Shown: positions 1 to 64,000 of the stretch, in pieces
Numbering within the stretch: the first letter of the stretch is position 1
How the letters are laid out: the number at the start of each line of letters is the position of its first letter
NCBI RefSeq assembly: GCF_963921235.1
Contig: NC_086107.1
Location: forward strand, 95,668,001-95,732,000
From: Mobula hypostoma
Taxonomy: Eukaryota
Length of the DNA stretch: 64,000 bases
Direction of reading: 5' to 3'
Made by a program: the position numbers and the translations under genes
The notes under the pieces: generated by a model
What the model saw: the letters and a program-made list of their open reading frames with translations, nothing else
What the model was told of the DNA's origin: nothing
Databases searched by the model: none

Positions 1-549
<549 letters not shown>

Positions 550-1559
550 GTCTCAAATTTAAAATGCGCCCCTTACATTTAAACATTTGCTTCAAGGTAC
601 ACCAATTCCATTTTACAAGTCTCTCACTGTGGCAGGAGCAATACCTCTCTGTTTGTGGCATGTCGAACTGTTGGAGTGACAGCGGCTTTTGATGGACATG
701 GTCTCTTTGGGGGCTCTGCTAATGCTGACATGGCAGGTGGTGGGGGGGGGCTAGTGCCTTTTGCTGAGGCAGGTAGGGGAGAGGGAAGGGAAGGGTTGGT
801 GCTTTGCTGCTTGTGCATGGGGGAGTGAAGGGGGTTTGGGGTTCTAACGTTTTCCTGTCATCTATTCTTTGGGGTTTTTCTTCTATTTTATGGATGTCTG
901 TGGAGAGCGAGAACTGCAGGTTGTATATTGCACACATTCTCATCATTAAATGTAACTATTGAACAATCACAAGTCAACTTTGTCCACAAATCAGAAAATA
1001 CACAAATATCTCCAGATGAATCTCAGGAGTTGTATACACACTCTGGATAATAAATGCACTTTGAATCTTCGAAATCGTTCCGATAACCATTCCAAAGAAA
1101 GGAAACGAGTTCTGCCATTTGTTGGAATGAACATGCATACGTATATGAAGGGCCGTGCAAAAGTCTTATATACAGTTAGGGTGAGGGAATTCATAGGAAC
1201 GAGGACAACAGGTAAAGGAGGTCAGGGAGGAAGGCATTACCCTCAGGAGGGTGAGGATTTTCGAGTAGTACAAGGAGGTCAATACCACAACATGATAAAA
1301 TCAGAACAGGAACCGAAACCCAACAAGAGACAAAAGAAAAAATTTCTTCTCTCAAAATGTTGGCCCATTTTATTTTGATATACATGTGACAAATAAAGAT
1401 AATTTTTCAGATTGAATCAGATCTTCAATTTGAACAGAGGGAAATACAATCGCATCATCAATAGGCTGAATCACCTTCTGTACTGAAGTTTTCATGAATC
1501 TTAAGGCCAGTGGAAAGGGTGAAAGCAGTAAAATTACAGGGCAAGTTATCAAAATTTAA

Positions 1560-2290
1560 GCTCGATCAGATAGGCATGTGGGCAGATGTTTGGCAAAAGG
1601 TTTCAATTCAGGTTAAGTGTGAAGTGCTGCATTTTAACCAGGGTGGGGGCTGTGGAACAGAGGGGTCAAGCAGTACCATTTTGTGGTTCACTGTAAGTGG
1701 CATCACAGATAGTCAGGATGGTGAAGGTGTTTAGTACACTGGTCATCATCAGCCAGGGCATTGAGTATAGGAATTAGGATGTTATATTGCCACCGTACAA
1801 GATATTGGTGAGACTATACTTTCAGCATTGCGTAAAGTTTTGGTCAGCCTGTCATAGGAACCACGCCATTAACTCAAAAAAATATGGAGAAGAATTACAA
1901 GGACGTTGCCGGGACTCAAGTCTCTGAGAGGATGAGGGAGAATTTGGGCAGGCTAGGACTTTATTCCTTAGAGTGAGGGGTGACTTAAATCACAAGGGGC
2001 ATAGACAGGTTGAATGCCTTTTACCGGGAAAAGTGATCTTAAAAAAAATATTGGGCATAGGTTTAAGGAGAGAGGTGGATGATTTAAACTGGGACCTGAA
2101 AGGCAATTTCTTTACATAGAGGGTGGCTCATATATGGAATAAGCTGCCAGTAGAAATGGTGAGGCAGATGCAGCAATATCTAAAGGTCATTTGGATAAGG
2201 ACACGGATAAGAGGGTTTTTTAGAGGGATACGGGCCAACAGCAGGAAAATGGGACTAGTTTGGTGGGCAGCATTGTCGGCATCGATGAGT
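1560..2290 (+). mobile_element. Degraded CR1-clade LINE 3' fragment
   Basis: KCEVLHF and other RT C-terminal remnants matching the better CR1 copies in this window. Confidence 0.75.
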
Positions 2291-2389
2291 CGGGCCACAC
2301 TGCATTCTCTACACCTCGAAGACAGAGAACAATAACAAGATCGTTCCTAGTCATTAATCCAAGGAAAGGATCCTATGAAAGGTAGTAGA

Positions 2390-2885
2390 ATCAGCCCAGT
2401 AAATCATGGGTGAAGCCCTCCCACTGTTGAGCACATCTACATGAAACGTTGTCGTAGAAAAGCAGCATCCATCATCAAAGATCCTCAACATCCAGGCCAT
2501 GCTCTTTTCTCACTGCTGCCATCAAGTAAAAGGTACAGGTGCCTCAGGACTCGCACCACCAGGTTCAAGACCATTTACTACCCCTCAACCATCAGGCTCT
2601 GAACAAAAGTGGGATAACTATGCTCATTCTATTTCTGGTCTTCCCACAACCGATGGTCTCACTTTAAGGACTCTTTATCTTGTTATTTCATGCTCTTTCA
2701 TTTCATGTTATTTTATAGTCGTTATTTATGCTATTTATTTATATTTACATTTGCACAGTTTGTTATTCATTGATCTTGTTTACAGTAACTGTTCTATAGG
2801 TTTGCTAAGTATACCAGCAGGAAAAAGAATCTTGGAATTGTATGTGCTGACATGTATGCACTCTGATAATAAATTTTATTTTCAA
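2390..2885 (+). mobile_element. Rex1/Babar-type LINE 3' end
   Basis: LPTVEHIY...RRKAASIIKDP..HALFSLLPS remnant, then an AT-rich 3' UTR ending GATAATAAATTT. Confidence 0.75.
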
Positions 2886-3347
2886 CTGATTTTCATTGAT
2901 TTCAGAATAATCTAAGTTGATCACAGATGACATCAGGATCTAGATCAACTGGGCAAAGGGAGCCAAGAAATGGCAGATGGAATTTCACTCGGGAAAGTGC
3001 AAAGTGAAGCTTCTTGAGAAGTTAAACCAGGCCAGGGCTTCCACTGTGACTAGCAATGTTGTAGAACAGAATCCCACACGTGCAAATAGATAGATAATGA
3101 CAGAAATATACCACCTAGACAAAATGGTGAGGAAGACACATGGCACTTGCCCTCATTGGTCAGGAGGTTTGGTCTAAAATAGAGACAGCAGATTACAACC
3201 ACACAAGATTCAGGCGAGCCCGCACTCAGAGTACTATGTTCAGTTCTAGTCACTATACTGCAGGAAGCACGTGATTAAGCTAGAGAGGATACAGAACAGA
3301 TTCACAAGGATTTTGTTTGGCGGGCTTGAGTTACGAGGAGAGACTGG

Positions 3348-4202
3348 TGTTACGGACCCCGTAACTGGGTTGCCAAACCAGCAGAAATGGACCACTTAGT
3401 TGGAGTCTGGATTACTGGAACTAAGAAAGTTTTATTAAAGAAATAAGCAACACAGTACTCTAATCAAAAGGATATAAATGCAACAGTTTAGCAATGATAA
3501 AACACACATGTACACAGAACTAGGATAATAGGATCAATCAAGCTCTATCGCAGTCTAGGGGTAAATGATCAGTTTCAAGTGACGCAAAGTTCAGTTCAAT
3601 TTAGTTCAGTTCGCAGTAATCGCTGTTGTGCTGTTGGGCGGGGAGAAGAGAGAGAGAGAGAACGAATGAATATGCAAATCGGATTCCAAACAGACCTTCG
3701 ATATTCCTCGCAGTTAGCTTTCGGGCGAGCCCTTTGTAATGACTTCTGAGGTCACCGACTGTGACCCCTCCGTTCCAGATACGATCGTTCTTCTGCGGTG
3801 AACCCGGCACCCAGGCAAGGGCGGACACACACACACCAGGTTCCCGCCCGACCGTATCTTTCCACCCTGTGCGCCTATGGCTGGTCCCGCGACCAAACCT
3901 CCAAAAACTCCCACCAACTTGTGGGGGGGGGGGGGGGCACACCGCTTCCAGGGTCTCGTTACCTAGTGGTGTCGTGTGTCTGTTGCCTTAGCGAACCTGT
4001 CCCTTTTTATCCCCCTGCTGGGGTATTGCCTGTCCATCAAACTTCAAACAGTTCAGGGTTCAAAGCCACCGGTCTCTGACAATACTCGGAACCGTGTCTC
4101 CTTTCGGTAATCTCTCTCGTCTCTCTCTTATTAGCACCTTGCATGTTCCCCCATTGTCCTCTTATCGGCATCAATCTTCTGATAACTGGTTCTTTTGTCA
4201 CA
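3348..4202 (-). mobile_element. Solo LTR (855 bp) inserted in a CR1 fragment
   Basis: TGTTAC...GTCACA termini; 4-bp TSD CTGG (3344-3347, 4203-4206); CR1 sequence resumes on both sides; AATAAA on the minus strand near 3431. Confidence 0.85.
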
Positions 4203-5385
4203 CTGGATGGGTTGAGATTGTTTTCCCCGGAGCAAACGAGGCCAAGAACTTCTCCTTGTACAGGAGAAGTTTATAAAACCGTGGTCAGTCTCTTTCCCAA
4301 ACTTGGGAGTCTAAAACTAGAGGACAATAGTTTTAGGAGAGAGGGGAATGATTTAAAAGGGACCTGAGGGACAAGATCCAAGATCCCGCCCCCCAAACGC
4401 GCACACAGGGTGGTGAGTAAACAATGAGTTGCCAGAGAAGGTTGCCAAGGTGAGTACAATTACAGAGGTTAAAAGACATTAGAACAAGTAAAGGATAGGC
4501 AAGGTTCTTGCAGGATACGGGCCAAAAGCAGGTAAGTACCACTGGAGTAGGTATGCACCATGATTGGCATGGGCCAGTGGGCTGAATGGCCTGTTACCAC
4601 ACTGTGTTGCTCTGTGACTATACTCGAGCAGACAGCTCGGCAGCATTCCCACATCTCGTCAGGAACAGTAGCTGATCACAACACGGTGCACAGCAGGATC
4701 CCCCAACTTCAGCCAAAGTGGGCGTCACCAGATAAAGAGCACAGACAAAGCAACCACATTCAGCCAGAACTGCCCAGTGGATTATCAATGTTCCCCATCA
4801 TTACACAACACAACCTGCAACCACCTAGCTTCTCTCCAAGTCAGATCAGAAATTAGATGAGATTGTAAGAAAGCTTAGAGACCAGCCAGTGTCCTTAAGA
4901 CTCCAGAGGCAGCTGAGCTTCTAACTGAGCTGCTGCACCATTTCCCACCGTGGAATAGAACATCGAAATCTACAGCACATTACAGGCCCTTTGGCCCACA
5001 ATGTTGTGCCGACCATGTAACCTACTCTAGAACCTGGCTAGGATTTCCCTACTGCATAGCCCTCTATTTTTATAAGCTCCATGTACCTGTCTAAGAGTCT
5101 CTTGAAAGACCGTGTTGTATCCGCTTCAATCACCGCCGCCGGCAGTGCAGTCCATACACCCACCACTCTGTGTGAAAAACTTACTGTTGACATCCCCTCG
5201 GTACCCATTTCCAAGCACCTTAAAACTATGCCCCCTCGTGTTAGCCACTTCAGCCCTGGGAAAAAGCCTCTGGCTATCCACACGATCAATGCCTCTCATC
5301 ACCTTATACACCCCTATCAGGTCACCTCTCATCCTCATCGCTCCAAGGAGAAAAGGCCAAGTTCACTCAACCTGATCTCATAAGG

Positions 5386-7540
5386 CAGTGGTCCTCAACC
5401 ACCGGGCCGCAAAGCATGTGCTACCAGGCTGCGAGGAAACAATATGATCTGGCGATATGAAACGATATGGGTCAGCTGCACCTTTCCTCATTCCCTGTCA
5501 CGACCACTGTTGAACTTGAGTGCATGTGAGGTCATTACGCACGCGTCATCCATGTCCGCACGGGAAGAAGATCAACTCCTCGAGCTTGCAAATGACGGCG
5601 GGCTGAAAAGAATGTTTGACATAACATCTCTGCTGGCATTCTGGATCAAAGTCAAGGCTGAATATCCTGAGATAGCCACGGAAGCACTGAAAACATTGCT
5701 TCCATTTCCAACATACCTCTGCGAAGCAGGGTTTTCTGCAATGAATGCAACGAAAACTAAATTGCGGAATAAACTGGAAAACTGGACATAAGGAACCCCC
5801 TTCGAGTATCGCTGTCTCCCATCACCCCTCGATGGGACCGTCTTGTTGCAGGGAAACACGCTCAGGGCTCCCGCTGATCCAGCGATATTAGTGTGTTGCA
5901 ATGAGTTTATATATTCATACGAGGAAAATATATGCTGTGTTTAATATCCAAATGTTACTTAAAATGTTATGATGCTATTGACTTATAAGTGACTTATAAT
6001 TGTCTTATCACTATATTCATGGGAGGAAAATATGCACTGTGTGTTTAATATTAAATTCATTAGATAAACCCTTTTAGAAACGAAATCGAGTGTATTAGCC
6101 ACTTATAAGTGACTTTTAGTTGACTTATCACTTATATTCCAGTTGTGATTAACACCCCTCCCCCCAGGGTTGCCAACTGTCCCGTATTAGCTGGGACATC
6201 CCATATAAATGTGAGGTTATTCACTTTGGTAACAAGAACAGGAAAACAGATTTATTAGCTGAATGGTGGCCAATTAGGAAAAGGGGAGGTGCAACGAGAC
6301 CTGGGTGTCATTGTACACCAGTCATTGAAAGTGGGCATGCAGGTACAGCAGGCGGTGAAAAAGGCGAATGGTATGCTGGCATTCATAGCAAGAGGATTCG
6401 AGGACAGGAGCAGGGAGGTACTACTGCAGTTGTACAAGGCCTTGGTGAGACCACACCTGGAGCATTGTGTGCAGTTTTGGTCCCTTAATCTGAGGAAAGA
6501 CATTCTTGCCATAGAGGGGGTACAAAGAAGGTTCACCAGAATGGTTCCTGGGGTGGCAGGACTTTCATATGATGAGAGACTGGATCGACTAGGCTTATAC
6601 TCTCTGGAATTTAGAAGATTGAGGGGGGATCTGATTGAAACACATAAAATTCTAAAGGGATTGGACAGGCTAGATGCAGGAAGATTGTTCCCGATGTTGG
6701 GGAAGTCCAGAAGGAGGGGTCACAGTTTGAGGATAAAGGGGAAGCCTTTTAGGACAGAGATGAGAAAAAACTTCTTCACACAGAGAGTGGTGAATCTGTG
6801 GAATTCTCTGCCACAGGAAACAGTTGAGGCCAGTTCATTGGCTATGTTTAAGAGGGAGTTAGATACGGCCCTTGTGGCTAAAGGGATCAGGGGTATGGAG
6901 AGAAGGCAGGTATAGGGTTCTGAGTTGGATTATCAGACATGATCGTACTGAAGGCGGTGCAGGCTCGAAGGGCTGAATGGCCTACTCCTGCACCTATTTT
7001 CTATGTTTCTATATTGGGCTAAATTGGTTTGTCCCATACGGGACCGTCCTTGTCCTGTATTTCTCCCGTAAAGGTAGAGCGTTCCTATGAAACCTTTCGT
7101 GCTGAAATGACGTAAAGCGAAGAAGCAATTATCATTAATTTATATGGGAAAAATTTTTGAGCGTTCAGAGACCCAAAAAATAACCTACCAAATCATACCA
7201 AATAACACATAAAACCTCAAATAACACTAACATATAGTAAAATCAGGAATGAGATGATAAATACACAGCCTATATAAAGTAGAAATAATGTATGTACAGT
7301 GTAGTTTCACTGAAGAATCGCTAAAACTGATTTGTAGAAAAAAAAATTGGCACGTACACGCATGCGTATGGCATGTACGCGTACACAAGTGCCCGCGCAA
7401 GGCTTCATCATCATGGTAGGCTTTCTCCGGGTAAACAGTGAGAAAGTTGGCAACCCTACCCCCACCCCCAGTCGGCCGGTCCGCAAGAACATTGTCAATA
7501 TTAAATCGGTCCGCGATGCAAAAAAGGTTAGGGACCCCTG
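5386..7540 (+). mobile_element. Non-autonomous hAT (Charlie/Buster-like) element with nested insertions
   Basis: TIRs CAGTGGTCCTCAACC / GGTTAGGGACCCCTG; perfect 8-bp TSD TCATAAGG (5378-5385, 7541-7548); transposase C-terminal remnant FWIKVKAEYPEIA...LLPFPTYLCEAGFS. Confidence 0.92.
6205..7012 (+). mobile_element. 5'-truncated CR1 LINE nested in the hAT element
   Basis: ORF 6289-6915 is a CR1 RT C-terminus (LYKALVRPHLEHCVQFWS, FFTQRVVNLWNSLP); the element ends in a TATGTTTC repeat tail. Confidence 0.92.
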
Positions 7541-8249
7541 TCATAAGGTACGTCCTCCCATCCAGGCAACATCCTTGTAAATCTCCTCTGTGGCAGTGGA
7601 AGTTTGCCAAGATTTACCCTGGAGCTAATACTTCATGTTACTAATTCATAACATATATGACAATGTGGTACTAGTCCAGACAAACTTATTCACACAAGGC
7701 AGAGCCAACCAAAGCCAGTTAATTACCACCTAATTAATCAGAGTGAGGCAAGATGCAACTGCTAAAATAGGGACAGCATTACTTTCCACTAAACTGCTTA
7801 CTGCTTGGATTTTTACCAGGACCACCTCACCCCCAGTCCTCATTACCCTCAGTCCAAACATAGTTAAATCTGGAAGCAATAACGAGAAAGAGAACAGACA
7901 TTTATTGATCCTTGAATAGTGAACCGGGTCACGCTCTCGTCTCACTGCTGCCATTAGGAAGGTGGAACAAGAGTCTTAGGACTCATATCACCAGGCTCAG
8001 GAACAGCTATTACCTCTCAACCATCAACCAGTGGCGATTAACTTCTTCAACTTCACTCATGCCATCACTGAACTGTTCCCACAATCTCTATGGACTCACT
8101 ATCAAGGACCTGTCATGTCATGTTCTTGATGTTTATTAGTTATTTATGTGTAATTATTACTTTTTTCTCCTTTGTATTTGCAGTTTGTTGCACATTCCTT
8201 GTTTGCCCACCCTGTTGGATGCAGTCTTTCAGTGATTCTATAAAGGTTC

Positions 8250-9895
8250 TTGGATGGTGAGGACAATATGAGTCAGGTTGATGTTCTGGAGCATGTTGAT
8301 ATTAAGAGAGAGGAGGTGTTGGAGTTGTTAAAATACATTAGGACGGGTAAGTCCCTGGGGCCTGATGGAATATTCCCCAGGCTGCTGCACTAGGCGAGGG
8401 AAGAGATTGCTGAGCCTCTGGCTAGGATTTTTACGTCCTCGTTGTCCACGGAAATGGTACCGGAGGATTGGAGGGAGGCGAATGTTGTCCCCTTGTTCAA
8501 ACAAGGTAGTAGGGATAGTCTGGGCAATTATAGACCAGTGAACCTTACGTCTGTGGTGGGAAAGCTGTTGGAAAAGATTCTTACAGATAGGATCTCTGGG
8601 CATTTAGAGAGTCATGGTCTGATCAGGGACCGTCAGCATGGCTTTGTGAAGGGCAGATCGTGTCGAACAAGCCTGATAGAGTTCTTTGAGGAGGTGACCA
8701 GGCATATAGATGAGGGTAGTGCAGTGGATGTGATCTATATGGATTTTAGTAAGGCATTTGACAAGGTTCCACATGGTAGGCTTATTCAGAAAGTCAGAAG
8801 GCATGGGATCCAGGGAAGTTTGGCCAGGTGGATTCAGAATTGGCTTGCCTGCAGAAGGCAGAGGGTCGTGGTGGAGGGAGTACATTCAGCTTAGAGGATT
8901 GTGACTAGTGGTGTCCCACAAGGATCTATTCTGGGACCTCTACTTTTGGTGATTTTTATTAAAAACCTGGATGTGGGGGTAGAGGGGTGGGTTGGCAAGT
9001 TTGCAGACGACACAAAGGTTGGTGGTGTTGTAGATAGTGTAGAGGATTGTCGAAGATTGCAGAGAGACATTGATAGGATGCAGAAGTGGGCTGAGAAGTG
9101 GCAGATGGAGTTCAACCCGGAGAAGTGTGAAGTGGTACACTTTGGAAGGACAAACTCCAAGGCAGAGTACAAAGTAAATGGCAGGGTACTTGGCAGTGTG
9201 GAGGAGCAGAGGGATCTGGGGGTACATGTCTACAGATCCCTGAAAGTTGCCTCACAGGTGGATAGGGTAGTTAAGAAAGCTTATGGAGTGTTAGCTTTCA
9301 TAAGTCGAGGGATAGAGTTTAAGAGTCGCAATGTAACGATGCAGCTCTATAAAACTCTGGTTAGGCCACACTTGGAGTACTGTGTCCAGTTCTGGTCACC
9401 TCACTATAGGAAGGATGTGGAAGCATTGGAAAGGGTACAGAGGAGATTTACCAGGATGCTGCCTGGTTTAGAGAGTATGCATTATGATCAGAGATTAAGG
9501 GAGCTAGGGCTTTACTCTTTGGAGAGAAGGAGGATGAGAGGAGACATGATAGAGGTGTACAAGATAATAAGAGGAAATAGATAGAGTGGATAGCCAGCGC
9601 CTCTTCCCCAGGGCACCACTGCTCAATAGAAGAGGACATGGCTTTAAGGTAAGGGGTGGGAAGTTCAAGGGGTATATTAGAGGAAGGTTTTTTACTCAGA
9701 GAGTGGTTGGTGCGTGGAATGCACTGCCTGAGTCAGTGGTGGAGGCAGATACACTAGTGAAATTTAAGAGACTACTAGACAGGTATATGGAGGAATTTAA
9801 GGTGGGGGGTTATATGGGAGGCTGGGTTTGAGGGTCGGCACAACATTGTGGGCCAAAGGGCCTGTAATGTGCTGTACTATTCTATGTTCTATGTT
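8250..9895 (+). mobile_element. CR1 LINE reverse transcriptase region to 3' tail (pseudogenised)
   Basis: YRPVNLTSVVGKLLE, QHGFVKGRSC, YMDFSKAFDKVPH, GVPQGSILGP, FADD; in-frame stops near 8391 and 8892; (TATGTTC)n tail. Confidence 0.95.
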
Positions 9896-10604
9896 TATTT
9901 ACTGAGTCTACCCACAAGAAAACAAACCTCAGGATTGGATATGGCGACGTATATAAATAAACTTACTTTGAACTTTGGACCATTCCCTATCTGCATGCAG
10001 CAAGAGCTGGAGAACTTTAACAATACAAACAGAAATTCCTGGAAGAACTCACTTCAGGCTGAAGACACCCCACATGACTATTCCTCCTCCCACAGATTCA
10101 GTCTCCTTCCAACATTTTGATTTTGTTTTAGATTTCTAATATTTACCAGTTTGCTTAGATTTTCGTGACAGAGCATTCCAACAGCACGTGCATTTCATGT
10201 CACAGACGTAGGGACACAGATCAAGCCTGACCTAGTCCAAACCCATCTTTTTGCCCATTGACAAATTCCATTTGCCTAAATTAGGAATGTATCCTTCGAT
10301 ATTTTAGAAATAGCTTCTTCCCCTCCGCTATGAGATTTTTGAATTGTTCATCTACTTTCCTCTGCTTTTGTACTAATTATTTATTATAACAGCCATTTAT
10401 GTATTGCATTGTACAGCGGTGGCAAAATGACATTTCAAGATATATGGCACGTCAGTGATAATAGGTTAGCAGGTTAATTGGCCATTGTACATTGTATTGT
10501 GATTAAGCTAGTATTAAACAGGTGGTTGCTGGGTGTTGTACTGCGTCTGTACTGCACTGTATCTCTAAATAAATACATAATAAACTTAACTCTAATGTCC
10601 ATCT

Positions 10605-10802
10605 GGGGTGTATGGGGTGTCCAGGGAGGGGTAGCACCTCTGGTGGGGGGGGGAGGGGGCTACCATGCCCTTTTCAGGGCAGCTCATCCACCTTTGGTCC
10701 CCACCTGGCGCTCAACTCTCACCTGTGGCTCCAAGTAGTTGTAGCACGCGCAGCGGCCACACCCCGGTAAACCGTCTCGGCACACAGGCCAAACCAGGTG
10801 AG
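10605..10802 (+). ncRNA. HDV-like self-cleaving ribozyme (predicted)
   Basis: P1 GGGGTGT 10605-10611 / ACACCCC 10759-10765; P2 CTCACCTG 10718-10725 / CAGGTGAG 10795-10802; P3 GGC 10727-10729 / GCC 10756-10758; P1.1 CC 10731-10732 / GG 10766-10767; J4/2 CCAA 10789-10792. Folded by eye. Confidence 0.7.
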
Positions 10803-11144
10803 GGTAGCCGATGGGTCTTTGACCCTCGGCGAGGTAGGGGATCTGCCTGTCCCAACGTGTGAAGTCTGGCCCTGGTAGATTGAGCGGAGGAGACTGATTA
10901 ATGGTCCAACGGTCAAGAAGGCAGGGCCAGCGGGCGTGGTGGAGTGCTAAGAGCACGGGAAGACACTTAGACGTCCTGGTCATCCATTGCAAGAGGTGGT
11001 GATCTCTTTAAGCTCACCCGGCAGTAGGCAAAGGCAAACCACTGCTGTAACCTGCCACGAACATGATTTCCCAATATGTCAGAGCGGCGTGGAGGGAAAT
11101 TATCCGCCAACTGGAAATTCCAGATGCGACCTAAAGCGAGCGAG
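10605..11144 (+). mobile_element. Short non-autonomous retroposon with an HDV-like ribozyme head and RTE-like 3' end
   Basis: 8-bp TSD TGTCCATC (10596-10603, 11145-11152); RTE/BovB-like 3' motif GGCAAACCACTGCTGTAACCTGCC; no A/B boxes seen. Confidence 0.8.
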
Positions 11145-11419
11145 TGTCCATCGAAGTGCCTTTTAAATGCAGTAATTGTATCTGACTGTATTGTGTAAAA
11201 AGAGAATTGCCCTCAAATTCCTCTCACTTTAAAACTTTGCTCTGACTTCCGACATCTCACTGTCCATGCCTCTCACAACCTTACATTCTTCCAACAAGTC
11301 ACTCTCTGTCACGACCTCCTTCACTCCATGGAAGGCAAACCAGGCCTATCCAACCCAGGCACTGTCCCCGTGAATCTTGGCCGCGCTCTGTCCCACGTTC
11401 TTGCTGGGGTGCGGCTAAC

Positions 11420-11720
11420 AGCTTCTTCTTCATGTGCCTTGCATGTTATACGCTTGGGCGATCACATCTGTCCACATCGAACGATCCCTCGCAGCGTCAA
11501 TGATATCTCGCACACTTAGATCTGTTAGTTCTTTCAGTGTCCATATATTTTCTTCTTAGCCTTCCTCTTCCGTGTTTACCAGGCATATGGCCTTGTAATG
11601 TAAGGCATTCTATTTCTCCCTTTCTGATGACATGGCCCAGGAATTTAAGTTTCCTCTCGTTTGATGTTCTCATTTTTGTATGGGCACATTGGAGTACTGT
11701 CTCATTAGTTACCCTATCTC
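11420..11720 (-). mobile_element. RTE-clade LINE 3' ORF fragment
   Basis: Minus strand: RKLKFLGHVIRKGEIECLTLQGHMPGKHGRGRLRRKYMD...ARDRSMW, a typical RTE C-terminus. Confidence 0.75.
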
Positions 11721-11732
11721 TAAATCATGAGT

Positions 11733-12045
11733 GGGCACGTGGCCAAGTGGTTAAGACATTGGACTAGCAACCTGAAGGTCGTGAGTTCGAGCCCCAGCCC
11801 GAGGGAACGTGTTGTGTCCTTGAGCAAGGCACTTAATCACACATTGCTCTACGATGACACCGGTGCCAAGCTGTATGGGTCCTAATGCCCTTCCCTTGGA
11901 CAACACTGGTGTCGTGGAGAGGGGAGACTTGCAGCATGGGCAACTGCCAGTCTTCCATACAACCTTGCCCAGGCCTGCGCCCTGGAGAGTGAAGACTTTC
12001 CAGGCGCAGATCCATGGTCTCGCAAGACTAACGGATGCCTTTAAT
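11733..12045 (+). mobile_element. tRNA-derived SINE
   Basis: A box TGGCCAAGTGG 11740-11750 and B box GAGTTCGAGCC 11783-11793; a second copy lies on the minus strand at about 38405-38710. Confidence 0.85.
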
Positions 12046-12379
12046 ATCAATCAGAGCACATACATCTCACGAGCACAGCCAAGCCAGTGTGTTTGTGTAA
12101 AGTTGTCCATTTCTGACTCAACCAACGAGAGCAAGGGTGCCACTTGCCTTCATCATCACTCCATCCACCCACATGGTCACTTTCAGGAAACTATGGACTT
12201 CAACCCCAAAATATCCCTGTTCATCAAAATTCCTTAGAGACTTACCAGTACTGCATACATCCTACCCCCTTATCCCACTTCCCAAAATACATCACTTTGC
12301 CTTTGTCTGAAATAAGTTCCACCTGTCATTTTCCTACCCAATGCTGATGACCAAGATAAAAGCCCAAGGTATTACAGGA

Positions 12380-13420
12380 AAGATACTAGCATGATTGGCT
12401 GATTGGAGGGAGGCAAAGAGTGGGAATAAAGGGGGCCTTTTCTGGTTGGCTACAGGTGTCTAATGGTGTTCCACAGGGGTTGGTGTTGGGACCACTTCTT
12501 TTCATGTCTTGTGTCAATGATTTGGATGATGTAATTGATGGCTTTGTGGCCAAGTTTGCAGATGATACAAACGTATATGGAGGGGCAGGCAGTGTTGTGG
12601 AGGCAGGGAGGCTGCAGGACTTAGACAGTAGGAGAATGGGCAAAGAAACGGCAGATGGAATAGTGTTGGTATGTGTATGATCATGCACTTTGGTAGAAGG
12701 AATAAAGGTGTAGACTACTTTCTAAATGGGGACCAAATTCAGAAATTAGAGGTGCAAAGGGACTTGGGAGTCCTCATGCCATAATTCCCTAAAGATTAAC
12801 TTGCAGGTTGAGTCGGTGGTGAGGAAGGCAAATGCAACATTAGCATTCATTTCGAGAAGATTATACTACAAGAGCAAGAATGTAATGCTGAAGCTTTACA
12901 AGGTATTAGGCTGCATTTGTCATGAACAGTGTTGGGCCTGTTGTCCAAGAAAGGATATGCTGGCATTGGAGAGGATCCAGAGGTGAGGCACAAGAATGAT
13001 CTCAGGAATGAAAGGGTTAAAGTATGAAGAGAGTTTGATGGTTCTGGGCTTGTACTTGCCGGAGTTTAGAAGAATGAGGGAGGAATCTCATTGGAACCTA
13101 TCAAATATTGAAAGGATTAGATGGAGTGGACATGGAGAGGGTATTTCCTACAGTGGGGGAGTCTAAGGCCAGAGGGCACAGCCTCAGCCATTAGAAAAGA
13201 GGTGAGGAGGAATTTATTTTGCCAGAGGTTGGTGAATCTGTAGAATTCATTGCCACAGGTGACTGTGGAGGCCAAGTCATTGGGTATATTTAAAGTGGAG
13301 GTTGACAGGTTCTTGATTAGTAATGATATCAAAGGTTATGGGAGAAGGCAGGAGAAAAAGGTTGAAAGGGTTAATAAATCAGACATGATGGGATGGCAGA
13401 ACAGACCTGATGGGCCAAAT
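12380..13420 (+). mobile_element. Degraded CR1 LINE (RT to 3' end)
   Basis: GVPQGLVLGPLLF and KFADDT motifs, many indels. Confidence 0.88.
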
Positions 13421-15619
13421 GGCCTTTTTCTTACAATAAGGACATCCTCCCACCATCGGCCTCTGTCTCATCTGTCAGCAAAAGCCAATTTTGGATCCAA
13501 TCAGCTAGCTTGTCCAGAATTCCATGTGGCTAACATACAGGGCATTGTCAAATACCTTAGAATATAGAACACCACAACGCAGGAACAGGCCCTTTGGCCC
13601 ATCATCTCTGTGCTGACAATGATGTCAATCCAAACTAATCCCATTTGCCTCCACATGGTCTATATCTTATTCATGTGCCTGCAGAAACACTTCTTAAACA
13701 TCGTTGTCAAACCTGCTTCCATGACCTCTGTGGTAGCGCATTACAGGCACCCACCACTCTGTTCGAAAATGGCGTGCCTTTATACTTTACCCCTCTCACT
13801 TCAAACCTATGCCCTCTGGTGCTTGACATTTCTACTTGATAGGTTTCCATTCTTAAGGATACAAGAGAGACAGTGAATCTCTTGCGAGCAACACCAACAT
13901 CATGAATAAGTGGAAGCAAATAGTCACTTCTGGCTCCCAAACAACCATGTGTTTTCAGACTCTTCAATAGGAAGTTTAATTTCTTATCTCCATTTACGTT
14001 TAGGGGCCAAATCCCTGGTTTCCTTGCTGGAATTTTCAGGACTGGAGCCTTTGCCCCAGTGCAGGTGATTCCACATTTAACCAGCTGCCTCCCTGTTCAA
14101 AGACAAGCAGGTCCTGATCACCTGCACTGCAGGACCAGAAATCTACCAAATGTGACAAATGTTGTGGGACCTCTCCCGCCAGCAGATAAACTTTCATCTT
14201 CCGAAACTCTCAGAATCAGGTGTCGAATTGAGCTATTTGGCTGAAAGCCGAGCTCAGGTGGCCTCAAGTCAAACAGCCCAGTGCTGAAACATCAACCACA
14301 GCATTGTTAGCTCAACAGGTCAGGCAGCATTGAGTGAGAGAGAGGACACGCACACACACTCACACATGCGGTGGCTGTGAGTGGGTTTGGGGGCATGAGA
14401 GAATACTGTTACTTGTTTCATTCAATAGCTTTCAAAAATACATAGATGTACCAAGCTGTACAGGCTTGGGAAAAGTTGGTGGGCTGGGAGTGAGAGAAGG
14501 GAAACAACAGACCATGGAAATCAAGAGATTTATGGAATAGGGAAAAGAAAATTATATTTCAAAAACTGCCTACTTACGAGTCGAATGCCAGAAATGGGAT
14601 TAGTGTAGATGGGTACTCAACAGTCAGCACAGATGTGATGGGCCAAAGAGCCTCCTCCAGAGACAGGAAGGAGGTACAGAAGCCTGAAAGCACACACTCA
14701 GTGATTCAGGAACAGCTTCTTCCCCTCTGACATCTGATTTCATGAACACTACCTCTCTACTTTTTTTAATTTCTGTTTTTTTTTGCACTACTTATTTTAA
14801 GTGAACTACTCCATATACTTACCAGAATTCAGTTTTTTCCTCTATATTTATCATGCGTTTCATTGTACTGCTTTTGTATAGTTAATGAATTTCATTACAT
14901 ATGCTGGTGATATTAAACCTGATTCGGATTCTGATCCCCCTCTTAAAAGCTTCCCGGCTCTCCCCCATGCCTCTGTTCACTCTGGGCCCAGCTTGTGGCT
15001 GCCGCGCTCCTGTTCATCTCAGCTCCCTGGCCAACATTCTTCCCTCAGCAGCAGCAGCTCAACTTTAGAATTGTCAGTCTCAAATTCAGGTTCCGCTCCC
15101 CCCTCAACACAAGCCTTCGTCCTCCCCTTTCCCCCCCACAGCTCACTCCCTCCATACCTCCACGCACTCCCGAGCGTCATCGTTCTCAGAATGTCAGGCC
15201 CTCAGTTGTGAGGACAACTTTTGGAATTCCCTTTCAGGGTTTGGCTAAGATCTTCGTACCCAAATCAAACTCTTCACCCCCTGCTAGAGAGGGTAGCCAC
15301 CTGTATCAGATCACTCCCTCTGCCAACCACCCTCACCCATCTTCAGCTCCTGAAAGGGTGTTGTGTCTGTTAACCTTCCTTTCACTGCTGCCAGGAACAC
15401 CAGGAACCTTTCTTCCTCATTCTCTGCCCACGGCCAGTGGGGAGGAACAAACCGTAAAAGCAAATCAGAACAGCCACAGCTCATTCTGAGGCGGCCAGGG
15501 AACAGGACTGTCAGAATGGACAGTTCACACACAGTGGTGCTAGACACCAGTGCCATTTAGGGGTGGGAGGGGTACAGTGGATTCACTGAGACACCATCAC
15601 TGACCTGGCATGTCAAACC

Positions 15620-15897
15620 CCCATGGCAGTGTGGTGATCAGCGCAACGCTATTACAGATTGGGGTGTTTTGTAGTTTGGAGTTCAACTCTGGCGCTGTCT
15701 GTAAGGAATCTCTGAACGTCCTGCTTGTGGAATTACATGGGTTTTCTCCGGGTCCTCTTGTTTCCTCCCACAGTCCAAAGACATACCAGGTCAATTAACT
15801 GGTCATTATAAATTGTCCCGTGATTAGGTTAAGGTTAATTGGGGTTGCTGAGCAGTGCGAGTTGAAGGGCTGTATCGCTAAATAATTAATAAATAAA
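15620..15897 (+). mobile_element. HE1/V-SINE-like SINE
   Basis: tRNA-like head, central TTCCTCCCACAGTCCAAAGAC motif, (TAAA)n tail. Relatives at about 24056-24280 (+) and 18320-18520 (-). Family name is from recall. Confidence 0.7.
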
Positions 15898-16970
15898 TGT
15901 GATTTCTGTTTTGTGAATGTCTGTGGAGAGTAAGAATTTCAGGCTGTATATTATATACATTTTCTGATATTAAATAGAACTACTGAATAAATGTCAGGAA
16001 TGAAATAGTGCGCATGCACAGGGTCACCAGACTGTGACTGCAGTGCTTTTAGGTAGAAATGTGGGAGCAAAGGAACGAAAACTGGAAAGGTCAGGCACTG
16101 TCTGCAGAAAGAACAGCAGAGTTATTGCGTCTGGCTGAAGACCTTTCAATGGACAAAGGGACACACGAGCTCTGGGATGTTTCTTCTGGTCAAGATGGTG
16201 CCGAGCTGTGGTCTCTGTCGAATTTCTGGCCCTGACTCAGCTGCTTTCTAGGTTTGTAGGGATGGTGTTGGGGATAGAGAGGAGAGACAGGAGTCAGTTT
16301 AGTGATTAGGGACAGGGATATGGGTAAGTTAGATGTCAGGCCAGAGTCTATGCCTCTGCTCTATGCTCCACATTCGTAGGTCAGCGACGTGGATGTAGGA
16401 CCGGCAGACAAGCAAGGCCAAGGGCTAGTGGTCACCCCCCAGGTCAGCGAGTCATCAGCAGGTTCAGAGACCATGTGGGCAGGAAGCACGAGGACCGGTG
16501 ACCCCCCAGGTATCTGAGTCGGTGAGACCAGAGTTTAAGGCCTAGGGTTCGAAGGCTGGAGTTGGGGCCTGGAGTTCAGGATCCTTATTCATCATCAACA
16601 ACTTTGGAGCTTGGGACCTTAATTTATCATCATTGGCGAGTTCTATGATCGATATCGAAGAATCTTGCCCGATGGCCAAAACCTGGGTCTGCAAGTCCAT
16701 TGGGGAAATCGGAGGCCCAATGACTGCAAATCTGCCAAATCCACTGGATTTGGCCTAGTCTTGGGTTTGGAATGCTGCGTGAGTGGGGAGGAACAGGATT
16801 GTTTTGCTGTTGTGTTGTTGTTTGTTGCCTTGTGCTGTACTGCTCAGCATGATGGGAATGCTACATTGGTACTGGAGTCTGTAGCAACACTTGTGGGCTG
16901 CCCCCAACACATCCTTAGGCTGTGCAGATTGTTGATGCAAATGACGCATTTTACTGCCCGTTTCGATGTA

Positions 16971-17289
16971 CAAGGGGTGATTGATAAGTTCGTGGCCCAA
17001 GGCAGAGGGAGATGAGTTATACAGCTCTCGTTACATGCATGTACAGTTCAACTCTGAGTGATTATGCAGATAGTTTGAAGTTAATAACTCATTTCCTTCT
17101 ACCTTGGGCCACGAACTTATCAATCACCCCTGCTGTGAACACTTCCTGGAGGTCCATGATCCGTGTGCTCCACGACCGCTGGACTAAGTGTGTAAATGTA
17201 GCAGGGGACTATGTTGAAAAATAAATGTGCTAGGTTTTGTAAAACTGACTCCTTCTGCCTTGGGCCACGAACTTATCAATCACCCCTCG
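16971..17289 (+). mobile_element. Mariner-derived MITE
   Basis: About 40-bp TIRs C(A/G)AGGGGTGATTGATAAGTTCGTGGCCCAAGGCAGA; TA TSD (16969-16970, 17290-17291); mariner transposase C-terminus LHDRWTKCVNVAGDYVEK*. Confidence 0.9.
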
Positions 17290-17569
17290 TACATTGAAAT
17301 GAATCTAAATCTAGACCAATACACACACTGATACATGTATATATACAGACACACACACACACAGTCACTGACCCACCCACGCATGTGATGTTACCTACCC
17401 AGGGATAGTTATTGTTCCAGACACCTTACCCCCACAATCACTATCTCACACACACAGTCACAGACAACCATGTGTGATGTTACCTACCCAGAGATAGTTA
17501 TTGCTCCAGACACATTACCCCTACAATCATTGTTACCAGATACAATATTACACACACATGCAACATAAT

Positions 17570-18740
17570 GTTAGCACATCGAACAGTATAGCACAGGAAC
17601 CGATCCTTTGGCCCACAATGTGGCATTAAACCAACTAAATTAATGCCAATCCAAACTAATTCCTTCTGCCGACATGATGTCCATATCCCTCCATTTTCTG
17701 TACATTCATGTACCCATCCAAAAGCCTCTTAAACCCCTCCATTGTATTTGCCTCCACCACCAACCCTGGCAGTACATTCCCGACACCCACCACCTCTCTG
17801 TGTAAAAAAAACTTACCCTGCACATCTCCTTTGAACCCTCCCTGCTGACCTTAAATGCACACCCTATTAGACACCTGGTCCCCAAGGAAGAAAATAACAA
17901 ACTTTCTACTTATTTATGCCTCTCATAATCTTATAACCCTCTTATCAGATCTCTCCCCAGGTTCGGAGAAACTAGTCCAAGTTTGTCCACATCACCTTAA
18001 AGCGCATTCCCTCCATCCAAGCAGCATTTTGGTAAACCTGTTCTATATTCTCTCCAAAGCCTATAAGTGGGTACAATATTCCAATTGCAGCCTAACTAGA
18101 GTTTTATAAAGCCGCAGTATCATTTTCCGACTCTATTTAAATATCTCAACTCATGAACACAAGTATAACATACGTCATTTTATTACCCTGTGTGGCTGCA
18201 GACTTGGATTCCAAAATCCCTACATAAACCAACACTGTTAAGGATCCTTTGCATTTGATCTCTTCACATTTGGCCGGATTAAATTCCATCTGCAATTGAT
18301 CTATATCCCGTTGTATGCTTTGTTATTTTATTTAGCGAGAACAGGCCCTTCGACAAACCCCGTTTAACCCTAACCTTATGACCAGTTAACCTACCCGGAA
18401 CATCTTTGGACTGTGGGAGAGAACCGAGCGGACCCGCTTTCCACGGGGAGGACGTAAAGAGACTCCTTACAGGACGGTGCCGGAACTGAACTCCGAAACG
18501 CGCCGCGCTAACCACTAACGCCTTCTCCCATCTACAAGATCACCAATCTTTGCACCGTCTGCAAATTCACTAACCCCACGTATGCAGGCTATTTATATAC
18601 GTGCATATTGCAAGCAGCAGAGACTCCAGTTCAGAACACCACCAGTCACAGACTTCCAGCCGGAATAAATCCGATCGCCCACGATCCGCTGTCTTTAATG
18701 GGCAAGCCAATTCTTAACCCAAGCAGCCAAGTCACCGTGT
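17570..18740 (-). mobile_element. CR1 LINE fragment with a nested SINE
   Basis: Reverse complement of CR1 RT C-terminus and 3' UTR; SINE at about 18320-18520. Confidence 0.75.
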
Positions 18741-18769
18741 TGGCTACATAGATACATTTCTGCCCCAAA

Positions 18770-19965
18770 CACAGTTACCCCACATACCCTGAGACAACTT
18801 TACCTACACCTCCGCCGCTGCCCAGCACAATGTTCCTCCCAGATACACTGTTACTCACCCAGAGTTACCGACCCCCACACACACTGTTACCCACCCAGAG
18901 CTACCGACCCCTCCACACACTGTTACCCACCCACCCAGTTACCGACCCCCACACACACTGTTACCCACCCAGAGTTACCGACCCCTCCAGACACTGTTAC
19001 CCACCCAGAGTTACCGACCCCCACAAACACTGTTACCCACCCAGAGTTACCGACTCCTCCACACTGTTACCCATCCACCCAGAGATACCGACCCCCAGAC
19101 ACACAGTTACCCTGTTACCCACCCATCCAGAGTTACCGACCCCCAGACACACAGTTACCCACCCAGAGTTACCGACCCCCACACACACTGTTACCCACCC
19201 AGAGTTACCGACCCCTCCAGTTACCCACCCAGAGTTGCCGACCCCCACACACACTGTTACCCACCCACCCAGAGATACTGACCCCCAGACACAGTTACCC
19301 TGTTACCCACCCACCCAGTTACCGACCCCCAGATACACTGTTACCCACCCAGAGTTACCGACCCCCAGACACACTGTTACCCTGTTACACACCCACCCAG
19401 TTACCGACCCCCAGACAGTTACACTGTTACCCACACACACACAGTTATCCTGTTACACTCACCCACCCAGTTACTGACCCCCACACACACTGTTACCCAC
19501 CCACCCAGAGATACCGACCCCCAGACAGTTACCCTGTTACCCACCGAGTTACCAACCCCCAGACACAGTTACCCTGTTACACACCCACCCAGTTACCGAC
19601 CCCCAGACAGTTACACTGTTACCCAACCACCCAGAGTTACCGACCCCCACACAGTTACCCTGTTACACTCACCCACCCAGTTACCGACCCCCAGACACAC
19701 TGTTACCTACCCAGAGTTACCAACCCCCACACACAGTTACCCTATTACACTCACCCACCCAGAGTTACTGACCCCCAGACACACTGTTACCCACCCAGAG
19801 TTACCGACCCCCACATACACAGTTACCCTGTTACACTCACCCACCCAGAGTTACTGACCCCCAGACACCCTGTTATCCACCCAGAGTTATCGACCCCCAG
19901 ACACACTGTTACCCACCCAGAGTTACCGACCCCCACATACACAGTTACCCTGTTACACTCACCCA
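18770..19965. repeat. Compound minisatellite, about 36-bp core GTTACCCACCCAGAGTTACCGACCCCCAGACACACA with variants
   Basis: Directly visible tandem array; C-rich plus strand, G-rich minus strand. Confidence 0.95.
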
Positions 19966-20030
19966 CCCATCGCCAGCACACGGTAACCAGTCCGTCCGCT
20001 CCTCCGGTCCAGGACCGCCCAACCAATCGC
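19963..20030 (-). other. Probable non-coding first exon of the RAS gene
   Basis: CpG-rich unique sequence ending in a GG|GTGAGT donor (intron begins at 19962 on the minus strand), next to CCAAT and GC boxes. RAS genes have an upstream non-coding exon. The TSS is not determined. Confidence 0.6.
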
Positions 20031-20150
20031 GTCCGCGGACGCCCGGGGCAGCCAGCCAATCACAGCGCCTACTCGGTTGGATTTTGTCCAGTGAGGACAG
20101 GCCGCCAGGGGGGCCTTTGCCGCCTGTCTTACGGCTGCCTGTCAAATATT
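19970..20150. promoter_or_regulatory. CpG-rich TATA-less promoter, possibly bidirectional
   Basis: The clearest non-repeat CpG cluster in the window. GC box CCGCCC at 20015-20020; CCAAT at 20023-20027 and 20056-20060 (AACCAATCG, AGCCAATCA, NF-Y-type), 33 bp apart. Confidence 0.7.
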
Positions 20151-20379
20151 TCTGGAACGAAGGTTTAATTTTAAAAAAAAGAAAACACGTAGTGAATAAT
20201 TTGAACGAATTGTTCATGGGGCTGGTGCTTCGGCATAATTAGCTGACTGGATTGTTCGATGTAAGCCGCAAGAGGAGGTACCTCAGTGTCAGGACCCAGA
20301 TTTTGACAGGGACAATTCCGCTGGGTGGGTGGGGGCCCGTTCTTCATTATTTATGAACATTATTCGGATGTGAGTGTAC

Positions 20380-21520
20380 AAAGTATGGTTTGTTCGTGAA
20401 GTAGTCTTCTCTGAATTGCAGGGAGATCTTGATCAGTTAGAGAGTGGACTGAGGAGTGGCAGATGTTTTTTTTAATTAACTAAGTATGAGTTGATGCATT
20501 TTGGACCTTCTAACCTATACAGTGAATGGCAGGGCACTGAAGAGTGTTCTGGGACAGAAGGGCCGAGCAGTACAAGTGAACAATTCGCGTGAGTAGACAG
20601 GGTGGTGAAGAAGGCTGCCCTTCCTCAGTAGGGGATTTAAGGGTTATATGGGGAAAAGGCAGGTAGGTGGAGATGAGTCCATGGTCTGTGGAATTCTCTG
20701 CCACAGGAAACAGTTGAAGCCAGTTCATTGGCTATATTTGAGAGGGAGTTAGATATGGCCCTTGTGGCTAAAGGGATCCGGGGTATGGAGAGAAGGCAGG
20801 TGCAGGGTTCTGAGTTGGATTATCAGCCATGATCATACTGAATGGCGGTGCAGGCTTGAAGGGCCGAATGGCCTAGTCCTGCACCTACTTTCTATGTTTC
20901 TATGGTCAGATCAGTCATGATCTTATTGAATGGCAGAGCAGGCTCGATGAGCTGGATGGCCTACTCCCACTCCTATTTCTTATGGTCTTATGTTTATGTT
21001 AGTCAGGGTTGTTAGTTTAGGAGCAGGAACATTATGTTGCAGTTAGATATGATGTTGGTGACACTGCTCTTAAAGTATTTATGTACAGATTTGGTTACTC
21101 TGTTAAAGTAAAGACGTTGTCAAGGTGGAGAGGGTTCAGAAGAGATTTACGAGGATTTTGCATGTTTTCAGGGCCCAAGTTAAGAGAGAGGGGTTGACCA
21201 CACTGAATCTATTCCTTGGAGCGTAGGACAATGAAGGGTGACCTCAAAGAAATTTATAAGGGGTATGGATGAGGTGGACAATCATAGTCTTTTCTCCAGG
21301 GTTGGGTAGTTCAGATAAGAGGGGATAGATTTAAAAGAGATGTGAGAGGCAACAACTTTGACAGAGGGTCGCGGGCATGAGCTGCCAGAGGAAGTGGTCG
21401 AGGCAGGTACAGTGGCAATATGTGAGGCATTGGGAGGGTTATGGGCTGAAAACAAGCATTTGGGATTAGTGGGGCACGTGGTGTGGTCTGTATAGAGTCG
21501 ATTGGCCAATGGGCCTGTTT
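20380..21520 (+). mobile_element. Nested CR1 fragments
   Basis: 20685-20903 is near-identical to the CR1 3' end at 6795-7010; older CR1 remnants flank it. Confidence 0.8.
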
Positions 21521-21579
21521 TTCTCACTTTAGTATTGATATGCAAAGATTTAGGACTGCTCCACAAGTTAAAGTCTTAA

Positions 21580-23700
21580 ATCAAAATCAGATTTATTATC
21601 ACTGTCATAATGTCATGAAATTTGTTTTGTGGCAGCAGTTCATATAAATTTACTGCAAGTTAAAATAAGAAATATATGAAAACTTTAAAAGAGCAAAATA
21701 GTGATGTAGTGTTTATGGGTCAATGGAGCATCAGAAATCTGATGTGGGAGGGTAGGAAACTATTCCTAAAACGTTGAGCGTGCGCCTTCAGGCTTGGTAT
21801 CACTCTCTGATGGTGGCAGTGAGAAGTGGGCATATTCTGGGTGGTAAGTGCCCTTATAATGGGAAACACATTTCTGAGGCACAGTTTTTAAAGGTGTCCT
21901 CGATGGTGCGGAGGCTTGTGCCCATGATGGAGCTGGTTGAGTCTACAACCCTCTGTAACGCTTTTTAGTCCTGTGTATTGACACCTCGATACCAGTCGTT
22001 AATGCAAAAGACAACAAATTCTGCAAATACTAAATAAATAAATAAACAACAAATATCGAGAACATGAGATGAAGAGTCCTTGGGTTGTGAGAACATTTCA
22101 GTGCTGGGGTGAGTGAAGTTATCCCCTCTGGTTCAGGAGGCTGATGGTTGAAAGTAATAACCCGGTAGTGTGGGACCTGGGTCTCCTATACCTCTGTCCT
22201 GATGGCAGCAGTGAGAAGAGAGCATTGCCTGGAAGGTGGGGGTCCTTGGTGATGGATACTGCTTTCTTGTGACAGTGTTCCTTGTAGATGTGCTCAACGG
22301 TGGGGAGGGCTTTACCCGTGGTGGACGAGGTCATATCCATTACTTTTTGTAGGCATTTCCATTCAAGGGCATTGGTGTTTCCACACCAGGCCATGGTGCA
22401 ACCAGTCAATATTCCCTCCACCACACACCTATGGAAGTTTGTCAGAGTTTTAGCGGACACGCCAAATCTTTGCAAACTTCTAAGAAAGTAGAGCTGCTGT
22501 CGTGCCTTCTTTGTAATGGCACTTGTGTGTTGGAGCCTCTGAAATAAATATGCCGAGGAATTAAAAGTTGCTTACCCTCTCCACCTCTGATCCCTCAATG
22601 AGGACAGCCTCATGGACCTTGAGTTTCCTCCTCGGGAAGTCAGTGATCAGCTCCTTGGTCTTGCTGACATTGAGTGAGAAGTTGTTGTTGTGGCACCAGT
22701 CTGTCAGATTTTCAATCTCCCTCCTGTATGCTGATTCATCACCAGCTTTGATTCGGCCAATGACAGTGATGCCTTTGGCAGACTTAAATATGGCTTTGGA
22801 GCTGTGCTTAGCCTCACAATCATAAGTGTAAAGTGAGTAGAGCAGGGGGCTAAGCACACAGCCTTGTGGTACACCTGTGTTGATGGAGATTGTGGAAGAG
22901 ATGTTGTTGCCAATCTGAACTGACTGGGATCTGCAAGTGAGGAAATCCAGGATCCAATTGCACAAGGAGGTATTGAGGCCAAGGTCTTGGAGCTTATAGA
23001 TTAGTTTTAAAGAGGGGTTAGTATCGACTGCCAAGCTGTAGTCGATAAAGAGCATCCTGATGTATGCATCTTCGCTGTCCAGATGTTCCAGGGTTGAGCG
23101 AATAGCCAGTGAAATGGCATCTCCTGCTGAGTTGTTGTAAATGTAGGCAAATTGGAGTGGATCCATGTCTCTTCTCAGGCTGGAGTTGAAATATTTCATC
23201 GCCAACCTTTTAAAGCATTTAATCACAGTGGATGTAAGTGCCACTGGACGGAAGTATTTGAGGTACGTTACCATGTTCTTCCTGGGCTCTGGTATAATTG
23301 AGGCCAGCTTAAAATAAATGGGTACCTCAGACTACCGAAGCGGGAGGCTAGAGATCTCAGTGAACACTCCAGCCAGTTGATCAGCACAGGTCTTTAGTGC
23401 TCGGCCAGCTACCCAGTCTGGGCTGGATGCTTTCTGTGGGTTCACCCTGCTGAAGGATGCTCTCAGAGACTGAAATCACAGGGTCATCGGGAGCTGTGGG
23501 AGCTCATGAAGGTGCCTCCATGTTTTGTCGGTCAAGAGGCGTTGAGCTCATCTGGGAGTGAAACCTTGTTGTCACATAAGTTGCTTGGTTTTACTTTGTA
23601 CGAGGTGATGGCATTCAAGCCCTGCCACAGCTGACAAGCATCCTTCAGCGATTCAAGTTTGGTCTGGAATTTCCACTTCGCATGTAAGATGGCACTGCAT
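21580..23700 (-). mobile_element. Rex1/Babar-type LINE (RT and 3' region), degraded
   Basis: ORF 22561-23274: RPVALTSTVIKCF, DPLQFAY, YIRMLFIDYS, GVPQGCVLSPLLYSLYT; ORF 22119-22475 gives the C-terminus. Confidence 0.9.
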
Positions 23701-23859
23701 TACAATGTTGGCGTGCAGAACAGCATCACTGAATACACGGTCCGTCAAGTCTTGAAGTGGATGGCTACAGCAGCAACAGATCACGACATACACTCAATGG
23801 CTACTTTATCAAGTTGTAGGAGGTATCTAATAGAGTGGCCGCTGCAGGTTTAATGTAGC

Positions 23860-25000
23860 CACAGGAGATGGGTGAGGTCTTAAATGAATATTTCTCATCT
23901 GTGTTTACCAAGGAGAAGATCTCAGAAGCTAAGGAATTCATGGAAGAGACGGTAATGTCCTAAAACGTATTAACTTCACACAAAAGGGAGTGCTGGTGGT
24001 GTTGAAGCTGTATAAAATTATATAAATCACTTGAGGCATCACCAAATGTATCCTGGGAGGCACAGTAGCGTTGCGGTTAGCACAGCGCTTTACATTACCA
24101 GCGACCCGAGTTCAGTTCCTGCCTCTGCCTCTCATAGTCCAAAGACGTACCAGTTGGTAAATTAATTAGTCATTGTAAATTGTCCCGTGATTAGATTAGG
24201 ATTAAATTGGGGGATTGCTGGGCGGCGTGGCTTGAAGGGCTGGAAGGGCCTGTTATGCATTGTACAGCAATAAATAAATTAATAGATTAAAAAGTTCGGG
24301 AGGCAAGGGAAGAAATGGCAGGAGCCCTGGCAGAGGTATCTGTACCATGGCTAGCCACAGGTATGCTACTGGAAGACTAGAAGGTGGCTTATGTTGTGTC
24401 TCTATTACAGAAGGGCTGCGGGGACAAACCAGAGAATTACAGGCTGGGGAGCCTGACGTCAGTGGTGGGGAAGTTACTGGAGAGATCCTGAGAGAGAGGA
24501 CTTACCAGCATTTGGAAAGGCAAGGACTGACTGGGGAGAGTCCGCATAAACTTGTCCAAAATGCAAAGGGCAATGCAGTAGACATTTTGTTTGTGGACTT
24601 GGCTTTTTGACAGGGTAGGCTGCTCTGGAAGGTTAGATCGCATAGGATCCAGCGCAGGCTGTGCAATTAGATAGAGAAGCAAGCTTGGTGTAAGGAGCCA
24701 GAGGGTAGTTACTCGGACTGTACATCTGTGATCAGTGGTGTGTCACAGGGATCGGTGCTGAGCCCGCTGCTGTTCGTCATGTACTTTAATATATTGGATG
24801 AGAATTCACGTGGCAATGTTCCTAGATGAGTGGATGACATCAAAGCTCATGATTCAGTGGACAGTGAAGAAGCTTGTCAATGCTTACAGCAGGATTTGGA
24901 TCAACTGGGAAAGCGTGAACTGGGACATAGGCAAAGTGATGCATTGTGGAAAGTTAAACCAGGACAGGACATACAGTGAAGTGCAGGGCCCCAGAGAATG
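23860..25000 (+). mobile_element. Degraded CR1 LINE with a nested SINE
   Basis: NYRLGSLTSVVGKLLE and GVSQGSVLSPLLF remnants. Confidence 0.75.
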
Positions 25001-25029
25001 TTTAGAACAGAACATTATAGGGTCTACAG

Positions 25030-25790
25030 GAGGAAGAAACCGGAGGCCCATGAGCCAGTCCTCATTAGGGTATCAGACATGGAGAGGATTTCTTGGCATT
25101 TTCATATCAAAGGATCTAGTCTAGGACCCAGTATGTACAAACGGTAATTGCATTACAAAGAACCTCTACTTCCTTAGAAGTTCGCACAGATTTGGCGTAT
25201 TTTCTAAAACTTTGGCAAGCTTCTATAGATGCACACTAGAGAGCATCCTGACTGGTTCCTTCACGGTCTGGTATGGAAACACCGATGCCCAGGAATGCAA
25301 AAGCCTACAAAAAGTAGTGGATACAGCCCAGTCCATCTCAGGCAAACTCTCCCCACTGCTGAGCACATCTACGAGGAGCACTGTTGCAGGAAAGTGGCAT
25401 CCATTATCAAAGACCCCCAATATCCAGGCCGTGCTCTCGTCTTGCTGCTGCTATCGGAAAGGAAGTACAAGAGCTTTAGGTCCCACACCACCAGGTTCAG
25501 GAACAGTTATTACCCGACAATCATCAAGCTTCTGAAGCAGCATGGATAACTTCACTCACCTCGATACTGAACTGATTCCATAACCTATAAACTCACTTCC
25601 AAGGGCTCAACAACTCGTGTTCTCAGTGCTATTTACTTGTTTTTATTTACACTGATTATCTTCTTTTGTGCATTTTTTTTCTCAGTCTTTGTGTGTGGCA
25701 ATGTTAATTCTATTGTATTTCTTTGTTGTGCAGCAAAGACCTGCAGGAAAATAAATCTCGGGGTAGTATATGGTGACATGTATGTACTTT
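25030..25790 (+). mobile_element. Rex1/Babar-type LINE 3' end
   Basis: FYRCTLESILTGSFTVWYGN...SHTTRFRNSYYPTII. Confidence 0.85.
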
Positions 25791-26254
25791 GAAATAGGCA
25801 TTTTGACTCAACACAACCGTGCCAAGTGGCTTGGCTCAGCTCCCCCCATTTTCATTTCTTATCCATGCACCTCTCCAAATGTCTTTTAAATGTCATAATG
25901 TACTCACATCTACCACTTCCTCTGACAGTTTATTCAGTATTCTCTCCAGCCCCTGTGTGGAAAATGTTCCCCTTCAGGTCTATTTTAAATCCTCCCCCTC
26001 TCAGTTTAAACCTATGCCTTCTAGTTTTGGATTTACCTACCTTAGGAAAAAAGGCTCAGTTACTCACCTTAGCTATGCCCTTCTTGATTTTATAAACCTT
26101 GTTAAGTTTGCCCCCTCATCTCCCTTCACTCAAGAGGAGGAAGTCCCAGCCTATCTAGTTTCTCCTTATAACTCAAATCCTGCAGGCCTGGTAACATACT
26201 CATAAATTTTTATTTTGCACATTCTACGGTTTAATGATGTCCTTCCCTTGAGTG

Positions 26255-26822
26255 AGTGAGACCTCCTTCTGTCAGAGTCGACCATGGATGTTGTGTCCTA
26301 GCTGTCTAGATACACAAGCCAGGGCAGTACAATATGGAGAGCAAGCTGTTGCCCTGTAGCAGGCTCCTCCTCTCCGCACAGCTGATGACCCCAAAAGAAC
26401 AGCAGAGACCAATACAGTTTGGTACCAGCAGTGTCACAGGAGTTCCAGTCAGCATTGAACTCAATGTTGGACTGCCTTAGGGACTCCAGCTCAGGTTTTT
26501 TCCCTCGGAGTTTACTCCCGAAGGCTTCCCCATGAGTGGGTGCAGCTGCAAGGCAGTGGAGGTTTGAGGTCAGAGTTTGCCTTCTCCTAGATGAGCTGCC
26601 AAACACGACTGACACGTCCCATCTGCCTGAAGCAACTGGGTTTAAGGTGCCAGCAACCCACCTTTGCCTGTCAGTGGAAACTGTTACGCCAGGCTTAGTA
26701 GCTAAGCCACACATGAAGGCCGGGAGTTGGACTTGGTTTGCAGAGACTATTTGAGGTGCATGCCATTGGGAGTATTTAGTAGATCGTGGGAGCTTGTCCC
26801 CATTACCACCCCCAGCTATAAC
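26255..26822 (-). mobile_element. Short non-autonomous retroposon (SINE-like); partial second copy at about 53135-53510
   Basis: Two clearly homologous copies; the 3' portion shares GTGGAGAGG...GGGCAAC and ATCCATGGTC with the tRNA SINE at 11733. Confidence 0.7.
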
Positions 26823-28240
26823 AACCCTAAGGAACTATCGTTCCTAATAGAACTGCGCACAGTACTGATACAACATCGGACAATAGAGGACCAGGGTCTT
26901 CCACTGACAATACCTGTACTGAACATGATAATTCTTTCTGCTTGTACATGATCCTTCCTTTCCCAGTATATTCACCCAGCTATCTAAAAGCCTCTTAAAT
27001 ACAATTTATTCATTGTCATATTGCACGCAGTTCTTTGCAGCCTTTCTTAAAGAACATTACCTCCCCCCCCCCACCAATCTAATGGCGTCTTACCTATGGC
27101 TAGCAAATATGATCACAAGAGACCCTGAAATTTCTCCCCTGGCTTTCCACAATGTTCTGGGACAGTGTTGTAAAGGACTCATCTTTGTGCTTGTCGAATA
27201 TCTCACCAACACAGTGGCCTTGAGAGTAACAGAACTTCTTATACTTTCACTCTTTCATTAATCCTGTTTAGTTATTACTGTATTCTATAGATTGCTGAGT
27301 ATGTCTGCAGGAAAATAAATCCCAGGGTTGTATATGGGGATGTGTATGTACTCTGATAATAACTTTTTTCTTTGAACTGAGAAAAGTTTTAAAATTATTA
27401 GTGTTATGGTCATAGTTTTCCCCAATGATACTGAAGTCTCTTGCCCTGCTTTCTTTTCCATTGAAGAGGTTGAGTTTTGCCTCTTCTCAAGTTGGGTCAT
27501 CCATATATTGACTGAGAGCAAATCCTAAACATGCTTAACAAATTCCGAGAGACCAGGGGTACAACTCCAACATTCCCTGAGAGTGGTGAAGAAGACATAC
27601 CAGGCAACACACTTGCCTTCATTGATCAGGACATCAGTAACACTCAAAACATCATATCACAGCTGTGTGAGACATTGGTGAGATTGCACCTGGGACATTG
27701 TTTAGAGTTCTGGTCACCATACTACTGAATGATCTGACTAAGTTAGAGAAGGTGCTGAAAAGATTCTGCGGGGTGTTGCCAGTACAGGAGGACCAAATCT
27801 GCAAGGAGCGATGTTATAGGCTAGGACTGTTTTGTCTGGAATGGAGGAAGCCAAGGTGTGACCTTATAGGGGGCCATAAATTAGGTGGATGGTCACAGTC
27901 TTTTTCCCAAGGTAAGGGAGTCATAAAGACAAACAAGCACAGAAATGAGCCCCTTGGATATCCAAGATCCCAATCCAAGCTAGTCCCATATTTGGCCTAT
28001 ATACCTCCAAACTTTTCCTATCTATGTACCTGTTCAAGTAACTACTAAATGTCAACCAATTTCTCTGGCAGCTGATTCCATATACTGACCACCCTGAGTG
28101 AAAATGTTGCTTCTCAGCTTCCTATTAAATCTTAAACCTTATATTGATGCCCTTTAGATCACACAAACCTGGGGAAAATACTGTGTGCATTGGACATTTT
28201 CTTTGTCACTCGTGAGATCACCTCATGTTCTCCTACTTTC

Positions 28241-28644
28241 CAGTGAAGGCAGCCCCAACCTGCACAACTTCTCTCCGTAACTCTGTCCATCAATGAAGGC
28301 AGCCTCAACCTGCACAACCTCTCTCCGTAACTCTGTCCATCAGTGAAGGCAGCCCCAACCAGCACAACCTCTCTCCGTAACTCTGTCCATCAATGAAGGC
28401 AGCCCCAACCTGCACAACCTCTCTCCGTAACTCTGTCCATCAATGAAGGCAGCCCCAACCTGCACAACCTCTCTCCGTAACTCTGTCCATCAATGAAGGC
28501 AGCCCCAACCAGCACAACCTCTCTCCGTAACTCTGTCCATCAATGAAGGCAGCCCCAACCTGTGCAACCTCTTTCCGTAACTCTGTCCATCAATGAAGGC
28601 AGCCCCAACCTGCACAACTTCTCCCCATAGCTCTGTCTATCAAT
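28241..28644. repeat. Tandem repeat, 8 x 50 bp, derived from CR1 coding sequence
   Basis: Unit CAATGAAGGCAGCCCCAACCTGCACAACCTCTCTCCGTAACTCTGTCCAT starts at 28241, 28291 ... 28591. Confidence 0.95.
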
Positions 28645-30087
28645 TCCCAGCAACATCTTACCTACCATAAATGTTAGGCCTATTGGTCTACAGTTCCTAG
28701 GTTTTTCTTTACCAGATCTGGCCCTGGAGAACATATCTACCTTCTGTGCTGTAACGTGGACTAACCTCAAGTTCTGAAGTTTTCATATCCTTCTCCATGA
28801 TAAAAACAAAGGAGAACAATTTACTGAAGATGAAACCCATTTCCTACAGCTCCACTCACAGTTGTCCATTTTGGTCTTTAAAGATTTTGAGAGATACAAA
28901 TCAAATGGGAGGGATTAGCTTGGGAAGGCACATTGGTCAGCATGAATGAGTTGGGCTGAAGGGCCTGTTTCCATGCTCTGTGATGAAGGACCAAGAATTT
29001 TTGCCAAATATTTTCATTATTTTTATCTCACTATGTTTTGTGCAGGTTAGTTGTAGCTTCTGGAAATTACCTATTATAGAACTCTTTTATGTCCTTACAA
29101 ATTTGTCCTTTGGGATGCGAGTAGACTCGTTCCTGTCATCCACTCGTACAATGCACGAATAATCAATGCCAACACAAAAGGGTGGTGGTGGTCCATACAT
29201 TTCATGGCTCCTCACCACTGCACCTTACAGCCTTCCAGAGTTTCAGACATAATTTTTAATATAAGTTAATTTCTTAATACCTTCGCCCCTCCAGTCAAAG
29301 AACTTTCGGTATATATTGAATGCTTTAGGATTCTCTTTCATCCGACTTGCCAAGACCCTTCCAGGCTCTCATAATTCCCTTCTTTTCTTTTCTGGCTTCT
29401 ATATAATCATGAAGGACTCTGTTTGGTTTTAACTTTCTAAACCATACATATGCCTCCTTCTTAAATTCACCACCTCTATCAACATCTAAGGTTTCCTTAT
29501 CTTGCCATTCCAGTGCTGTCTCCTTATTGGGATCAACCTGCCCTGTTACTCTGTGCATTTGGTCTTTAACCATCCTCCACGCTGATTTGTTTTCACCTAA
29601 ACAGCTGTTCCCCATCAGTTCTCTCTAGTTCCTGCCTAATATTCTTGCAGTGCACCCTGCTCCAATTTAATACTCTCCCATGAGGTCCAGACTTATCTGT
29701 ACCTATAGACATCTTAAAATTTAAGAAGTTGTGGTCACCATTCCCCAACTGTTCTCCCCCAAAAGCTCAGTCACCTGGCTTGGCTCATTTCCCAATACTA
29801 GTTCCAGTATGGTCCTTCCTCTTGTTAAATTATCTAAATACTGATTTAACAAACCTCCAAGGTGCACCTATGAATTCTGCACGTCTAATCCTTTTGTACC
29901 AAGGAGGTTCCAGTGTATATTGGGGAAGTTGAAGTCACTCATGACAACAACATTGTTGCTTTTACACCGTTCCCTAATCAGCCCACATATCAGTTCCTCA
30001 CTGTTTCAGTGGCTCTGGTGTGGGGTGGGGAGTGTCCTGTGATTTAATCCCATCAGAGTGATTGCACTTTTTAAAGTTCTATTCATA

Positions 30088-30482
30088 TGGTGGCGGGGTG
30101 GAGATGCGTCTCTGCCAAAGGAGGTGTAAGGTGCTCCTTCCCTCCACTATCCTGCAGGTCACCCTTGGGCAAAGTGTAGTACCTGCTTAGCCCCCCCCCC
30201 CCCGCCGATCAGGGGCACATGAAGCCGTGGGAGCAGGTGGTGGATGGTCGTGGGAGCCCCTGGTGCACATCACAAGTCCTGGTTATGTGACCACTGACGC
30301 CAGGCAGACAATCTCTGTAGAGTATTGATAATGGCTGAGGTCACCTGTCTTATAAAGACAGTGCCCAGAAGAAGTCAATGGCAAACCACTTCTGTAGAAA
30401 AATTGGCCAAAAACAATCATGGTCATGGATAAGACTGTGATCGTCTATATCAGTACGACATGGCACATGATGATGATGATGA
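30088..30482 (+). mobile_element. Non-autonomous RTE-tailed retroposon; second copy on the minus strand at about 35780-37018, split by an LTR
   Basis: GGCAAACCACTTCTGTAGAAAAATT RTE-like 3' motif, (GAT)n tail, two homologous copies. Confidence 0.75.
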
Positions 30483-30599
30483 ATCATAGGGACTCAGTGG
30501 ATGAGTCCTCTCCGAGTATAGCACAGGAGCTGGCTCTTTGGCCCAAAATGATTTGCCAAACCAATTAAATTAGCAATCAAATTGCTGACTAAACTAATA

Positions 30600-32513
30600 A
30601 GACCATAAGACATAGGAGCAGAATTAGGCCATTCAGCCCATCGAGTGTGCTCCACCATTTCATCATACTCAACTCCATACACCTGCTTTCTCGCCATATC
30701 CTTTGATGCCCTGACTGATCAGGAAACAATCAACTTCCACCTTAAATATACGCATGGACTTGGCCTCCACTGCAGTCTGTAGCAGAGCATACCACATATT
30801 CACTACTCTCTAGTGAAAAACATTCCTCCTTACCTCTGTTTTAAAGGGTCGCCTCTCAATTTTGAGGCTGTGCCCTCTAGTTCTGGATACCCCCACCATA
30901 GGAAACATCCTCTCCATATTCACTCAATCTAGTCCTTTCAACATCTGGTAGGTTTCAATGAGATTCCACCCACCCCCCCATATTCTTCTAAATTCCAGAG
31001 AATATAGGCCCAAAGCTGCCAAACACTCTCATTTGTTAACCCCTTCATTCCTGGAATCATCCTTGTGAATCCGCTCTGGGCTCTCTCCAATGACAACACA
31101 TCCTTTCTGAGATTTGGGGCCCAAAACTCTTAACAATACTCCAAGTGCGGTCTGACAAGTGTCTTATAAAGGCTTAGTGTTATCTCCTTGCTTTTATATT
31201 CTATTCCCCTTGGAAGAAATGCCAAAATTTCATTTGCCTTCTTTACCACAGACTCGACCTGTAAATTAACCTTCTGGAAGTCTTGCACGAAGACTCCTAA
31301 ATCCCTCTGCACCTCTGAAGTTTGAACCTTCTCCCCATTTATTTAATAGTCCGCATTATTCTTCCTTTTACCAAAATGCATTATCATACATTTCCCAACA
31401 CTGCATCTGCCACTTTTTTGCCCATTCTTCCAATTTGTCTAAGTTCTGCTGCAATTGCATTGCTTCCTCAGCACTACCTACCCCTTCACCTATCTTTGTA
31501 TCATCTGCAAACTTTGCCACAAAGCCATCAATTCCATTTTCCAAATCATTGACAAACAATGAGAAAAGTAGCAGTCCCAATACTAACCCCTGAGGAACAC
31601 TGCTAGTCAACCAAAAAAGACCCCTTTTATTCCCACTTGCTGTTTCCTGCTTGTCAGCCATTCTATCCATGCCAGTATCTTTCCTGTAAAGCCATAGTAT
31701 TTTATATTGTTAAGCAGCCTCATGTGTGGCACCTTATTAAATGCCTTCTGAAAATCCAAGTAAATGACATCCACTACCTCTCCTTTGTCTACCCTGCTTG
31801 TTACTTCCTTGAAGAACTCTTAACAGATTTGTTAGGCAAATTTTTCCTTTACAGAAACCATGCTGACTTTGACTTATTTTATCATTAGTCGCCAAGTACC
31901 CTGAAATCTCATCTTTTATAATGGACTCCAACACTTTTCCAACCATTGAGGTTAGGATAACTGGCCTATAATTCCCTTTCTTTTGCCTACCTCCCTTCTT
32001 AAAGAGTGGAGTGACATTTGCAATCTTCCTCTGGGACCATGCCAGAATCAAGTGATTCCTGAAAGACCATGACCAATGCATCCAATAATCTCTTCTGACT
32101 ACACAATGCCCATATCCTTCCATTTTCCTCACATTCAGGTGCCTTTCTAAACATCTCTTTAAAGTTTCTAATGTTTCTGCCTCTACCAACACCACAGGCA
32201 GTGCATTCCAGGCACCCACCACACCCTCTGTGTAAAAATACTTGCCCCTCACAGCTCCTTTCATATTGCACCCCCCCCACCTTAAATGTGTGCCCTTTTG
32301 TATTAGACATCTTTGGAAAAAGACATTGTCTGTCTATTCTATCTATGGCTCTCATAATCTTAAAAAACCTCGATCAGATCTCCTCACAGTCTCTGACACT
32401 CCAGAGAAAACCACCCAAGTCTGTCCAGCCTCTCACGTGTGCTCTAATCCAGGCAACATCCTGGTAAATCTCTTCTGCACTCTCTCCAACGGCTCAACAA
32501 CCTTCCTATAATG
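30600..32513 (-). mobile_element. Nested CR1 LINE fragments
   Basis: KFADDTK, LYKTLVRPHLEYC, NYRPVILTSMVGKVLE; the younger copy continues at 34764-35770 after the hAT insertion. Confidence 0.9.
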
Positions 32514-34755
32514 CTGGGATTCCCAATGGGGGCATTAGGGGAAATAGAATTTTTCGGGGGGGGGCGGTCAAGATTCTTGGGGGTGTGGTGGTAAGCATCA
32601 CCCTAACTTGAGGCAAGAGACCAGACCGACTATGTCAACTTGCTGCTGTCATCAACATCGGATAGGCATTCCCAGTTTGTGTTAATTGTTAACTTTAATT
32701 TAGCCCTGTTAATGATGGGTAAATATGCAAGGTGCAATATCTACGAGTCTGAGGCAGTGAAGCCTTGAATTCTAATCCTGCAAAGAAACAGAAACTACAG
32801 AAAGTGCATCAATGCAATGTTACATACTTCGAGTATGGTTTATTCCATTCCCATCAGATCAGCAACGCCCCATGTGTGTAATTTGTAATACTGTACTGTC
32901 TAATGAAACCACAAAACCATCAAGATTGCAGGAACACTTCCGTAAAAGACATCCTGAAAAGGCTACTTCTGGTATTACTCGGTTCCCGAAGATGAAAGCA
33001 GCTTTTGAAAAGCATTGCACACTCGAGCCATTTACCAAGAAAGCTAAAAGTGACCTTGATAGTCGTCTTGTTGCTTATAACATTTTCAAAATGATGGCAA
33101 TGTGTAGAAAATCTCATATATTTGGTGAAAGATTAGCAATGCCTTCTATATCAGAAGTGCTCACCACTGTTCTCAAAATGGATACCAGTATTTTAAAATC
33201 AATTCCTCTGAGTAATAACTCAGTAGCTTGTCATATTGATGAAATGAGTGAAGACACTGAGTATCAACTATACACAGAGTTACAAAAAAACAGAATTTGG
33301 GATACAACTGGATAAGTCAACTGTGTGAGACAATAAGGAATTGCTAATGGCATATGTACGATTTATCAAAAATGGAAAAGTTTATGAAAAGATTCTCTTT
33401 TGTAAAAAGTTAAAAACAAATTTCAATGGAGAATCAATCTACAATGAGCTCAAAATGTATATTGAGGATAAAAGTATTCCGATTAGGAACATGATTTCTT
33501 GTGCAATAGATGGAGCACCATATATGACAGGTCGCCTTGCTGGTTTAGTGGCATTTTGAAAAAAGAAATTCCAAGTCTGTTTGCAATCCATTGTGTAATT
33601 GATTGTCAACATTTCACAGCCAAAAAACCTCAGCCAGCGACTTTCTTCAAGCATGACCATTGTAATATCTGCTTTCAACAAAATTAAAACTCAGCCATTA
33701 AATAGCAAAATATTTCACCAGTTTTGCCAAGATTACAATGAAGAGTTTGAACACTTGCTTCTTTACACTGAAATGTGTTGGCTGTCAAAAGGCTGCTGCT
33801 TAAAATGTTACTTTAATCTTTTTGACACCGTGGTTGAATTTTTGCTCAAAGTCGACTAGAACTTGGGAAACAAGATTGTATGTCTGTGTGGAGATGTGGC
33901 ATACCTAGCTGATCTGTGTGACAAAATAAACATTCTAACTATGAAACTGTTGGGTGAGAATTTCAATTCAATCTTGGCAAAAAGTGCAATGTCCACTTCT
34001 ATCAGAAAATTGCAAATATATAAGCAAAACACTGAGAGAATGATGATCTCACAGTTTCCCTGCATGGAAAGTATGGCACTCTCTTTCACAGTCGGTAATT
34101 TGCAAGAGTACTGCTTACACCTGCAGTCAGTGAAGAAGGATTTTCAGAATCGATTCAAGGATTTGAATGATCTGGAAATTCTGGACTAGGTAATTAACCC
34201 ATTTCTTTGCAAGGTGGAAGAACAGGAAGAGAGCTTGCAAGAAGAAATTATCAAAGTTCAGAATGATGAAGAAGCAAAAATGCTTTTCAAAAATGTCAGC
34301 TTTTGTGAAATGTCATATGAAATTTCCTGGTCTTTGGAGAAGAGCCAAACTGCTCTGCATTGTATTTCCATCTTCCTACCATGTTAAAAGAGGCTTCAGT
34401 ACAGTGAACTACATACTTACAAAAAAACGGAAACCCCTTGGACATTGTTACGCATGGAGACTTAAGGCTTTTGCTGTCACAACTTGAACCAGATATTTCA
34501 ACTCTTGCTAAAAGCCATCAAGCTCAAGGATTACATTGATATCAAAGATGCTGTACAGTGCACAGGTACAGTGTAAGCTAGATTTAAAGACAAATAAAAA
34601 TTTAAAGTGGAATCATTTTTCTCATGTTAGCATATGGTGGACATGTTTTTACACCATGGGGGTTCCGGAAAGTATATTGTGTCTAAGAGGGGTGCTGACA
34701 AGTATGAAAGTGCTTTAGGGGGGTACTGGGCTAAAAAAAAGGTTGGGAAACACTT
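32514..34755 (+). mobile_element. Full-length but decayed hAT transposon (Charlie/Buster/SPIN-like) with transposase pseudogene
   Basis: 8-bp TSD CTATAATG (32506-32513, 34756-34763); degenerate TIRs CTGGGATTCCCAA / TTGGGAAACACTT; BED finger RPMCVICNTVLSNETTKPSRLQEHF, IDGAP, IHCVI, CWLSKG and FPSSY motifs spread over frameshifted ORFs 32812-34487. Confidence 0.92.
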
Positions 34756-35955
34756 CTATAATGGAACGACCAGAACTGTATGCAATACTGTAGATGTGGC
34801 CTAACTAGAGTTTTGTAAAGTGCAACATAACTTCCTGACTTCTGAACTCAATGCCTCGACTAGTAAAGGGAAGGTGCCTTCTTAATCGCCCTGTCAACCT
34901 GTGCAGCCACTTTTAGGGAGGTATGAACTTGGGACCCAAGATTCCTCTGCTCATCAACACTGTTAAGGATCTTGGCTGTAAAAGTGTACTGTCTGTTTGC
35001 ATTTGGCCAGGTTAAACTCCAACTGCCATTTTTCCGCCCATAATACAACTGATCTATATCTCATTGTATCCTTTGCCAGTCTTCTAAGCTATCCACAACA
35101 CCACCAATCTCCGTATCACCTGCAAACTTGTTAACCCACCCATCTACATTTTCATCCAGGTCATTTATATACATCACAGGCAGCAAGAGGTTCCAATACA
35201 GATTCTTGTGGAAGACCACTAATGACAGACCTCCAGCTAAAATAAGTCTCTTTAACCACTACCCTCTGTCTTCTGTGGGCAAACCAGTTCTGAATCCAAA
35301 TGGCCAATTCCCCATGGATCACATGCATCTTAATCAACTGTGAGCCTACCATGAGAAACCTTGTAAAACACCTTACTAAAATCCACATAGACATAGCTCT
35401 ACCTTCATCAATCATCCCCGTCAGAAAACTCAATCAAGTTAGTAAGACATGACTTGCCCCGCACAAAGCTATGCTGGTCCCCCCTAATTAGGCCATGGTT
35501 TTCCATATGCTCATAGATCTTATCCCAAAGAATTCCCTCCAGTAATTTCCCTACCACTGATGTGAGACTCACAGTCTATAGTTTCCAGGTTTATCCCTGG
35601 CTCCCTTCTTGAATAATAGAACATTTGCAACCAGCCCATCTTCTGGGACCTTGCCTATGGCAAGAAAGGGCACAAAGATATTGGTCAAGGCCCCAACAAT
35701 CTCTTCTCTCGTCTTTCGCAATAACCTGGGATATATCCCATCAGGTCCTCGGGACTTAACAACTTCAAACCCCAACACTCATCTTTATCGTTATGTGCCA
35801 TGTCGTATGATGTGGGCAATCATGGTCTTATCCATGACCATGATTGTTCTTGGCAAATTTTTCTACAGAAGTTGTTTGCCATTGCCGCCTTCTGGGCAGT
35901 GTCTTTACAAGCCAGATGACCCCAGCCATTATCAATACTCTTCAGAGATTGAGTG

Positions 35956-36836
35956 TGTTACATAATTCAAGGACATCTGTGATTTTTTTTGTGAGAATGA
36001 TGTAATGGTCTTTTGGAGGTCACCTGATGTAATTTTCCCGCCGATGTGAGGTCACGTGATGACATGTGCACCACGGATATATAAGGGAAGACCTCAGATG
36101 ACGTAGTTAGTTTTTAGTTTTTCGTTTTCCAGCTAGAACGTTGATGTGTCTCCTTTTCTGTTGCCTATTTGTTTTTATGACACAGTTTCATTTTTAAAAC
36201 GGAGTGTTACATTCTGTTGCGAGGTACAATAGTGCTGGACTGGAAATTTTTGCTAGATGTGTTGATGTACCTTATTCCAGCAGTAGTACGGGAGAGTGAA
36301 GACTTTATCGAAGTACAGGACCCGAAGGATTGAGAGGAGTCGGTGTCGTTTGGCGGTTTAACAAAGGATCGACCTTATTGAGTCTTTGTTGAAGGAGTAG
36401 TGACCTGCATCAAAGATAACTCTTGCCAAAAGAGCAAAAAGTTCATGCAAGGTGCTCGCTAGAATTTAAGGTCAGTTGTTTTAAACTGTTTATTTCCTGC
36501 ATCGTGAACCCTTTGGTCAGAACCAGCAGGAAAGTCGCATCTATGAAGAAATCCTTCTCCAGAGAAGTCTCTCCCAATTGAATATATAAATCTGCTGGAC
36601 TTTCGAATTTACCATTTTAAGAACTATATCTGACTTTACCGCTTTAAGAACTGTTTTTGCATTTAACACTTTAAGAACCAGTGCCGCGTGACGATTTGTT
36701 GAACGGCTGCATAGCGGTTAACTTCCGGTTAAGGTTTTCGTTTGTTTTTTTTATTGTTTACCCGTGTTTAATAAATGTTTGGTTGTTTTTATATAACCTG
36801 TCTCGATTGATATTCATTATTGCCGGTTACGTAACA
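35956..36836 (+). mobile_element. Solo LTR (881 bp)
   Basis: TGTTAC...GTAACA inverted termini; TSD AGTG (35952-35955, 36837-36840); TATATAA near 36078 and AATAAA near 36770. Confidence 0.88.
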
Positions 36837-37387
36837 AGTGGCATCAGTGATCACATAACCAGGACTTGTGATATTCACCTCCTGCTCCCATGGCTTCATT
36901 TCGCCCTGATCAGGGGCTAAGCAAGTGCTACACCTTGCCCAAGGGTGACCAGCAGGCTAGCAGAGGGAAGGAGCACCTTACTCCTCCTTTGGAAGAGAAT
37001 ATCTGCCCGTTGCCACCCAATGCTCAACACTACATCCTCCTCTCCCTTGAAATGCTCTAGTACATCAATATGCTCAGCACAGATCTCCTGGTCCTCCATG
37101 TCCTTCTCCTTGGTAAGTACTGAAGTGAAGTACTGATTAAGGACCTCACCCACGTTCTCCACATCCAAGCAAATGTTCCCCCCTTTATCCTTGAGTGGTC
37201 CTATCCCGTCCCTAGTTATGCTCTAGCTCTTGAGATATGTACACAATATCTTAGGATTCTCTTTAATCCTACTTGCCAAGGACTTTTTATGGCCCCTCCT
37301 GGCATTTCTAATTCTCTTCTATTCTTTTCTGGCTTCTTTATAATCCTCAAGACCTCTGTTCGATTCTAGCCTCACAAGCTTCACATG

Positions 37388-38210
37388 TGTAATAGCCTTG
37401 TAAGGATTCCTGCTGCTATGCTGTGGGGTAGTTGGTATTAGCAGTTTCCTGTAAAGGCAGTGTGCTATGCCAGAAAGTCAGCTTTGGCTTCGGCTAAGAT
37501 TAGGACCCATGTTGTCCAACTTAGGAATGTGAGTCAGCCAGTCAGGATTGTGGGATGTGAGAGAAGGTTCTAGAGTGTTGCGGGGAAAAGTTTTCTGAAG
37601 GACAGTCATCTGGTTTGGGGTCTTTTGGCGGGAGCTGCAGAGCGGGGCACGAGGGAAGATGCCTCAGAGTCCCCGGTGCAAGAAGTGCTTTTTGCAGATG
37701 AATGGCTCCAAGGAAGAAAGCCCATTGCTCCTGAGGGAGGGTCAGTTCATTCGAGATCATCTTTGAGGGGAGCTCAGAATGTGGTGGGAGCTTTCACACA
37801 GACCGTGGGTCCAGCGGGTGAGTGAGAGATACACCTCCAAATATGTGCACGTTGGACTGGTTTAACTGCCATAGGCCCTTTTATTTCTCTTTTCTTTTTC
37901 TATAACTGTTTGTTAAAGTTGAAAATTTGGTAAATATATTTCTTTATAATTTTATGCTGGTGTACGATCTGTCATTTCTGGGTGACCGATAACTGTGTAT
38001 ATGGGCAGTATTTACACAGCATTCACTCAAATCGAGGTTTCTTTAATCAGAACATCACAACATTCCTGTTTGGTTGAGCCCCAGATCATACCAACCCTCG
38101 AGGTAGATTGTGTATGAACGGTGGTCTTCTCACCGCTGAGTCCCGTGGCTGTCAGCAGAGCTAGCTGACGAGCCAAGTTTGTGGATGAGCCTTGGTGAGA
38201 GGATTATACA
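37388..38210 (+). mobile_element. Probable solo LTR inside a CR1
   Basis: TGTAAT...ATTATACA termini, with CR1 sequence resuming on both sides; the TSD is imperfect (CATG/CACT). Confidence 0.5.
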
Positions 38211-38821
38211 CACTTTTCCTTTTTCTTCTTGACTAAATTTTTCACCTCTCTCAATATCCATGGTTCTCTTACCTTGCTATCCCAGTGCTTTCTCCTTATT
38301 GGAACCAACTTGTCCTGTATTCTGTGCAGTTAGCCTTTAAACCCTCTCCACATGTCAGATGTGGACTTGCCAAACGTTCCCAATTAACTCTCCCTAGTTC
38401 CTGCCTAATAGGCATCCATTAGTCTCGTGAGACCATGAATTTGTGCCTTGGAAGGTTTCCAGGGCGCAGGCCTGAGCAAGGTTGTATGGAAGACTGGCAG
38501 TTGCCCATGCTGCAAGTCTCCTCTCTCCACGCCACCGATGTTGTCCAAGGGAAGGGCACTAGGGCTGATACAGCTTGTCACCAGTGTCATCACAGAGCAA
38601 TATGTGGTTAAGTGCCTTGCTCAAGGACACAACATGCTGCCACAGCTGAGGCTTGAACTAGCGACCTTCAGATCACTAGACTGATGCCTTAACCACTTGG
38701 CCATGCACCAACATATCCTGCCTAATGGTCTTGTAATTTTGCCCTGCTCCATTTTAATTCTCTCCCGCAAAGTTCATACTTATCCTTATACCATCTTAAA
38801 ACTTAACAAGTTGTGGTCATT

Positions 38822-40135
38822 GCAACACTCACAACACGCTGGAGGAACTCAGCAGGTCGGGCAGCATCTGTGGAAAAGATCAGTCGACGTTTTGGGCCGG
38901 AATCCTTCGTCAGGACTGTAGAGGGAAGGGGCAGAGGCTCTATAAAGAAGGTGGGGGGAGGGTGGGAAGGAGAAGGCTGGTAGGTTCCAGGTGAAAAACC
39001 AGTAAGGGGGAAGATAAAGGGGTGGGGGAGGGAAAGCAAGGAGGTGATAGGCAGGAAAGGTGAAGAAGGAATAGGGGAAAACACAATGGGTAGTAGAAGG
39101 AGGCGGAACCAAGAGGGAGGTGGTAGGCAGCTGGGGGAGGGGGCAGAGTGACATAGGGATAGGGGAAGGGAGGGGGAGGGAATTACCGGAAGTTGGAGAA
39201 TTCTATGTTCATACCAAGGGGCTGGAGACTACCTAGACGGTATATGAGGTGTTGCTCCTCCAACCTGAGTTTAGCCTCATCATGGCAGTAGAGGAGGCCA
39301 TGTATGGACATATCTGAATGAGAGTGGGAAGCAGAGTTGAAGTGGGTGGCTACTGGGAGATCCTGTCTGTTGTGGCGGATGGAGTGGAGGTGCTCGACAA
39401 AGCGGTCCCCCAATCTGCGTCGGGTTTCACCGATGTAGAGGAGGGCGCACCGGGAGCACCGGATGCAATAGATGACCCCAACAGACTCACAAGTGAAGTG
39501 TTGCCTCACTTGGAAGGACTGTTTGGGACCCTGAATGGTGGCAAGAGAGGAGGTGTAGGGACAGGTGTAGCACTTGCGCTTACAGGGATAAGTGCCAGGT
39601 GGAAGGTCCGTAGGGAGGGACATGTGGACCAGGGAGTCGCGGAGGGACTGATCCCTGCGGAAGGCGGAGAGGGGTGGAGAGGGAAAAATGTGCTTAGTGG
39701 TGGGGTCCTGTTGAAGGTGGCGGAAGTTGCGAGGATAATGTGTTGGATCCAGAGGCTAGTGGGGTGGTAGGTGAGGACAAGGGGAACTCTGTCCCTGTTG
39801 TGGTGGCGGGAGGATGGGGTGAGAGCCGAAGTGCGGGAAATGGAGGAGATGCGGGTGAGGGCATCATTGATGACAGCAGAAGGGAAACCACGATCCTTAA
39901 AGAAAGAGGACATTTGAGATGTCCTGGAACAGAAAACCTCATCCTCAGAGCAGATGCGGCGGAGACGGAGGAACTGGGAATAGGGAATGGCATTTTTGCA
40001 TGTGGTAAGGTGGGAAGAGGTATAGTTGAGGTTGTTATGAGAGTCAGTGCGCTTGTAGAAGATGTCAATGGACAGTCTGTCTCCAGAGATGGAGACCGAG
40101 AGATTGAGAAAGGGGAGAGAAGTGTCCAAGATAGA
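38822..40135 (-). mobile_element. Penelope-like retroelement 3' part (RT thumb, GIY-YIG endonuclease, terminal repeat)
   Basis: ORF 39183-39623 GVIYCIRCSRCALLYIGETRRRLGDRFVEH; ORF 39506-40201 LPFLNLSVSISGDRL...KNAIPYSQFLRLRRICS; a frameshift separates them. Confidence 0.92.
38881..38918 (-). ncRNA. Minimal type I hammerhead ribozyme of the Penelope element, G12 mutated
   Basis: Minus strand CAGUC-CUGACGA-A-GGAUUCCGGCCC-AAAA-CGUC-GACUG; stem I CAGUC/GACUG; palindromic ACGU stem III. Confidence 0.75.
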
Positions 40136-40999
40136 CTGGTTATTGTTCCTTAACTGCTCACCCACTGCAAGGGTGGTCGCCTGGCCAGGCTCATCACCCA
40201 ACCCCTCTCCCCTCGTTGGACTATCTACATATTAATTTAAGAAATGCCAACAAATTCTCCGCCACCTAAAGTACAAAGCTGAAAGTTCAAAGTTCATTTA
40301 TTATCAAAGTATCTACACTTTATAGAACCTTGAACTTTGTCTCCTAACAGGCAGCCACAAAACCAAGAAACCCAATAGAACCCATTAAAACAAAGGAAGA
40401 CTGTCTAACACCCAACGTGCAGAGAGAAACGGAACAAATCGTGCAAAGTAAGCAAATAGCATTCAGAACTGAAGTTCACGAACGTGAGTTAGCTGCAGGC
40501 CACAGTCCCCAGTTTGTGCAGAGACAAGTAACAGTCACATAGCAGCAAGCTAAAGTTCAGTGCAGAGATAAGTAAACCTCGCTGAGGAGCAGGCTGAACA
40601 CCCGGATGCTCACCTCCGGCCCCGGCACCCTCACCTCTTCAATCTGGCCTGGTGTATAAATTGTCCAAACCTCAAGTCATTTTTCGCTCTTGGACCTGGG
40701 CTTCTCCTCACCTCCGCACTGCCACATAGAATTGCCTCCAAGTCTGCTCCAGCAATGGCCAAACACTGGCTCATTCCTTGCTCTCTGGGGCCGATCCCGC
40801 CTCAAATCGGCCTGAACGTGCTTCACCGCAAATGTTCTGCACCTTCGAGACTTCAGTTCCCACCACAAAGATGCCAGGACATACAGGTGGTTCCAGACCT
40901 CGACTCTGACAGGCAGTGATCATTTACTAGGAAAGTGTGATTAGTAAAGTATTTAGTTGCTTCTTTTGTTTTATTTGCCACCAGCAAGTAGTCTCTGAG

Positions 41000-43680
41000 C
41001 TTCACCAGCACCAGATCCAATTGCATTAAGAAGGTCCCAGTTTATATTAGGGAAGTTGAAGCCCCAAAGACAACAATCTATTGTTTTTTACATATTTCCT
41101 TAATCTGCCTGCATATTTGTTCCTTAATGTGTCTATTGGTGGGGGGGGGGTCTGTAGTTCAATCATATCAGAGGGATTTTTGAATTCTATGCATAAACCT
41201 TCCATTGTGTCCTCTCTGAGTGCAGCTGTCCCTGATTATTAGTGCAACTCACTCATCTCTTTCAGTTCCATCTCTATCTTTTTTTAAAACATAAAATCTC
41301 TGGGATACTTAACACTCATTCCTGTCCTTCTCTCAACCACATCTCTGTAATGACCACATCATCGTACATCCATGAGGTGATCCATGTTCTAAGTTCATCA
41401 CCTTTACCCATAATATTCCGAGTATACACAGTTCAAACTATCTGTCCCATTCAATCTATTACTTTGCTCCTCTCTGTTTTAACTGGCCCTGACATCTACC
41501 TTCCTCGCTATTCATGACCTGGTGCTCTGGTTCCCAATCCCCTGCCAAACTGGTTTAAACCCTCCTGAGTGGCACTCGCAAATCCCCCAGCCAGGATATT
41601 GGTTCCCCTCCATTTTGGTGCCACCTGTCTCTCCTGCCCCCAAAAAGGTTCCAATTATCTAAGAACCTTACATCAGTTCCTCAGCCACTCATTCATCTGT
41701 ACTATCATCCTATTCCTGCCCTGACTAGCACGTGGCATTGAGAGTAATCCAGAGATTACTACCTTGGTGGTTCTGCTTTTCTGTCCCCTCCCCAAGTTGC
41801 TACACTCAGGGTGGAGGACTTCTTCCCCCTTTCTAACTATGTCATTGGTGCCAATGTACTCCACGACCTCTAGCTGCTCACCATCCCTTTTGAGAATATT
41901 CCGCAGCCGCTCTGAGACATACATCAACCTTGTATCTCTTTTATGGAAACAGAGCCTCCTGTTTGTCCACCTAACTATAAAGCCTCCCATCACTACTGTC
42001 CTACCTGGCTTTACCCTTCCCTGCTGATTCTCAGAGCCACTGACCTGGCATGCCATTGCTGTGCCCTGAAAAGTCATTCCTCTCCTCACCCTACCCCAGC
42101 AACATCCAAAGTGGTATACTTGTTGCTGAGGGGAATGTCCACCAGGGAATCCTGCCTGCTCACTCTACCTTTCCTGATGGTCACCCAACTCTCTGCTGCC
42201 TGCACTTTAGATCAGCGGTCCCCAACCACCGGGCTGCAGACCGGTACCGGACCGCAGAGCATGTGCTACCGGGCCACGAGGAAACGATATGATTTGGCGA
42301 TATGACTCAACTGCACCTTTCCTCATTCCCTGTCACGCCCACTATTGAGCTTGAGCACATGCGAGGTCATGACCCCCGTGTCATCCATGTCAGCGCGGGA
42401 GGGAGATCAACTCCTCCAGCTTGCAAATGATGGCGGGCTGAAAAGTATGTTTGACATAACATCTCTGCTGGCATTCTGGATCAAAGTCAAGGCTAAATAT
42501 CCTGAGATAGCCACGAAAGCACTGGAAACGTTGCTTCCATTTCCAACATATCCCTGCAATGAATGCAATGAAAACTAAATTGCGGAATAGACTGGACATA
42601 AGGAACCCCCTTCGAGTATCGCTGTCTCCCATCACCCCTCGATAGCACCGTCTTGTTGCAGGAAAACAAGCCCAGGGCTCCCACTGATTCAACGATATTA
42701 GTGTGTTGCAATGATTTTATATGTTCATACGGGGAAAATATGTGCTGTGTGTTTAATATCCAAACATTAATTAAAATGTTATGATGCTATTGACTTACTT
42801 ATAAAACCATATAACAATTACAGCACGGAAACAGGCCATCTCAGCCCTTCTAGTCCGTGCTCAATGCTACTCTCACCTAGTCCCACTGACCTGCACTCAG
42901 CCCGTAACCCTCCATTCCTTTCCTGTCCATATACCTATCCAATTTTTCTTTGTGATAATATCGAACCTGCCTCTACCACTTCTACTGGAAGTTTGTTCAA
43001 CACTTACTTTAAGCTCCCCTGTCCTCCCCTGATAATTGACTTATCACTATATTCATGCGAGGAAAATATGCGTTGTGTGTTTAATATTAAATTTGTTAGA
43101 TAAACCCTTTTAGAAAGGAAATTGAGTGTATTAGCCACTTATCACCTATATTCCGGTCATGATTCACATCCGCCCCCCCCCCCCCCGGCAACAGAATCAC
43201 CAAAAATGATTTGTAGAGCAAAATCGGCACGTACACGCATGCGCACACAGGTGCCCGCGCGAGGCTTCATGGTCATTGTAGTCAACGTATTTGTGTTACT
43301 CTTGGTAACCCTACTCCCCACTCCCCCCCACTGGGTCGCCCAGTCCGCAGTGCGTAAAAGGTTAGAGACCCCTGCTTTAGATAGATGACCATCTCACTCA
43401 GCATCCCGGACAATCCCAAGTACATCCAACCCCGGCTCCATTTCCTCAAGGAGGTCAGTAGGGTGATGCAGCGGGGCACACTTCCTACAGCTGAAGCCAT
43501 CAGGGATGCTGACATTCTCCTTGATCTCCCACGTCCTGCAGGAGGCGCATTCCGCTACCCTGACTGCATCCCAGCTACTCAAATGGGAAGAGGAGTCCTG
43601 AGGAAGACCTTACTGCTCTTGCCCATTCCACTGCTCAGCCCCTTCTCGCTGAAGGTTCTTGAACCAAAGCCTCAGCGATA
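41000..43680 (-). mobile_element. CR1 LINE 5' region (ORF1 zinc finger and esterase-like domain, start of the endonuclease), interrupted by a hAT element
   Basis: ECASCRTWE...FSCRKC (43394-43582); YIGTNDI...VVISGLL...NEWLRN (41673-42089). Confidence 0.8.
42213..43374 (+). mobile_element. Second copy of the non-autonomous hAT family
   Basis: TIRs CAGCGGTCCCCAACC / GGTTAGAGACCCCTG; TSD CTTTAGAT (42205-42212, 43375-43382); same transposase remnant as 5386-7540. Confidence 0.92.
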
Positions 43681-43739
43681 TAATCAGAGTTTGCTTTTGT
43701 ATTAAGTGGCATTCCAGACTCATTTGTAAGTTCATCAAC

Positions 43740-44560
43740 ACCTCGCATTCCTCCTGGGTAGGCTACAACTCGTCTGCATTTAGTGCTCTCATTGTGGTCT
43801 CTTCTGCACTGGTGAGGATAAGCATAGGCTAGGTGAATGTTTTGTTGAACACCTCAATGGCCACCCCCTGAGCTCCCAGTTACATATTGTTTCCATTCCC
43901 ATATCAACCCGTCCATCCTCAGCCTTCTCCACTGCTGGAGGGGGAGGCCCAATTCAATACCTCCAAAAGAGCAACAAAGAAAGGGCTGGAGGAACTCATG
44001 GGTAAAGCAGCCTCTGAGGAGGTAAAGGGATAGTTGAAATTTTGCATTGAGATCCAAGTCATATGAAGGGATAAGTTCATTATGAAACAGCAGGCATAAA
44101 CAAGGTGTCTACTAGCCTCTGTGCTCTGTGTGGATGTCAGGTTAGAGATAGAAGCCAGTAATGTGGGGGTTAGCTGTTCTCAAGTTGGAGGGGATTGAGG
44201 TCTAGAAGATCCAGGTGGTCCGCAGTGTCCAGGAGATGGTAGCCTGGTGTTTGTCGGTGGGGTTGTGGTCCAAGGGAAGAGATGGGGAGGTGTCTGAGAG
44301 CCACCATTTAACCTCTGCAAAGTGGGGCATCCTGCCTGATCGCAATGGCACCACCCTTCTCCACAGGTTTGATGGCGAGGACGTACTAGTGCGGAGTGGA
44401 CCAGTCTGAGGTAGTGGGGGGGGGCGGGGAGGGGGAGGGGGAGGCAGTGTGATTGGAGTTGGCGCCAGGAACAGTTCAGGATCTCGAACTGAAACAGCAA
44501 CCACGCCTCTGCCTCCACAGATGCTTCCTGGCCTGCTGAATCCTTCCGGCAGTTTGCTGT
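43740..44560. mobile_element. Old Penelope-like fragments in both orientations
   Basis: Plus strand HCGLFCTGEDKHRLGECFVEHL (GIY-YIG relic); minus strand LSDTSPSLPLDHNPTDKHQATIS (RT N-terminal relic). Confidence 0.6.
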
Positions 44561-45085
44561 TTGGTGAAGCTTCACACATAGGCAGCTGCAGAGGAGAAAG
44601 ACAGTTCCCTACACCCATAGAACATAGGACATTACAGAAGAGGCACAGGCCCTTTGGCCCACCATACCTGTGCCAGCCACGATGCCAATCTAAACTCATA
44701 GGTTCATACAGGATGCAAACAGGCCCTTTGGCCCAACTAGTCCATACTGACCAAAGCTGCTCCCATTTGTCTATATCCCAGGAAACTAACTGATCCCATC
44801 TGCCTGCATGAGAACAGTCTCCTTCTGACCAATCCACAGCGTTGGGTACTGATTGACCAAATACACGTATGCACAGGCACAGTGAAAACTTGCAACAGCA
44901 TCACAGGCACGTAGCACTAAGCAAGCTTCACAAGAAAAACATGACTTAAACAGATACACAATTTTTACAAGAAAGGAGACAAGGAGAACAAATCAAGGTC
45001 CATTTTACTGCAATGTGTTCAAACTGCTAACAATGTCACTGTCTTGTAGTGATCAGGTTCTGCTGTTTGCTTCAAGAACCGGATG

Positions 45086-45767
45086 TGTCACATACCCTGT
45101 GACGGGTTAAAGAACCAGCTGAAAACCAAGCTTCTTCGAGTCTAGGGGTAAATAGATAGTGTTATTATGATGAGTAAAGTTCAGTTCAGTTCGTGGCATT
45201 GAGTTGAGTAGTGATGGAGAGAGAGATAGAGGGAGAGATTTGAGTCTTCAGGTGAGCTGACGCCGTCGATGTTCCCGTTGTCCTCCAAAATCCTTTAGAA
45301 GTCACCGACTGTGACCACCACAAAGGGGACCATTCTTCTGTGGTGGAATTATCAACCCAGGCGAGGGTTGCAGACATGAATAACTCCCCTCTGGTCACAC
45401 CCTTTTCACAATGCGAGAGCCACTGATTGATCCACCTGATCAATCCTCCAAAACCCACCTTTTCTGTGGGCACAACAAAGCTCATTCAGTGTCCAAAATC
45501 ATGTGTCTCCAGGTCTAACAGCTGACCTTTATTTATCTCACTGAACTGAATACCAACTGTCCATTAAGCAGCCCCTCCCTTCTCTCTCTGTAAGGACTGG
45601 AAAGCTGCTAGCGTCCTTGCAAAAGTGTAAACAAACTGTGAGCAGTCTTCGCCTCTCTCTCTCTTTCTCTCTCTCTCTTTTTAACAAGGTGTCTGTATTG
45701 GACACCTCTCTCTCTCTCTCTCTTTTCAAAAGCACAATTCGTAAAGGTAATTCAGGACCCCGTCACA
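45086..45767 (-). mobile_element. Solo LTR related to 3348-4202
   Basis: TGTCAC...GTCACA termini; near-TSD GATG/AATG; shared blocks GTCTAGGGGTAAAT and GTCACCGACTGTGACC. Confidence 0.75.
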
Positions 45768-48700
45768 AATGTTTGAAGAAAAATAGCTGTTCTTGAACCC
45801 GGTGGTGTTGGACTTCAGGATTCTGTACCCCCCCCCACCCCCGTCCAAGACGCCATGGCCCAAATGGAGGGAATATTTGATGATAAATGTTACTTTCTTG
45901 GAAAAACAGTCAGGGCATTGAACATAGGTGCTGGGATATTACGTTGCTGTTCGTGAGGCTGCACTTGGAAATTTGTACAGATTTGGTCACCCTGTTAGAG
46001 GAAAGACCTGGTGAAAATGGAAAGAATGCAGAAGAGATTTACAAGGGCCAGAGGACTGGAGTTTACAGGGAGAGGTCGGCCTAGCGAGGTCTTCGCTCCT
46101 TGGGATATAGGGGCAACCTTATAGAAATATCTAAAATTATGATTGTCATACATAAGGTGGACTATAAAAATCTTTTCCCCAGGGTAGGGGAGTCCAAAAC
46201 AAAAGGGAAAAGGGTTAGGATGAGCAGGGAAAGATTTAAAAGGAGGAACTTTTGCTTGCTGAAGCTGGTGGGACAAGCGGCTAAGATATGTAGTGTGCAA
46301 TAATATTACTTACCAAGTGCCTGGATAGGTGAAAGGAGGACCAGGGCTTGAAGGGATATGGTTTGAATGGAGGAAAATGGTCTAGCTGGGTTGGCATGAA
46401 CTGGTTGGGCCAAAGGGCCAGAATCGTATCCCGGCTATTTCCTCCTCCCCCCAGCCCACACCAGACAGACAAAACAGGAATAAGAGTTGCCCTGGTTTTC
46501 ACCCATGCACCCCACGTAGACTGTTTTGCAAGTACCGCCAGAGAAAAAAGAATCTCAGGGCTGGATGTGGTGATGTGCCTGTGCTCTGATAATAAATTTT
46601 ACTTTGCACTTTGTGTTTTGAGTTGAGAGAGAGACACCAGAGTTTGCATCTGAGCTCAGTTTGAAAGCCTGCAAATAAAACTTCAGGAAAATTATTAAAT
46701 TCAGGATATTAAAGTGTTAGATCAATCTCTGCCTTAACTGCAGAGTTATAATGTATCTTCTCGTTCACCAAGGGATTAGAGTCAACAAAGCATAGAGCTT
46801 CAGCATGCACAAGGCACGGATTGTCCGGCGTCTCTTCTCCACCAGCAGGTTTACGTGCCATCTTGCCGTCAGCATACAGGCTAACTGACTGTGTGTGGGA
46901 CAGGTTCAGAATGAGAGGCAGCAGCCCTCGGAACAATGGGATAATCACAACCTCTGTGGGTTCCCGGTGAGATTCATTGAAGAGGTGAAGCCGTCAGTCG
47001 GATGGCAGGTTTTTAACTTCTCAGTTTTCACTGATTTGGTGGACTTTAAAAAACTAACCCTTTCCGTTCTGATGACAGGAGAAGTTACCAACCTGCAGAA
47101 AATTGTAACCCCCGTCAGCTCCATCGTGGGCTCTAGCCTCCCAGCATCCAGGTCACCTTCGTAGTGTAATATCTCAAAAAAGGACCCCCTTCACCCAGGA
47201 CCCGCCCTCTTCCCATTACTGTACTACTATCAGGGGGGAGCCTGAAGGCACACACGCAGCAATTCAGCAACAGTTTCTGTTTACTCTTTTTGCCTACTTA
47301 TTAAGTTTAACTTATATATATACTTACTGTAATTCAGTTTTTTTTTCCTATCATGTATTGCAACGTACTGTTGCTGCATAACAACAAATCTCATGGCATT
47401 TGCCAGTGATGTTAAACCTGATTCATTTCTGATTCTGATGTCTTGATTGTGCCGCAGGAGTTGCTCAGAGTCAAATCTCAGCTGCGGCAGAAGTCTCTGA
47501 AGTCTGGAGGTTTGAACGCTGCAAGGAAGCGACGTTTAGGGTTGGCAAAGGTTAACGGCCAGGCAGAGGAGGAGGAATGCGCTGGTCGCTGGGTTGCCAT
47601 CATGGGGCATGGGTCAGCAAAGTTAGAGAGCGAGTGGCTGACTGACTCCTTCAGGCTCACATCCCAGATTGAAAGATCACAACTGATTTGATGGTATCTG
47701 CATTTCTGAATTCCAGTCTACTTGCAGTAACCTTTCAGCCCCTTGCTTATTAGAACATAGAACATAGAATAGTACAGCACATTACAGGCCCTTTGGCCCA
47801 CAATGTTGTGCCGACCCTCAAACCCTGCCTCCCATATAACCCCCCATCTTAAATTCCTCCATATACCTGTCTAGTAGTCTCTTAAGCTTCACCAGTGCAT
47901 CTGCCTCCACCACTGACTCAGGCAGTGCCCTCAGTCTTCAAAATATTCTTCTTCTGAGGAAGAAATTTCTCACGAGTCTCTGAGAGAAAACATTTCTTCG
48001 TGAACGGACAGTCCCTAATGTTTAAGCAGTGAAATCTACAAGGCTCCCCCAGAAGAGGACACATCATCGCCACAATCACCCTGTCAAGACCCTCTCAGAA
48101 ATTTATACTTCAATCAATTCCCCTCTCATGCGCTAAACTCCAGTAGTTACAATCCAGTCTGTCCAAACATTCCTTCTGAACCAGCAGAGGTATTACACTA
48201 GGAACTTTGCTCTGAGCAGTTAACATTCTCCCTGAAATAAGAAGATGAATCATGCACACAGGTCTCTAGATGTGCCCTCACTTCTGCCATACATAACTGA
48301 GGCGTAACCTCCCAACTTTTCTACTTAATTCCCCTCCCGATAATCTGCCCTGATTACTTGCTCTGTCTGCTGACTAGCCTTGTGCAAGCTACCATGTTGA
48401 ACTACCAGATAACAAACAGCAGGAGCCCAGACTCTGAGAATGGACAGTGATGAAATCTTAGTGGTCTTCGCTTTGCCCGACTGCCAGGCAAATGAATTTG
48501 GACACGTAGGAAGTATTACGTTTCTGAAAAGCTGCACATTTTTTCCTGGTTTCACATCAGTCAGTCTTACCCACTATCCATCAAGGTTGGCAAAATTGGA
48601 AATCGTACACTGGGTAATAACCAAACTACTCATTTCTGCAGGAACCATATTCTAGTCCCAGTTTCAGTCTTCAACTCTGCTAACATTAGTAATCTTTAGG

Positions 48701-49061
48701 TAAATCCTCACCAGCTCCTTCTCATTCTGGCACATAGAGTAATGCTTTGAGATTCAGAACTTAGAACATGGAAGATTATAACACTGGTTAGGCCATTCGG
48801 CCCATGACGTTGTGTCCTCCTCCTGTGATTGATCCATATTCCTCCAATCTCTTCATATTCATGTGTCCAACACTCTCTGATACATTTGTTATTTACTTAA
48901 CCTCTCTGTTCAGATGAATATTCTGCATAAATTGCCTCGGAATATGAATTTAGCACAATATAATTTACAAATTAGCATTTAAATTCATTCTGTTTTTCTG
49001 TCTGCTCAGAATAAGTGAATCCACAAACTAAGTATTTAACCAAGGTAATATTAGGTTTACA

Positions 49062-49235
49062 GGGGTGTAGGGTGCTCTGGATAGAGGCAGTATCTTGGAT
49101 GTCTGGTAGCTGCACTCTACTGTCATGGGGTGGACGGGCATCTCTGACCCTCATCCATCTCCTAAATCGCTCACGTCTGCCACCTAGTGGCACACCCTGG
49201 TACACCACTTCAGCTGGCAGGTGAAACAATGTGAG
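49062..49235 (+). ncRNA. HDV-like ribozyme (predicted, probably inactivated)
   Basis: P1 GGGGTGT 49062-49068 / ACACCCT 49192-49198 (G.U at the cleavage site); P3 GCC 49179-49181 / GGC 49189-49191; 7-nt L3 ACCTAGT; GG 49199-49200; P2 CTCACG 49170-49175 / TGTGAG 49230-49235; J4/2 reads TGAA rather than CGAA. Confidence 0.65.
49177..49192 (-). promoter_or_regulatory. Candidate CTCF site
   Basis: TGCCACTAGGTGGCAG matches the CTCF core CCASYAGRKGGCRS; binding is not shown. Confidence 0.5.
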
Positions 49236-49764
49236 GGGGTGTTGTTAACATGCACCACTGGGCAAGGGGCCTTGTCAACGAAGTCAACGGCAGGACGGAT
49301 GAGTTCCCTGAAGAACGACAATTGCTATGTGTTCGAGACCAGGGCGAGCCATCGAGTTGGAGGACATCGGCTGTGGTCTGGTCTGGAGAGGGATAGGCGC
49401 CGCCAGGCCTCACTAGCCCAAGGCACGCGAAAGTACCCCTACGACCCCTAGGCAGGTTGTGGGATTCGAATCGAACCAATGTTTACAGATTATTCTAAAG
49501 GAAATGATTGGCTCACTTTAAATCTAGTGGCTCAACTTTCCTTGGAAAGAGGTCGCAAGAGTAAAAGTTAGTTTCTAGGGACATCTGAGGAAGAGAGTGG
49601 GTGATCCTGAGCTGGAGACATGGGTAGACTAGTGGTGGGATTAGATTTGGGGATGATCAAAAACTACAGATAATTTAGGAACTGGCTGACACTACAGAGG
49701 ATGAAGAGATAAATATCTGCCTGGCTTAATGGAAACTACTCCTGTTCTGTGTGGAGGGATAGAG

Positions 49765-50260
49765 TATAAAAAGAGGAAGGAGAGAAGATAGCAAGACAAG
49801 AGGTTGGGTGTTAGGGGGAGTGAGTGAGAGGAGGAAGAAAGGAGAAAGCAAAAAGTGGGGATAAATGTGAATGAGACAGTGATGAAGAGAGCAAGTGAGA
49901 AGGACTAGGGATAGGAGGGTAGGAGGGAGTGAGTAAGGGAAGGACTAATGGTAGGAGGGAGGAAGTGAAAGAAGGGCTAAGTATAGGGGAAGGAGGGAGG
50001 GAGAGAAGGTTTAAGGGTAGGAGGGAGAGAAGACAGGAGTGAGGGATGAGAGAAGGACCTAGAGTAGGAGAGTAGAAGGGAGGGAGTGAGAGAAGGGCAG
50101 GAGGGAAAGAGGGAAGGAATGAGAGAAGGACTAAGAGTAGGAGGGAAGGAGTGAAGGAAGACAGGAGGGAGGGAGTGAGAAAAGGGCTAAGAGTAGGGTG
50201 GAGGTAGTAAATGTAGGACTAAGGAGGGAATGAGGAAAATCAAGGATGAAGAGAAATAGG
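49765..50260. repeat. Purine-rich low-complexity tract
   Basis: Degenerate GAGAAGGACTAAGAGTAGGAGGGA-like units, mostly G/A on the plus strand. Confidence 0.85.
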
Positions 50261-52429
50261 CAGCAACTGAGTTCCACAGCTCGCTGGAAGTGGCCACACA
50301 GGCTAGAAAAGGTGTGCGGCAGGCTTGTCTTTACAGATCTGATTGATGAGTGCCAACACTGGCAAGCACGCTGCAGCTCTATAAAACTTTGGCTAGGTCG
50401 CCCTTGGAGTATTGTGTGCAGTCCTGGTCGGCCGATTACAGAAAGGATGTGGAGGCTGAGCGAAGGGTGCAGAAGAAGCTTACCAGGATGCCGCCTGGAT
50501 TGAGGCCATGTGCTATATGAAGAGTTTGGACAAACAGGGCTTGTTTTTTTTTTCTGGAGTGACAGCGACTGAAGGGACATGATAGAAGTTTATCATTTAA
50601 AATTCTGGGAGGCCCTTTTCTTCCGGTGTTGAAATGTCTACTACTTGAGGGCATGCATTTAGGGTGAGAGATGGTAAGTTCAAAGGAGATGTGACGGGTC
50701 AGGTTTTTTTACACAGACAGTAGTGGGTGTCAGGAAAGGCACTGCCAGGGTAGCAGTGGAGGACAATATGATAAATACATTTAAGAGGCTCATAGATAAA
50801 CACATGAATGTGCAGGGATTGGAAAGATATGGGCATTGTGTAGGTAAAGTTCAGTTAGGTCTTTAAGTATTAGTTTAATTAGATCAGTACAACATCATGG
50901 GCTGAAGGGACTGTTCCTATGATGTTATGTACTGTGAGAGAAGAAGGGAAGGACAGAGTGGGTGAGATAGGTAGGGAAGGTGAGAGGGCAAATAAAAGAT
51001 GGGGAGTAATGGGTGCCTAGTGGCGGTGGAAGCAAATATTACAGAGGCTGACAGTTTCCTTGCACATATACATGTTAAATGTAACGTGAATCAGCTCTCT
51101 GATACATGAATTCGTAGACCTTTGACGGATTAGGGATTTATTAAAGGAGGCATCTCATTGTTGTGCCTCACACCATCAGCACTGTGGAGTGAATGGCACT
51201 GTTTTGATGAAAGACTGGGATAACTTTTATTCCAGTTAGGATATTCCAGTCCTTTTTGTGGCAAAGCAATTTCAATCCTTTTTCAATTCCCTTTAAATTT
51301 GTTTTAGGTATTGTTCCCTGTGTTCAAGAGATGGTTTCTTGCAGATATATCCTCCTCCCATTGAAAATATGCTTTTATTTAGGATTGATTTTACCATAGA
51401 CTTTTACCTTTTTTTTCATTAAATGGGGACTAACAATTTCCGTAAGTTATCTGATTCGGATTTGAATCATCTTGTTGAGATGTGTTGGTTGAGTACTTGT
51501 GAGGTAATATCGCTGAACCACGTCAGATTCTAAATGGGGGGGGGAACAGGTGGATGGATGCGACAAAATTGTATCTTCTGGCTTCGGAGGGCAAAACTGT
51601 GAAGTTCTGAACTAGGGGCCTCGGAAGGTGAAATCTGGTCTCTGAGAGGAAGAGAAAGTCAGCTTTTCAGAGGGCTTTGGAGGTATCTTGTTGATGTTTG
51701 CTCAGCCGCTGGTCATTAGAGGCTGAGAGAGATGTGTAGGTAGAACACTAAGGACATCAGGCAGGGACCCATCTGACGTACAGGGTCAACCATAATGTTA
51801 TTACAGAGGTATACAGAATGAAAATAGATTCTCCAGCCCAAATTGCCTATTAGAACCAAGATGTCTCTCCAAGGTATTCCATTTGTCTGTGTTTGGCTGG
51901 GATCCCTTCAAACCTTTCTTACCCATGTACCTGTCCAAATGCCCTCGAAATGTTGTAATTTTATCCCCCTCTGCCACTTGTTCCATATACCCATCATGCT
52001 CTTTGTGAAAACCTGCCTCCTGGGTCTCCTTTACATCCTTCCCCTCCCACCTTAAACCAAGCCAGTCTCTCCATGTCACTTGAGCTTTCAGACCCAGTGG
52101 CACCCTTGTGAATCTTTTCTGTATCCTCTCTTAGCTAAATGACGCCCTTCCTATGTCTGGCTGCACAATATTCTGAATGAGGTCTCACTAACATCCTGTA
52201 CCGTTGCAACATGACATCCCAATGCCTACGTTCAGTGACCCGACTGATGAAGGCAAACCTGTCAAGCATCTCCATCAGCAGCCCATTTACCTGTGTCACC
52301 ACTCCAAAGGAACAATGTACCTTCCAGGAGAACCCCAAGACCTGCTGGTTGCATCAGACAGACAGAAATTCGCACGTACACAAAAGAATAGACACTCACA
52401 CACCATTTGGTCTCTCTATCACGAATAAG

Positions 52430-53120
52430 TTGAGGGAGGAAAAGATGGCGACGCGACGCAGCTCGCAGCGGCCACGCCAGTGGTGATGTCTGTTATTTGT
52501 CAAGGAGGGTACCATGCACAATCCTGATTTGATGGAGTCGGACGTGAGAGCACAGAGGAACATCCGGTGAAACTTCTGAAATGCCTGCTTCACTGCTGCT
52601 GCTACTGTGTGGTCCTGAATCTCCGGAGGGGAAGGCCCCGAGTCCTCGGCTTTACTTGTTGCTCGGCGGCTGGGGTGGAGTCGAAGCACTCGGCAGAGGA
52701 TGGCACTCGGAGAGGCTGTATCGGAGGGGCTGGTCGGAGGCTCGAAGTTTTCGGACGGACTCAGAGTCCGCTGCGGTCGGGTGCTTCCAATGGTGCTCCA
52801 TCGGCAAGTTGGCAGTGCTTAGAGGTTCATGGCGGGGAGAGTTTCTCCCTTCTGCCGCCTGCGTGAGATGATGAATCTATCGGGACTTTGAGACTTTTTT
52901 TTACCGTGCCCATGGTCTGCTCTTTATCAAATTACGATATTGCTTTGCACTGTTGTAACTATATGTTATAATTATATGGATTTGGAAGTTTTAGTCTTGG
53001 TTTGTCCTGTGTTTCTTGTGATATCATTCTGGAGGAACATTGTATCATTTTTTAATGCATGCATTTCTAAATGACAATAAACGAGGACTGAGTGTCCTCA
53101 TAATCTAATCTAATAATCTA
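52430..53120 (+). mobile_element. Young non-autonomous retroposon (AAGATGGCG head, (TAATC)n tail)
   Basis: Highly similar inverted copy at 57844-58508; CpG-rich body. Confidence 0.85.
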
Positions 53121-53849
53121 ATTTCTCATATTCTATATGAGGCGAGGCCTCCGTCGGTCAAAGTTGACCATGGACATTGCGTCCTAGCTATCTAGATACG
53201 CAAGCCTGCGCAGTACGGTACGGAGCTGTTGCCCATGTGGCAAGCTCCCCCTCTCCACGCATTTGATGAACTCAAAGGAACGGCAGAGACTGATACAGTT
53301 TGGTACCAGCAGTGTTGCAGGAGTTGCCAGTCAGCATTGAACTCAATGTAGGACTGCCTCAGGGACTCCAGCTCCGGATTTTTCCCTCAGAGTTCACTCC
53401 TGAAGCCTTCCCCATGAGTGGGTGTAGCCGCAAGGCAGCGGAGGTTTGAGGTCAGAGTTTTTCTTCTCCTAGATAAGCTGCCAACCACAGCTGATGAGCT
53501 CCATCTGCCTGAATCATTACTATAATGTAATATAAAGAGGCTGTTTGGCCCATTGAGTCTATGCTGGCTTTCGAACAATACTATCCCACACATTTCACTA
53601 TAACCTATTCTTTCCTTATCCACATACATACAGCAGCAGCTAATTAACCTGTCAAACTATGTGTCTAGTATGTGGGAGAACTGAGCATCCAATCGTGACC
53701 CATGAGGTCACAGGGAGAACGTGCAGACTCTACACAGACAGTACCAGAGTGCATTTTTTTCTGCACCATTGTTTGGACCTAACTGCTCACAATACTCCCA
53801 GTGCGATCTGACCAATACCTTATAAAGCCTCAGAATTACCTCCCTGCCC

Positions 53850-56800
53850 ATGGCATGCTCGCCTTCATTAGTCGAGACACTGAATTATAGAGTCAGGAAG
53901 TTATGTCACAACTTTATAAAACACTACGCTTGGGCCATATTTCGAGTATTGCATTCAGTTCCAGTCAACTCATTATAGGAAGGATGTGGAGGCTTTGGAG
54001 AGGGCGCAGGACAGGTTCACCAGGATGCTGCCTGGATTCGAGAGTACTTGCTATGAGGTGAGGTTGGACAAGCTGGGATAGTTTTCTCTGGACCAGCACA
54101 GCTGAGAGGCGATCTGGTAGAAGTTTTCACAAAAATATGTCACTATCTTTTTCCTAAGGTCAACATATCTAATACTGGAGGTCATCCATTTAAGGGAAGA
54201 GGGGTAACTTCAAAGTAGGTGTATAGGGCAAGTTTTGGATGACTGGAATGTGCTATCTGGGATGGTAGTGGAAATGGATAAAACATAGGTGTTTTAAAGG
54301 CTCTTAGATGGAAGTGCAGAGAAAGGAAGGATGTAGACATGGTGTAGCAGAAGGAATTAGTTTAATTAGGCACTTAATTACTAGTTTTAGCATAGTGGGC
54401 TGAAGGGCCTTTTTGCAGTCTGTACTATTCTATGTTCTGTGACCAGAACCTCCTGATGTAACCTACCATCTGCCAGTAGTCATGGTATTTGCATTCTCAT
54501 CCAACTCGTTCATATAGGCTACAAAGAGGCCAGCACCGATCACGGTGGCCGACGCTGGTCAGAGACCTCCAATCTGAAAACAACCTCCACTACCATTCTC
54601 TGTCAATCTTCACTAAACCAGTTTGGCTCTCTCCCCCTGGATTCCATGAGATCTAACCTTCTGGATGAGCCTACCACAAGTCCACATAGACAGCATCTAC
54701 CTCTCTGTGGAAGTCAGAAACAAAAAGAGAGCATTCGTTCTGTTGGGCGTATTCTACAGACCCCCAAAATCAACAGAGACACTGAGGAACAGATCGAATG
54801 GCAGATTCTGGAAAGTTGTAAAAATAACAGGGTAGTTGTCCTGGGATCTTTAACTCCAAATATTGATTGGCATCTCCTCAGTGTAAAAGGCCTGGATAGG
54901 GTGAAATTTGTCCAGCGTGTCCAGGAAGGATTCCTGACACAAAATGTGGACAGGCCAACTGGAGGTGGGGTACATTGGATCTGGTACTAAGGAATGAATA
55001 TGGTCAGGCATCAGATCTCCTGTTGGGTGAGCATTTTGGAGAGAGTGGCCACAATTCCCTGACCTCTACTATAACCTTGGAGAGGGTTAGGAGTAGACTG
55101 TATGGGAAAGTACTGTATTTAATAGGGGGAAGTGAATTATGACACGATTAGGCAGGAACTTGGGAACAAATGAACTTAGGGAAATACACAACAGAAATGT
55201 TGAGATTGTTTAAAGAACACTTGCTAGGGGTTCTGGATGGATGGGTGAAGGAACCACGGTTGACAAGAGATTTGTGGAACATCTAGTCAAGAGGAAGAAA
55301 GAAACTTACTTAGGGTTTAGGAAACAAGGATCACACCCTACTCTAGAGAGTTACAAGATAGCCAGAAAGAAGATAGATCCATAAAGAATGGACTTTGGGA
55401 AGCTAGAAGGCTGCATGAAAAGGACTGAGTAGGATTAAGGAAAACCCAAGACATTCTACATGTATGTGACGAACAGGAGGATGACTAGACCAATCAGGGA
55501 TTGAAGAGGAAATATGTGCCTTCAGTCAGAGGAGATTGGAGAGGTCCTTAAGAATACTTTATTTCATATCTGAAATACATCTTATGGAAATTTTTTTTGA
55601 TGATGAACTTCAATAAAAAAATAAATTACAAAAGAAAAAGAGTACTTTATTTCGGCATTCTTGATATTTCTGAAGGCAGGGTAAGTAGGCTGATATGCTA
55701 GAACCTATCAAGGTTAAGAAAGAGGATTTGCTAGAACTTTTGAAAAGCATTAGGGATAGATAAGTCCCTGGGATCGGACAATATATACAACAGGTTACTA
55801 CGGGAAGAGATTGCTATGCCTTTGGTGATGATTTTTAAGTTCTCACTCGCCACCTCTCTGGGCAGCTGTAGCAGGCGATGCCATGGCATGAGACGCTGGT
55901 CCACGCAACAACCCAAGACCACGCAGCTCCCCTGCCGCCGGACACTCCAATGGACAAATGAACTGCACTTGCAGTATTTTGTATTGCTCGTGCCCAACAG
56001 AGTCTTGCAATCATGGGAAAAATGTTTCAGACAAGCTTTTGCACCATTTGTTGGACGCGGAGAGACCGCTGCGACCAAGCAGAAGTTAAGATAGGCACAC
56101 GGATGGTAGAAAAATGGAGGGCTATGTAGGAGAGAAAGGTTAGATTGATCTTCGAGGAGGTTAAAAGCTCGGCACAACATCATGGCCCAAGGGCCCGTAG
56201 GGTGCTGTGATATTGTAAATTCTTTAACCCTAAGCAGATTCTGAATCAGGTTTATTGTCACTGACGTAAGACATCGTGAAATTTGTTGGCTTGTGGCAGC
56301 AGTACAATGCAGAGTTAAGGTTAACAAGTTACTACGAGTTACAGTGAAAGTAAATAGATGGTGTTGAAGATGAATAGTGAGGTGGTGTTAATAGTTTTGT
56401 GGGCTGTGCAGACAGGCCTCTCTATAAAGGGCAGAAGCTGCAGTAACAATAGTTTTCACTCCATCGGGACGAGGCTGTTGTTGATTCTGTGACAGTTGTT
56501 GTTAGGGGCAGTGCTTAACAACTTGTGACCGAGTGGAAGAGTTTCGTCTGATGAGCGACCTGATTGGTAGATGAAGAACCAGGTAAACAGCAAAATTATG
56601 TGAGCCAGTCATTCAGATTCATGTACAACCCCCATTCTGCAGCAAGCATGACCTGCCTCTTCCACTGCTGCAGCCTTCCAAGGGCAAACATGTGATGTGC
56701 ACCTTGGGAGGTCAAGTGAAAGGAGAACGTATACAGTTAATGGTAGACCACTTAATAGCACTGTGGCACAGAGGGGTCTTGGGGTCCCTGTCCATTGTTT

Positions 56801-57545
56801 ACTGCAAATACCAATAAAAGTGGATGAAGTGGTAATGAAGACCTCTGGCATGGTTGCCCTCATTGGTAGGGGTGTGGTGTAGAAGACCAAAGGAGTCATG
56901 TTGCATCTGTATAAAAACTAAACCAGACTGCACTTGGAGTATTGTGGACAGTTCTGGTCAGGAAGGATGTGGAGAAAGTGCAGGAGAGGTTTATTAGGAT
57001 TTTGGATGGATTGGGTGGGAGGCTGCTTGGATTCAGGAAAGGCTGGACAAATGGAGCAGCAGAGGGTGAAGGGAGACCCAACACAGGCACTTAAACCTCT
57101 GGGAGGCATAGGTAATGTTTTGTATTTAAAATATTTAAAATATTCTTCAGAACGTAGAAGGTTGAGGAGGGACTTGATAGAGGTATTCAAAATTATGAGA
57201 GGGATAGATAGAGTTGATGTGGATAGGCTTTTTCCATTGAGAGTGGGGAAGATTCAAACAAGAGGACATGAATTGAGAGTTAAAGGGCAAAAGTTTAGGG
57301 GTAACATGAGGGGGAACTTCTTTACTCAGAGGGTGGTGGCTGTGTGGAACGAGCTTCCAGCAGAAGCGGTTGGGGCAGGTTCGATGTTGTCATTTAAAGT
57401 TAAACTGGATAGATATATGGACAGGAAAGGTATGGGGGGTCATGGGCTGAGTGCAGGTCGGTGGGACTAGGTGAGAGTAAGAGTTCGGCACGGACTAGAA
57501 GGGCCGAGATGGCCTGTTTCTGTGCTGTAATTGTTATATGGTTAT
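53850..57545 (+). mobile_element. Cluster of CR1 fragments (RT C-termini, endonuclease region 54700-55850, young 3' end 57140-57545)
   Basis: NNRVVVLG..PNIDWHLL, VQEGFLTQNVDRPT, RRRLRRDLIEVFKIMRGIDRV and FFTQRVVAVWNELP motifs. Confidence 0.85.
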
Positions 57546-57843
57546 TTCAGTAGAATTTGAGTAATATCGTAAATATATTGTTTAAGTGTTCTTATTCATT
57601 TAAACAATTCAGTACTGTTTATATGAAAAATTGATGAATTGCATACATCATGACGCTATCATGTGATACACGCGTATAAAGTAAAAATGAAATACATAAT
57701 TTATTTTCTGATTCGCTTGTCTTCCTTTCAATTAGTTTAATGTTTTGAAGTTGTAAAGCATAACAGATAGGAAATCCAAATCGGAATCATGTTTATTGTC
57801 ACTGACATAGTCGTGGAATTTGTTGCTTTGTGGCAGCAGTATA

Positions 57844-58508
57844 TTAGATTAGATTATGAGGACACTCAGTCCTCGTTTATTGTCATTTAGAAATACATGC
57901 ATTAAAAAATGATACAACGTTCCTCCAGAATGATATCACAAGAAAACACAGGACAAACCAAGACTAAAACTGACAAAACCACATAATTATAACATATAGT
58001 TACAACAGTGCAAAGCAATACCGTAATTTGATAAAGAACAGACCATGGGCACGGTAAAAAAAAGTCTCAAGGTCCCGATAGACTCATCATCTCACGCAGA
58101 CGGTAGAAGGGAGGAACTCTCCCCGCCATGAACCTCCAAGCGCTGCGAACTTGCCGATGCAGCACCATTGGAAGCACCCGACCGCAGCCAACTCTGAGTC
58201 CGTCCAAAAACTTCGAGCCTCCGACCAGCCCCTCCGACACAGCCTCTCCGAGCACCATCCTCTGCTGAGCGCTTCGACCCTGCCCCGGCCGCCGAGCAAC
58301 AAGCAAAGCCGAGGACTCGGGGCCTTCTCCTCCGGAGATTCTGGACCACACAGTGGCAGCAGCAGCGAAGCAGGCATTTCAGAAGTTTCACCAGATGTTC
58401 CTCTGTGCTCTCAAATCAGGATTGTGCACGGCCCCCTACTTGACAAATAACAGACATCACCACCGGAGTGGCCGCTGCGAGCTGCGTCACGCCACCATCT
58501 TCTCCTCT
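57844..58508 (-). mobile_element. Second copy of the 52430-53120 retroposon
   Basis: Parallel translations (52567 vs 58092, 52581 vs 58087) are nearly identical. Confidence 0.85.
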
Positions 58509-58559
58509 CGCAATTTATTTTATTTATATTGTATATATTGCAAAACATAATCATAAAAG

Positions 58560-60175
58560 CTATAAATTATAATAAAAAAGTATATAATAAAAAATGACAT
58601 GAGTAGTGCAAAGAGTGTGGAAAAAATACTGAGGTAGTGCTCATGGATTCATTGTCTATTCAGAGATCTGATGGCCAAAGGCAAGAAGCTGTTCCTGAAA
58701 CACTGAGTGTATGTCTTCGGGCTCCTGTACCTCCTCCTTGACAGTAACATTGAGATGAGGGCATGCCCTGGGTGAGGGGGACCCTGAATGATGGATGCTG
58801 CCTTTTTGAGGCATTACTCCTTGAAGGTGTCCTGCATGCTGGGGAGGTCAGTGCCCTTGATGGAGGTGGCAGAGTTTACAACTTTCTGCAGCTTTTTTCC
58901 GATCCTGTGCAGTGGCCCCTCCGTACCAGATGGTGATGCAACCTGTTAGAATGCTCTCAATGGTACATCTGTAGAAATTTGTGAGTGCTTTTGGTGACAT
59001 ACCAATTCTCAAACACCTGATGAAATATAGCCCTCGTAATTGCGTCGATTGTTGGGTCCAGGATAGATCCTCAGAGATGTTGACACCTAGAAACTTGAAA
59101 TTGCTCATCTTTTCTACTTCTGATCCCTCAATGAGGACGGGTGTGTGTTCCCTTGACTTCCCGTTCCTGAAGTCCACAATCCATCCCTTGGTCTTTCTGA
59201 CATTGAGAGCAAGGTTGTTGCTGTGACACCACTCAACCGGTTGATCTGCTTCACTCTTGTAGTCCTTCTCATCACCATCTGCCAACAATATGTGTGTCAC
59301 CAGGAGGTTCCTAGATGGTATTTGAGCTGTGTCTAGCCACACGGTTGTGGGTGTGGAGAGAGTGGAGCAGTGGGCTAAGCACACGTCCTCACAGTGCACC
59401 AGTGTTAATTGTCAGCGAGGAGGAGACGGTATTTCCGATTCTCACAGGCTGTGGTCTCCCGGAAGTCAAGGATCCAGTTGCAGAGGAAGGTACAAGGGTC
59501 CAGGTTTTGGACCCAATGATTAGAACTTAGGATATGATTGGGTTGAATGCTGAGGCATTGTTAATAAACAGCTGCCTGACACAGGTATTACTATTGTCCA
59601 TGTGATCCAAGGTTGAGCGGAGAGCCAGTGAGATTGCATCTGCTGTAGACCTATTGTGGCAATAGACAAATTGCAGTGGGTCCAGGTTCTTGCTTAGACA
59701 GGAGTTGATTCTAGTCTCTCAAAGCATTTCATCTCGGTAGATGCGAGTGTCACTGGGTGATAGTTGTTGAGGTAGCTCAGCCTGCCCTGCTTGGCCACTG
59801 GTATGATTGTCGCCCTTTTGAAGCAGGTGGGAACCTCCGACTGCAGCAGTGAGAGACTGAAGATGCCCTTGAACACTCCTGCCAGTTGGTTGGCACAGGT
59901 TTTCAGAGCCCTGCCAGGTACACCATCAAGGCCTGATGCCTTGCAAAGGTTCACCCTCTTGAAAGATGTTCTGCCATTGGCCTCCGAGACAGAGGTCACG
60001 GGGTGACCAGATGCTGCAGGGATTCGCACAAGTGTAGTTTTATTCTCCCTTTCAAAGTGGGCATAAAAGGCATTGAGTTCATCTGGGAGTGAAGCATCAC
60101 AACCATTCATGATGTTAGGTTTCACTTTGTAGGAGTTAGTGGCTGGCAAACCTTGCCAGAGTTGACACACAGATT
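58560..60175 (-). mobile_element. Rex1/Babar-type LINE, degraded
   Basis: LPDELNAFYAHFE, LKTCANQLAGVF, FYRCTIESILTGCITIWYG. Confidence 0.9.
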
Positions 60176-60182
60176 CCATCTA

Positions 60183-60950
60183 CAGGTTTCTCCCGCCATC
60201 TGAAGGTAGAGCGTTCCTATGAAAGGGTTTGTAAGCCGAAATGTCGTAAAGCCAAGAAGCAATTACCATTTATTTATATGGGAAAATTTTGTGAGCGTTC
60301 GCAGACCCAAAAATAACCTACCAAATCATGCCAAATAACACATAAAAGCCAAAATAACGGTAACATATAGTAAAAGCAGGTATGATATGATAAGTACACA
60401 GCCTATATAAAGTAGAAATACTTCTCTACAATGGTTGCCTGTACAGATCTCCGTAGCGAAAATCTCACGCAAGCGCTCTCGGCAGAAAATCTCACGCAAG
60501 CGCTGTTGGCATAAACGTGCTCTCCAGTAACCTTTAAACTATGAAGCTACCAAATCTACCAAATGACATGTAAAAATACACAGCCTATATAAAGTAGAAA
60601 TAATGTATGTACAGTGTAGTATCACTTACCGGAATTGGGACAGCGCCGAGCACACTAATGACGTGTGTTAAACTGGGTCATCGCAGGCTGGGGTGGTGCA
60701 GTGGCCCCCACCCTCCGGGCCGCCAACCCGATACATTGCCATGAATAACGCGGCAGTAGCCAGGAGGCACACAGCCCATCTTTAAGAAAAAAGCCGAAAC
60801 AAACATGCTAATTAATTAGGTGCTGCCCAGCATGTAATTGTCGGCCCAGATCAGTGCCGATTGCCGATTGCGTCGCCTCTGATCTGGGCCGACAATTACG
60901 TGCTAGGCAGCACCTAATTAATTAGCATGTTTATTTCTGCTTTTTTCTAC
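60183..60950 (+). mobile_element. Tigger/pogo-like non-autonomous DNA element (left part) with an internal palindrome
   Basis: Starts TA|CAGGT; 60203-60420 is homologous to 7071-7290; 70-bp inverted repeat at 60785-60948. The family call is inference. Confidence 0.6.
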
Positions 60951-63900
60951 GGGCTGGCAACCCAATCTGTGTCCTCTGAGGGGAGGACCCCCACAAGAGC
61001 TACAAAGAATCTAAGGAAAAGATACCCTCGGGGTGCCCGAGAGTGGGGGAGGATGAGTACCCCAGTCCGATGGACACAACAACATCAGACCCAGGCAATG
61101 AACAAATGACGATGAGGAAGCAGTGAGCATGTGGCAAAATCTGCAAGAACGATCGTGGCTTGAAGATCGACCAAGCGAGGATGAAGTGTTTGGCGGGAGC
61201 AGGAGCAGCACAACGCGCAGGTAACCAACCTGGTGAGACAAAGGAGGGGCCAGGCCCGGAGTCACCCCATAGTGCCCGGAACCTCCAAGTGTTGCAAACT
61301 AATCCCTCGAACATGAAGTCTAACAGGAGGCGGATCAAATGGCCTGCAGCTAACATGACTTCACTGTGGAAGCAGTTTGATGAAGATGTTAACCAAATTC
61401 TGGAGGCAACGGCGAGGGGAGGGGTTGATAGGAAGCTGCAAGCCATGACAACAATTATTGTCAGTATCGCAGCTGAACGGTCCAGAGAAGAGGAGAAGGA
61501 AGGCTCCAAAACATCTTACTCGAAGAACCAAAGAGCATTGAGGATCCACAACATCAGGCAGGAGATGAAAGCGCTGAAGTCCCAATACAAGGAGGCAGGA
61601 GAAGAGGAGCGCATTGGCTTGGCCCAGCTGATGTGCACACTACGAAAGAAGATCAGGGTCCTCCGCCGGGCAGAGTGGCATCGGAGGCGGCGTCGTGAAA
61701 GGGCCCGAAAACGCGCTGCCTTTATCGCCAACCCCTTCAAGTTCACCAAGGAGTTGCTGGGGGAGAAGCGCAGTGGGAAACTGGCCTGTTCGCAGGAAGA
61801 CGTAGGCCAACATCTGAAGAAGATATATAATGATCCCGAAAGAGAGCAGGAGTTGAGAGAGTGCGACATCCTAATAGACCCACCTGAACCGGACATGTCA
61901 GAGCTGCAACTAAAGGAAGTCAGAGAGGTCGTCCGCAAAGCAAGGGCAAGCTCGGCTCCAGGACCAAGCAACACCTCGTACAAAGTGTACAAGAACTGCC
62001 CCAAATTCCTGCTGCGTCTGTGGAAGATCCTGAGAATCTTCTGGAGAAGGGGGAAGATCCCAGAACAGTGGAGAGTGGCTGAAAGGGTGTGGATCCCGAA
62101 GGAGGGAAAATGCCACCCAGATAGATCAGTTCCGCATCATCTCCCTGCTGTGTGTCGAGGGGAAGATCTTCTTCAGTGCAGTTTCTAACCGGCTGTGCAC
62201 CTACCTAGCAAAGAACACCTATATTGATACATCAGTCCAGAAGGGTGGCATTTCAGGGATGCCGGGCTGTCTGGAGCACATCGGTGTGGTGACACAGCTC
62301 ATCAGGGAGGCCAGAGAGAACAAGGGCAACCTGTCAGTGTTGTGGCTCGACCTGGCAAATGCATACGGCTCCATTCCGCACAAGCTGGTGCAGCTCACAC
62401 TGACCAAATATCACGTCCCCAGCAGAATCAGAGACCTTATCGCCGATTATTACAGCAACTTCAGGATGAGGGTCTCTTCAGGAGCAATTACATCAACCTG
62501 GCACAAGGTGGAGATCGGTATCATCACAGGGTGCACTATCTCAGTGACACTGTTCTCCCTCACCATGAACATGCTCACTAAGTCTGCTGAGCCAGAGTGC
62601 AGAGCGCACAGAATGAATTCCGCTCAATGGCAACCACCTATCAGGGCATTCATGGATGACCTCACAGTCACCACAGAATCAGTCCCAGGCTGCCGGAGGA
62701 TTCTGCAAGGGCTCGAAAAGCTGGTGGAGTGGGCCCGGATGCGTTTCAAACCTGCCAAATCAAGATTGATGTTGCTGAGGAAAGGGAAGGTGGAGAACAA
62801 GTTCCGGTTCAGCATCGCAGGCACAGCCATCCCAACCATCACAGAAAAGCCAGTCAAGAGCTTAGGCAAAGTTTTTGACAGCTCTTTAAGGGACACAACA
62901 TCCATCCAGGCAACCTGCACCGAGTTGGATGGCTGGCTGAAATCTGTGGACAAGTCGGGCCTACCTGGGAAGTTTAAAGCCTGGGTGTATCAGCATGGCA
63001 TTCTTCCCAGAATCCTGTGGCCCCTCCTCATCTATGCAGTTCCGATCTCGACAGTCGAAACCTTAGAGAGGAGGGTTAGCAACCACCTCAGGAGATGGCT
63101 GGGGCTGCCAAAGAGCCTGAGCAGCATCGCACTCTATGGACACCACAACAAACTGCAACTGCCCTTCAAATCCTTGGAGGAAGAATTCAAGGTAACAAGA
63201 GCCAGAGAAGTGCTACAGTATAGGGACTCAAGTGACCCGAAGGTGGCTAGAGCAGGGATCCAAGTAAGTACTGGCAGGAAGTGGAGGGCAGAGGAAGCTG
63301 TTCAGGAGGCAGAGGCGAGGCTGCGTCACAAGAGGCTGGTGGGAGTGGTCACACAAGGCCGAGCTGGGCTAGGATCCTTTCCAACTCCCGAAATGGACAC
63401 CAGAGGGAAGGAAAGGCGTCGTCTAGTTCAGGAAGTGGTGAAAGCAGTAGTGGAGGAGATAAGAACCTGCAAGGCGGTGGGAATGAAGCAACAGGGAGCT
63501 TGGACAAGATGGGAGAATGTGGTTGAGAGGAAAGTGACCTGGGCTGATTTTTGGAAAGCTGAACCACACCGCATCCAATTTCTCATCCAGGCAGTGTACG
63601 ATGCACTTCCAAGCCCATCAAACCTGCACACATGGGGCAAGGCGGAGTCATCTGCGTGCCCACTGTGCTCCAAGCGAGGAACCCTGGAGCACATCCTCAG
63701 CGGCTGTGCAAGGGCACTTGGTGAGGGACGGTACCGATGGAGGCATGATCAGGTCCTGAAGACCATCGCTGAAGCCGGAGTTGAGTGGGCGAAGCGGTCC
63801 CGACCCTCCAAGCAGACCATTGCCTTTATCAGAGCTGGGGAGCAGCCAATGCCTGCCAAAAGAACATCTGCAGGCACCCTGACCTCTGCAAGGGACTGGC

Positions 63901-64000
63901 AGCTGTTGGTGGACGTCAAAGGGCAGCTGAAGTTCCCCAACCATATCGCAGCCACCACCCTGCGACCAGACATTGTCCTAGTGTCTGAGTCGACTAAGCA
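60950..64000 (+). mobile_element. HERO-like (R2 group, RLE-bearing) non-LTR retrotransposon, runs off the window
   Basis: N-terminal Zn-finger relic ACGKICKNDRGLKIDQARMKC; ORF 61160 to about 62105, then a +1 frameshift into a frame open from 62106 to the window end: FRIISLLCVEGKIF, QKGG, WLDLANAYGSIPH, GIITGCTIS, AFMDD (FMDD 62649-62660), CPLCSKRGTLEHILSGC (63657-63707), LRPDIVL (RPD 63963-63971). Confidence 0.9.

What the first reader, a model, noticed from the sequence alone, without database searches (positions are those of the whole stretch)
10605..11144. Ribozyme-headed short retroposon: TSD-defined 5' end coincides with an HDV-like cleavage site
Seen: a 540-bp non-coding element between TGTCCATC repeats, with no tRNA/5S/7SL head. 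Its first bases GGGGTGT (one extra T after the TSD) are P1 of a nested double pseudoknot in canonical HDV order: P1 7/7 bp, P2 8/8 bp, P3 3 bp, P1.1 CC:GG, catalytic-position C at 10789. The J1/2 is long and structured, and the 3' end is RTE-like. Known: HDV-like ribozymes process the 5' ends of R2, RTE and ingi/L1Tc elements and of derivatives such as R2 SIDEs and trypanosomatid SIDERs. Inference: a promoter-less SINE-like family that is cut out of host read-through transcripts and mobilised by an RTE LINE. I do not know of such a family described in this lineage. It is antisense to the RAS pre-mRNA, so it would not cut it.
Basis: partly seen in the sequence, partly recalled or inferred. Interest (0 to 1): 0.88.

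Follow-up and report, generated by a model that had tools for sequence, protein, structure and literature searches.

The report
Retroposon headed by possible HDV-like ribozyme
A 541-base mobile DNA copy belongs to a very abundant family whose copies all start at the same base, exactly where a predicted self-cutting RNA fold (of the hepatitis-delta type, but with one oddly long loop) would cut, so the family may trim itself out of longer transcripts, though cutting has not been shown.

Summary
The sequence facts hold. TGTCCATC repeats (10596-10603, 11145-11152) flank a 541-nt non-coding element. All claimed pairings exist: P1 7/7, P2 8/8, P3 3 bp, P1.1 CC:GG, C10789.

Contigs of public runs laid on the locus show a high-copy family in at least two organisms. 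Its borders equal the TSD borders, and its 5' ends pile up at 10604-10606.

The HDV-like arrangement is the best-scoring one in the whole 64-kb window on both strands. None of 6000 shuffles reached its score.

Family variants add support:
- a 5-bp P4 with one compensatory change;
- C-U-A-A in J4/2;
- a G1·U variant.

Against a ribozyme:
- L3 is 26-28 nt, against about 7 in known ribozymes;
- no Rfam model matches;
- J1/4 and J4/2 are too long;
- a competing hairpin exists;
- P1-P3 show no covariation.

Two claims stay unverified: the RTE-like tail, and a position inside the RAS pre-mRNA (RAS coding exon 1 lies about 10 kb away).

Verdict: the element is a real SINE-like retroposon family. A non-canonical HDV-like 5' ribozyme is plausible, at about 0.5, but untested. 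The concept is already known from R2 SIDEs, NARTc and RTE.

The parts
10596..10603 (+). Left target-site duplication TGTCCATC
   Evidence: The family depth jump and the loose-end pile-up begin right after it.
10604..10604 (+). Junction T. It is either the -1 base relative to the predicted cleavage site or the first base of the element.
   Evidence: contig alignments start at 10604/10605/10606 in 168/106/87 contigs (X1) and 136/85/53 (X2). Flanks are T-rich, so the T may be flank or an untemplated base.
10605..10611 (+). P1 5' strand GGGGTGT. A second copy of the same heptamer lies at 10614-10620.
   Evidence: The MFE fold of 10605-10810 contains this helix.
10612..10717 (+). J1/2, 106 nt and self-structured. 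The stretch 10646-10690 differs between subfamilies.
   Evidence: -51.9 kcal/mol; 239 (X1) and 174 (X2) contigs diverge after 10645, and there are joints with replaced letters.
10715..10725 (+). P2 5' strand. The core is 10718-25; it extends to 10715.
   Evidence: The family majority has G at 10715, which still pairs (G.U).
10727..10729 (+). P3 5' strand GGC
10730..10755 (+). L3, 26 nt. It starts U-CC (P1.1 CC at 10731-32) and ends GCG. The middle part (about 10739-10752) varies between subfamilies.
   Evidence: loose ends at 10738/10742, an insertion behind 10750, and a depth drop in bin 10746-10781.
10756..10758 (+). P3 3' strand GCC, directly abutting P1'
10759..10765 (+). P1 3' strand ACACCCC. 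A variant seen in 60 X2 contigs ends in T, which would give G1.U.
   Evidence: table 7 (X2, place 10742).
10766..10767 (+). P1.1 3' strand GG
10772..10787 (+). P4 hairpin. It is weak in this copy. With the family's majority bases at 10783 (G) and 10786 (G) it becomes a 5-bp stem, 10772-76 with 10783-87.
   Evidence: table 3 (10783 C>G in 82 contigs, 10786 A>G in 66 contigs in X1). A subfamily carries 10775 T>C together with 10784 A>G (30 and 31 contigs). The pairing was worked out by me from these letters.
10788..10794 (+). J4/2 with the candidate catalytic C10789. The commonest family form in X1 reads C-U-A-A here (10790 C>T).
   Evidence: table 3.
10795..10805 (+). P2 3' strand. The core is 10795-10802.
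10818..10997 (+). Body of the element. It has no convincing coding signal and the lowest family depth.
10998..11144 (+). 3' tail module ending in GCGAGCGAG. It shares a conserved motif with two other short repeats in the window.
   Evidence: depth 20,000-35,000 in X1. (alignment with 30290-30520(+) and 35740-35970(-)).
11145..11152 (+). Right target-site duplication TGTCCATC
   Evidence: Family depth falls from 9927 to 115 at this border.

Best explanation
The stretch 10604-11144 is one moderately decayed copy of a high-copy, non-coding, SINE-like non-LTR retroposon family, present in this organism and in related ones.

The family has three modules:
- a roughly 200-nt 5' head;
- a body;
- a 3' tail, which a LINE reverse transcriptase presumably recognises.

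The head most likely encodes an HDV-like self-cleaving ribozyme of non-canonical build, with an expanded L3. P1 is formed by the very first seven bases. Cleavage 5' of G10605 would therefore free the element RNA from any read-through transcript. That would give every new copy the same 5' end and carry the whole ribozyme along.

Shown here:
- the family exists;
- its borders are sharp;
- the fold is present and statistically exceptional.

Inferred:
- self-cleavage;
- dependence on read-through transcription;
- the LINE partner. That the partner is RTE-type rests on a recalled resemblance only.
For: **Family and borders.**
- 4909 contigs were laid for X1 and 4180 for X2.
- Depth rises from 988 to 71,407 at bin 10602 and falls from 9927 to 115 at bin 11142 (X1).
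- Loose ends lie before 10604/10605/10606 in 168/106/87 contigs (X1) and 136/85/53 (X2).
- The flanks are unrelated to one another and T-rich (agreement 0.35-0.39), so these are many independent insertions starting at the P1 G +/-1.

**Fold.**
- It is exact.
- It is the top-scoring HDV-like arrangement among about 127,000 starts in the window: 61 against the next best 56.
- No shuffle reached it: 0 of 6000.
- Under the strict descriptor it appears in 2-14 of 200,000 anchored shuffles.

**Local features that were not part of the score.**
- P3 is followed by U-CC.
- P3' abuts P1', which abuts GG.
- The family majority bases turn P4 into a 5-bp stem, and one subfamily shows a U-A to C-G double change in it (table 3).
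- J4/2 reads C-U-A-A in the commonest X1 form.
- A variant in 60 X2 contigs has P1' ending in U, which would give G1.U (table 7).
- None of the 14 listed variable sites between 10605 and 10810 falls in the 40 core paired bases. About 2.7 would be expected (p about 0.05, my count; 107 rows were not shown).
- The variable part of L3 sits in its middle, while both of its ends are conserved.

**No alternative head.** No Pol III-type head is found.

**Prior from the literature.**
- HDV-like ribozymes at the 5' ends of R2, RTE and L1Tc, and of non-autonomous derivatives (PMC6765202 passages; PMC3414825 abstract).
- J1/2 of 216-498 nt is tolerated in R2 (PMC3774820 passages).
Against: - L3 is 26 nt here, and about 28 nt by my count of the variant letters. 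In R2 and HDV, P1.1+P3+L3 together make 15 nt, so L3 is about 7 nt (PMC3774820). L3 builds the active site, and no such insertion is known to me.
- No Rfam HDV-family model matches, even at E<=10.
- J1/4 is 4 nt against 0-2 in R2 (PMC3774820, section 16). J4/2 is 6-7 nt. One base is unpaired between P2 and P3.
- A simple hairpin, 10715-10805, competes. It pairs GGC 10727-29 with GCC 10788-90 and would bury C10789.
- Folding energy is unremarkable: z -0.26 for 10605-10810.
- P1, P2 and P3 show no covariation in the data I could see. They are invariant there, which says nothing either way.
- The G1.U variant can be explained by CpG decay.
- A very permissive yes/no descriptor hits 60% of shuffles (1808 of 3000). 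The significance therefore rests on the quality of the helices.
- This copy itself carries two changes that weaken P4.
Confidence: 0.5

Rival explanations
1. It is the same retroposon family, but the 5' head is not catalytic. It would be a structured module: an unrecognised internal promoter, a protein-binding or stabilising pseudoknot, or a dead relic of a ribozyme. The uniform 5' end would then come from transcription initiation at or near G10605.
For: - The L3 length is incompatible with every characterised HDV-like ribozyme (PMC3774820).
- There is no Rfam hit.
- A competing hairpin exists.
- The family majority reads CTCGACTC at 10711-10718 (10715 A>G). By my own comparison with the recalled consensus, this is a partial B-box-like motif.
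- SINE families with defined transcription starts also give sharp 5' ends.
Against: - There is no A box, and no tRNA, 5S, 7SL or snRNA similarity.
- It does not explain why the best HDV-like arrangement of the whole window begins exactly at the family's first base.
- It does not explain the canonical U-CC, P3'-P1'-GG and C-U-A-A details.
Confidence: 0.33
2. The head derives from another processed small RNA whose own maturation defines the 5' end. An example would be an intron-encoded snoRNA-like or other RNA with a terminal stem, as in the platypus snoRNA-RTE chimeras. P1 would then simply be that RNA's terminal stem.
For: - RTE-mobilised short retroposons with non-Pol-III heads exist: snoRNA/RTE chimeras, mentioned in PMC5499810 (passage read).
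- P1 closes a 161-nt domain in the MFE fold.
- The head is the most abundant module.
Against: - No Rfam small-RNA family matches at E<=10.
- By eye I see no C/D boxes and no H/ACA two-hairpin layout.
- It leaves unexplained the P2 helix that crosses P1 and the HDV-like junction details.
Confidence: 0.08
3. The HDV-like pairing is a chance coincidence in a GC-rich retroposon head.
For: - A permissive descriptor is met by 60% of shuffles.
- The descriptor ranges (L3 up to 30, J1/2 up to 150) were set after seeing the candidate.
Against: - The score exceeds all 6000 shuffles and all other real positions in the window.
- The coincidence with an independently mapped family 5' end adds roughly another factor of 100 or more.
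Confidence: 0.07

Closest known systems
R2 SIDEs (short internally deleted R2 elements) and the R2 5' HDV-like ribozyme
   Same: - A non-autonomous, non-coding derivative that keeps a 5' ribozyme and a 3' RT-binding end.
- The ribozyme's P1 defines the 5' end by cleaving a co-transcript.
- Long J1/2 is tolerated.
- 5' junctions are variable by a base or two.

(PMC3414825 abstract; PMC3774820 passages.)
   Different: - R2 is site-specific in 28S rDNA. This family is dispersed, with T-rich target flanks.
- R2 L3 is about 7 nt; here it is 26-28 nt.
- No parent LINE with the same head was found in the window.
RTE-clade LINEs with 5' self-cleaving ribozymes (HDV-like in several metazoans; twister variants in Schistosoma Perere-3)
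   Same: - Promoter-less dispersed elements, transcribed by read-through.
- A ribozyme sits at the extreme 5' end.
- The TSD lies directly next to the cleavage site.

(PMC6765202, PMC8501958 and PMC7761336 passages. The primary paper, Ruminski et al. 2011, was not held; I recall it only.)
   Different: - This element is 541 nt and non-coding.
- Its RTE affiliation is unverified. There is no similarity to the neighbouring LINE 3' fragment at 11290-11724 (which I call RTE-like by recall only).
- Its resemblance to BovB-type tails is recalled, not tested.
NARTc / SIDER of trypanosomatids (L1Tc/ingi derivatives carrying the Pr77/L1TcRz HDV-like ribozyme)
   Same: Short non-autonomous retroposons whose first bases are an HDV-like ribozyme shared with the parent LINE (PMC3383444 and PMC4035085 abstracts from search listings).
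   Different: - Those ribozymes are compact (77 nt) and double as an internal promoter.
- The clade, the host and the ribozyme build all differ.
Classical SINEs (tRNA-, 5S- or 7SL-headed, LINE-tailed)
   Same: - Size.
- Modular head/body/tail layout.
- High copy number.
- TSDs.
- A tail module shared with other repeats.
   Different: No Pol III-derived head is detectable.

Membership tests
HDV-like self-cleaving ribozyme | P1 of about 6-7 bp whose first base is the cleavage site, with P1' immediately 3' of P3' | tested here: met
   7 of 7 Watson-Crick pairs, 10605-11 with 10759-65. P3' at 10756-58 abuts it.
HDV-like self-cleaving ribozyme | Nested double pseudoknot order P1-P2-P3-L3-P3'-P1'-P1.1'-P4-J4/2-P2', with P2 of at least 5 bp and a 2-bp P1.1 | tested here: met
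   P2 is 8 bp (11 with one G.U) and P1.1 is CC:GG.
HDV-like self-cleaving ribozyme | Compact active-site loop L3 of about 7-8 nt (P1.1+P3+L3 = 15 nt in R2 and HDV) | tested here: not met
   L3 is 26 nt. No GG[CT] lies 5-10 nt upstream of P3' (by eye; the search over L3 5-30 returned only L3 = 26). The reference length comes from PMC3774820 passages.
HDV-like self-cleaving ribozyme | Catalytic C in a short J4/2 (C-N-A-A directly before P2') | tested here: inconclusive
   C10789 is present, and the family form reads C-U-A-A. Two extra bases precede P2', unless C10794 is bulged.
HDV-like self-cleaving ribozyme | G1.U wobble closing P1 at the cleavage site | tested here: inconclusive
   This copy has G-C. 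A variant in 60 X2 contigs has U (table 7), but that site is a CpG.
HDV-like self-cleaving ribozyme | Match to a curated covariance model of the family | tested here: not met
   no HDV, CPEB3 or drz family match at E<=10. A long J1/2 and L3 would be expected to defeat these models.
HDV-like self-cleaving ribozyme | Mg2+-dependent self-cleavage giving a 5'-OH product | not testable with these tools
   This needs a bench assay.
HDV-like self-cleaving ribozyme | Covariation supporting the helices | tested here: inconclusive
   Only the summary tables were available. P1, P2 and P3 are invariant in the rows shown. There is one compensatory change in P4 (10775/10784). 107 rows were not shown.
Non-autonomous non-LTR retroposon (SINE-like) | Dispersed multi-copy family with fixed 5' and 3' ends, TSDs and no coding capacity | tested here: met
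   The longest ORF finds no protein relatives.
Non-autonomous non-LTR retroposon (SINE-like) | 3' tail shared with a partner LINE | tested here: inconclusive
   The tail motif is shared with two other short repeats. No LINE with this tail is in the window, and there is no similarity to the neighbouring LINE 3' fragment that I call RTE-like by recall.
Classical SINE | Head derived from tRNA, 5S, 7SL or snRNA with an internal Pol III promoter | tested here: not met
RTE-mobilised retroposon | TSD starting with T downstream of a T stretch; microsatellite-like 3' end (PMC6007223 abstract) | tested here: inconclusive
   The TSD starts with T, the family's upstream flanks are T-rich (table 7), and the 3' end is (GCGA)2G. 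This copy has no clear T stretch upstream.

The most novel reading that the evidence does not exclude
A major interspersed-repeat family of a vertebrate lineage is headed by an active HDV-like ribozyme instead of a Pol III gene. That ribozyme tolerates a variable insertion of about 20 nt at the apex of the active-site loop L3, a build not seen in any characterised member. The ribozyme head would be the most abundant and best conserved module, shared between several families and species. Self-cleavage would then be a mainstream SINE strategy in that lineage.
Probability: 0.4. Interest if true: 0.72.

Novelty: new variant of a known kind. Interest (0 to 1): 0.55.

Why it matters
If the head cleaves, three things follow.
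- Short ribozyme-headed retroposons would extend from rDNA-specific R2 SIDEs and trypanosomatid elements to a dispersed family in a vertebrate-type genome, from which thousands of contigs could be laid.
- SINE-like elements could reach high copy number without a Pol III promoter.
- The HDV fold would be shown to accept a large insertion in L3. That would widen the descriptors used to search genomes for these ribozymes.

If it does not cleave, it is an ordinary SINE-like repeat with an unexplained structured head.

Tried and rejected
**Searches that found nothing or could not run.**
- Rfam at gathering thresholds over the window, and at E<=10 over 10400-11400. The only hits were noise (mir-1249, Atu_C4) and a tRNA elsewhere.
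- The whole genome is not held.
- There is no second copy in the window.
- Earlier-findings look-ups were empty.
- Exact-pattern scans for head motifs found 0 loci in metagenome contigs (2 scans) and genome contigs (1 scan).
- A protein-database search with the 107-aa antisense ORF, in the hope of recovering translated family copies, gave 0 hits.
- ARAGORN found nothing.
- Pfam on 17 long ORFs of the window found only RVT_1, zf-RVT and one weak sub-cutoff zinc-finger match (zf-C2H2_12, E about 0.001), and no partner LINE for the tail.

**Sequencing runs.**
- The look-up of sequencing runs listed no RNA holder.
- The raw-read run X22 laid 0 reads. Reads therefore gave no test of real molecule ends.

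**Comparisons.**
- tblastn and blastn of the neighbouring LINE 3' fragment (RTE-like by recall) against the element gave nothing significant.
- By eye I looked for a canonical-length L3 alternative and found none.
- By eye I also looked for A/B boxes, C/D boxes and an H/ACA layout. The only result is a partial B-box-like motif in the family majority form.

**Papers.** The primary HDV-like descriptor papers (Webb 2009, Webb & Luptak 2011, Ruminski 2011) are not held.

**Prior description.** Searches for one listed no paper on a ribozyme-headed SINE-like family in fishes. These were listings only, and Dfam and Repbase could not be searched.

Full report
**1. What is in the sequence**

The 8-mer TGTCCATC lies at 10596-10603 and again at 11145-11152. 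Between the two copies are 541 bases: T10604, then GGGGTGT at 10605-10611. The same heptamer is repeated at 10614-10620.

- P1: 10605-11 with 10759-65, 7 Watson-Crick pairs.
- P2: 10718-25 with 10795-10802, 8 Watson-Crick pairs. By my reading of the sequence and the fold, it extends to 10715-25 / 10795-10805 with one G.U.
- P3: GGC 10727-29 with GCC 10756-58.
- P1.1: CC 10731-32 with GG 10766-67.
- C10789 in the joiner before P2'.

**2. Is it more than chance?**

I used a strict descriptor: all pairs Watson-Crick, J1/2 up to 120 nt, L3 5-30 nt.
- In the real window it is met at 9 of 127,400 start positions (both strands) with P2>=6, and at 3 with P2>=8. Two of these in each case are this element's two GGGGTGT copies.
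- In dinucleotide shuffles of the element's first 300 nt, anchored at the first base, it is met in 14 of 200,000 (P2>=6) and 2 of 200,000 (P2>=8).

A deliberately lax yes/no descriptor (G.U everywhere, one P1 mismatch, P2>=5) is met by 1808 of 3000 shuffles. The topology alone is therefore cheap. I then scored the best arrangement under the lax search:
- The real sequence scores 61.
- None of 6000 shuffles reaches 61. The maximum is 60 and the 99.9th percentile is 54.
- Among all 42,448 three-start blocks of the real window on both strands, the two blocks containing this element are the only ones at or above 58. The next best is 56.

So the best HDV-like arrangement in 64 kb starts at the first base of a TSD-flanked element.

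**3. Is the element a family, and where do copies begin?**

No genome is held and the window has no second copy.

A search of public runs with the element found 20 runs from nine coded organisms (A-I). The 14 best, from organisms A-G, hold 0.25-0.36 of its 31-mers; six more hold 0.04-0.14. None holds half.

I laid four runs on 10350-11400 at 80% likeness.
- X1 (organism A) carries the window's own flanks without a single difference (10350-10588 and 11105-11400). It gave 4909 laid contigs.
- X2 (organism B) gave 4180.
- X15 (guessed RNA) gave 364.
- The raw-read run X22 gave 0.

Summed depth in X1 jumps from 988 (bin 10566-10601) to 71,407 (bin 10602-10637). It falls from 9927 (bin 11106-11141) to 115 (bin 11142-11177).

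Contig alignments start at 10604, 10605 and 10606 in 168, 106 and 87 contigs (X1), and in 136, 85 and 53 (X2, plus 47 at 10609). What lies before them is T-rich and mutually unrelated (agreement 0.35-0.39).

Many independent insertions share a 5' end at the P1 G, give or take one base. The family borders equal the TSD borders.

Depth is modular (X1):
- The head bins from 10602 to 10745 reach 71,000-120,000, with a dip to about 24,000 in bin 10638-10673, where subfamilies differ.
- The body (10818-10997) has 1,000-10,000.
- The tail (10998-11105) has 20,000-35,000.

The head is again the deepest module in the second organism.

**4. What the family variants say about the fold**

Only the summary tables were available: 40 of 147 difference rows, plus loose-end consensuses.

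- Of the 14 listed variable sites between 10605 and 10810, none lies in the 40 bases of P1, P2, P3 or P1.1. About 2.7 would be expected (p about 0.05, my count). One, 10715 A>G, lies in the P2 extension and keeps pairing as G.U.
- The majority bases at 10783 (G, 82 contigs in X1) and 10786 (G, 66 contigs) turn the weak P4 of this copy into a 5-bp stem, 10772-76 with 10783-87.
- A subfamily that dominates X15 carries 10775 T>C and 10784 A>G together (30 and 31 contigs in X1). In that stem this is a U-A to C-G double change.
- 10790 C>T, the commonest form in X1, makes J4/2 read C-U-A-A.
- A 60-contig variant in X2 reads T at the last base of P1'. That would give the G1.U wobble typical of the family, though the site is a CpG.
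- The sequence differences and indels between subfamilies concentrate in the middle of L3 (about 10739-10752). Both of its ends (U-CC-AAGUAG and CAGCG) and the following P3'-P1'-GG are kept.

I saw no covariation in P1, P2 or P3. They do not vary in the rows shown, which says nothing for or against them.

**5. What speaks against a ribozyme**

- In R2 and HDV, the P1.1, P3 and L3 regions together make fifteen nucleotides, so L3 is about 7 nt. J1/4 is 0-2 nt (PMC3774820, passages and section 16).
- Here L3 is 26 nt (about 28 by my count of the variant letters), J1/4 is 4 nt and J4/2 is 6-7 nt.
- No alternative P3 gives a canonical L3. This rests on my reading; the search over L3 5-30 returned only L3 = 26.
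- No Rfam HDV-family model matches at E<=10. The long J1/2 and L3 would defeat those models in any case.
- Folded alone, 10715-10805 forms a plain hairpin in which GGC 10727-29 pairs with GCC 10788-90 and buries C10789.
- Folding energies are not exceptional: z -0.26 for 10605-10810 and -2.1 for the whole element.
- A long J1/2 is not a problem. R2 ribozymes have 216-498 nt there (PMC3774820).

**6. Head, tail and surroundings**

- No tRNA, 5S, 7SL, snRNA or snoRNA model matches.
- By eye there is no A box. The family majority reads a partial B-box-like CTCGACTC at 10711-18.
- The tail shares a conserved motif with two other short repeats, at 30290-30520(+) and 35740-35970(-).
No tool result supports it.
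- The LINE 3' fragment next door (minus strand, about 11290-11724, which I call RTE-like by recall) shows no similarity to the element.
- The T-rich upstream flanks, the TSD starting with T and the (GCGA)2 end fit the RTE insertion signature described in PMC6007223 (abstract read). They do not prove it.
- RAS coding exon 1 ([17 protein letters not shown]...) is on the minus strand at about 300-430. The element is on the opposite strand, but about 10 kb upstream of that exon in the RAS direction. Whether it lies within the RAS pre-mRNA is open.

**7. Comparison with what is known**

- HDV-like ribozymes process the 5' ends of R2, of L1Tc and its short derivative NARTc, and of RTE and baggins elements.
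- R2 SIDEs keep the ribozyme (PMC3414825, abstract).
- RTE-clade Perere-3 uses a twister variant, with the TSD adjacent to the cleavage site (PMC8501958, passages).

The mechanism proposed here is therefore a known kind. Two things would be new: a dispersed, very abundant, non-coding family of this type in a vertebrate-type genome, and the expanded L3.

My four literature searches listed no description of such a family. Dfam and Repbase could not be searched, and the primary Luptak-lab papers were not held.

**8. Verdict**

- The retroposon family and its sharp 5' end are established; I put this at about 0.95.
- A real HDV-derived architecture, as opposed to chance, seems likely, given the statistics and the unscored canonical details.
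- Whether it cleaves with such an L3 is open. I put the ribozyme reading at about 0.5.
- A non-catalytic structured or promoter head gets about 0.33, another processed small-RNA head about 0.08, and pure chance about 0.07.

Noticed in passing
window 11290-11724 (minus strand): This is a 5'-truncated LINE 3' end. Its ORF tail reads ...GRGRLRRKYMD...DRSMWTDV*, followed by a 3' UTR. It looks RTE-like to me by recall. It shows no similarity to the studied element, and Pfam finds nothing in the 75-aa piece.
   Followed up: partly
window 11731-11990 and 38458-38712: An inverted pair of copies of a tRNA-related SINE-like repeat (I3 at 90%, I22 at 78%). The copy at 38643-38705 gives the window's only Rfam hit, a tRNA at 29.8 bits.
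   Followed up: no
window 30290-30520 (+) and 35740-35970 (-): Two copies of another short repeat (88% alike, I5). Their 3' part shares a conserved motif with the tail of the studied element. They may use the same LINE partner.
   Followed up: partly
window 10386-10601: The upstream flank of the element is itself repetitive (summed depth up to about 10,000 in X1) and ends in an AT-rich tail. The element therefore seems to have inserted at the end of an older repeat. The downstream flank is single-copy.
   Followed up: no
window 11145-11400, organism B (run X2): A contig of the second organism aligns to the downstream flank at about 90% identity, starting exactly at 11145. It carries on for 31 more bases that do not match the element (record 24). 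This may be an empty orthologous site, which would mean the insertion is younger than the split of the two organisms.
   Followed up: no
window 18790-20010: A C-rich array with a period of about 36 nt (units like AGTTACCGACCCCCACACACACTGTTACCCACCCAG), at least 20 copies, and GC skew -0.47.
   Followed up: no
window 28141-28690: A 50-nt tandem repeat of about 11 units, 93-97% alike in the centre (D2). It contains TGTCCATC in each of seven units.
   Followed up: no
window 52424-53115 and 57842-58519: Inverted repeat arms of about 700 nt, 88-98% complementary, 4.7-5.9 kb apart (I1, I9, I10). This may be a large foldback or a terminal-inverted-repeat element.
   Followed up: no
window 61127-64000 (+): A long LINE-type ORF running off the window's end, with RVT_1 (E 1.6e-20) and zf-RVT domains. 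Other RVT_1 fragments lie at 22564-23331(-), 8895-9581(+) and 31740-32333(-).
   Followed up: partly
window ~300-430 (minus strand): RAS-type GTPase coding exon 1 ([37 protein letters not shown]). The remaining coding exons would lie beyond the left end of the window.
   Followed up: partly

Follow-up and report, generated by a model that had tools for sequence, protein, structure and literature searches.

HDV-like ribozymes have mainly been found with structure descriptors that fix the L3 loop as short: described members have a single-stranded L3 of ~7–8 nt, natural additions are known in J1/2 and P4, and in HDV crystal structures the strand that returns from L3 to P3 is extruded. As set out in PMC4908430, these ribozymes cleave at the nucleotide that opens P1, and their core is made up of L3 and J4/2; within L3, a guanine pairs with a uridine beside the active site and is required for activity, according to PMC3774820 and PMC13635239. 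RTE and baggins elements are described in PMC6765202 as having HDV-like ribozymes and lacking promoters of their own.

We analysed a window of 64,000 nucleotides from Mobula hypostoma (contig NC_086107.1, positions 95,668,001 to 95,732,000 of the forward strand), in which positions 10605–10804 fold into a double pseudoknot of the HDV-like type whose L3 is 26 nt long (Table 1). A preliminary description of this DNA had placed that L3 at 10730–10755 with a UCC start, had drawn a hairpin within it from GTTGT (10738–10742) and GCAGC (10750–10754), and had compared it with a 7-nt loop at 49182–49188. Its coordinates are right on checking against the sequence, the insert can form the named stem, which is also the minimum free energy (MFE) fold of this L3, and the second loop is indeed 7 nt long and belongs to an element with the same layout. 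From its sequence and that of its relatives, the copy at 10605 is likely to be a chimeric, non-autonomous LINE derivative whose 5′ end is an HDV-like ribozyme, predicted to self-cleave in the source elements and to tolerate a lineage-specific hairpin in L3.

Table 1 Features of the two ribozyme-bearing element copies, in window coordinates
Feature	Position	Strand	Remarks
5′ target-site duplication TGTCCATC	10596..10603	.	Identical 8 bases at 11145–11152
P1 5′ strand GGGGUGU	10605..10611	+	7 bp with 10759–10765; predicted cleavage just 5′ of G10605
J1/2 peripheral domain, ~100 nt	10612..10715	+	From constrained folds; diverged between families A and B
P2 5′ strand	10716..10726	+	Pairs with 10793/10795–10804; two-sided changes between families
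P3 5′ strand GGC	10727..10729	+	Middle pair G-C in families A and D, C-G in family B
Canonical L3 part UCCAAGU	10730..10736	+	U, CC (10731–10732, P1.1) and G at conserved L3 positions
L3 insert, 19 nt	10737..10755	+	Hairpin 10738–10742/10750–10754; possible inner pair G10744-C10749 closing CACG
P3 3′ strand GCC	10756..10758	+	3 bp with 10727–10729
P1 3′ strand ACACCCC	10759..10765	+	Pairs with 10605–10611
P1.1 GG	10766..10767	+	2 bp with C10731-C10732
P4	10772..10787	+	6 bp and CGGC loop in family majority; weakened in window copy
J4/2 GCCAA	10788..10792	+	C10789 is the candidate catalytic cytosine
P2 3′ strand	10793..10804	+	A10793 and C10794 bulged, then 10795–10804; 10-bp P2 is 10716–10725 with 10795–10804
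Rest of LINE-shared 5′ part	10805..10991	+	Within element bases 1–387 matching L061–L065
3′ module of other origin	10992..11144	+	Ends ...GACCTAA(AGCG)n
3′ target-site duplication TGTCCATC	11145..11152	.	Identical to 10596–10603
Family B (sister) copy	49062..49480	+	GTTTACA at 49055–49061 and 49481–49487

The ribozyme forms the start of a non-coding copy of a chimeric SINE-like element spanning 10605–11144 on the + strand. Bases 1–387 are the 5′ end of a LINE (88.6–90.2% to L061–L065, an element of ~3.9 kb), while the last 153 nt have no match in those LINE copies; a simple internally deleted LINE was rejected on this ground, and we regard the copy as a chimeric, non-coding, SINE-like derivative because it joins a LINE 5′ end to a tail that the LINE does not share. 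The tail recurs in 19 of the 29 family A loci other than the window's own. With a LINE 5′ end, target-site duplications and no coding capacity, the window copy is an old retrotransposed copy, decayed and dead. The preliminary description had seen the ribozyme and the element near 49 kb, but had overlooked that the first is a decayed repeat copy and that the second belongs to a separate sister family. Compared with the majority of 24 family copies, the window copy differs at 4 of 97 core positions (10715, 10739, 10783 and 10786): the change at 10739 turns a hairpin C-G pair into U.G, and 10783 G>C together with 10786 G>A breaks two P4 pairs. Contigs from three public runs agree with the family majority letters.

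The 3′ module ends in ...CCAGATGCGACCTAA, followed by (CGA)/(AGCG) repeats, and may derive from a different LINE, one that supplies the machinery for copying the element. In four loci of the same genome (L007, L014, L017 and L027), the ribozyme-bearing 5′ end is instead joined to a different tail, ...TCTTCGAATCCGAAGGACTAC, which resembles the 3′ end of the diverged relative L086 described below and, on that resemblance, is probably the LINE's own 3′ end. Since this tail differs from the module at 10992–11144, at least two kinds of non-autonomous derivative exist.

Other repeats occur in the window. Adjoining the first element but not part of it, a frame at 11497–11724 (−) looks like the C-terminal portion of a reverse transcriptase of LINE type (...KLKFLGHVIRKGEIE...GRGRLRRKY...). 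Decayed 3′ parts of one other LINE family, whose frames read ...LEYCVQFWSP and which we take to be CR1-like, occur on the + strand at 3237–3309, 6468–6540, 9383–9455, 21082–21154, 45974–46046 and 50415–50487; there is also a reverse transcriptase-like frame, from the same or another LINE family, at 12390–12680 (+). Tandem arrays comprise a C-rich one with a period of ~36 nt at 18791–20007 (ACCCACCCAGAGTTACCGACCCCC...), with a GC skew of −0.47 over 18001–20000, one with a 50-nt period at 28141–28690 whose inner units are 93–97% alike, and a purine-rich degenerate array of GGGAGG/GAAGGA units at 49889–50170, just downstream of the family B copy. A borderline tRNA match at 38643–38705 (−) scores 29.8 bits against a gathering score of 29, covers model positions 6–65 and is perhaps a tRNA-derived repeat or pseudogene.

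We searched the 3.48-Gb genome with the window element. The family A query, comprising 241 bases around the L3 feature, returned 3237 first-look candidates, and 39 scored matches besides the window's own place were 88–92% identical; the element near 49 kb returned 324 candidates at 77–83% identity (family B). BLAST between these two elements found no similarity, and their kinship is visible only in the ribozyme core blocks and in a covariance-model match (30.9 bits). Between the family A and B majorities, 7 of 7 positions match in P1, 9 of 10 in P3 plus the L3 core and 6 of 7 in J4/2, and 52 of 100 match in J1/2.

The order of helices is that of a nested double pseudoknot (P1, P2, P3 and P1.1, plus P4), with two-sided changes in every helix. 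The L3 letters U, CC and G are kept, as UCCAAGU in the window copy and UCCCAGU, UCCUCGA or UCCUCGU in relatives; the family B window copy has a 7-nt L3 reading ACCUAGU, with its first U mutated. The pattern G-C-Y-R-A precedes the 3′ strand of P2 in 9 of the 12 ribozymes tabulated and places the candidate catalytic cytosine in J4/2. At the cleavage site, the majorities of families A, B and D have a G-C pair, unlike the G.U wobble of HDV; among the short-L3 relatives the pair is G.U in L095 and L100 and G-C in L105 and L158. A second GGGGUGU at 10614–10620 was rejected as a P1 strand: copies start at 10605, and in constrained folds this stretch pairs within J1/2.

Comparisons of pairing were made between lineages, because variation within families is mostly CpG decay in dead copies and was dropped as evidence of covariation. 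We aligned 80 cores by a covariance model that covers P2, P3, P4 and the hairpin in L3; another model, R1, was set aside because it had lost four hairpin pairs. With the caveat that the alignments were fitted to the model, which bears on pairing percentages, 90.6% of cells pair in the 80 cores as against 83.6% in shuffles (0 of 500 reach 90.6%) and at most 52% when partners are slid, and in 17 representatives the values are 93.1%, 86.2% and at most 47%. Two P2 pairs vary on both sides (columns 14/118: CG 46, GC 9, GU 8, AU 6; columns 16/114: GC 42, CG 16), as do a P3 pair (columns 20/57: GC 47, CG 24) and a P4 pair (columns 77/96: CG 40, UA 29). In P1, compensatory changes give GUGGUGU/ACACCAC in L086 and GGGGGG/CCUCCC in L162. 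Overall, compensatory changes back P1, P1.1, P2, P3 and P4, and they represent few events, since about five independent lineages are involved. We conclude from this conservation that the 5′ part of the element is an HDV-like ribozyme, with predicted self-cleavage.

The 5′ boundary of the element coincides with the predicted cleavage site. Upstream flanks are unrelated among 30 aligned family A copies, and column identity, which does not exceed 16/30 at 10604, reaches 22/30 at 10605 and then 28/30 at 10606, so that G10605 is both the first element base and the base just 3′ of the predicted cut. Family B starts likewise at 49062, and both window copies are bordered by target-site duplications. 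Copies that start at G1 and carry target-site duplications fit cleavage, while a transcription start at the same base would look identical.

The L3 insert is present in 30 of 30 aligned family A loci. A descriptor with A/D-type P3 flanks and relaxed L3 length, GGCTCCAAG-N(7-36)-GCCACACCC, found 849 exact matches genome-wide and none in the reversed control, and the same flanks with N(0-6) found 5 matches and 1 in the control; with B-type P3 flanks, the loop is 7 nt long in 23 of 24 matches. Among the first 100 long-L3 matches listed, 59 have the length typical of family D, 23 that of family A and 3 that of family C, with 15 of other lengths. The insert follows a UCCAAGU-type L3 and measures 19 nt in family A, 21 nt in the older family D and 17 nt in the derivative family C; L3 as a whole is 24–28 nt across families C, A and D and the diverged relatives L086 and L162, outside the short L3 of described HDV-like members. 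The preliminary description had proposed a structural variant, to be sought with a relaxed L3 length and to be given up if the insert proved unique to this copy. The 30 loci, the 849 matches and the two diverged relatives bear out a lineage-wide L3 insert in an HDV-like fold. On the sequences compared, the insert is fixed in one lineage and absent from sister lineages, and by parsimony it would have arisen once.

Eight D-type L3 matches lie on one contig (G000:C5:123832449-124177639), 20–98 kb apart and mostly at 33–36 kb, and have unusual hairpin changes in common (GCCG...CACC). The group looks like a segmentally duplicated array with one copy per unit.

The parent element was traced through its coding frames. 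Broken frames of L061 match Exo_endo_phos_2 (1e-6) and RVT_1 (6e-19), and protein relatives have frames of 993–1091 aa on 3.4–4.5-kb contigs from many animals. This agrees with the RTE-like design, in which one frame of ~1050 aa holds an AP-endonuclease and a reverse transcriptase within ~4 kb, and by architecture we assign the parent to the RTE-like LINEs, with a putative endonuclease and reverse transcriptase. A scan of metagenome contigs, for which the aligned protein relatives served as query, yielded 80 loci, in which the covariance model placed the insert in L086 (89.5 bits) and L162 (64.7 bits) and found it absent from L087 (42.1 bits). L117 (21 bits), which is missing UCC and a good P1, was left as doubtful. 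L086 and L162 are 67–70% identical to the fish LINE and carry the insert at the same site, and in L086 an open frame of 1109 codons (endonuclease/reverse transcriptase) stands behind the insert-bearing ribozyme. A loose descriptor, which also returned many obvious false matches, placed canonical ribozymes with a 7-nt L3 upstream of the coding frames of L095, L100, L105 and L158. Intact frames are also found in the plain 7-nt-L3 sister lineages L087, L095 and L158.

Taken by itself, the hairpin of the window copy is energetically ordinary: its L3 folds at −3.4 kcal/mol (z +0.24), a value at least equalled by 111 of 200 shuffles, and z is −0.35 in a majority-like family A copy and −0.01 and −1.62 in two family D copies. 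It is the family-wide pattern (849 matches versus 0), and not the window hairpin alone (z +0.24), that exceeds chance. The stem [G/A]CUGU...[G/A]CAG[C/U] is shared by families A, C and D as well as by L086 and L162, around a hairpin loop that differs between lineages in sequence and in length (7 to 9 nt). Across the 17 representatives, pairing in the hairpin holds for 98.7% of cells, the base pair of the stem is GC in 9, AU in 3 and GU in 1, and the inner pair closing CAYG is GC in 6, GU in 3 and AU in 1, the A-U being that of L086. Among the long-L3 matches listed, a base A accompanies U in 11 of 13 and a base G accompanies U in 17 of 46 (Fisher p = 0.004), an association that linkage by descent could yield as well. 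The family alignment proposed in the preliminary description gives the hairpin moderate support: the insert is conserved and two pairs covary, but four of the seven hairpin pairs are invariant, which speaks neither for nor against pairing, and the energy is ordinary. Judged on these sequences, formation of the hairpin in the L3 insert is likely, not proven.

The loop also contains a 6-nt word that is self-complementary as GCAUGC in families C and D, L162 and L117 and as ACAUGU in L086, and reads GCACGC in family A. This word could be due to an inner R-Y pair that closes a CAYG tetraloop, and a loop–loop contact is a less likely reason for it; kissing through GCAUGC was set aside given the family A form.

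Matching against Rfam did not recover these ribozymes. HDV-type models gave no match in the whole window at the gathering score or at the two loci at E up to 10, and eight relatives, short-L3 ones included, likewise gave no match at E up to 1. The preliminary description had attributed such a miss by standard descriptors to the long L3. As relatives with a 7-nt L3 are missed as well, the long L3 cannot be the whole reason, and we suspect that the ~100-nt J1/2 domain lies behind the miss.

These observations fit a scheme in which the ribozyme of a source element would cleave read-through transcripts immediately 5′ of the first G and so set the element's 5′ end. In one lineage, made up of families A, C and D plus at least two diverged relatives found elsewhere, a hairpin of 17–21 nt would have entered after the conserved guanine of L3 and before the 3′ strand of P3, making a small extra helix out of a 1–2-nt bulge. 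The helix would probably point away from the core, since a position between the L3 guanine and P3 plausibly faces solvent. Because L3 is part of the catalytic core as described in PMC4908430, an insert there might be expected to hurt. The insert was kept while the elements went on multiplying, from which we infer that the ribozyme tolerates it and possibly finds it useful. The main argument for the predicted self-cleavage at G1 in hairpin-bearing source elements is that diverged, coding-competent lineages have preserved an intact core.

The fold could instead be a relic, the insert having inactivated or crippled the ribozyme, with the uniform 5′ end coming from a transcription start under an internal promoter in the first 100–200 nt. 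The place of L3 in the catalytic core is consistent with such damage, the cleavage-site pair is G-C instead of G.U, and L1Tc is described in PMC3383444 as having an internal promoter and a ribozyme in the same 77 nt. After the insertion, however, the core stayed intact across lineages that are 67–70% identical, with the L3 letters U, CC and G and J4/2 retained and compensatory changes in P1 and P4, which disfavours a relic because a dead ribozyme would not keep its core in this way, and the insert is carried by an element with an intact ORF (L086). We therefore consider loss of the ribozyme unlikely.

Under a second possibility the hairpin would be no tolerated passenger but a functional add-on, serving to dock the element's protein or another factor or acting as a folding or regulatory module that renders cleavage conditional, which would include a switch between an extended P3 and P1. 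Its stem is conserved like the catalytic core at 67–70% overall identity, its loop retains an R-CAYG-Y motif with one compensatory change, and PMC6765202 describes the R2 protein as binding a structure within its own ribozyme. Against an add-on, the plain 7-nt-L3 sisters L087, L095 and L158 have intact frames, so the hairpin is not needed, and the GCAUGC palindrome is broken in family A, which argues against loop–loop kissing. The switch itself had been raised in the preliminary description from TGTGGC (10724–10729) and GCCACA (10756–10761). The two strands are complementary, but a P3-extension switch is unsupported: forcing the 6-bp extended P3 gains only 0.2–0.4 kcal/mol in nested-fold energy (−84.3 versus −84.1 kcal/mol in the window copy and −87.6 versus −87.2 in L009), and family B retains one of the three extra pairs. 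A functional add-on thus seems quite improbable. A bolder proposal, which we hold to be doubtful, sees in the L3 hairpin a peripheral domain under selection, a module for docking or gating, meant for the element's own protein or for a folding step, that would tune the timing of the 5′ cut; if true, these elements would carry a naturally occurring HDV-like ribozyme whose activity is conditional.

Chance resemblance of GC-rich 5′ UTR sequence, with no ribozyme fold at all, would suit the ordinary whole-region folding energies (z −0.26 and +0.16) and the missing Rfam match, but is highly improbable given five helices in the right order, each with two-sided changes, the letters conserved in L3 and J4/2, the precise 5′ boundary and the four other contigs in which canonical relatives stand upstream of homologous ORFs.

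A peripheral domain growing from L3 is, to our knowledge, undescribed in HDV-type ribozymes. A literature search for an HDV-like ribozyme with an L3 insert returned nothing relevant, although an earlier description is possible, including in the figures or supplements of primary papers, and a search for HDV-like ribozymes in sharks likewise returned nothing relevant, the one paper combining both terms concerning R2. If an active ribozyme has tolerated the hairpin, an L3 hairpin kept through long evolution alongside intact coding frames would mean that a helix can be accommodated in the core loop and would widen the descriptors used in searches. The insert would also provide a natural test case for the behaviour of the strand between the L3 guanine and P3 and a new insertion point for engineered aptazymes, and it would add a LINE/SINE-like system of cartilaginous fish to the ribozyme-processed retrotransposons.

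The closest described system is the drz-Agam-2 type of mosquito RTE elements. As presented in PMC4908430 and the review PMC6765202, it likewise sits at the 5′ end of a promoter-less endonuclease/reverse transcriptase LINE, has a large structured J1/2 and a long P2 (12 bp there and 10 bp here), and is presumed to free the element RNA from a co-transcript; unlike it, the ribozyme studied here has a 17–21-nt hairpin in L3 and a G-C pair at the cleavage site, and it comes from a chimeric non-autonomous copy in a cartilaginous-fish host. R2 ribozymes, by the account in PMC3774820, share the 5′ HDV-like fold, the variable P4, the conserved L3 guanine and catalytic cytosine and a J1/2 of variable size, tens to hundreds of nt in R2. 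R2 is, however, rDNA-specific and often uses 28S sequence for P1, and that account places P1.1, P3 and L3 in a compact block of ~15 nt, with odd L3 spacing only in Nasonia. The pairing of an autonomous LINE with a non-autonomous partner bearing the same 5′ HDV-like ribozyme has a parallel in L1Tc/NARTc of Trypanosoma cruzi, whose 77-nt minimal ribozyme, as described in PMC3185411 and PMC3383444, differs in doubling as a promoter and in having no L3 insert. Lastly, the crystal structures of HDV and C. briggsae ribozymes treated in PMC13635239 resemble the predicted fold in their two coaxial stacks, L3 G-U pairing beside the active site, catalytic cytosine in J4/2 and 2-bp P1.1; there, 1–2 nt lead from the L3 guanine to the P3 strand, where the elements described here have a predicted hairpin.

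What the first reader, a model, noticed from the sequence alone, without database searches (positions are those of the whole stretch)
10605..11144. Ribozyme-headed short retroposon: TSD-defined 5' end coincides with an HDV-like cleavage site
Seen: a 540-bp non-coding element between TGTCCATC repeats, with no tRNA/5S/7SL head. Its first bases GGGGTGT (one extra T after the TSD) are P1 of a nested double pseudoknot in canonical HDV order: P1 7/7 bp, P2 8/8 bp, P3 3 bp, P1.1 CC:GG, catalytic-position C at 10789. The J1/2 is long and structured, and the 3' end is RTE-like. Known: HDV-like ribozymes process the 5' ends of R2, RTE and ingi/L1Tc elements and of derivatives such as R2 SIDEs and trypanosomatid SIDERs. 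Inference: a promoter-less SINE-like family that is cut out of host read-through transcripts and mobilised by an RTE LINE. I do not know of such a family described in this lineage. It is antisense to the RAS pre-mRNA, so it would not cut it.
Basis: partly seen in the sequence, partly recalled or inferred. Interest (0 to 1): 0.88.

Follow-up and report, generated by a model that had tools for sequence, protein, structure and literature searches.

The report
Ribozyme-like head on a short retroposon
This is one copy of an abundant short mobile element whose first 200 bases have the layout of an HDV-type self-cutting RNA, so the element probably cuts its own start out of longer host transcripts instead of carrying a promoter.

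Summary
Window 10605-11144 is one copy of a non-coding, TSD-flanked retroposon family with at least 4378 first-look candidates in its 3.48-Gb chordate genome. Copies start sharply at GGGGTGTATGGGG and end in short tandem-repeat tails.

The proposed HDV-like nested double pseudoknot is present exactly as described. It is unlikely to be chance: 1 of 180,000 start positions in composition-matched shuffles reaches it. In the 64-kb window, only this element does.

Sister families found here (B, C, E) share the 385-nt 5' module joined to other 3' tails. P4 co-varies between them (5 of 6 pairs). The core stays fixed: P1, P2, P3, L3 U-C-C-N-N-G, GG, and J4/2 G-C-Y-A-A-A-C. It largely fits a published HDV descriptor.

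Against this:
- Rfam finds nothing.
- Nested folding is no better than shuffles.
- P1, P2 and P3 show no covariation.
- L3 carries an unprecedented hairpin insertion.
- Cleavage is untested.

No partner LINE was found, so "RTE-mobilised" is unverified. My reading is a probable ribozyme-headed SINE-like superfamily (confidence about 0.6), a new variant of a known kind.

The parts
10596..10603 (+). Left target-site duplication TGTCCATC, followed by one extra T at 10604
   Evidence: family-wide TSDs
10605..11144 (+). One copy of the 'A' family of a SINE-like non-coding retroposon, 540 bp
   Evidence: at least 4378 first-look candidates, about 90% identity to this copy, common 5' and 3' ends
10605..10611 (+). 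P1 5' strand GGGGTGT. The proposed cleavage site is 5' of G10605
   Evidence: 5' end pile-up
10612..10717 (+). J1/2, 106 nt. It holds a long imperfect hairpin with the apical loop TTTT(T)CA. The apical part differs or is shortened in sister families
   Evidence: (hairpin-like weak miRNA hit)
10718..10725 (+). P2 5' strand CTCACCTG
   Evidence: RNAalifold predicts P2, extended to 11 bp
10727..10729 (+). P3 5' strand GGC
10730..10755 (+). L3, 26 nt. It reads UCCAAG (U and G invariant, CC = P1.1 5' strand at 10731-10732), then UA, then an inserted hairpin (10738-10741 with 10751-10754), then G
   Evidence: descriptor from PMC6326823
10756..10758 (+). P3 3' strand GCC
10759..10765 (+). P1 3' strand ACACCCC
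   Evidence: P1 is in the unconstrained MFE of the A family
10766..10767 (+). GG, P1.1 3' strand
10772..10787 (+). P4 hairpin. The family majority has CCGTCT / CGGC loop / AGACGG. This copy carries two disrupting substitutions at 10783 and 10786
   Evidence: other letters; covariation
10788..10794 (+). G, then J4/2 CCAAAC. The candidate catalytic C is at 10789
   Evidence: (G-C-Y-A-A-A-C conserved across families)
10795..10802 (+). P2 3' strand CAGGTGAG
10803..10992 (+). Rest of the shared 5' module (body). It begins with another hairpin that changes compensatorily between families. The module ends at ...CATCCA(C/T)TGC in families A, B and C
10993..11134 (+). LINE-type 3' tail module, shared at 76% with a tRNA-headed SINE of the same genome
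11135..11144 (+). Short tandem-repeat terminus AGCGAGCGAG. Other copies carry (CGA)n, (CAA)n or (TGA)n
11145..11152 (+). Right target-site duplication TGTCCATC

Best explanation
The element is a copy of a SINE-like, non-autonomous non-LTR retroposon. Its 'head' is not a Pol III-transcribed small RNA. It is an HDV-like self-cleaving ribozyme with two insertions: a hairpin of about 100 nt in J1/2 and a 17-19-nt hairpin in the 3' part of L3.

Proposed mechanism:
1. A source copy is transcribed as part of a longer host or read-through transcript (inferred).
2. The ribozyme folds and cuts immediately 5' of G1, so the RNA starts exactly at GGGGTGT (inferred from structure and from the 5' ends of copies).
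3. The LINE-derived 3' tail with its short tandem repeat is used by a partner LINE for target-primed reverse transcription. This gives TSD-flanked copies (TSDs shown, partner not identified).

The same 385-nt 5' module is joined to different 3' tails in sister families. One of them (B) is very young, so the ribozyme-bearing module acts as a portable head (shown at sequence level).

This particular copy is an old, decayed insertion with a damaged P4.
For: **Family and ends.**

**Specificity of the fold.**
- The strict descriptor (P1 7 WC from nt 1, GG after P1', P3 3 WC, CC at the start of L3, P2 8 WC, C in J4/2) is met in the window only at 10605 and at its internal duplicate 10614, out of 127,160 start positions.
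- It is met at 1 of 180,000 start positions of dinucleotide shuffles of the element itself.

**Sister families B, C, D and E share the module.**
- P4 keeps pairing through changes on both sides in 4 of 6 pairs (24 sequences) and 5 of 6 pairs (32 sequences). The strands are A CCGTCT/AGACGG, B CGGCTT/AAGCCG, C CCGCTT/AGGCGG and E CCGCTT/AAGCGG.
- The L3 hairpin gains a T-A pair in B. The J1/2 apical stem and the hairpin after P2' also change compensatorily.

**Core positions.**
- In the 24-row alignment, T126, C127, C128, G131, C153, C154 and G184 are invariant. G123, G124, G152, G163 and C185 are kept in at least 90% of rows.
- With the old E copies added, most of these fall to at least 90% kept, and C185 is no longer listed at 90%.

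**Fit to the published HDV descriptor (PMC6326823, section 16, read).**
- G1-Y: met.
- Two C-G pairs of P1.1: met.
- L3 U...C-G with U and G five apart: U and G met in all families, C met in B.
- J4/2 C-R-R-A: here C-Y-A-A.
- Family E has T opposite G1 in 9 of 9 copies that keep the region (by my reading of the rows), which gives G.U.

**Precedent.** Long J1/2 is known: 216-498 nt in silkmoth R2 ribozymes (PMC3774820, passages).

**Against Pol III.** A T4-T5 run is conserved in the J1/2 loop.

**Folding.** P1 appears in the unconstrained MFE of the A family. P1- and P2-containing folds are within 2-3 kcal/mol of each other.
Against: - No cleavage data.
- No Rfam HDV-family match at E<=10 for the A or the B head.
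- Nested MFE is no better than shuffles: z +0.14 for the window copy and -1.02 for B.
- P1, P2, P3 and P1.1 never co-vary. They are simply conserved, and single mutated copies show no compensation.
- L3 of 26-28 nt departs from the 7-8 nt usual in HDV-like ribozymes.
- J4/2 is 6 nt, with Y where the descriptor has R.
- G1 pairs with C, not U, in families A and B.
- RNAalifold prefers a nested alternative in which TGGCT (the P3 5' strand) pairs with GGCYA, which includes the candidate catalytic C.
- The first 41 nt are as conserved as the core, which would also fit an internal promoter.
- No partner LINE was found.
Confidence: 0.6

Rival explanations
1. The 5' module is a structured RNA with an internal promoter (Pol II-type, or a dual promoter/RNA element like trypanosomatid Pr77). 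Transcription starts at G1. The HDV-like pairing scheme is not catalytic, or is a relic.
For: - The first 41 nt are conserved as strongly as the putative core.
- All SINEs have sharp 5' ends, so the pile-up at G1 does not by itself indicate cleavage.
- P1, P2 and P3 lack covariation.
- There is no Rfam match.
- Pr77 shows that one 5' sequence can be both promoter and ribozyme (PMC3383444, abstract seen in the listing).
Against: - No tRNA, 5S or 7SL likeness.
- The conserved T4-T5 run would terminate Pol III.
- A chance HDV-order double pseudoknot anchored on nt 1 has a frequency of about 6e-6 per position.
- The invariant nucleotides fall on the positions that the HDV descriptor fixes.
Confidence: 0.22
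2. The module folds into the nested alternative: a long P2 helix continued by TGGCT/GGCYA, closing a junction with the L3 hairpin and P4. It serves as a protein- or RT-binding or stability element. The complementarity of nt 1-7 to 155-161 has another role or none.
For: - RNAalifold predicts exactly this nested fold. One-sided changes are compatible with it: G-U 14 versus G-C 8, and U-G 19 versus U-A 5.
- For family B the MFE contains P2, not P1.
Against: - It leaves the 7/7 P1, GG/CC and GGC/GCC complementarities unexplained.
- It leaves unexplained why they sit in HDV order starting at the exact 5' end.
- HDV ribozymes are known to have competing alternative pairings (my knowledge), so the nested fold may coexist as an inactive conformer.
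Confidence: 0.1
3. The element is an internally deleted derivative of a LINE, in the manner of R2 SIDEs. Its 5' module would be that LINE's 5' UTR and ORF start. This agrees with the best explanation on the ribozyme and differs only on where the module came from, so its confidence overlaps that figure rather than adding to it.
For: - Family B has an open frame from an ATG at about element position 295 to the 3' end. It is open for 68-293 aa in all 150 scored copies.
- The A tail begins with what reads as an ORF end (...KRW stop).
Against: - No LINE carrying the module or the tails was found.
- Families A, B and C break from the module at the same point (...CATCCACTGC), which independent deletions would not do.
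- A and B differ by frameshifting indels inside the supposed ORF.
- B copies are too young (100% identity in 150 of 150 rows) for the open frame to mean selection.
Confidence: 0.08

Closest known systems
HDV-like self-cleaving ribozymes at the 5' ends of non-LTR retrotransposons (R2, RTE, baggins, L1Tc)
   Same: - Nested double-pseudoknot order P1-P2-P3-P1'-P1.1-P4-P2', starting at the element's first nucleotide.
- G1-Y pair.
- CC/GG P1.1.
- U...G in L3.
- C in J4/2.
- Variable, co-varying P4.
- Long J1/2, as in silkmoth R2.
- Role in releasing a promoter-less element from a co-transcript (PMC6765202 section 11; PMC3774820).
   Different: - L3 carries a 17-19-nt hairpin insertion, 26-28 nt in all.
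- J4/2 is 6 nt, with Y at the second position.
- G1-C rather than G.U in families A and B.
- Not matched by the Rfam HDV-family models.
- Activity untested.
- Sits on a non-coding short element, not on a LINE.
R2 SIDEs (Drosophila) and NARTc/SIDER (trypanosomatids): non-autonomous retroposons headed by the LINE's HDV-like ribozyme
   Same: A short non-coding element made of a ribozyme at the 5' end plus a LINE-recognised 3' end (PMC3774820 introduction; PMC3414825 and PMC3383444, abstracts only, from the listing).
   Different: - Here no parent LINE with the same ribozyme was found.
- The head module is combined with at least two unrelated 3' tails.
- Insertions are dispersed, not rDNA-specific.
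- The host is a chordate with a 3.5-Gb genome.
- Copy numbers are in the thousands.
Classical SINEs (tRNA-, 5S- or 7SL-headed, LINE-derived tail), including the tRNA-headed SINE of this genome that shares the tail
   Same: - Head-body-tail architecture.
- TSDs.
- Sharp 5' end with some 5' truncation.
- Tail shared with another SINE family.
- Short tandem-repeat terminus.
   Different: - No Pol III-type head.
- An internal T4-T5 run.
- 540-600 bp long.

Membership tests
HDV-like ribozyme | Nested double pseudoknot in the order P1, P2, P3, P3', P1', P1.1, P4, J4/2, P2', with cleavage 5' of the first P1 nucleotide | tested here: met
   Searches recover it at 10605. Frequency: 2 of 127,160 window positions, both in this element. 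1 of 180,000 shuffled positions.
HDV-like ribozyme | G1 paired with a pyrimidine (PMC6326823, section 16) | tested here: met
   G1-C161 in A and B. T opposite G1 in 9 of 9 E copies that keep the region, by my reading of the rows.
HDV-like ribozyme | P1.1: two C-G pairs between the start of L3 and the two G after P1' | tested here: met
   C127 and C128 with G163 and G162. Pair counts: 23 of 24 and 16 of 24 rows; 30 and 23 of 32 rows. The losses are at a CpG. No covariation.
HDV-like ribozyme | L3 with U, C, C, N, C, G (U and G form a reverse wobble) in a loop of about 7-8 nt | tested here: inconclusive
   U126 and G131 are invariant and have the right spacing. The C before G is present in family B (UCCCCG) but is A in family A (UCCAAG). 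The loop is 26-28 nt because of an inserted hairpin.
HDV-like ribozyme | Catalytic C at the start of J4/2 (C-R-R-A) | tested here: inconclusive
   G184 and C185 are conserved (invariant and at least 90%; C185 is not listed at 90%). The next base is Y, not R. J4/2 is CYAAAC, 6 nt.
HDV-like ribozyme | Helices supported by covariation | tested here: inconclusive
   P4: 5 of 6 pairs with changes on both sides. P1, P2, P3 and P1.1: invariant, apart from sporadic single-copy changes.
HDV-like ribozyme | Match to curated covariance models (Rfam HDV-family models; the model names are recalled, not returned by any search) | tested here: not met
   No match at E<=10 for the A or B heads. The models do not allow insertions of about 100 nt and 18 nt (my assessment).
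HDV-like ribozyme | Site-specific self-cleavage | not testable with these tools
   Needs a transcription and cleavage assay.
SINE in the strict sense (Pol III head) | 5' part derived from tRNA, 5S, 7SL or another Pol III RNA, with an internal promoter | tested here: not met
   No Rfam match at E<=10. T4-T5 run inside the head.
Non-autonomous non-LTR retroposon (SINE-like) | Short, non-coding, TSD-flanked, high copy number, common ends, 5' truncation, LINE-type tail | tested here: met
RTE-mobilised element | 3' tail identical or similar to the 3' end of an RTE-clade LINE in the same genome | tested here: inconclusive
   No LINE with this tail was found. The short tandem-repeat terminus and the likeness to Bov-B tails are compatible, but the latter is recalled only.

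The most novel reading that the evidence does not exclude
A chordate genome harbours a superfamily of SINE-like retroposons. At least one family is still active, with copies identical over the stretch compared. Their portable 385-nt head is a self-cleaving HDV-like ribozyme of a new architectural variant, with a hairpin inserted in L3 and a domain of about 100 nt in J1/2. This head replaces the Pol III promoter of ordinary SINEs and has been recombined with the tails of different LINE partners.
Probability: 0.5. Interest if true: 0.75.

Novelty: new variant of a known kind. Interest (0 to 1): 0.62.

Why it matters
SINEs are usually defined by a Pol III head. Ribozyme-headed non-autonomous elements are documented for Drosophila R2 SIDEs and trypanosomatid NARTc/SIDER. 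My four literature searches listed none from a vertebrate-type genome. That is not proof of absence: Dfam and Repbase could not be consulted.

If the head cleaves, three things follow:
- Thousands of copies in introns and read-through regions could cut host transcripts when in sense orientation.
- The young B family would offer a natural, testable system for promoter-independent retroposon biogenesis.
- The L3 hairpin insertion would widen the structure descriptors used to search genomes for HDV-like ribozymes, which miss this one.

Tried and rejected
**Rfam.** Window region, whole window and four B copies gave no ribozyme, tRNA, 5S or 7SL match to the head.

**Thermodynamic stability.** Nested fold z-scores were +0.14 and -1.02, so no support.

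**Coding potential.** No plus-strand frame of the window copy reads as a protein.

**Search for the partner LINE.**
- RVT_1 hits are dominated by a young L1-like family (ORF2 1264 aa) that shares nothing with the element.
- The tail's open frame used as a protein query gave 150 rows with a longest open frame of 196 aa.
- Two long PF14529 elements have an RNase H-like C-terminal motif (by eye from the translation; no domain search was run on them) and share nothing with the element.
- The B 3' module used as DNA and as protein returned only SINE-like copies.
- A 'class 3' context of the tail (18 of the 100 rows listed, by my reading) proved to be another short element without Pfam domains.

**Compensation in P1.** Single copies with an altered P1' showed none. 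They are decayed copies.

**Diverged heads in the flanks of fetched loci.** None.

**Sequencing runs.** No RNA holder is listed. The two runs guessed to be RNA are contigs and show no starts or ends.

**Earlier findings of this scan.** Nothing relevant.

**Papers not held.** Ruminski et al. 2011 and Webb et al. 2009. What they report on RTE ribozymes is known to me only through the review PMC6765202.

**tRNA-like reading of positions 20-102.** I considered it by eye and rejected it. There is no room for a T arm, and Rfam's tRNA model gives no match at E<=10.
Full report
**1. What is at the coordinates**

Window 10605-11144 is bounded by TGTCCATC at 10596-10603 and at 11145-11152, with one extra T at 10604. 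On its own the 8-nt repeat is weak evidence, because one search lists 13 direct-repeat families of 8 nt or more in this 1 kb. The rest of the genome decides the matter.

- The window lies in a 3.48-Gb assembly. The only taxon hint obtained is 'Chordata'.
- A search with the element gave 4378 first-look candidates. All 39 other scored matches are 89-92% identical.
- Aligned with flanks, the 30 fetched copies lose similarity upstream of GGGGTGTATGGGG. They end in ...CCAGATGCGACCTAA followed by (AGCG)n, (CGA)n, (CAA)n or (TGA)n.
- That sample favours full-length copies, so I repeated the search with the last 160 nt only. Of those 30 loci (the window's own included), 24 begin at element positions 1-7. 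Six are truncated, at 25, 48, 90, 227, 356 and 370.
- Of 40 distinct full-length copies, 21 have an exact flanking repeat of 8 nt or more and 13 have 10 nt or more. Most of these repeats end 0-1 nt before G1.
- Contigs from DNA runs of two other coded organisms, laid on the window, have loose ends piling up at 10604, 10605 and 10606. The counts are 200, 118 and 90 in X5, and 130, 77 and 50 in X9.

The family and its 5' end at G10605 are therefore real.

**2. What the head is not**

- Rfam at E<=10 finds no tRNA, 5S, 7SL, snRNA or ribozyme family in 10300-11500. The only matches are two weak hairpin-type hits.
- The plus-strand frames do not read as protein.
- The J1/2 apical loop carries TTTTT in the A-family majority and TTTT in family B. 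That is a Pol III terminator signal inside the head (my knowledge of Pol III termination).

**3. The HDV-like scheme**

| Part | Element positions | Sequence |
|---|---|---|
| P1 | 1-7 with 155-161 | GGGGTGT / ACACCCC |
| P1.1 | 127-128 with 162-163 | CC / GG |
| P3 | 123-125 with 152-154 | GGC / GCC |
| P2 | 114-121 with 191-198 | CTCACCTG / CAGGTGAG |
| Candidate catalytic C | 185 (window 10789) | C |

How specific the scheme is depends on how strictly it is defined.
- Loose version (G-U allowed everywhere): 187 of 127,160 window start positions score as high.
- Strict version (Watson-Crick only; GG after P1'; CC within the first four L3 nucleotides; L3 up to 30 nt; J4/2 up to 7 nt): 11 positions have any solution. 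Only 10605 and 10614 reach P1=7 with P2=8. Position 10614 is an internal duplicate of GGGGTGT that uses the same partner.
- Composition-matched null: in 1500 dinucleotide shuffles of the element's own first 420 nt, scanned at 120 start positions each, 63 of 180,000 positions have any solution. One reaches P1=7 with P2>=8.

The start position is fixed independently by the TSDs. A chance explanation is therefore unlikely.

**4. The family majority is a better match than this copy**

In the majority of 40 copies, P4 is a perfect 6-bp hairpin: CCGTCT, loop CGGC, AGACGG. It is followed by G, C185 and CAAAC, then P2'. The window copy has C at 10783 and A at 10786 where the family has G. Nearly all contigs laid also read G at both places.

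**5. Sister families give the comparative evidence**

A gapped pattern built from two window stretches found 15 copies with a different or shorter J1/2. Fetching them and their 3' parts showed further families. These share element positions 1 to about 385 and then diverge, at the same point (...CATCCACTGC), into unrelated 3' modules.

- **Family B is very young.** Its 3' module gives 1443 DNA candidates, with all 40 scored at 99-100% identity. As a 46-aa frame it gives 5136 candidates, and 150 of 150 scored rows are 100% identical.
- **B copies start at G1.** Of six B copies chosen by the 3' module alone, four start at G1 and two are truncated.
- **Family E is old.** Its copies are 71-81% identical to the query.

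Pair counts on a 24-sequence alignment and a 32-sequence alignment:

| Helix | Result |
|---|---|
| P4 | Changes on both sides in 4 of 6 pairs and 5 of 6 pairs. Example: column pair 184/193 is C-G in 20 rows and U-A in 9 |
| P1, P2, P3, P1.1 | Paired in 82-97% of cells, but essentially invariant. Departures are unpaired cells in single decayed copies |

- Whole-structure covariation exceeds all 500 column shuffles and all slid controls. That signal comes from P4 and, less so, from the L3 hairpin.
- The L3 hairpin is GCTG/CAGC in family A and GCTGT/ACAGC in family B.
- The J1/2 apical stem and the hairpin after P2' also change compensatorily.
- Single copies with a mutated P1' show no compensation, as expected of dead copies.

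**6. Fit to what defines HDV-like ribozymes**

The descriptor in PMC6326823 (section 16, read) fixes four features.

| Descriptor feature | Here |
|---|---|
| G1 paired with Y | G1-C in A and B; G1.U in E (T opposite G1 in 9 of 9 E copies that keep the region, by my reading) |
| Two C-G pairs of P1.1 | Present |
| U, C and G of L3 (U and G form a reverse wobble) | T126 and G131 are invariant and five apart. L3 is UCCCCG in B and UCCAAG in A |
| J4/2 C-R-R-A | C-Y-A-A-A-C |

- The stretch after P1.1 is GCAA in B. As I recall it, genomic HDV reads the same there, and antigenomic HDV has C-U-A-A in J4/2. Both points are recollection, not tool results.
- Long J1/2 regions have precedent: 216-498 nt in silkmoth R2 ribozymes (PMC3774820, passage).
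- The clear departure is L3. After UCCNNG-UA comes a 4-5-bp hairpin with a 9-nt loop, giving 26-28 nt in all.

**7. Evidence against, in full**

- No Rfam HDV-family model matches the A or the B head.
- The nested MFE of the head is no more stable than that of dinucleotide shuffles. For the window copy, z is +0.14, and 109 of 200 shuffles fold at least as well. For B, z is -1.02, and 32 of 200 do so.
- RNAalifold, which cannot draw pseudoknots, predicts P2 and P4. It also predicts a continuation of P2 in which TGGCT pairs with GGCYA. That would sequester P3 and the candidate catalytic C.
- The first 41 nt are conserved as strongly as the core, which an internal promoter would also explain.
- No RNA evidence could be obtained.

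On the other side, the unconstrained MFE of the A family does contain P1. Folds forced to contain P1 or P2 differ by only 2-3 kcal/mol.

**8. Mobilisation**

- Element positions 389-529 are 76% identical to the tail of a tRNA-headed SINE found by chance in locus L055/L061.
- A pattern on the start of the tail gave 124 matches. By my reading of the 100 listed, 74 have the tRNA-SINE-type context, 8 are A-type and 18 are a third context.
- Two fetched members of that third context share only 176 nt. They start at the same point, have no Pfam domain nearby and are not LINEs.
- None of the other routes found a LINE with this tail or this head.
- The tail's likeness to Bov-B/RTE tails is my recollection only.

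So TPRT by some LINE is well supported: there are TSDs, 5' truncation and a tail shared between SINE families. The RTE assignment remains open.

**9. Host gene**

A RAS first coding exon ([17 protein letters not shown]...) lies on the minus strand at about 324-434. The plus-strand element is about 10 kb upstream of it in gene orientation. Whether it lies in a 5' intron or outside the gene was not determined.

**10. Comparison and verdict**

It works like the HDV-like ribozymes that free promoter-less non-LTR elements from co-transcripts: R2, RTE, baggins and L1Tc (PMC6765202, section 11). Its architecture is like that of the ribozyme-headed non-autonomous elements, R2 SIDEs and NARTc/SIDER (PMC3774820 introduction; abstracts).

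Membership in the HDV-like class is met for topology, G1-Y and P1.1. It is partly met for L3 and J4/2. It is not met for model matches, and it is untested for activity.

Four literature searches listed no such family from a vertebrate-type genome. Dfam and Repbase could not be checked.

I rate it a new variant of a known kind. Confidence that the master copies self-cleave is about 0.6. That it is a genuine SINE-like superfamily with a non-Pol III head is close to certain.

Noticed in passing
window 324-434 (-): First coding exon of a RAS gene ([37 protein letters not shown]) on the minus strand. The rest of the gene must lie to the left of the window.
   Followed up: partly
window 10614-10620: GGGGTGT is duplicated 9 nt downstream of the 5' end and can form the same P1. 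No copy was seen to start there. RNAalifold pairs this second copy with GGCRCTC at the base of the J1/2 hairpin.
   Followed up: partly
L082, L083, L085, L086; L072+L078; L068+L080: Family B has the same 385-nt head joined to a different 3' module. 150 of 150 scored copies are identical over 46 codons, out of 5136 candidates. It also has an open frame from an ATG at about position 295 through the 3' end into the flank. It looks currently active.
   Followed up: partly
L061 (reverse strand, about 1-360): A tRNA-headed SINE that shares its 3' tail with the A family. Its context is the commonest among matches to the start of the tail.
   Followed up: partly
L113, L114 (reverse strand, about 3830-4010): A third short element that starts at ACGNGNGATGGCC... 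and joins the same tail after a stretch reading ...QEERW stop. The two copies share 176 nt, and their 3' ends differ. Its nature is unexplained.
   Followed up: partly
L062 (G000:C1:196465200-196473000): A very young L1-like LINE with a 254-aa ORF1 and a 1264-aa ORF2. It dominates the 332,530 RVT_1 first-look candidates, and many copies have intact frames.
   Followed up: no
window 8394-9584 (+), 22119-23331 (-), 31740-32333 (-), 39186-39755 (-): Three LINE reverse-transcriptase fragments, one with an ALKBH8_N-type C-terminal domain, and a GIY-YIG fragment suggestive of a Penelope-like element.
   Followed up: no
window 38643-38705 (-): A tRNA-model match just above Rfam's threshold (29.8 bits against 29). 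It may be the head of a tRNA-derived SINE.
   Followed up: no
window 10437-10532: Another high-copy repeat just upstream of the element. Word depth reaches thousands in all four runs laid, with fixed differences at 10496-10497.
   Followed up: no
window 10620-10637, 10730-10747, 10794-10808: Three imperfect copies of a CCAGG-GAGGGGTAGC-like motif inside the head (D1 and D2). This may be a trace of an old internal duplication.
   Followed up: no
L099-L102 (G000:C18:53741400-53746500; G000:C5:26293400-26298900): Two LINEs with long open frames (1135 and 1257 aa) and an RNase H-like C-terminal motif (by eye from the translation; no domain search run). They are unrelated to the element.
   Followed up: no

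Follow-up and report, generated by a model that had tools for sequence, protein, structure and literature searches.

According to passages of PMC6765202 on mobile elements, an HDV-like ribozyme (~184 nt in the case of R2) occupies the 5′ end of R2, L1Tc, Baggins and RTE elements and frees promoter-less elements from co-transcripts. The same passages describe SIDEs, which are ORF-less parasites of R2, and structure-based searches that yielded 'hundreds of intergenic' HDV-like copies, in which the sequence downstream is conserved and the sequence upstream differs. The ribozyme of L1Tc has been described as common to NARTc, and the part of PMC5035012 dealing with R2 gives a conserved P3-L3-P3 motif, CCUCCUCGUGG. 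The principle is thus not new, 5′ trimming by HDV-like ribozymes being established for R2, L1Tc, RTE and Baggins.

The features that define the HDV-like fold can be listed briefly. P1 comprises ~7 bp counted from the cleavage-site G1 and is closed by G-U or G-C, and its 3′ strand comes directly after a 3-bp P3 capped by an L3 of 7–8 nt. Two further base pairs, termed P1.1, link L3 with the bases after P1, and a catalytic cytosine resides in J4/2. The 3′ strand of P2 comes after J4/2, closing the double pseudoknot. One vertebrate ribozyme with this fold, CPEB3, is single-copy, intronic and not mobile, and its J4/2 reads C-G-A-A.

Here we analysed a 64-kb stretch of DNA (hereafter, the window) from an animal genome of 3.48 Gb in 200 contigs. 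According to the original prediction, the window holds a 419-bp element that starts with GGGGTGT and lies between GTTTACA repeats. This is indeed what we found: a complete copy of 419 bp, delimited by family alignment and genome search, occupies positions 49062–49480 of the forward strand, with the target-site duplication (TSD) GTTTACA on its left at 49055–49061 and the same 7 nt again on its right at 49481–49487. Its 5′ end is GGGGTGT. The ribozyme-like head is followed by a body (49236–49463) that shows no relation to those of the other families described below, and then by short CGAAC-like repeats that make up a 3′ tail lacking poly(A) (49464–49480). The copy is non-coding; its stop-to-stop ORFs reach at most 90 aa, and the four longest (69–90 aa) matched no Pfam family. 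We consider it likely, with a probability of about 0.8, that this stretch is a dead, ~12–20% diverged, promoter-less non-LTR retroposon of ~415 bp, headed by an HDV-like ribozyme of ~175 nt and belonging to a cycle of read-through transcription and LINE-dependent insertion.

The window copy is a member of a dispersed family (family 1). Used as the query in a DNA search of its own genome, it returned 323 first-look candidates. The 40 of these that were scored all match at E ≤ 7e-82 with 78–83% identity, and 26 of the 40 matches start at query base 1 or 2. The stretch is thus a real repeat and not a chance pattern. In a MAFFT alignment of 31 family-1 copies with their flanks, similarity sets in abruptly at GGGGTGT and does not continue beyond the short-repeat tail. 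Exact TSDs, defined as at least 7 nt abutting the 5′ end, accompany 6 of the 31 copies versus 2 of 930 controls made of mismatched pairs; with up to two mismatches allowed, the counts are 13 of 31 versus 60 of 930. The copies of this family are old, so that decay of their TSDs is expected. The window copy itself is a non-coding retroposon.

The first 174 nt of the window copy (~175 nt) have a layout that fits an HDV-like double-pseudoknot ribozyme. In the family-1 majority sequence, the elements follow one another as P1 GGGGTGT, a J1/2 of ~100 nt, P2 CTCACGTC, a single U, P3 GCC, L3 TCCAAGT, P3′ GGC, P1′ ACACCCC, the GG of P1.1 (opposite the CC of L3), TACA, P4 CCGCT-TCAGCT-GGCGG, J4/2 GCTAAAC and P2′ GACGTGAG. 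Judged by sequence, this order and spacing is that of an HDV-like double pseudoknot, with GCC-TCCAAGT-GGC matching a 3-bp P3 and a 7-nt L3. In the window copy, all elements lie on the forward strand. The 5′ strand of P1 (GGGGTGT, 49062–49068) pairs with ACACCCT at 49192–49198, which gives a G1-U closing pair, and cleavage is predicted 5′ of G49062. The J1/2 insert covers 49069–49169. Downstream of it, the 5′ strand of P2, CTCACGTC (49170–49177), pairs with AATGTGAG at 49228–49235. The two strands of P3, GCC (49179–49181) and GGC (49189–49191), enclose an L3 that reads ACCTAGT (49182–49188); its CC at 49183–49184 forms P1.1 with the GG at 49199–49200. The P4 hairpin, CCACT-TCAGCT-GGCAG (49205–49220), contains two mismatched pairs, and J4/2 (49221–49227) reads GTGAAAC, with position 49222 in the column of the catalytic C. 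Across 58 distinct heads, P1 (GGGGTGT paired with ACACCC followed by C or T) is paired in 91.4% of alignment cells, and the 8-bp P2 in 91.6%.

The long J1/2 also appears to be structured. When RNAalifold was run without an imposed structure on an alignment of 48 heads from two families (A1), it recovered five P2 pairs and predicted a long hairpin domain in J1/2, whose helix includes several compensatory pairs between the families. In this model, the J1/2 helix would bring P1 beside P2. The nested minimum free energy (MFE) of the window head (−60.6 kcal/mol) is no better than that of its shuffles (−63.6 ± 4.2 kcal/mol, z 0.70); a pseudoknotted RNA in decay would be expected to behave in this way, and the value does not count as support for the fold.

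The state of the catalytic site could be judged from the family. In line with the expectation of a consensus C, 26 of the 31 family-1 rows have C in the column of 49222, four have T and one has A. The catalytic C is thus part of the family consensus and was lost in the window copy, which has T49222. The original prediction had explained this loss as CpG decay, which does not agree with the neighbouring column: T follows in 29 of 31 rows and G in the window copy alone, so that the ancestral dinucleotide was C-T and not C-G. With an ancestral J4/2 of GCTAAAC, the lost C was not part of a CpG, and CpG decay would have needed the change T49223>G first. The resulting TGAA (49222–49225) resembles the C-G-A-A of CPEB3; the Rfam CPEB3 model gave no match in the window copy or in the family-1 and family-2 copies searched. 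Besides C>T at 49222, the core lesions of the window copy include T>A at 49182 (the first base of L3, which is T in 28 of 31 family-1 rows), the two broken P4 pairs and a mismatched last pair of P2 (C49177/A49228). In total, 22 of 178 head positions differ from the family-1 majority. The copy had been thought probably dead, and with these further lesions, read from the sequence, it almost certainly is catalytically dead.

The window holds one more element of this kind. A copy of family 2, to which the original prediction had compared the first element, lies at 10605–11144 on the forward strand (3′ end approximate), with its ribozyme core at 10718–10802 and the TSD (T)GTCCATC at 10596–10603 and 11145–11152. 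A search of its own genome returned 4233 candidates for family 2; the 40 that were scored share 88–92% identity (~90%), and 35 of them start at query base 1 or 2. Family 2 is both younger and larger than family 1. In most of its copies GGGGTGT comes directly after the TSD. Exact TSDs accompany 15 of 30 copies versus 3 of 870 controls, and TSDs with up to two mismatches 24 of 30 versus 55 of 870. The TSDs are therefore reproducible across copies, as they should be if the claimed insertion is real, being far above the mismatched-pair controls in both families.

We also built a covariance model of the core (R1; 73 positions, 15 pairs) from 46 core copies, excluding both copies of the window. Run over both strands of the 64-kb window, R1 gave two matches only, at 10714–10805 (82.6 bits, E 7e-19) and at 49166–49238 (73.0 bits, E 2e-16). 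Over 58 loci, it found the 59 expected copies, one weak match and one extra core, at positions 26–119 of one locus, which led to a third family. Family 3 is ~564 nt long and begins with GGGGTGT immediately after the TSD; at its 3′ end, an 11-bp hairpin is followed by an (AAC)n tail. Its genome search returned 2109 candidates. The 40 that were scored are 95–96% identical, and all 40 reach query bases 1–3, being full length at the 5′ end. By its sequence identity, family 3 is the youngest of the three. The tails of the other two families are CGAAC-like in family 1 and, about equally often, (CGA)n and GCGAG in family 2. Copies truncated at the 5′ end are also present, and the DNA upstream of them is mutually unrelated. 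Features of the SINE type, namely TSDs, 5′ truncations, no coding capacity and a 3′ tail, were thus all found. We considered Pol III SINEs and rejected them, as no part of the elements matched tRNA, 5S or 7SL in Rfam searches. At the Rfam gathering score, the whole window contains a single match, which is tRNA-like and lies at 38643–38705.

Comparison of the three families revealed a set of constant positions embedded in helices that differ in sequence. Constant in all three are P1, the CC/GG of P1.1 (93.0% and 79.3% of cells paired), the L3 frame U-CC-NN-G-U (TCCAAGT or TCCCCGT) and a J4/2 of G-C-Y-A-A-A-C (GCTAAAC or GCCAAAC). The J4/2 C itself is present in 19 of 21 full family-1 heads, in 27 of 27 of family 2 and in 11 of 11 of family 3. 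In P2, pair 6 reads G-C in family 1 and C-G in the other two families, and pair 8 is C-G versus G-C. The claim that P2 differs on both strands from the 10.6-kb element and still pairs is thereby confirmed, the changes being compensatory. The middle pair of P3 is C-G or G-C. P4 reads CCGCU/GGCGG, CCGUCU/AGACGG and CGGCUU/AAGCCG in families 1, 2 and 3, respectively: pair 4 is either C-G or U-A, and family 3 differs at a further three pairs without losing any canonical pair. The previously claimed contrast of CCA/TGG in the window copy with CCG/CGG in the 10.6-kb element does not hold for P4, since the corresponding families read CCGCT/GGCGG and CCGTCT/AGACGG. P2 accounts for two, P3 for one and P4 for four of the seven compensatory double changes seen over the three families.

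The statistics of pairing point in the same direction, with the reservation that they have three independent lineages as their base (variation within families being post-insertion decay) and score a structure derived from those same sequences. In the alignment of 59 heads (A3), 91.0% of cells are paired versus 32–53% when the 3′ partner is slid by 1–3 columns, and the covariation value is 0.169 versus at most 0.077. In A1, the figures are 87.7% versus 36–56% for pairing, and 0.187 versus at most 0.105 for covariation. In either alignment, none of 500 shuffles came up to what was observed. The count of further pair types in A3 is unremarkable, as it was reached in 47 of 500 shuffles. These data bear directly on the idea that the element is an ordinary decayed repeat in which the HDV-like pairing is a chance pattern. 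Taken alone, the window copy would allow it, having neither an Rfam match nor a special folding energy. Against it, R1, built without the window copies, matches the window copy at E 2e-16, and pairing has been kept through seven compensatory double changes in three families. We regard a chance pattern as very improbable.

The P3/L3 region requires a separate comment. Families 2 and 3 have 19–21 nt extra between L3 and P3′/P1′, which include a conserved GCTG/CAGC stem with differing loops. Two placements of this insert can be drawn: either as a hairpin inside L3, with GCC as P3′, or between P3 and P1, with GCU as P3′. Both are equally paired in family-2 heads (27 of 27, or 26–27 of 27). The original prediction described P3 as swapped, GCC/GGC in the window copy against GGC/GCC in the 10.6-kb element. 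Such a swap is present and compensatory, but it depends on placing the 19-nt insert inside L3, and GGC/GCU pairs equally well. We know of no tested precedent for an insert at L3/P3 in active HDV-like ribozymes. It is mainly on these two grounds that we speak of catalysis in families 2 and 3 only as something their sequences suggest.

The relation to described ribozymes is most visible in family 1. When two of its copies were compared with 4227 Rfam families, the HDV-like drz-agam-1 (RF01787) was the best or only ribozyme match. The alignment puts P2, P3, L3, P4, the J4/2 C-U-A-A and P2′ at the places that we had assigned independently, with scores of 16.3 bits (E 0.58) and 15.0 bits (E 1.1) versus a gathering score of 37. 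The two copies come from the same family and so are not independent. In the same kind of permissive search, the window copy had no match, and the family-2 copy had no HDV-like match, only weak ones to TCV_Pr and mir-621. At the gathering score, no HDV-like model was reached by any copy examined, and a genome-wide search with RF01787 gave no match among the 56 of 309,989 candidates that were scored.

Such low Rfam scores, together with the departure of families 2 and 3 from canonical L3/P3 spacing and a folding energy no better than that of shuffles, would also agree with a head that is a structured RNA without catalysis. It might serve as a platform for reverse transcriptase, an internal promoter or a stability element, its HDV likeness being partial or vestigial. 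Moreover, according to a passage of PMC6765202, a pseudoknot located in the R2 ribozyme region is a binding site of the R2 protein, so that heads of this type can have roles other than cleavage. What this reading accounts for poorly is the choice of conserved positions. Across families that are otherwise unalignable, these are G1, the U-CC...G-U of L3, the GG of P1.1 and the G-C-N-A-A of J4/2; the helices in between change sequence yet stay paired, and full-length copies begin exactly at G1. We therefore hold a non-catalytic head to be unlikely and favour a ribozyme.

Outside the head, the families have little in common. In an alignment of the family-1 majority sequence with that of family 2, the heads score z 14.4 (core 9.8, J1/2 3.4) and the bodies z 1.1, from which we conclude that their 3′ halves and tails are unrelated. 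BLAST of family 1 against family 2 gave no cross-family match. The claim that the 3′ half differs and marks a separate family is in full accord with these values. Family 3 in turn has the head and the mid-body in common with family 2 and a different 3′ module. This pattern suggests modular reuse of the ribozyme head.

One way in which the same head could have come to sit on three 3′ modules is deletion or recombination involving different LINEs. The families would then be internally deleted derivatives of one or more autonomous LINEs with the same ribozyme in the 5′ UTR. This explanation is compatible with the retroposon cycle that we favour and has precedents in NARTc and in SIDEs (the latter in passages of PMC6765202), but the searches for a partner speak against it. 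In the 150 nt downstream of head matches, 20 of 20 sequences of family 2 and 16 of 17 of family 1 continue into the SINE body, the remaining one being without a match. The 120 or 150 nt upstream of tail matches belong to the SINE body in 15 of 20 cases in family 2, the other 5 being random, mutually unrelated truncations, and in 20 of 20 in family 1; in family 3, 18 of 20 are SINE body or a related copy and 2 are truncations. Hence, among the best 40 of hundreds to thousands of candidates scored with queries of at least 60 nt, no parent LINE with the same 5′ ribozyme appeared (0 of 37 head matches with shared non-SINE downstream sequence, 36 running into the SINE body), nor any LINE sharing the tail (0 of 60 tail matches with common non-SINE upstream sequence), and a rarer LINE, or one sharing only the last 30–50 nt, could be missed at this depth. 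An ORF listing of the sequence upstream of one diverged tail fragment showed no obvious LINE ORF. Derivation by deletion from such LINEs thus appears rather unlikely, though less so than a non-catalytic head. The LINE fragments of the window itself have no BLAST similarity to family 1 or family 2. For a reverse transcriptase fragment elsewhere in the window, the nearest neighbours are chordate clusters, which gives a weak hint of origin.

The way in which these elements spread may be pictured as follows. A master copy would be transcribed by read-through from an adjacent host promoter. The ribozyme would then cut immediately 5′ of G1, setting the RNA's 5′ end, and the 3′ stem-loop and short-repeat tail could be used by the reverse transcriptase of a LINE in target-primed fashion. 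As proposed, a ribozyme cut combined with LINE insertion would produce full-length copies that start exactly at G1 and are flanked by TSDs of 7–14 bp. We infer self-cleavage, co-transcription and LINE dependence from such patterns; in particular, the 5′ truncations and short-repeat tails would be consistent with a 'stringent' LINE carrying out target-primed reverse transcription. In the region of the '20-kb promoter' of the original prediction, 18838–19950 is a C-rich 36-bp minisatellite.

An HDV-like ribozyme might alternatively mean that part of a deltavirus-like circular RNA was endogenised. Circular RNAs of the HDV-like type are present in animals (as parts of PMC7761336 report), and for the present elements the type of ribozyme alone favours this origin. 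On the other side, in favour of retroposition of the LINE type, are the TSDs, the short-repeat 3′ tails and the 5′ truncations, the presence of one ribozyme in one polarity (R1 having been run over both strands), the lack of an ORF with a Pfam family and the thousands of copies. A deltavirus origin is very improbable, while retroposition of ribozyme-headed elements remains our preferred explanation.

With respect to known systems, the families are alike to R2 and SIDEs in having a 5′-terminal HDV-like ribozyme that sets, or here would set, the 5′ terminus of the element from a co-transcript, and in including ORF-less derivatives. The ribozymes are long in both cases, ~184 nt in R2 (as given in passages of PMC6765202) and 174–198 nt here, because P1 and P2 are separated by a large insert. 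The P3-L3-P3 motif, CCUCCUCGUGG in R2 in the part of PMC5035012 concerned, corresponds to GCCUCCAAGUGGC here. Unlike R2 and SIDEs, which are site-specific in 28S rDNA, our families are dispersed over unrelated sites with variable TSDs. L1Tc/NARTc of Trypanosoma cruzi differ in that the 77-nt ribozyme also acts as the Pr77 promoter and the host is a protist whose transcription is polycistronic. RTE and Baggins are likewise promoter-less non-LTR elements with 5′ HDV-like ribozymes (in passages of PMC6765202), and drz-agam-1 is the best Rfam match to the family-1 cores, with aligned helices and scores of 15–16 bits versus 37. However, these systems comprise autonomous LINEs and intergenic ribozymes of insects, in contrast to the present elements, which are non-coding and 420–565 bp long and whose P1 lies ~100 nt upstream instead of being adjacent. 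Hammerhead SINE-like elements and animal retrozymes are also non-autonomous and promoter-less, combining a ribozyme with read-through (in the relevant parts of PMC6765202 and PMC7761336), but they use another class of ribozyme and are arranged in tandem or found as circular RNAs, in contrast to the single, dispersed, one-ribozyme copies seen here. Among the papers returned by our full-text literature search, none came up that describes such dispersed SINE-like families in a vertebrate-type genome.

What is added here to the known principle is a group of dispersed families that are non-coding, abundant in a large animal genome and linked by a common ribozyme head, together with natural covariation data, a long structured J1/2 insert and a candidate insertion point at L3/P3. 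Tentatively, and short of even odds, we propose that this animal genome, probably a chordate one, contains a class of promoter-less SINE-like retroposons with at least three families of hundreds to thousands of copies. In this class, a shared HDV-like 5′ 'cap' would have been recombined onto different 3′ recognition modules, and the youngest family (95–96% identity, core intact in 11 of 11 heads) may be active, tolerating a hairpin at L3/P3. For genome annotation, such elements ought to be labelled as ribozyme-headed retroposons and not as unclassified SINEs. If the young family cleaves, it would provide natural ribozyme variants for structure-function work and a clear case of a ribozyme reused in modular fashion by different non-autonomous elements.

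Several other features lie in the window besides the ribozyme-headed retroposons. A LINE reverse-transcriptase fragment at 8394-9584 (+), recognized as RVT_1 in two adjacent frames (E = 1e-16 and 3e-11), stops roughly 1 kb short of the family-2 copy at 10.6 kb, on its upstream side, and a BLAST comparison of this fragment with the ribozyme-headed families found no similarity. Further reverse-transcriptase fragments lie at 22119-23331 (-), with an ALKBH8_N-like match just downstream of the RT domain, and at 31368-32333 (-). A GIY-YIG endonuclease-like ORF at 39183-39755 (-; E = 8e-5) may be what is left of a Penelope-like element; its neighbour is a tRNA-like sequence at 38643-38705 (-) that scores 29.8 bits, slightly above the Rfam cutoff, and possibly represents the head of a tRNA-derived SINE. 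The C-rich minisatellite at 18838-19950, composed of about 30 units of 36 bp, seems to be the region that the original prediction took for a promoter at 20 kb. The 489-residue open frame at 18699-20168 is spurious and is created by this repeat.

Elsewhere in the genome, family-1 copies were also observed close together. At locus L023 two of them, at 1501-1905 (+) and 2655-3022 (-), lie in opposite orientation less than 1.5 kb apart. Two family-1 heads (G000:C64:9032561-9032732 and G000:C64:9054137-9054308) are separated by 21.6 kb; their scores and their downstream matches are identical, and the pair is probably a segmental duplication. As for family 2, a fragment at L048:1175-1296, 200 bp upstream of a full copy, is 80% identical to family-2 positions 406-525. 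It could be an older sequence related to the tail of this family, and the ORFs listed upstream of it include no obvious LINE ORF.

The J1/2 insert between P1 and P2 is predicted to fold into a long hairpin, columns 18-52 pairing with 94-118 in the alignment of 48 family-1 and family-2 heads (region 49078-49160 of the window). At several predicted pairs both sides have changed between the families, as where A-U in one corresponds to G-C in the other. A third family with a ribozyme head (L002:1-220 (-) and L138-L147) is younger, about 564 nt long, and has an (AAC)n tail. The DNA search of the ray's own genome gave 2109 first-look candidates, with 95-96% identity among the 40 scored. Its P4 differs in sequence and pairs completely, and the catalytic core is intact in 11 of 11 copies.
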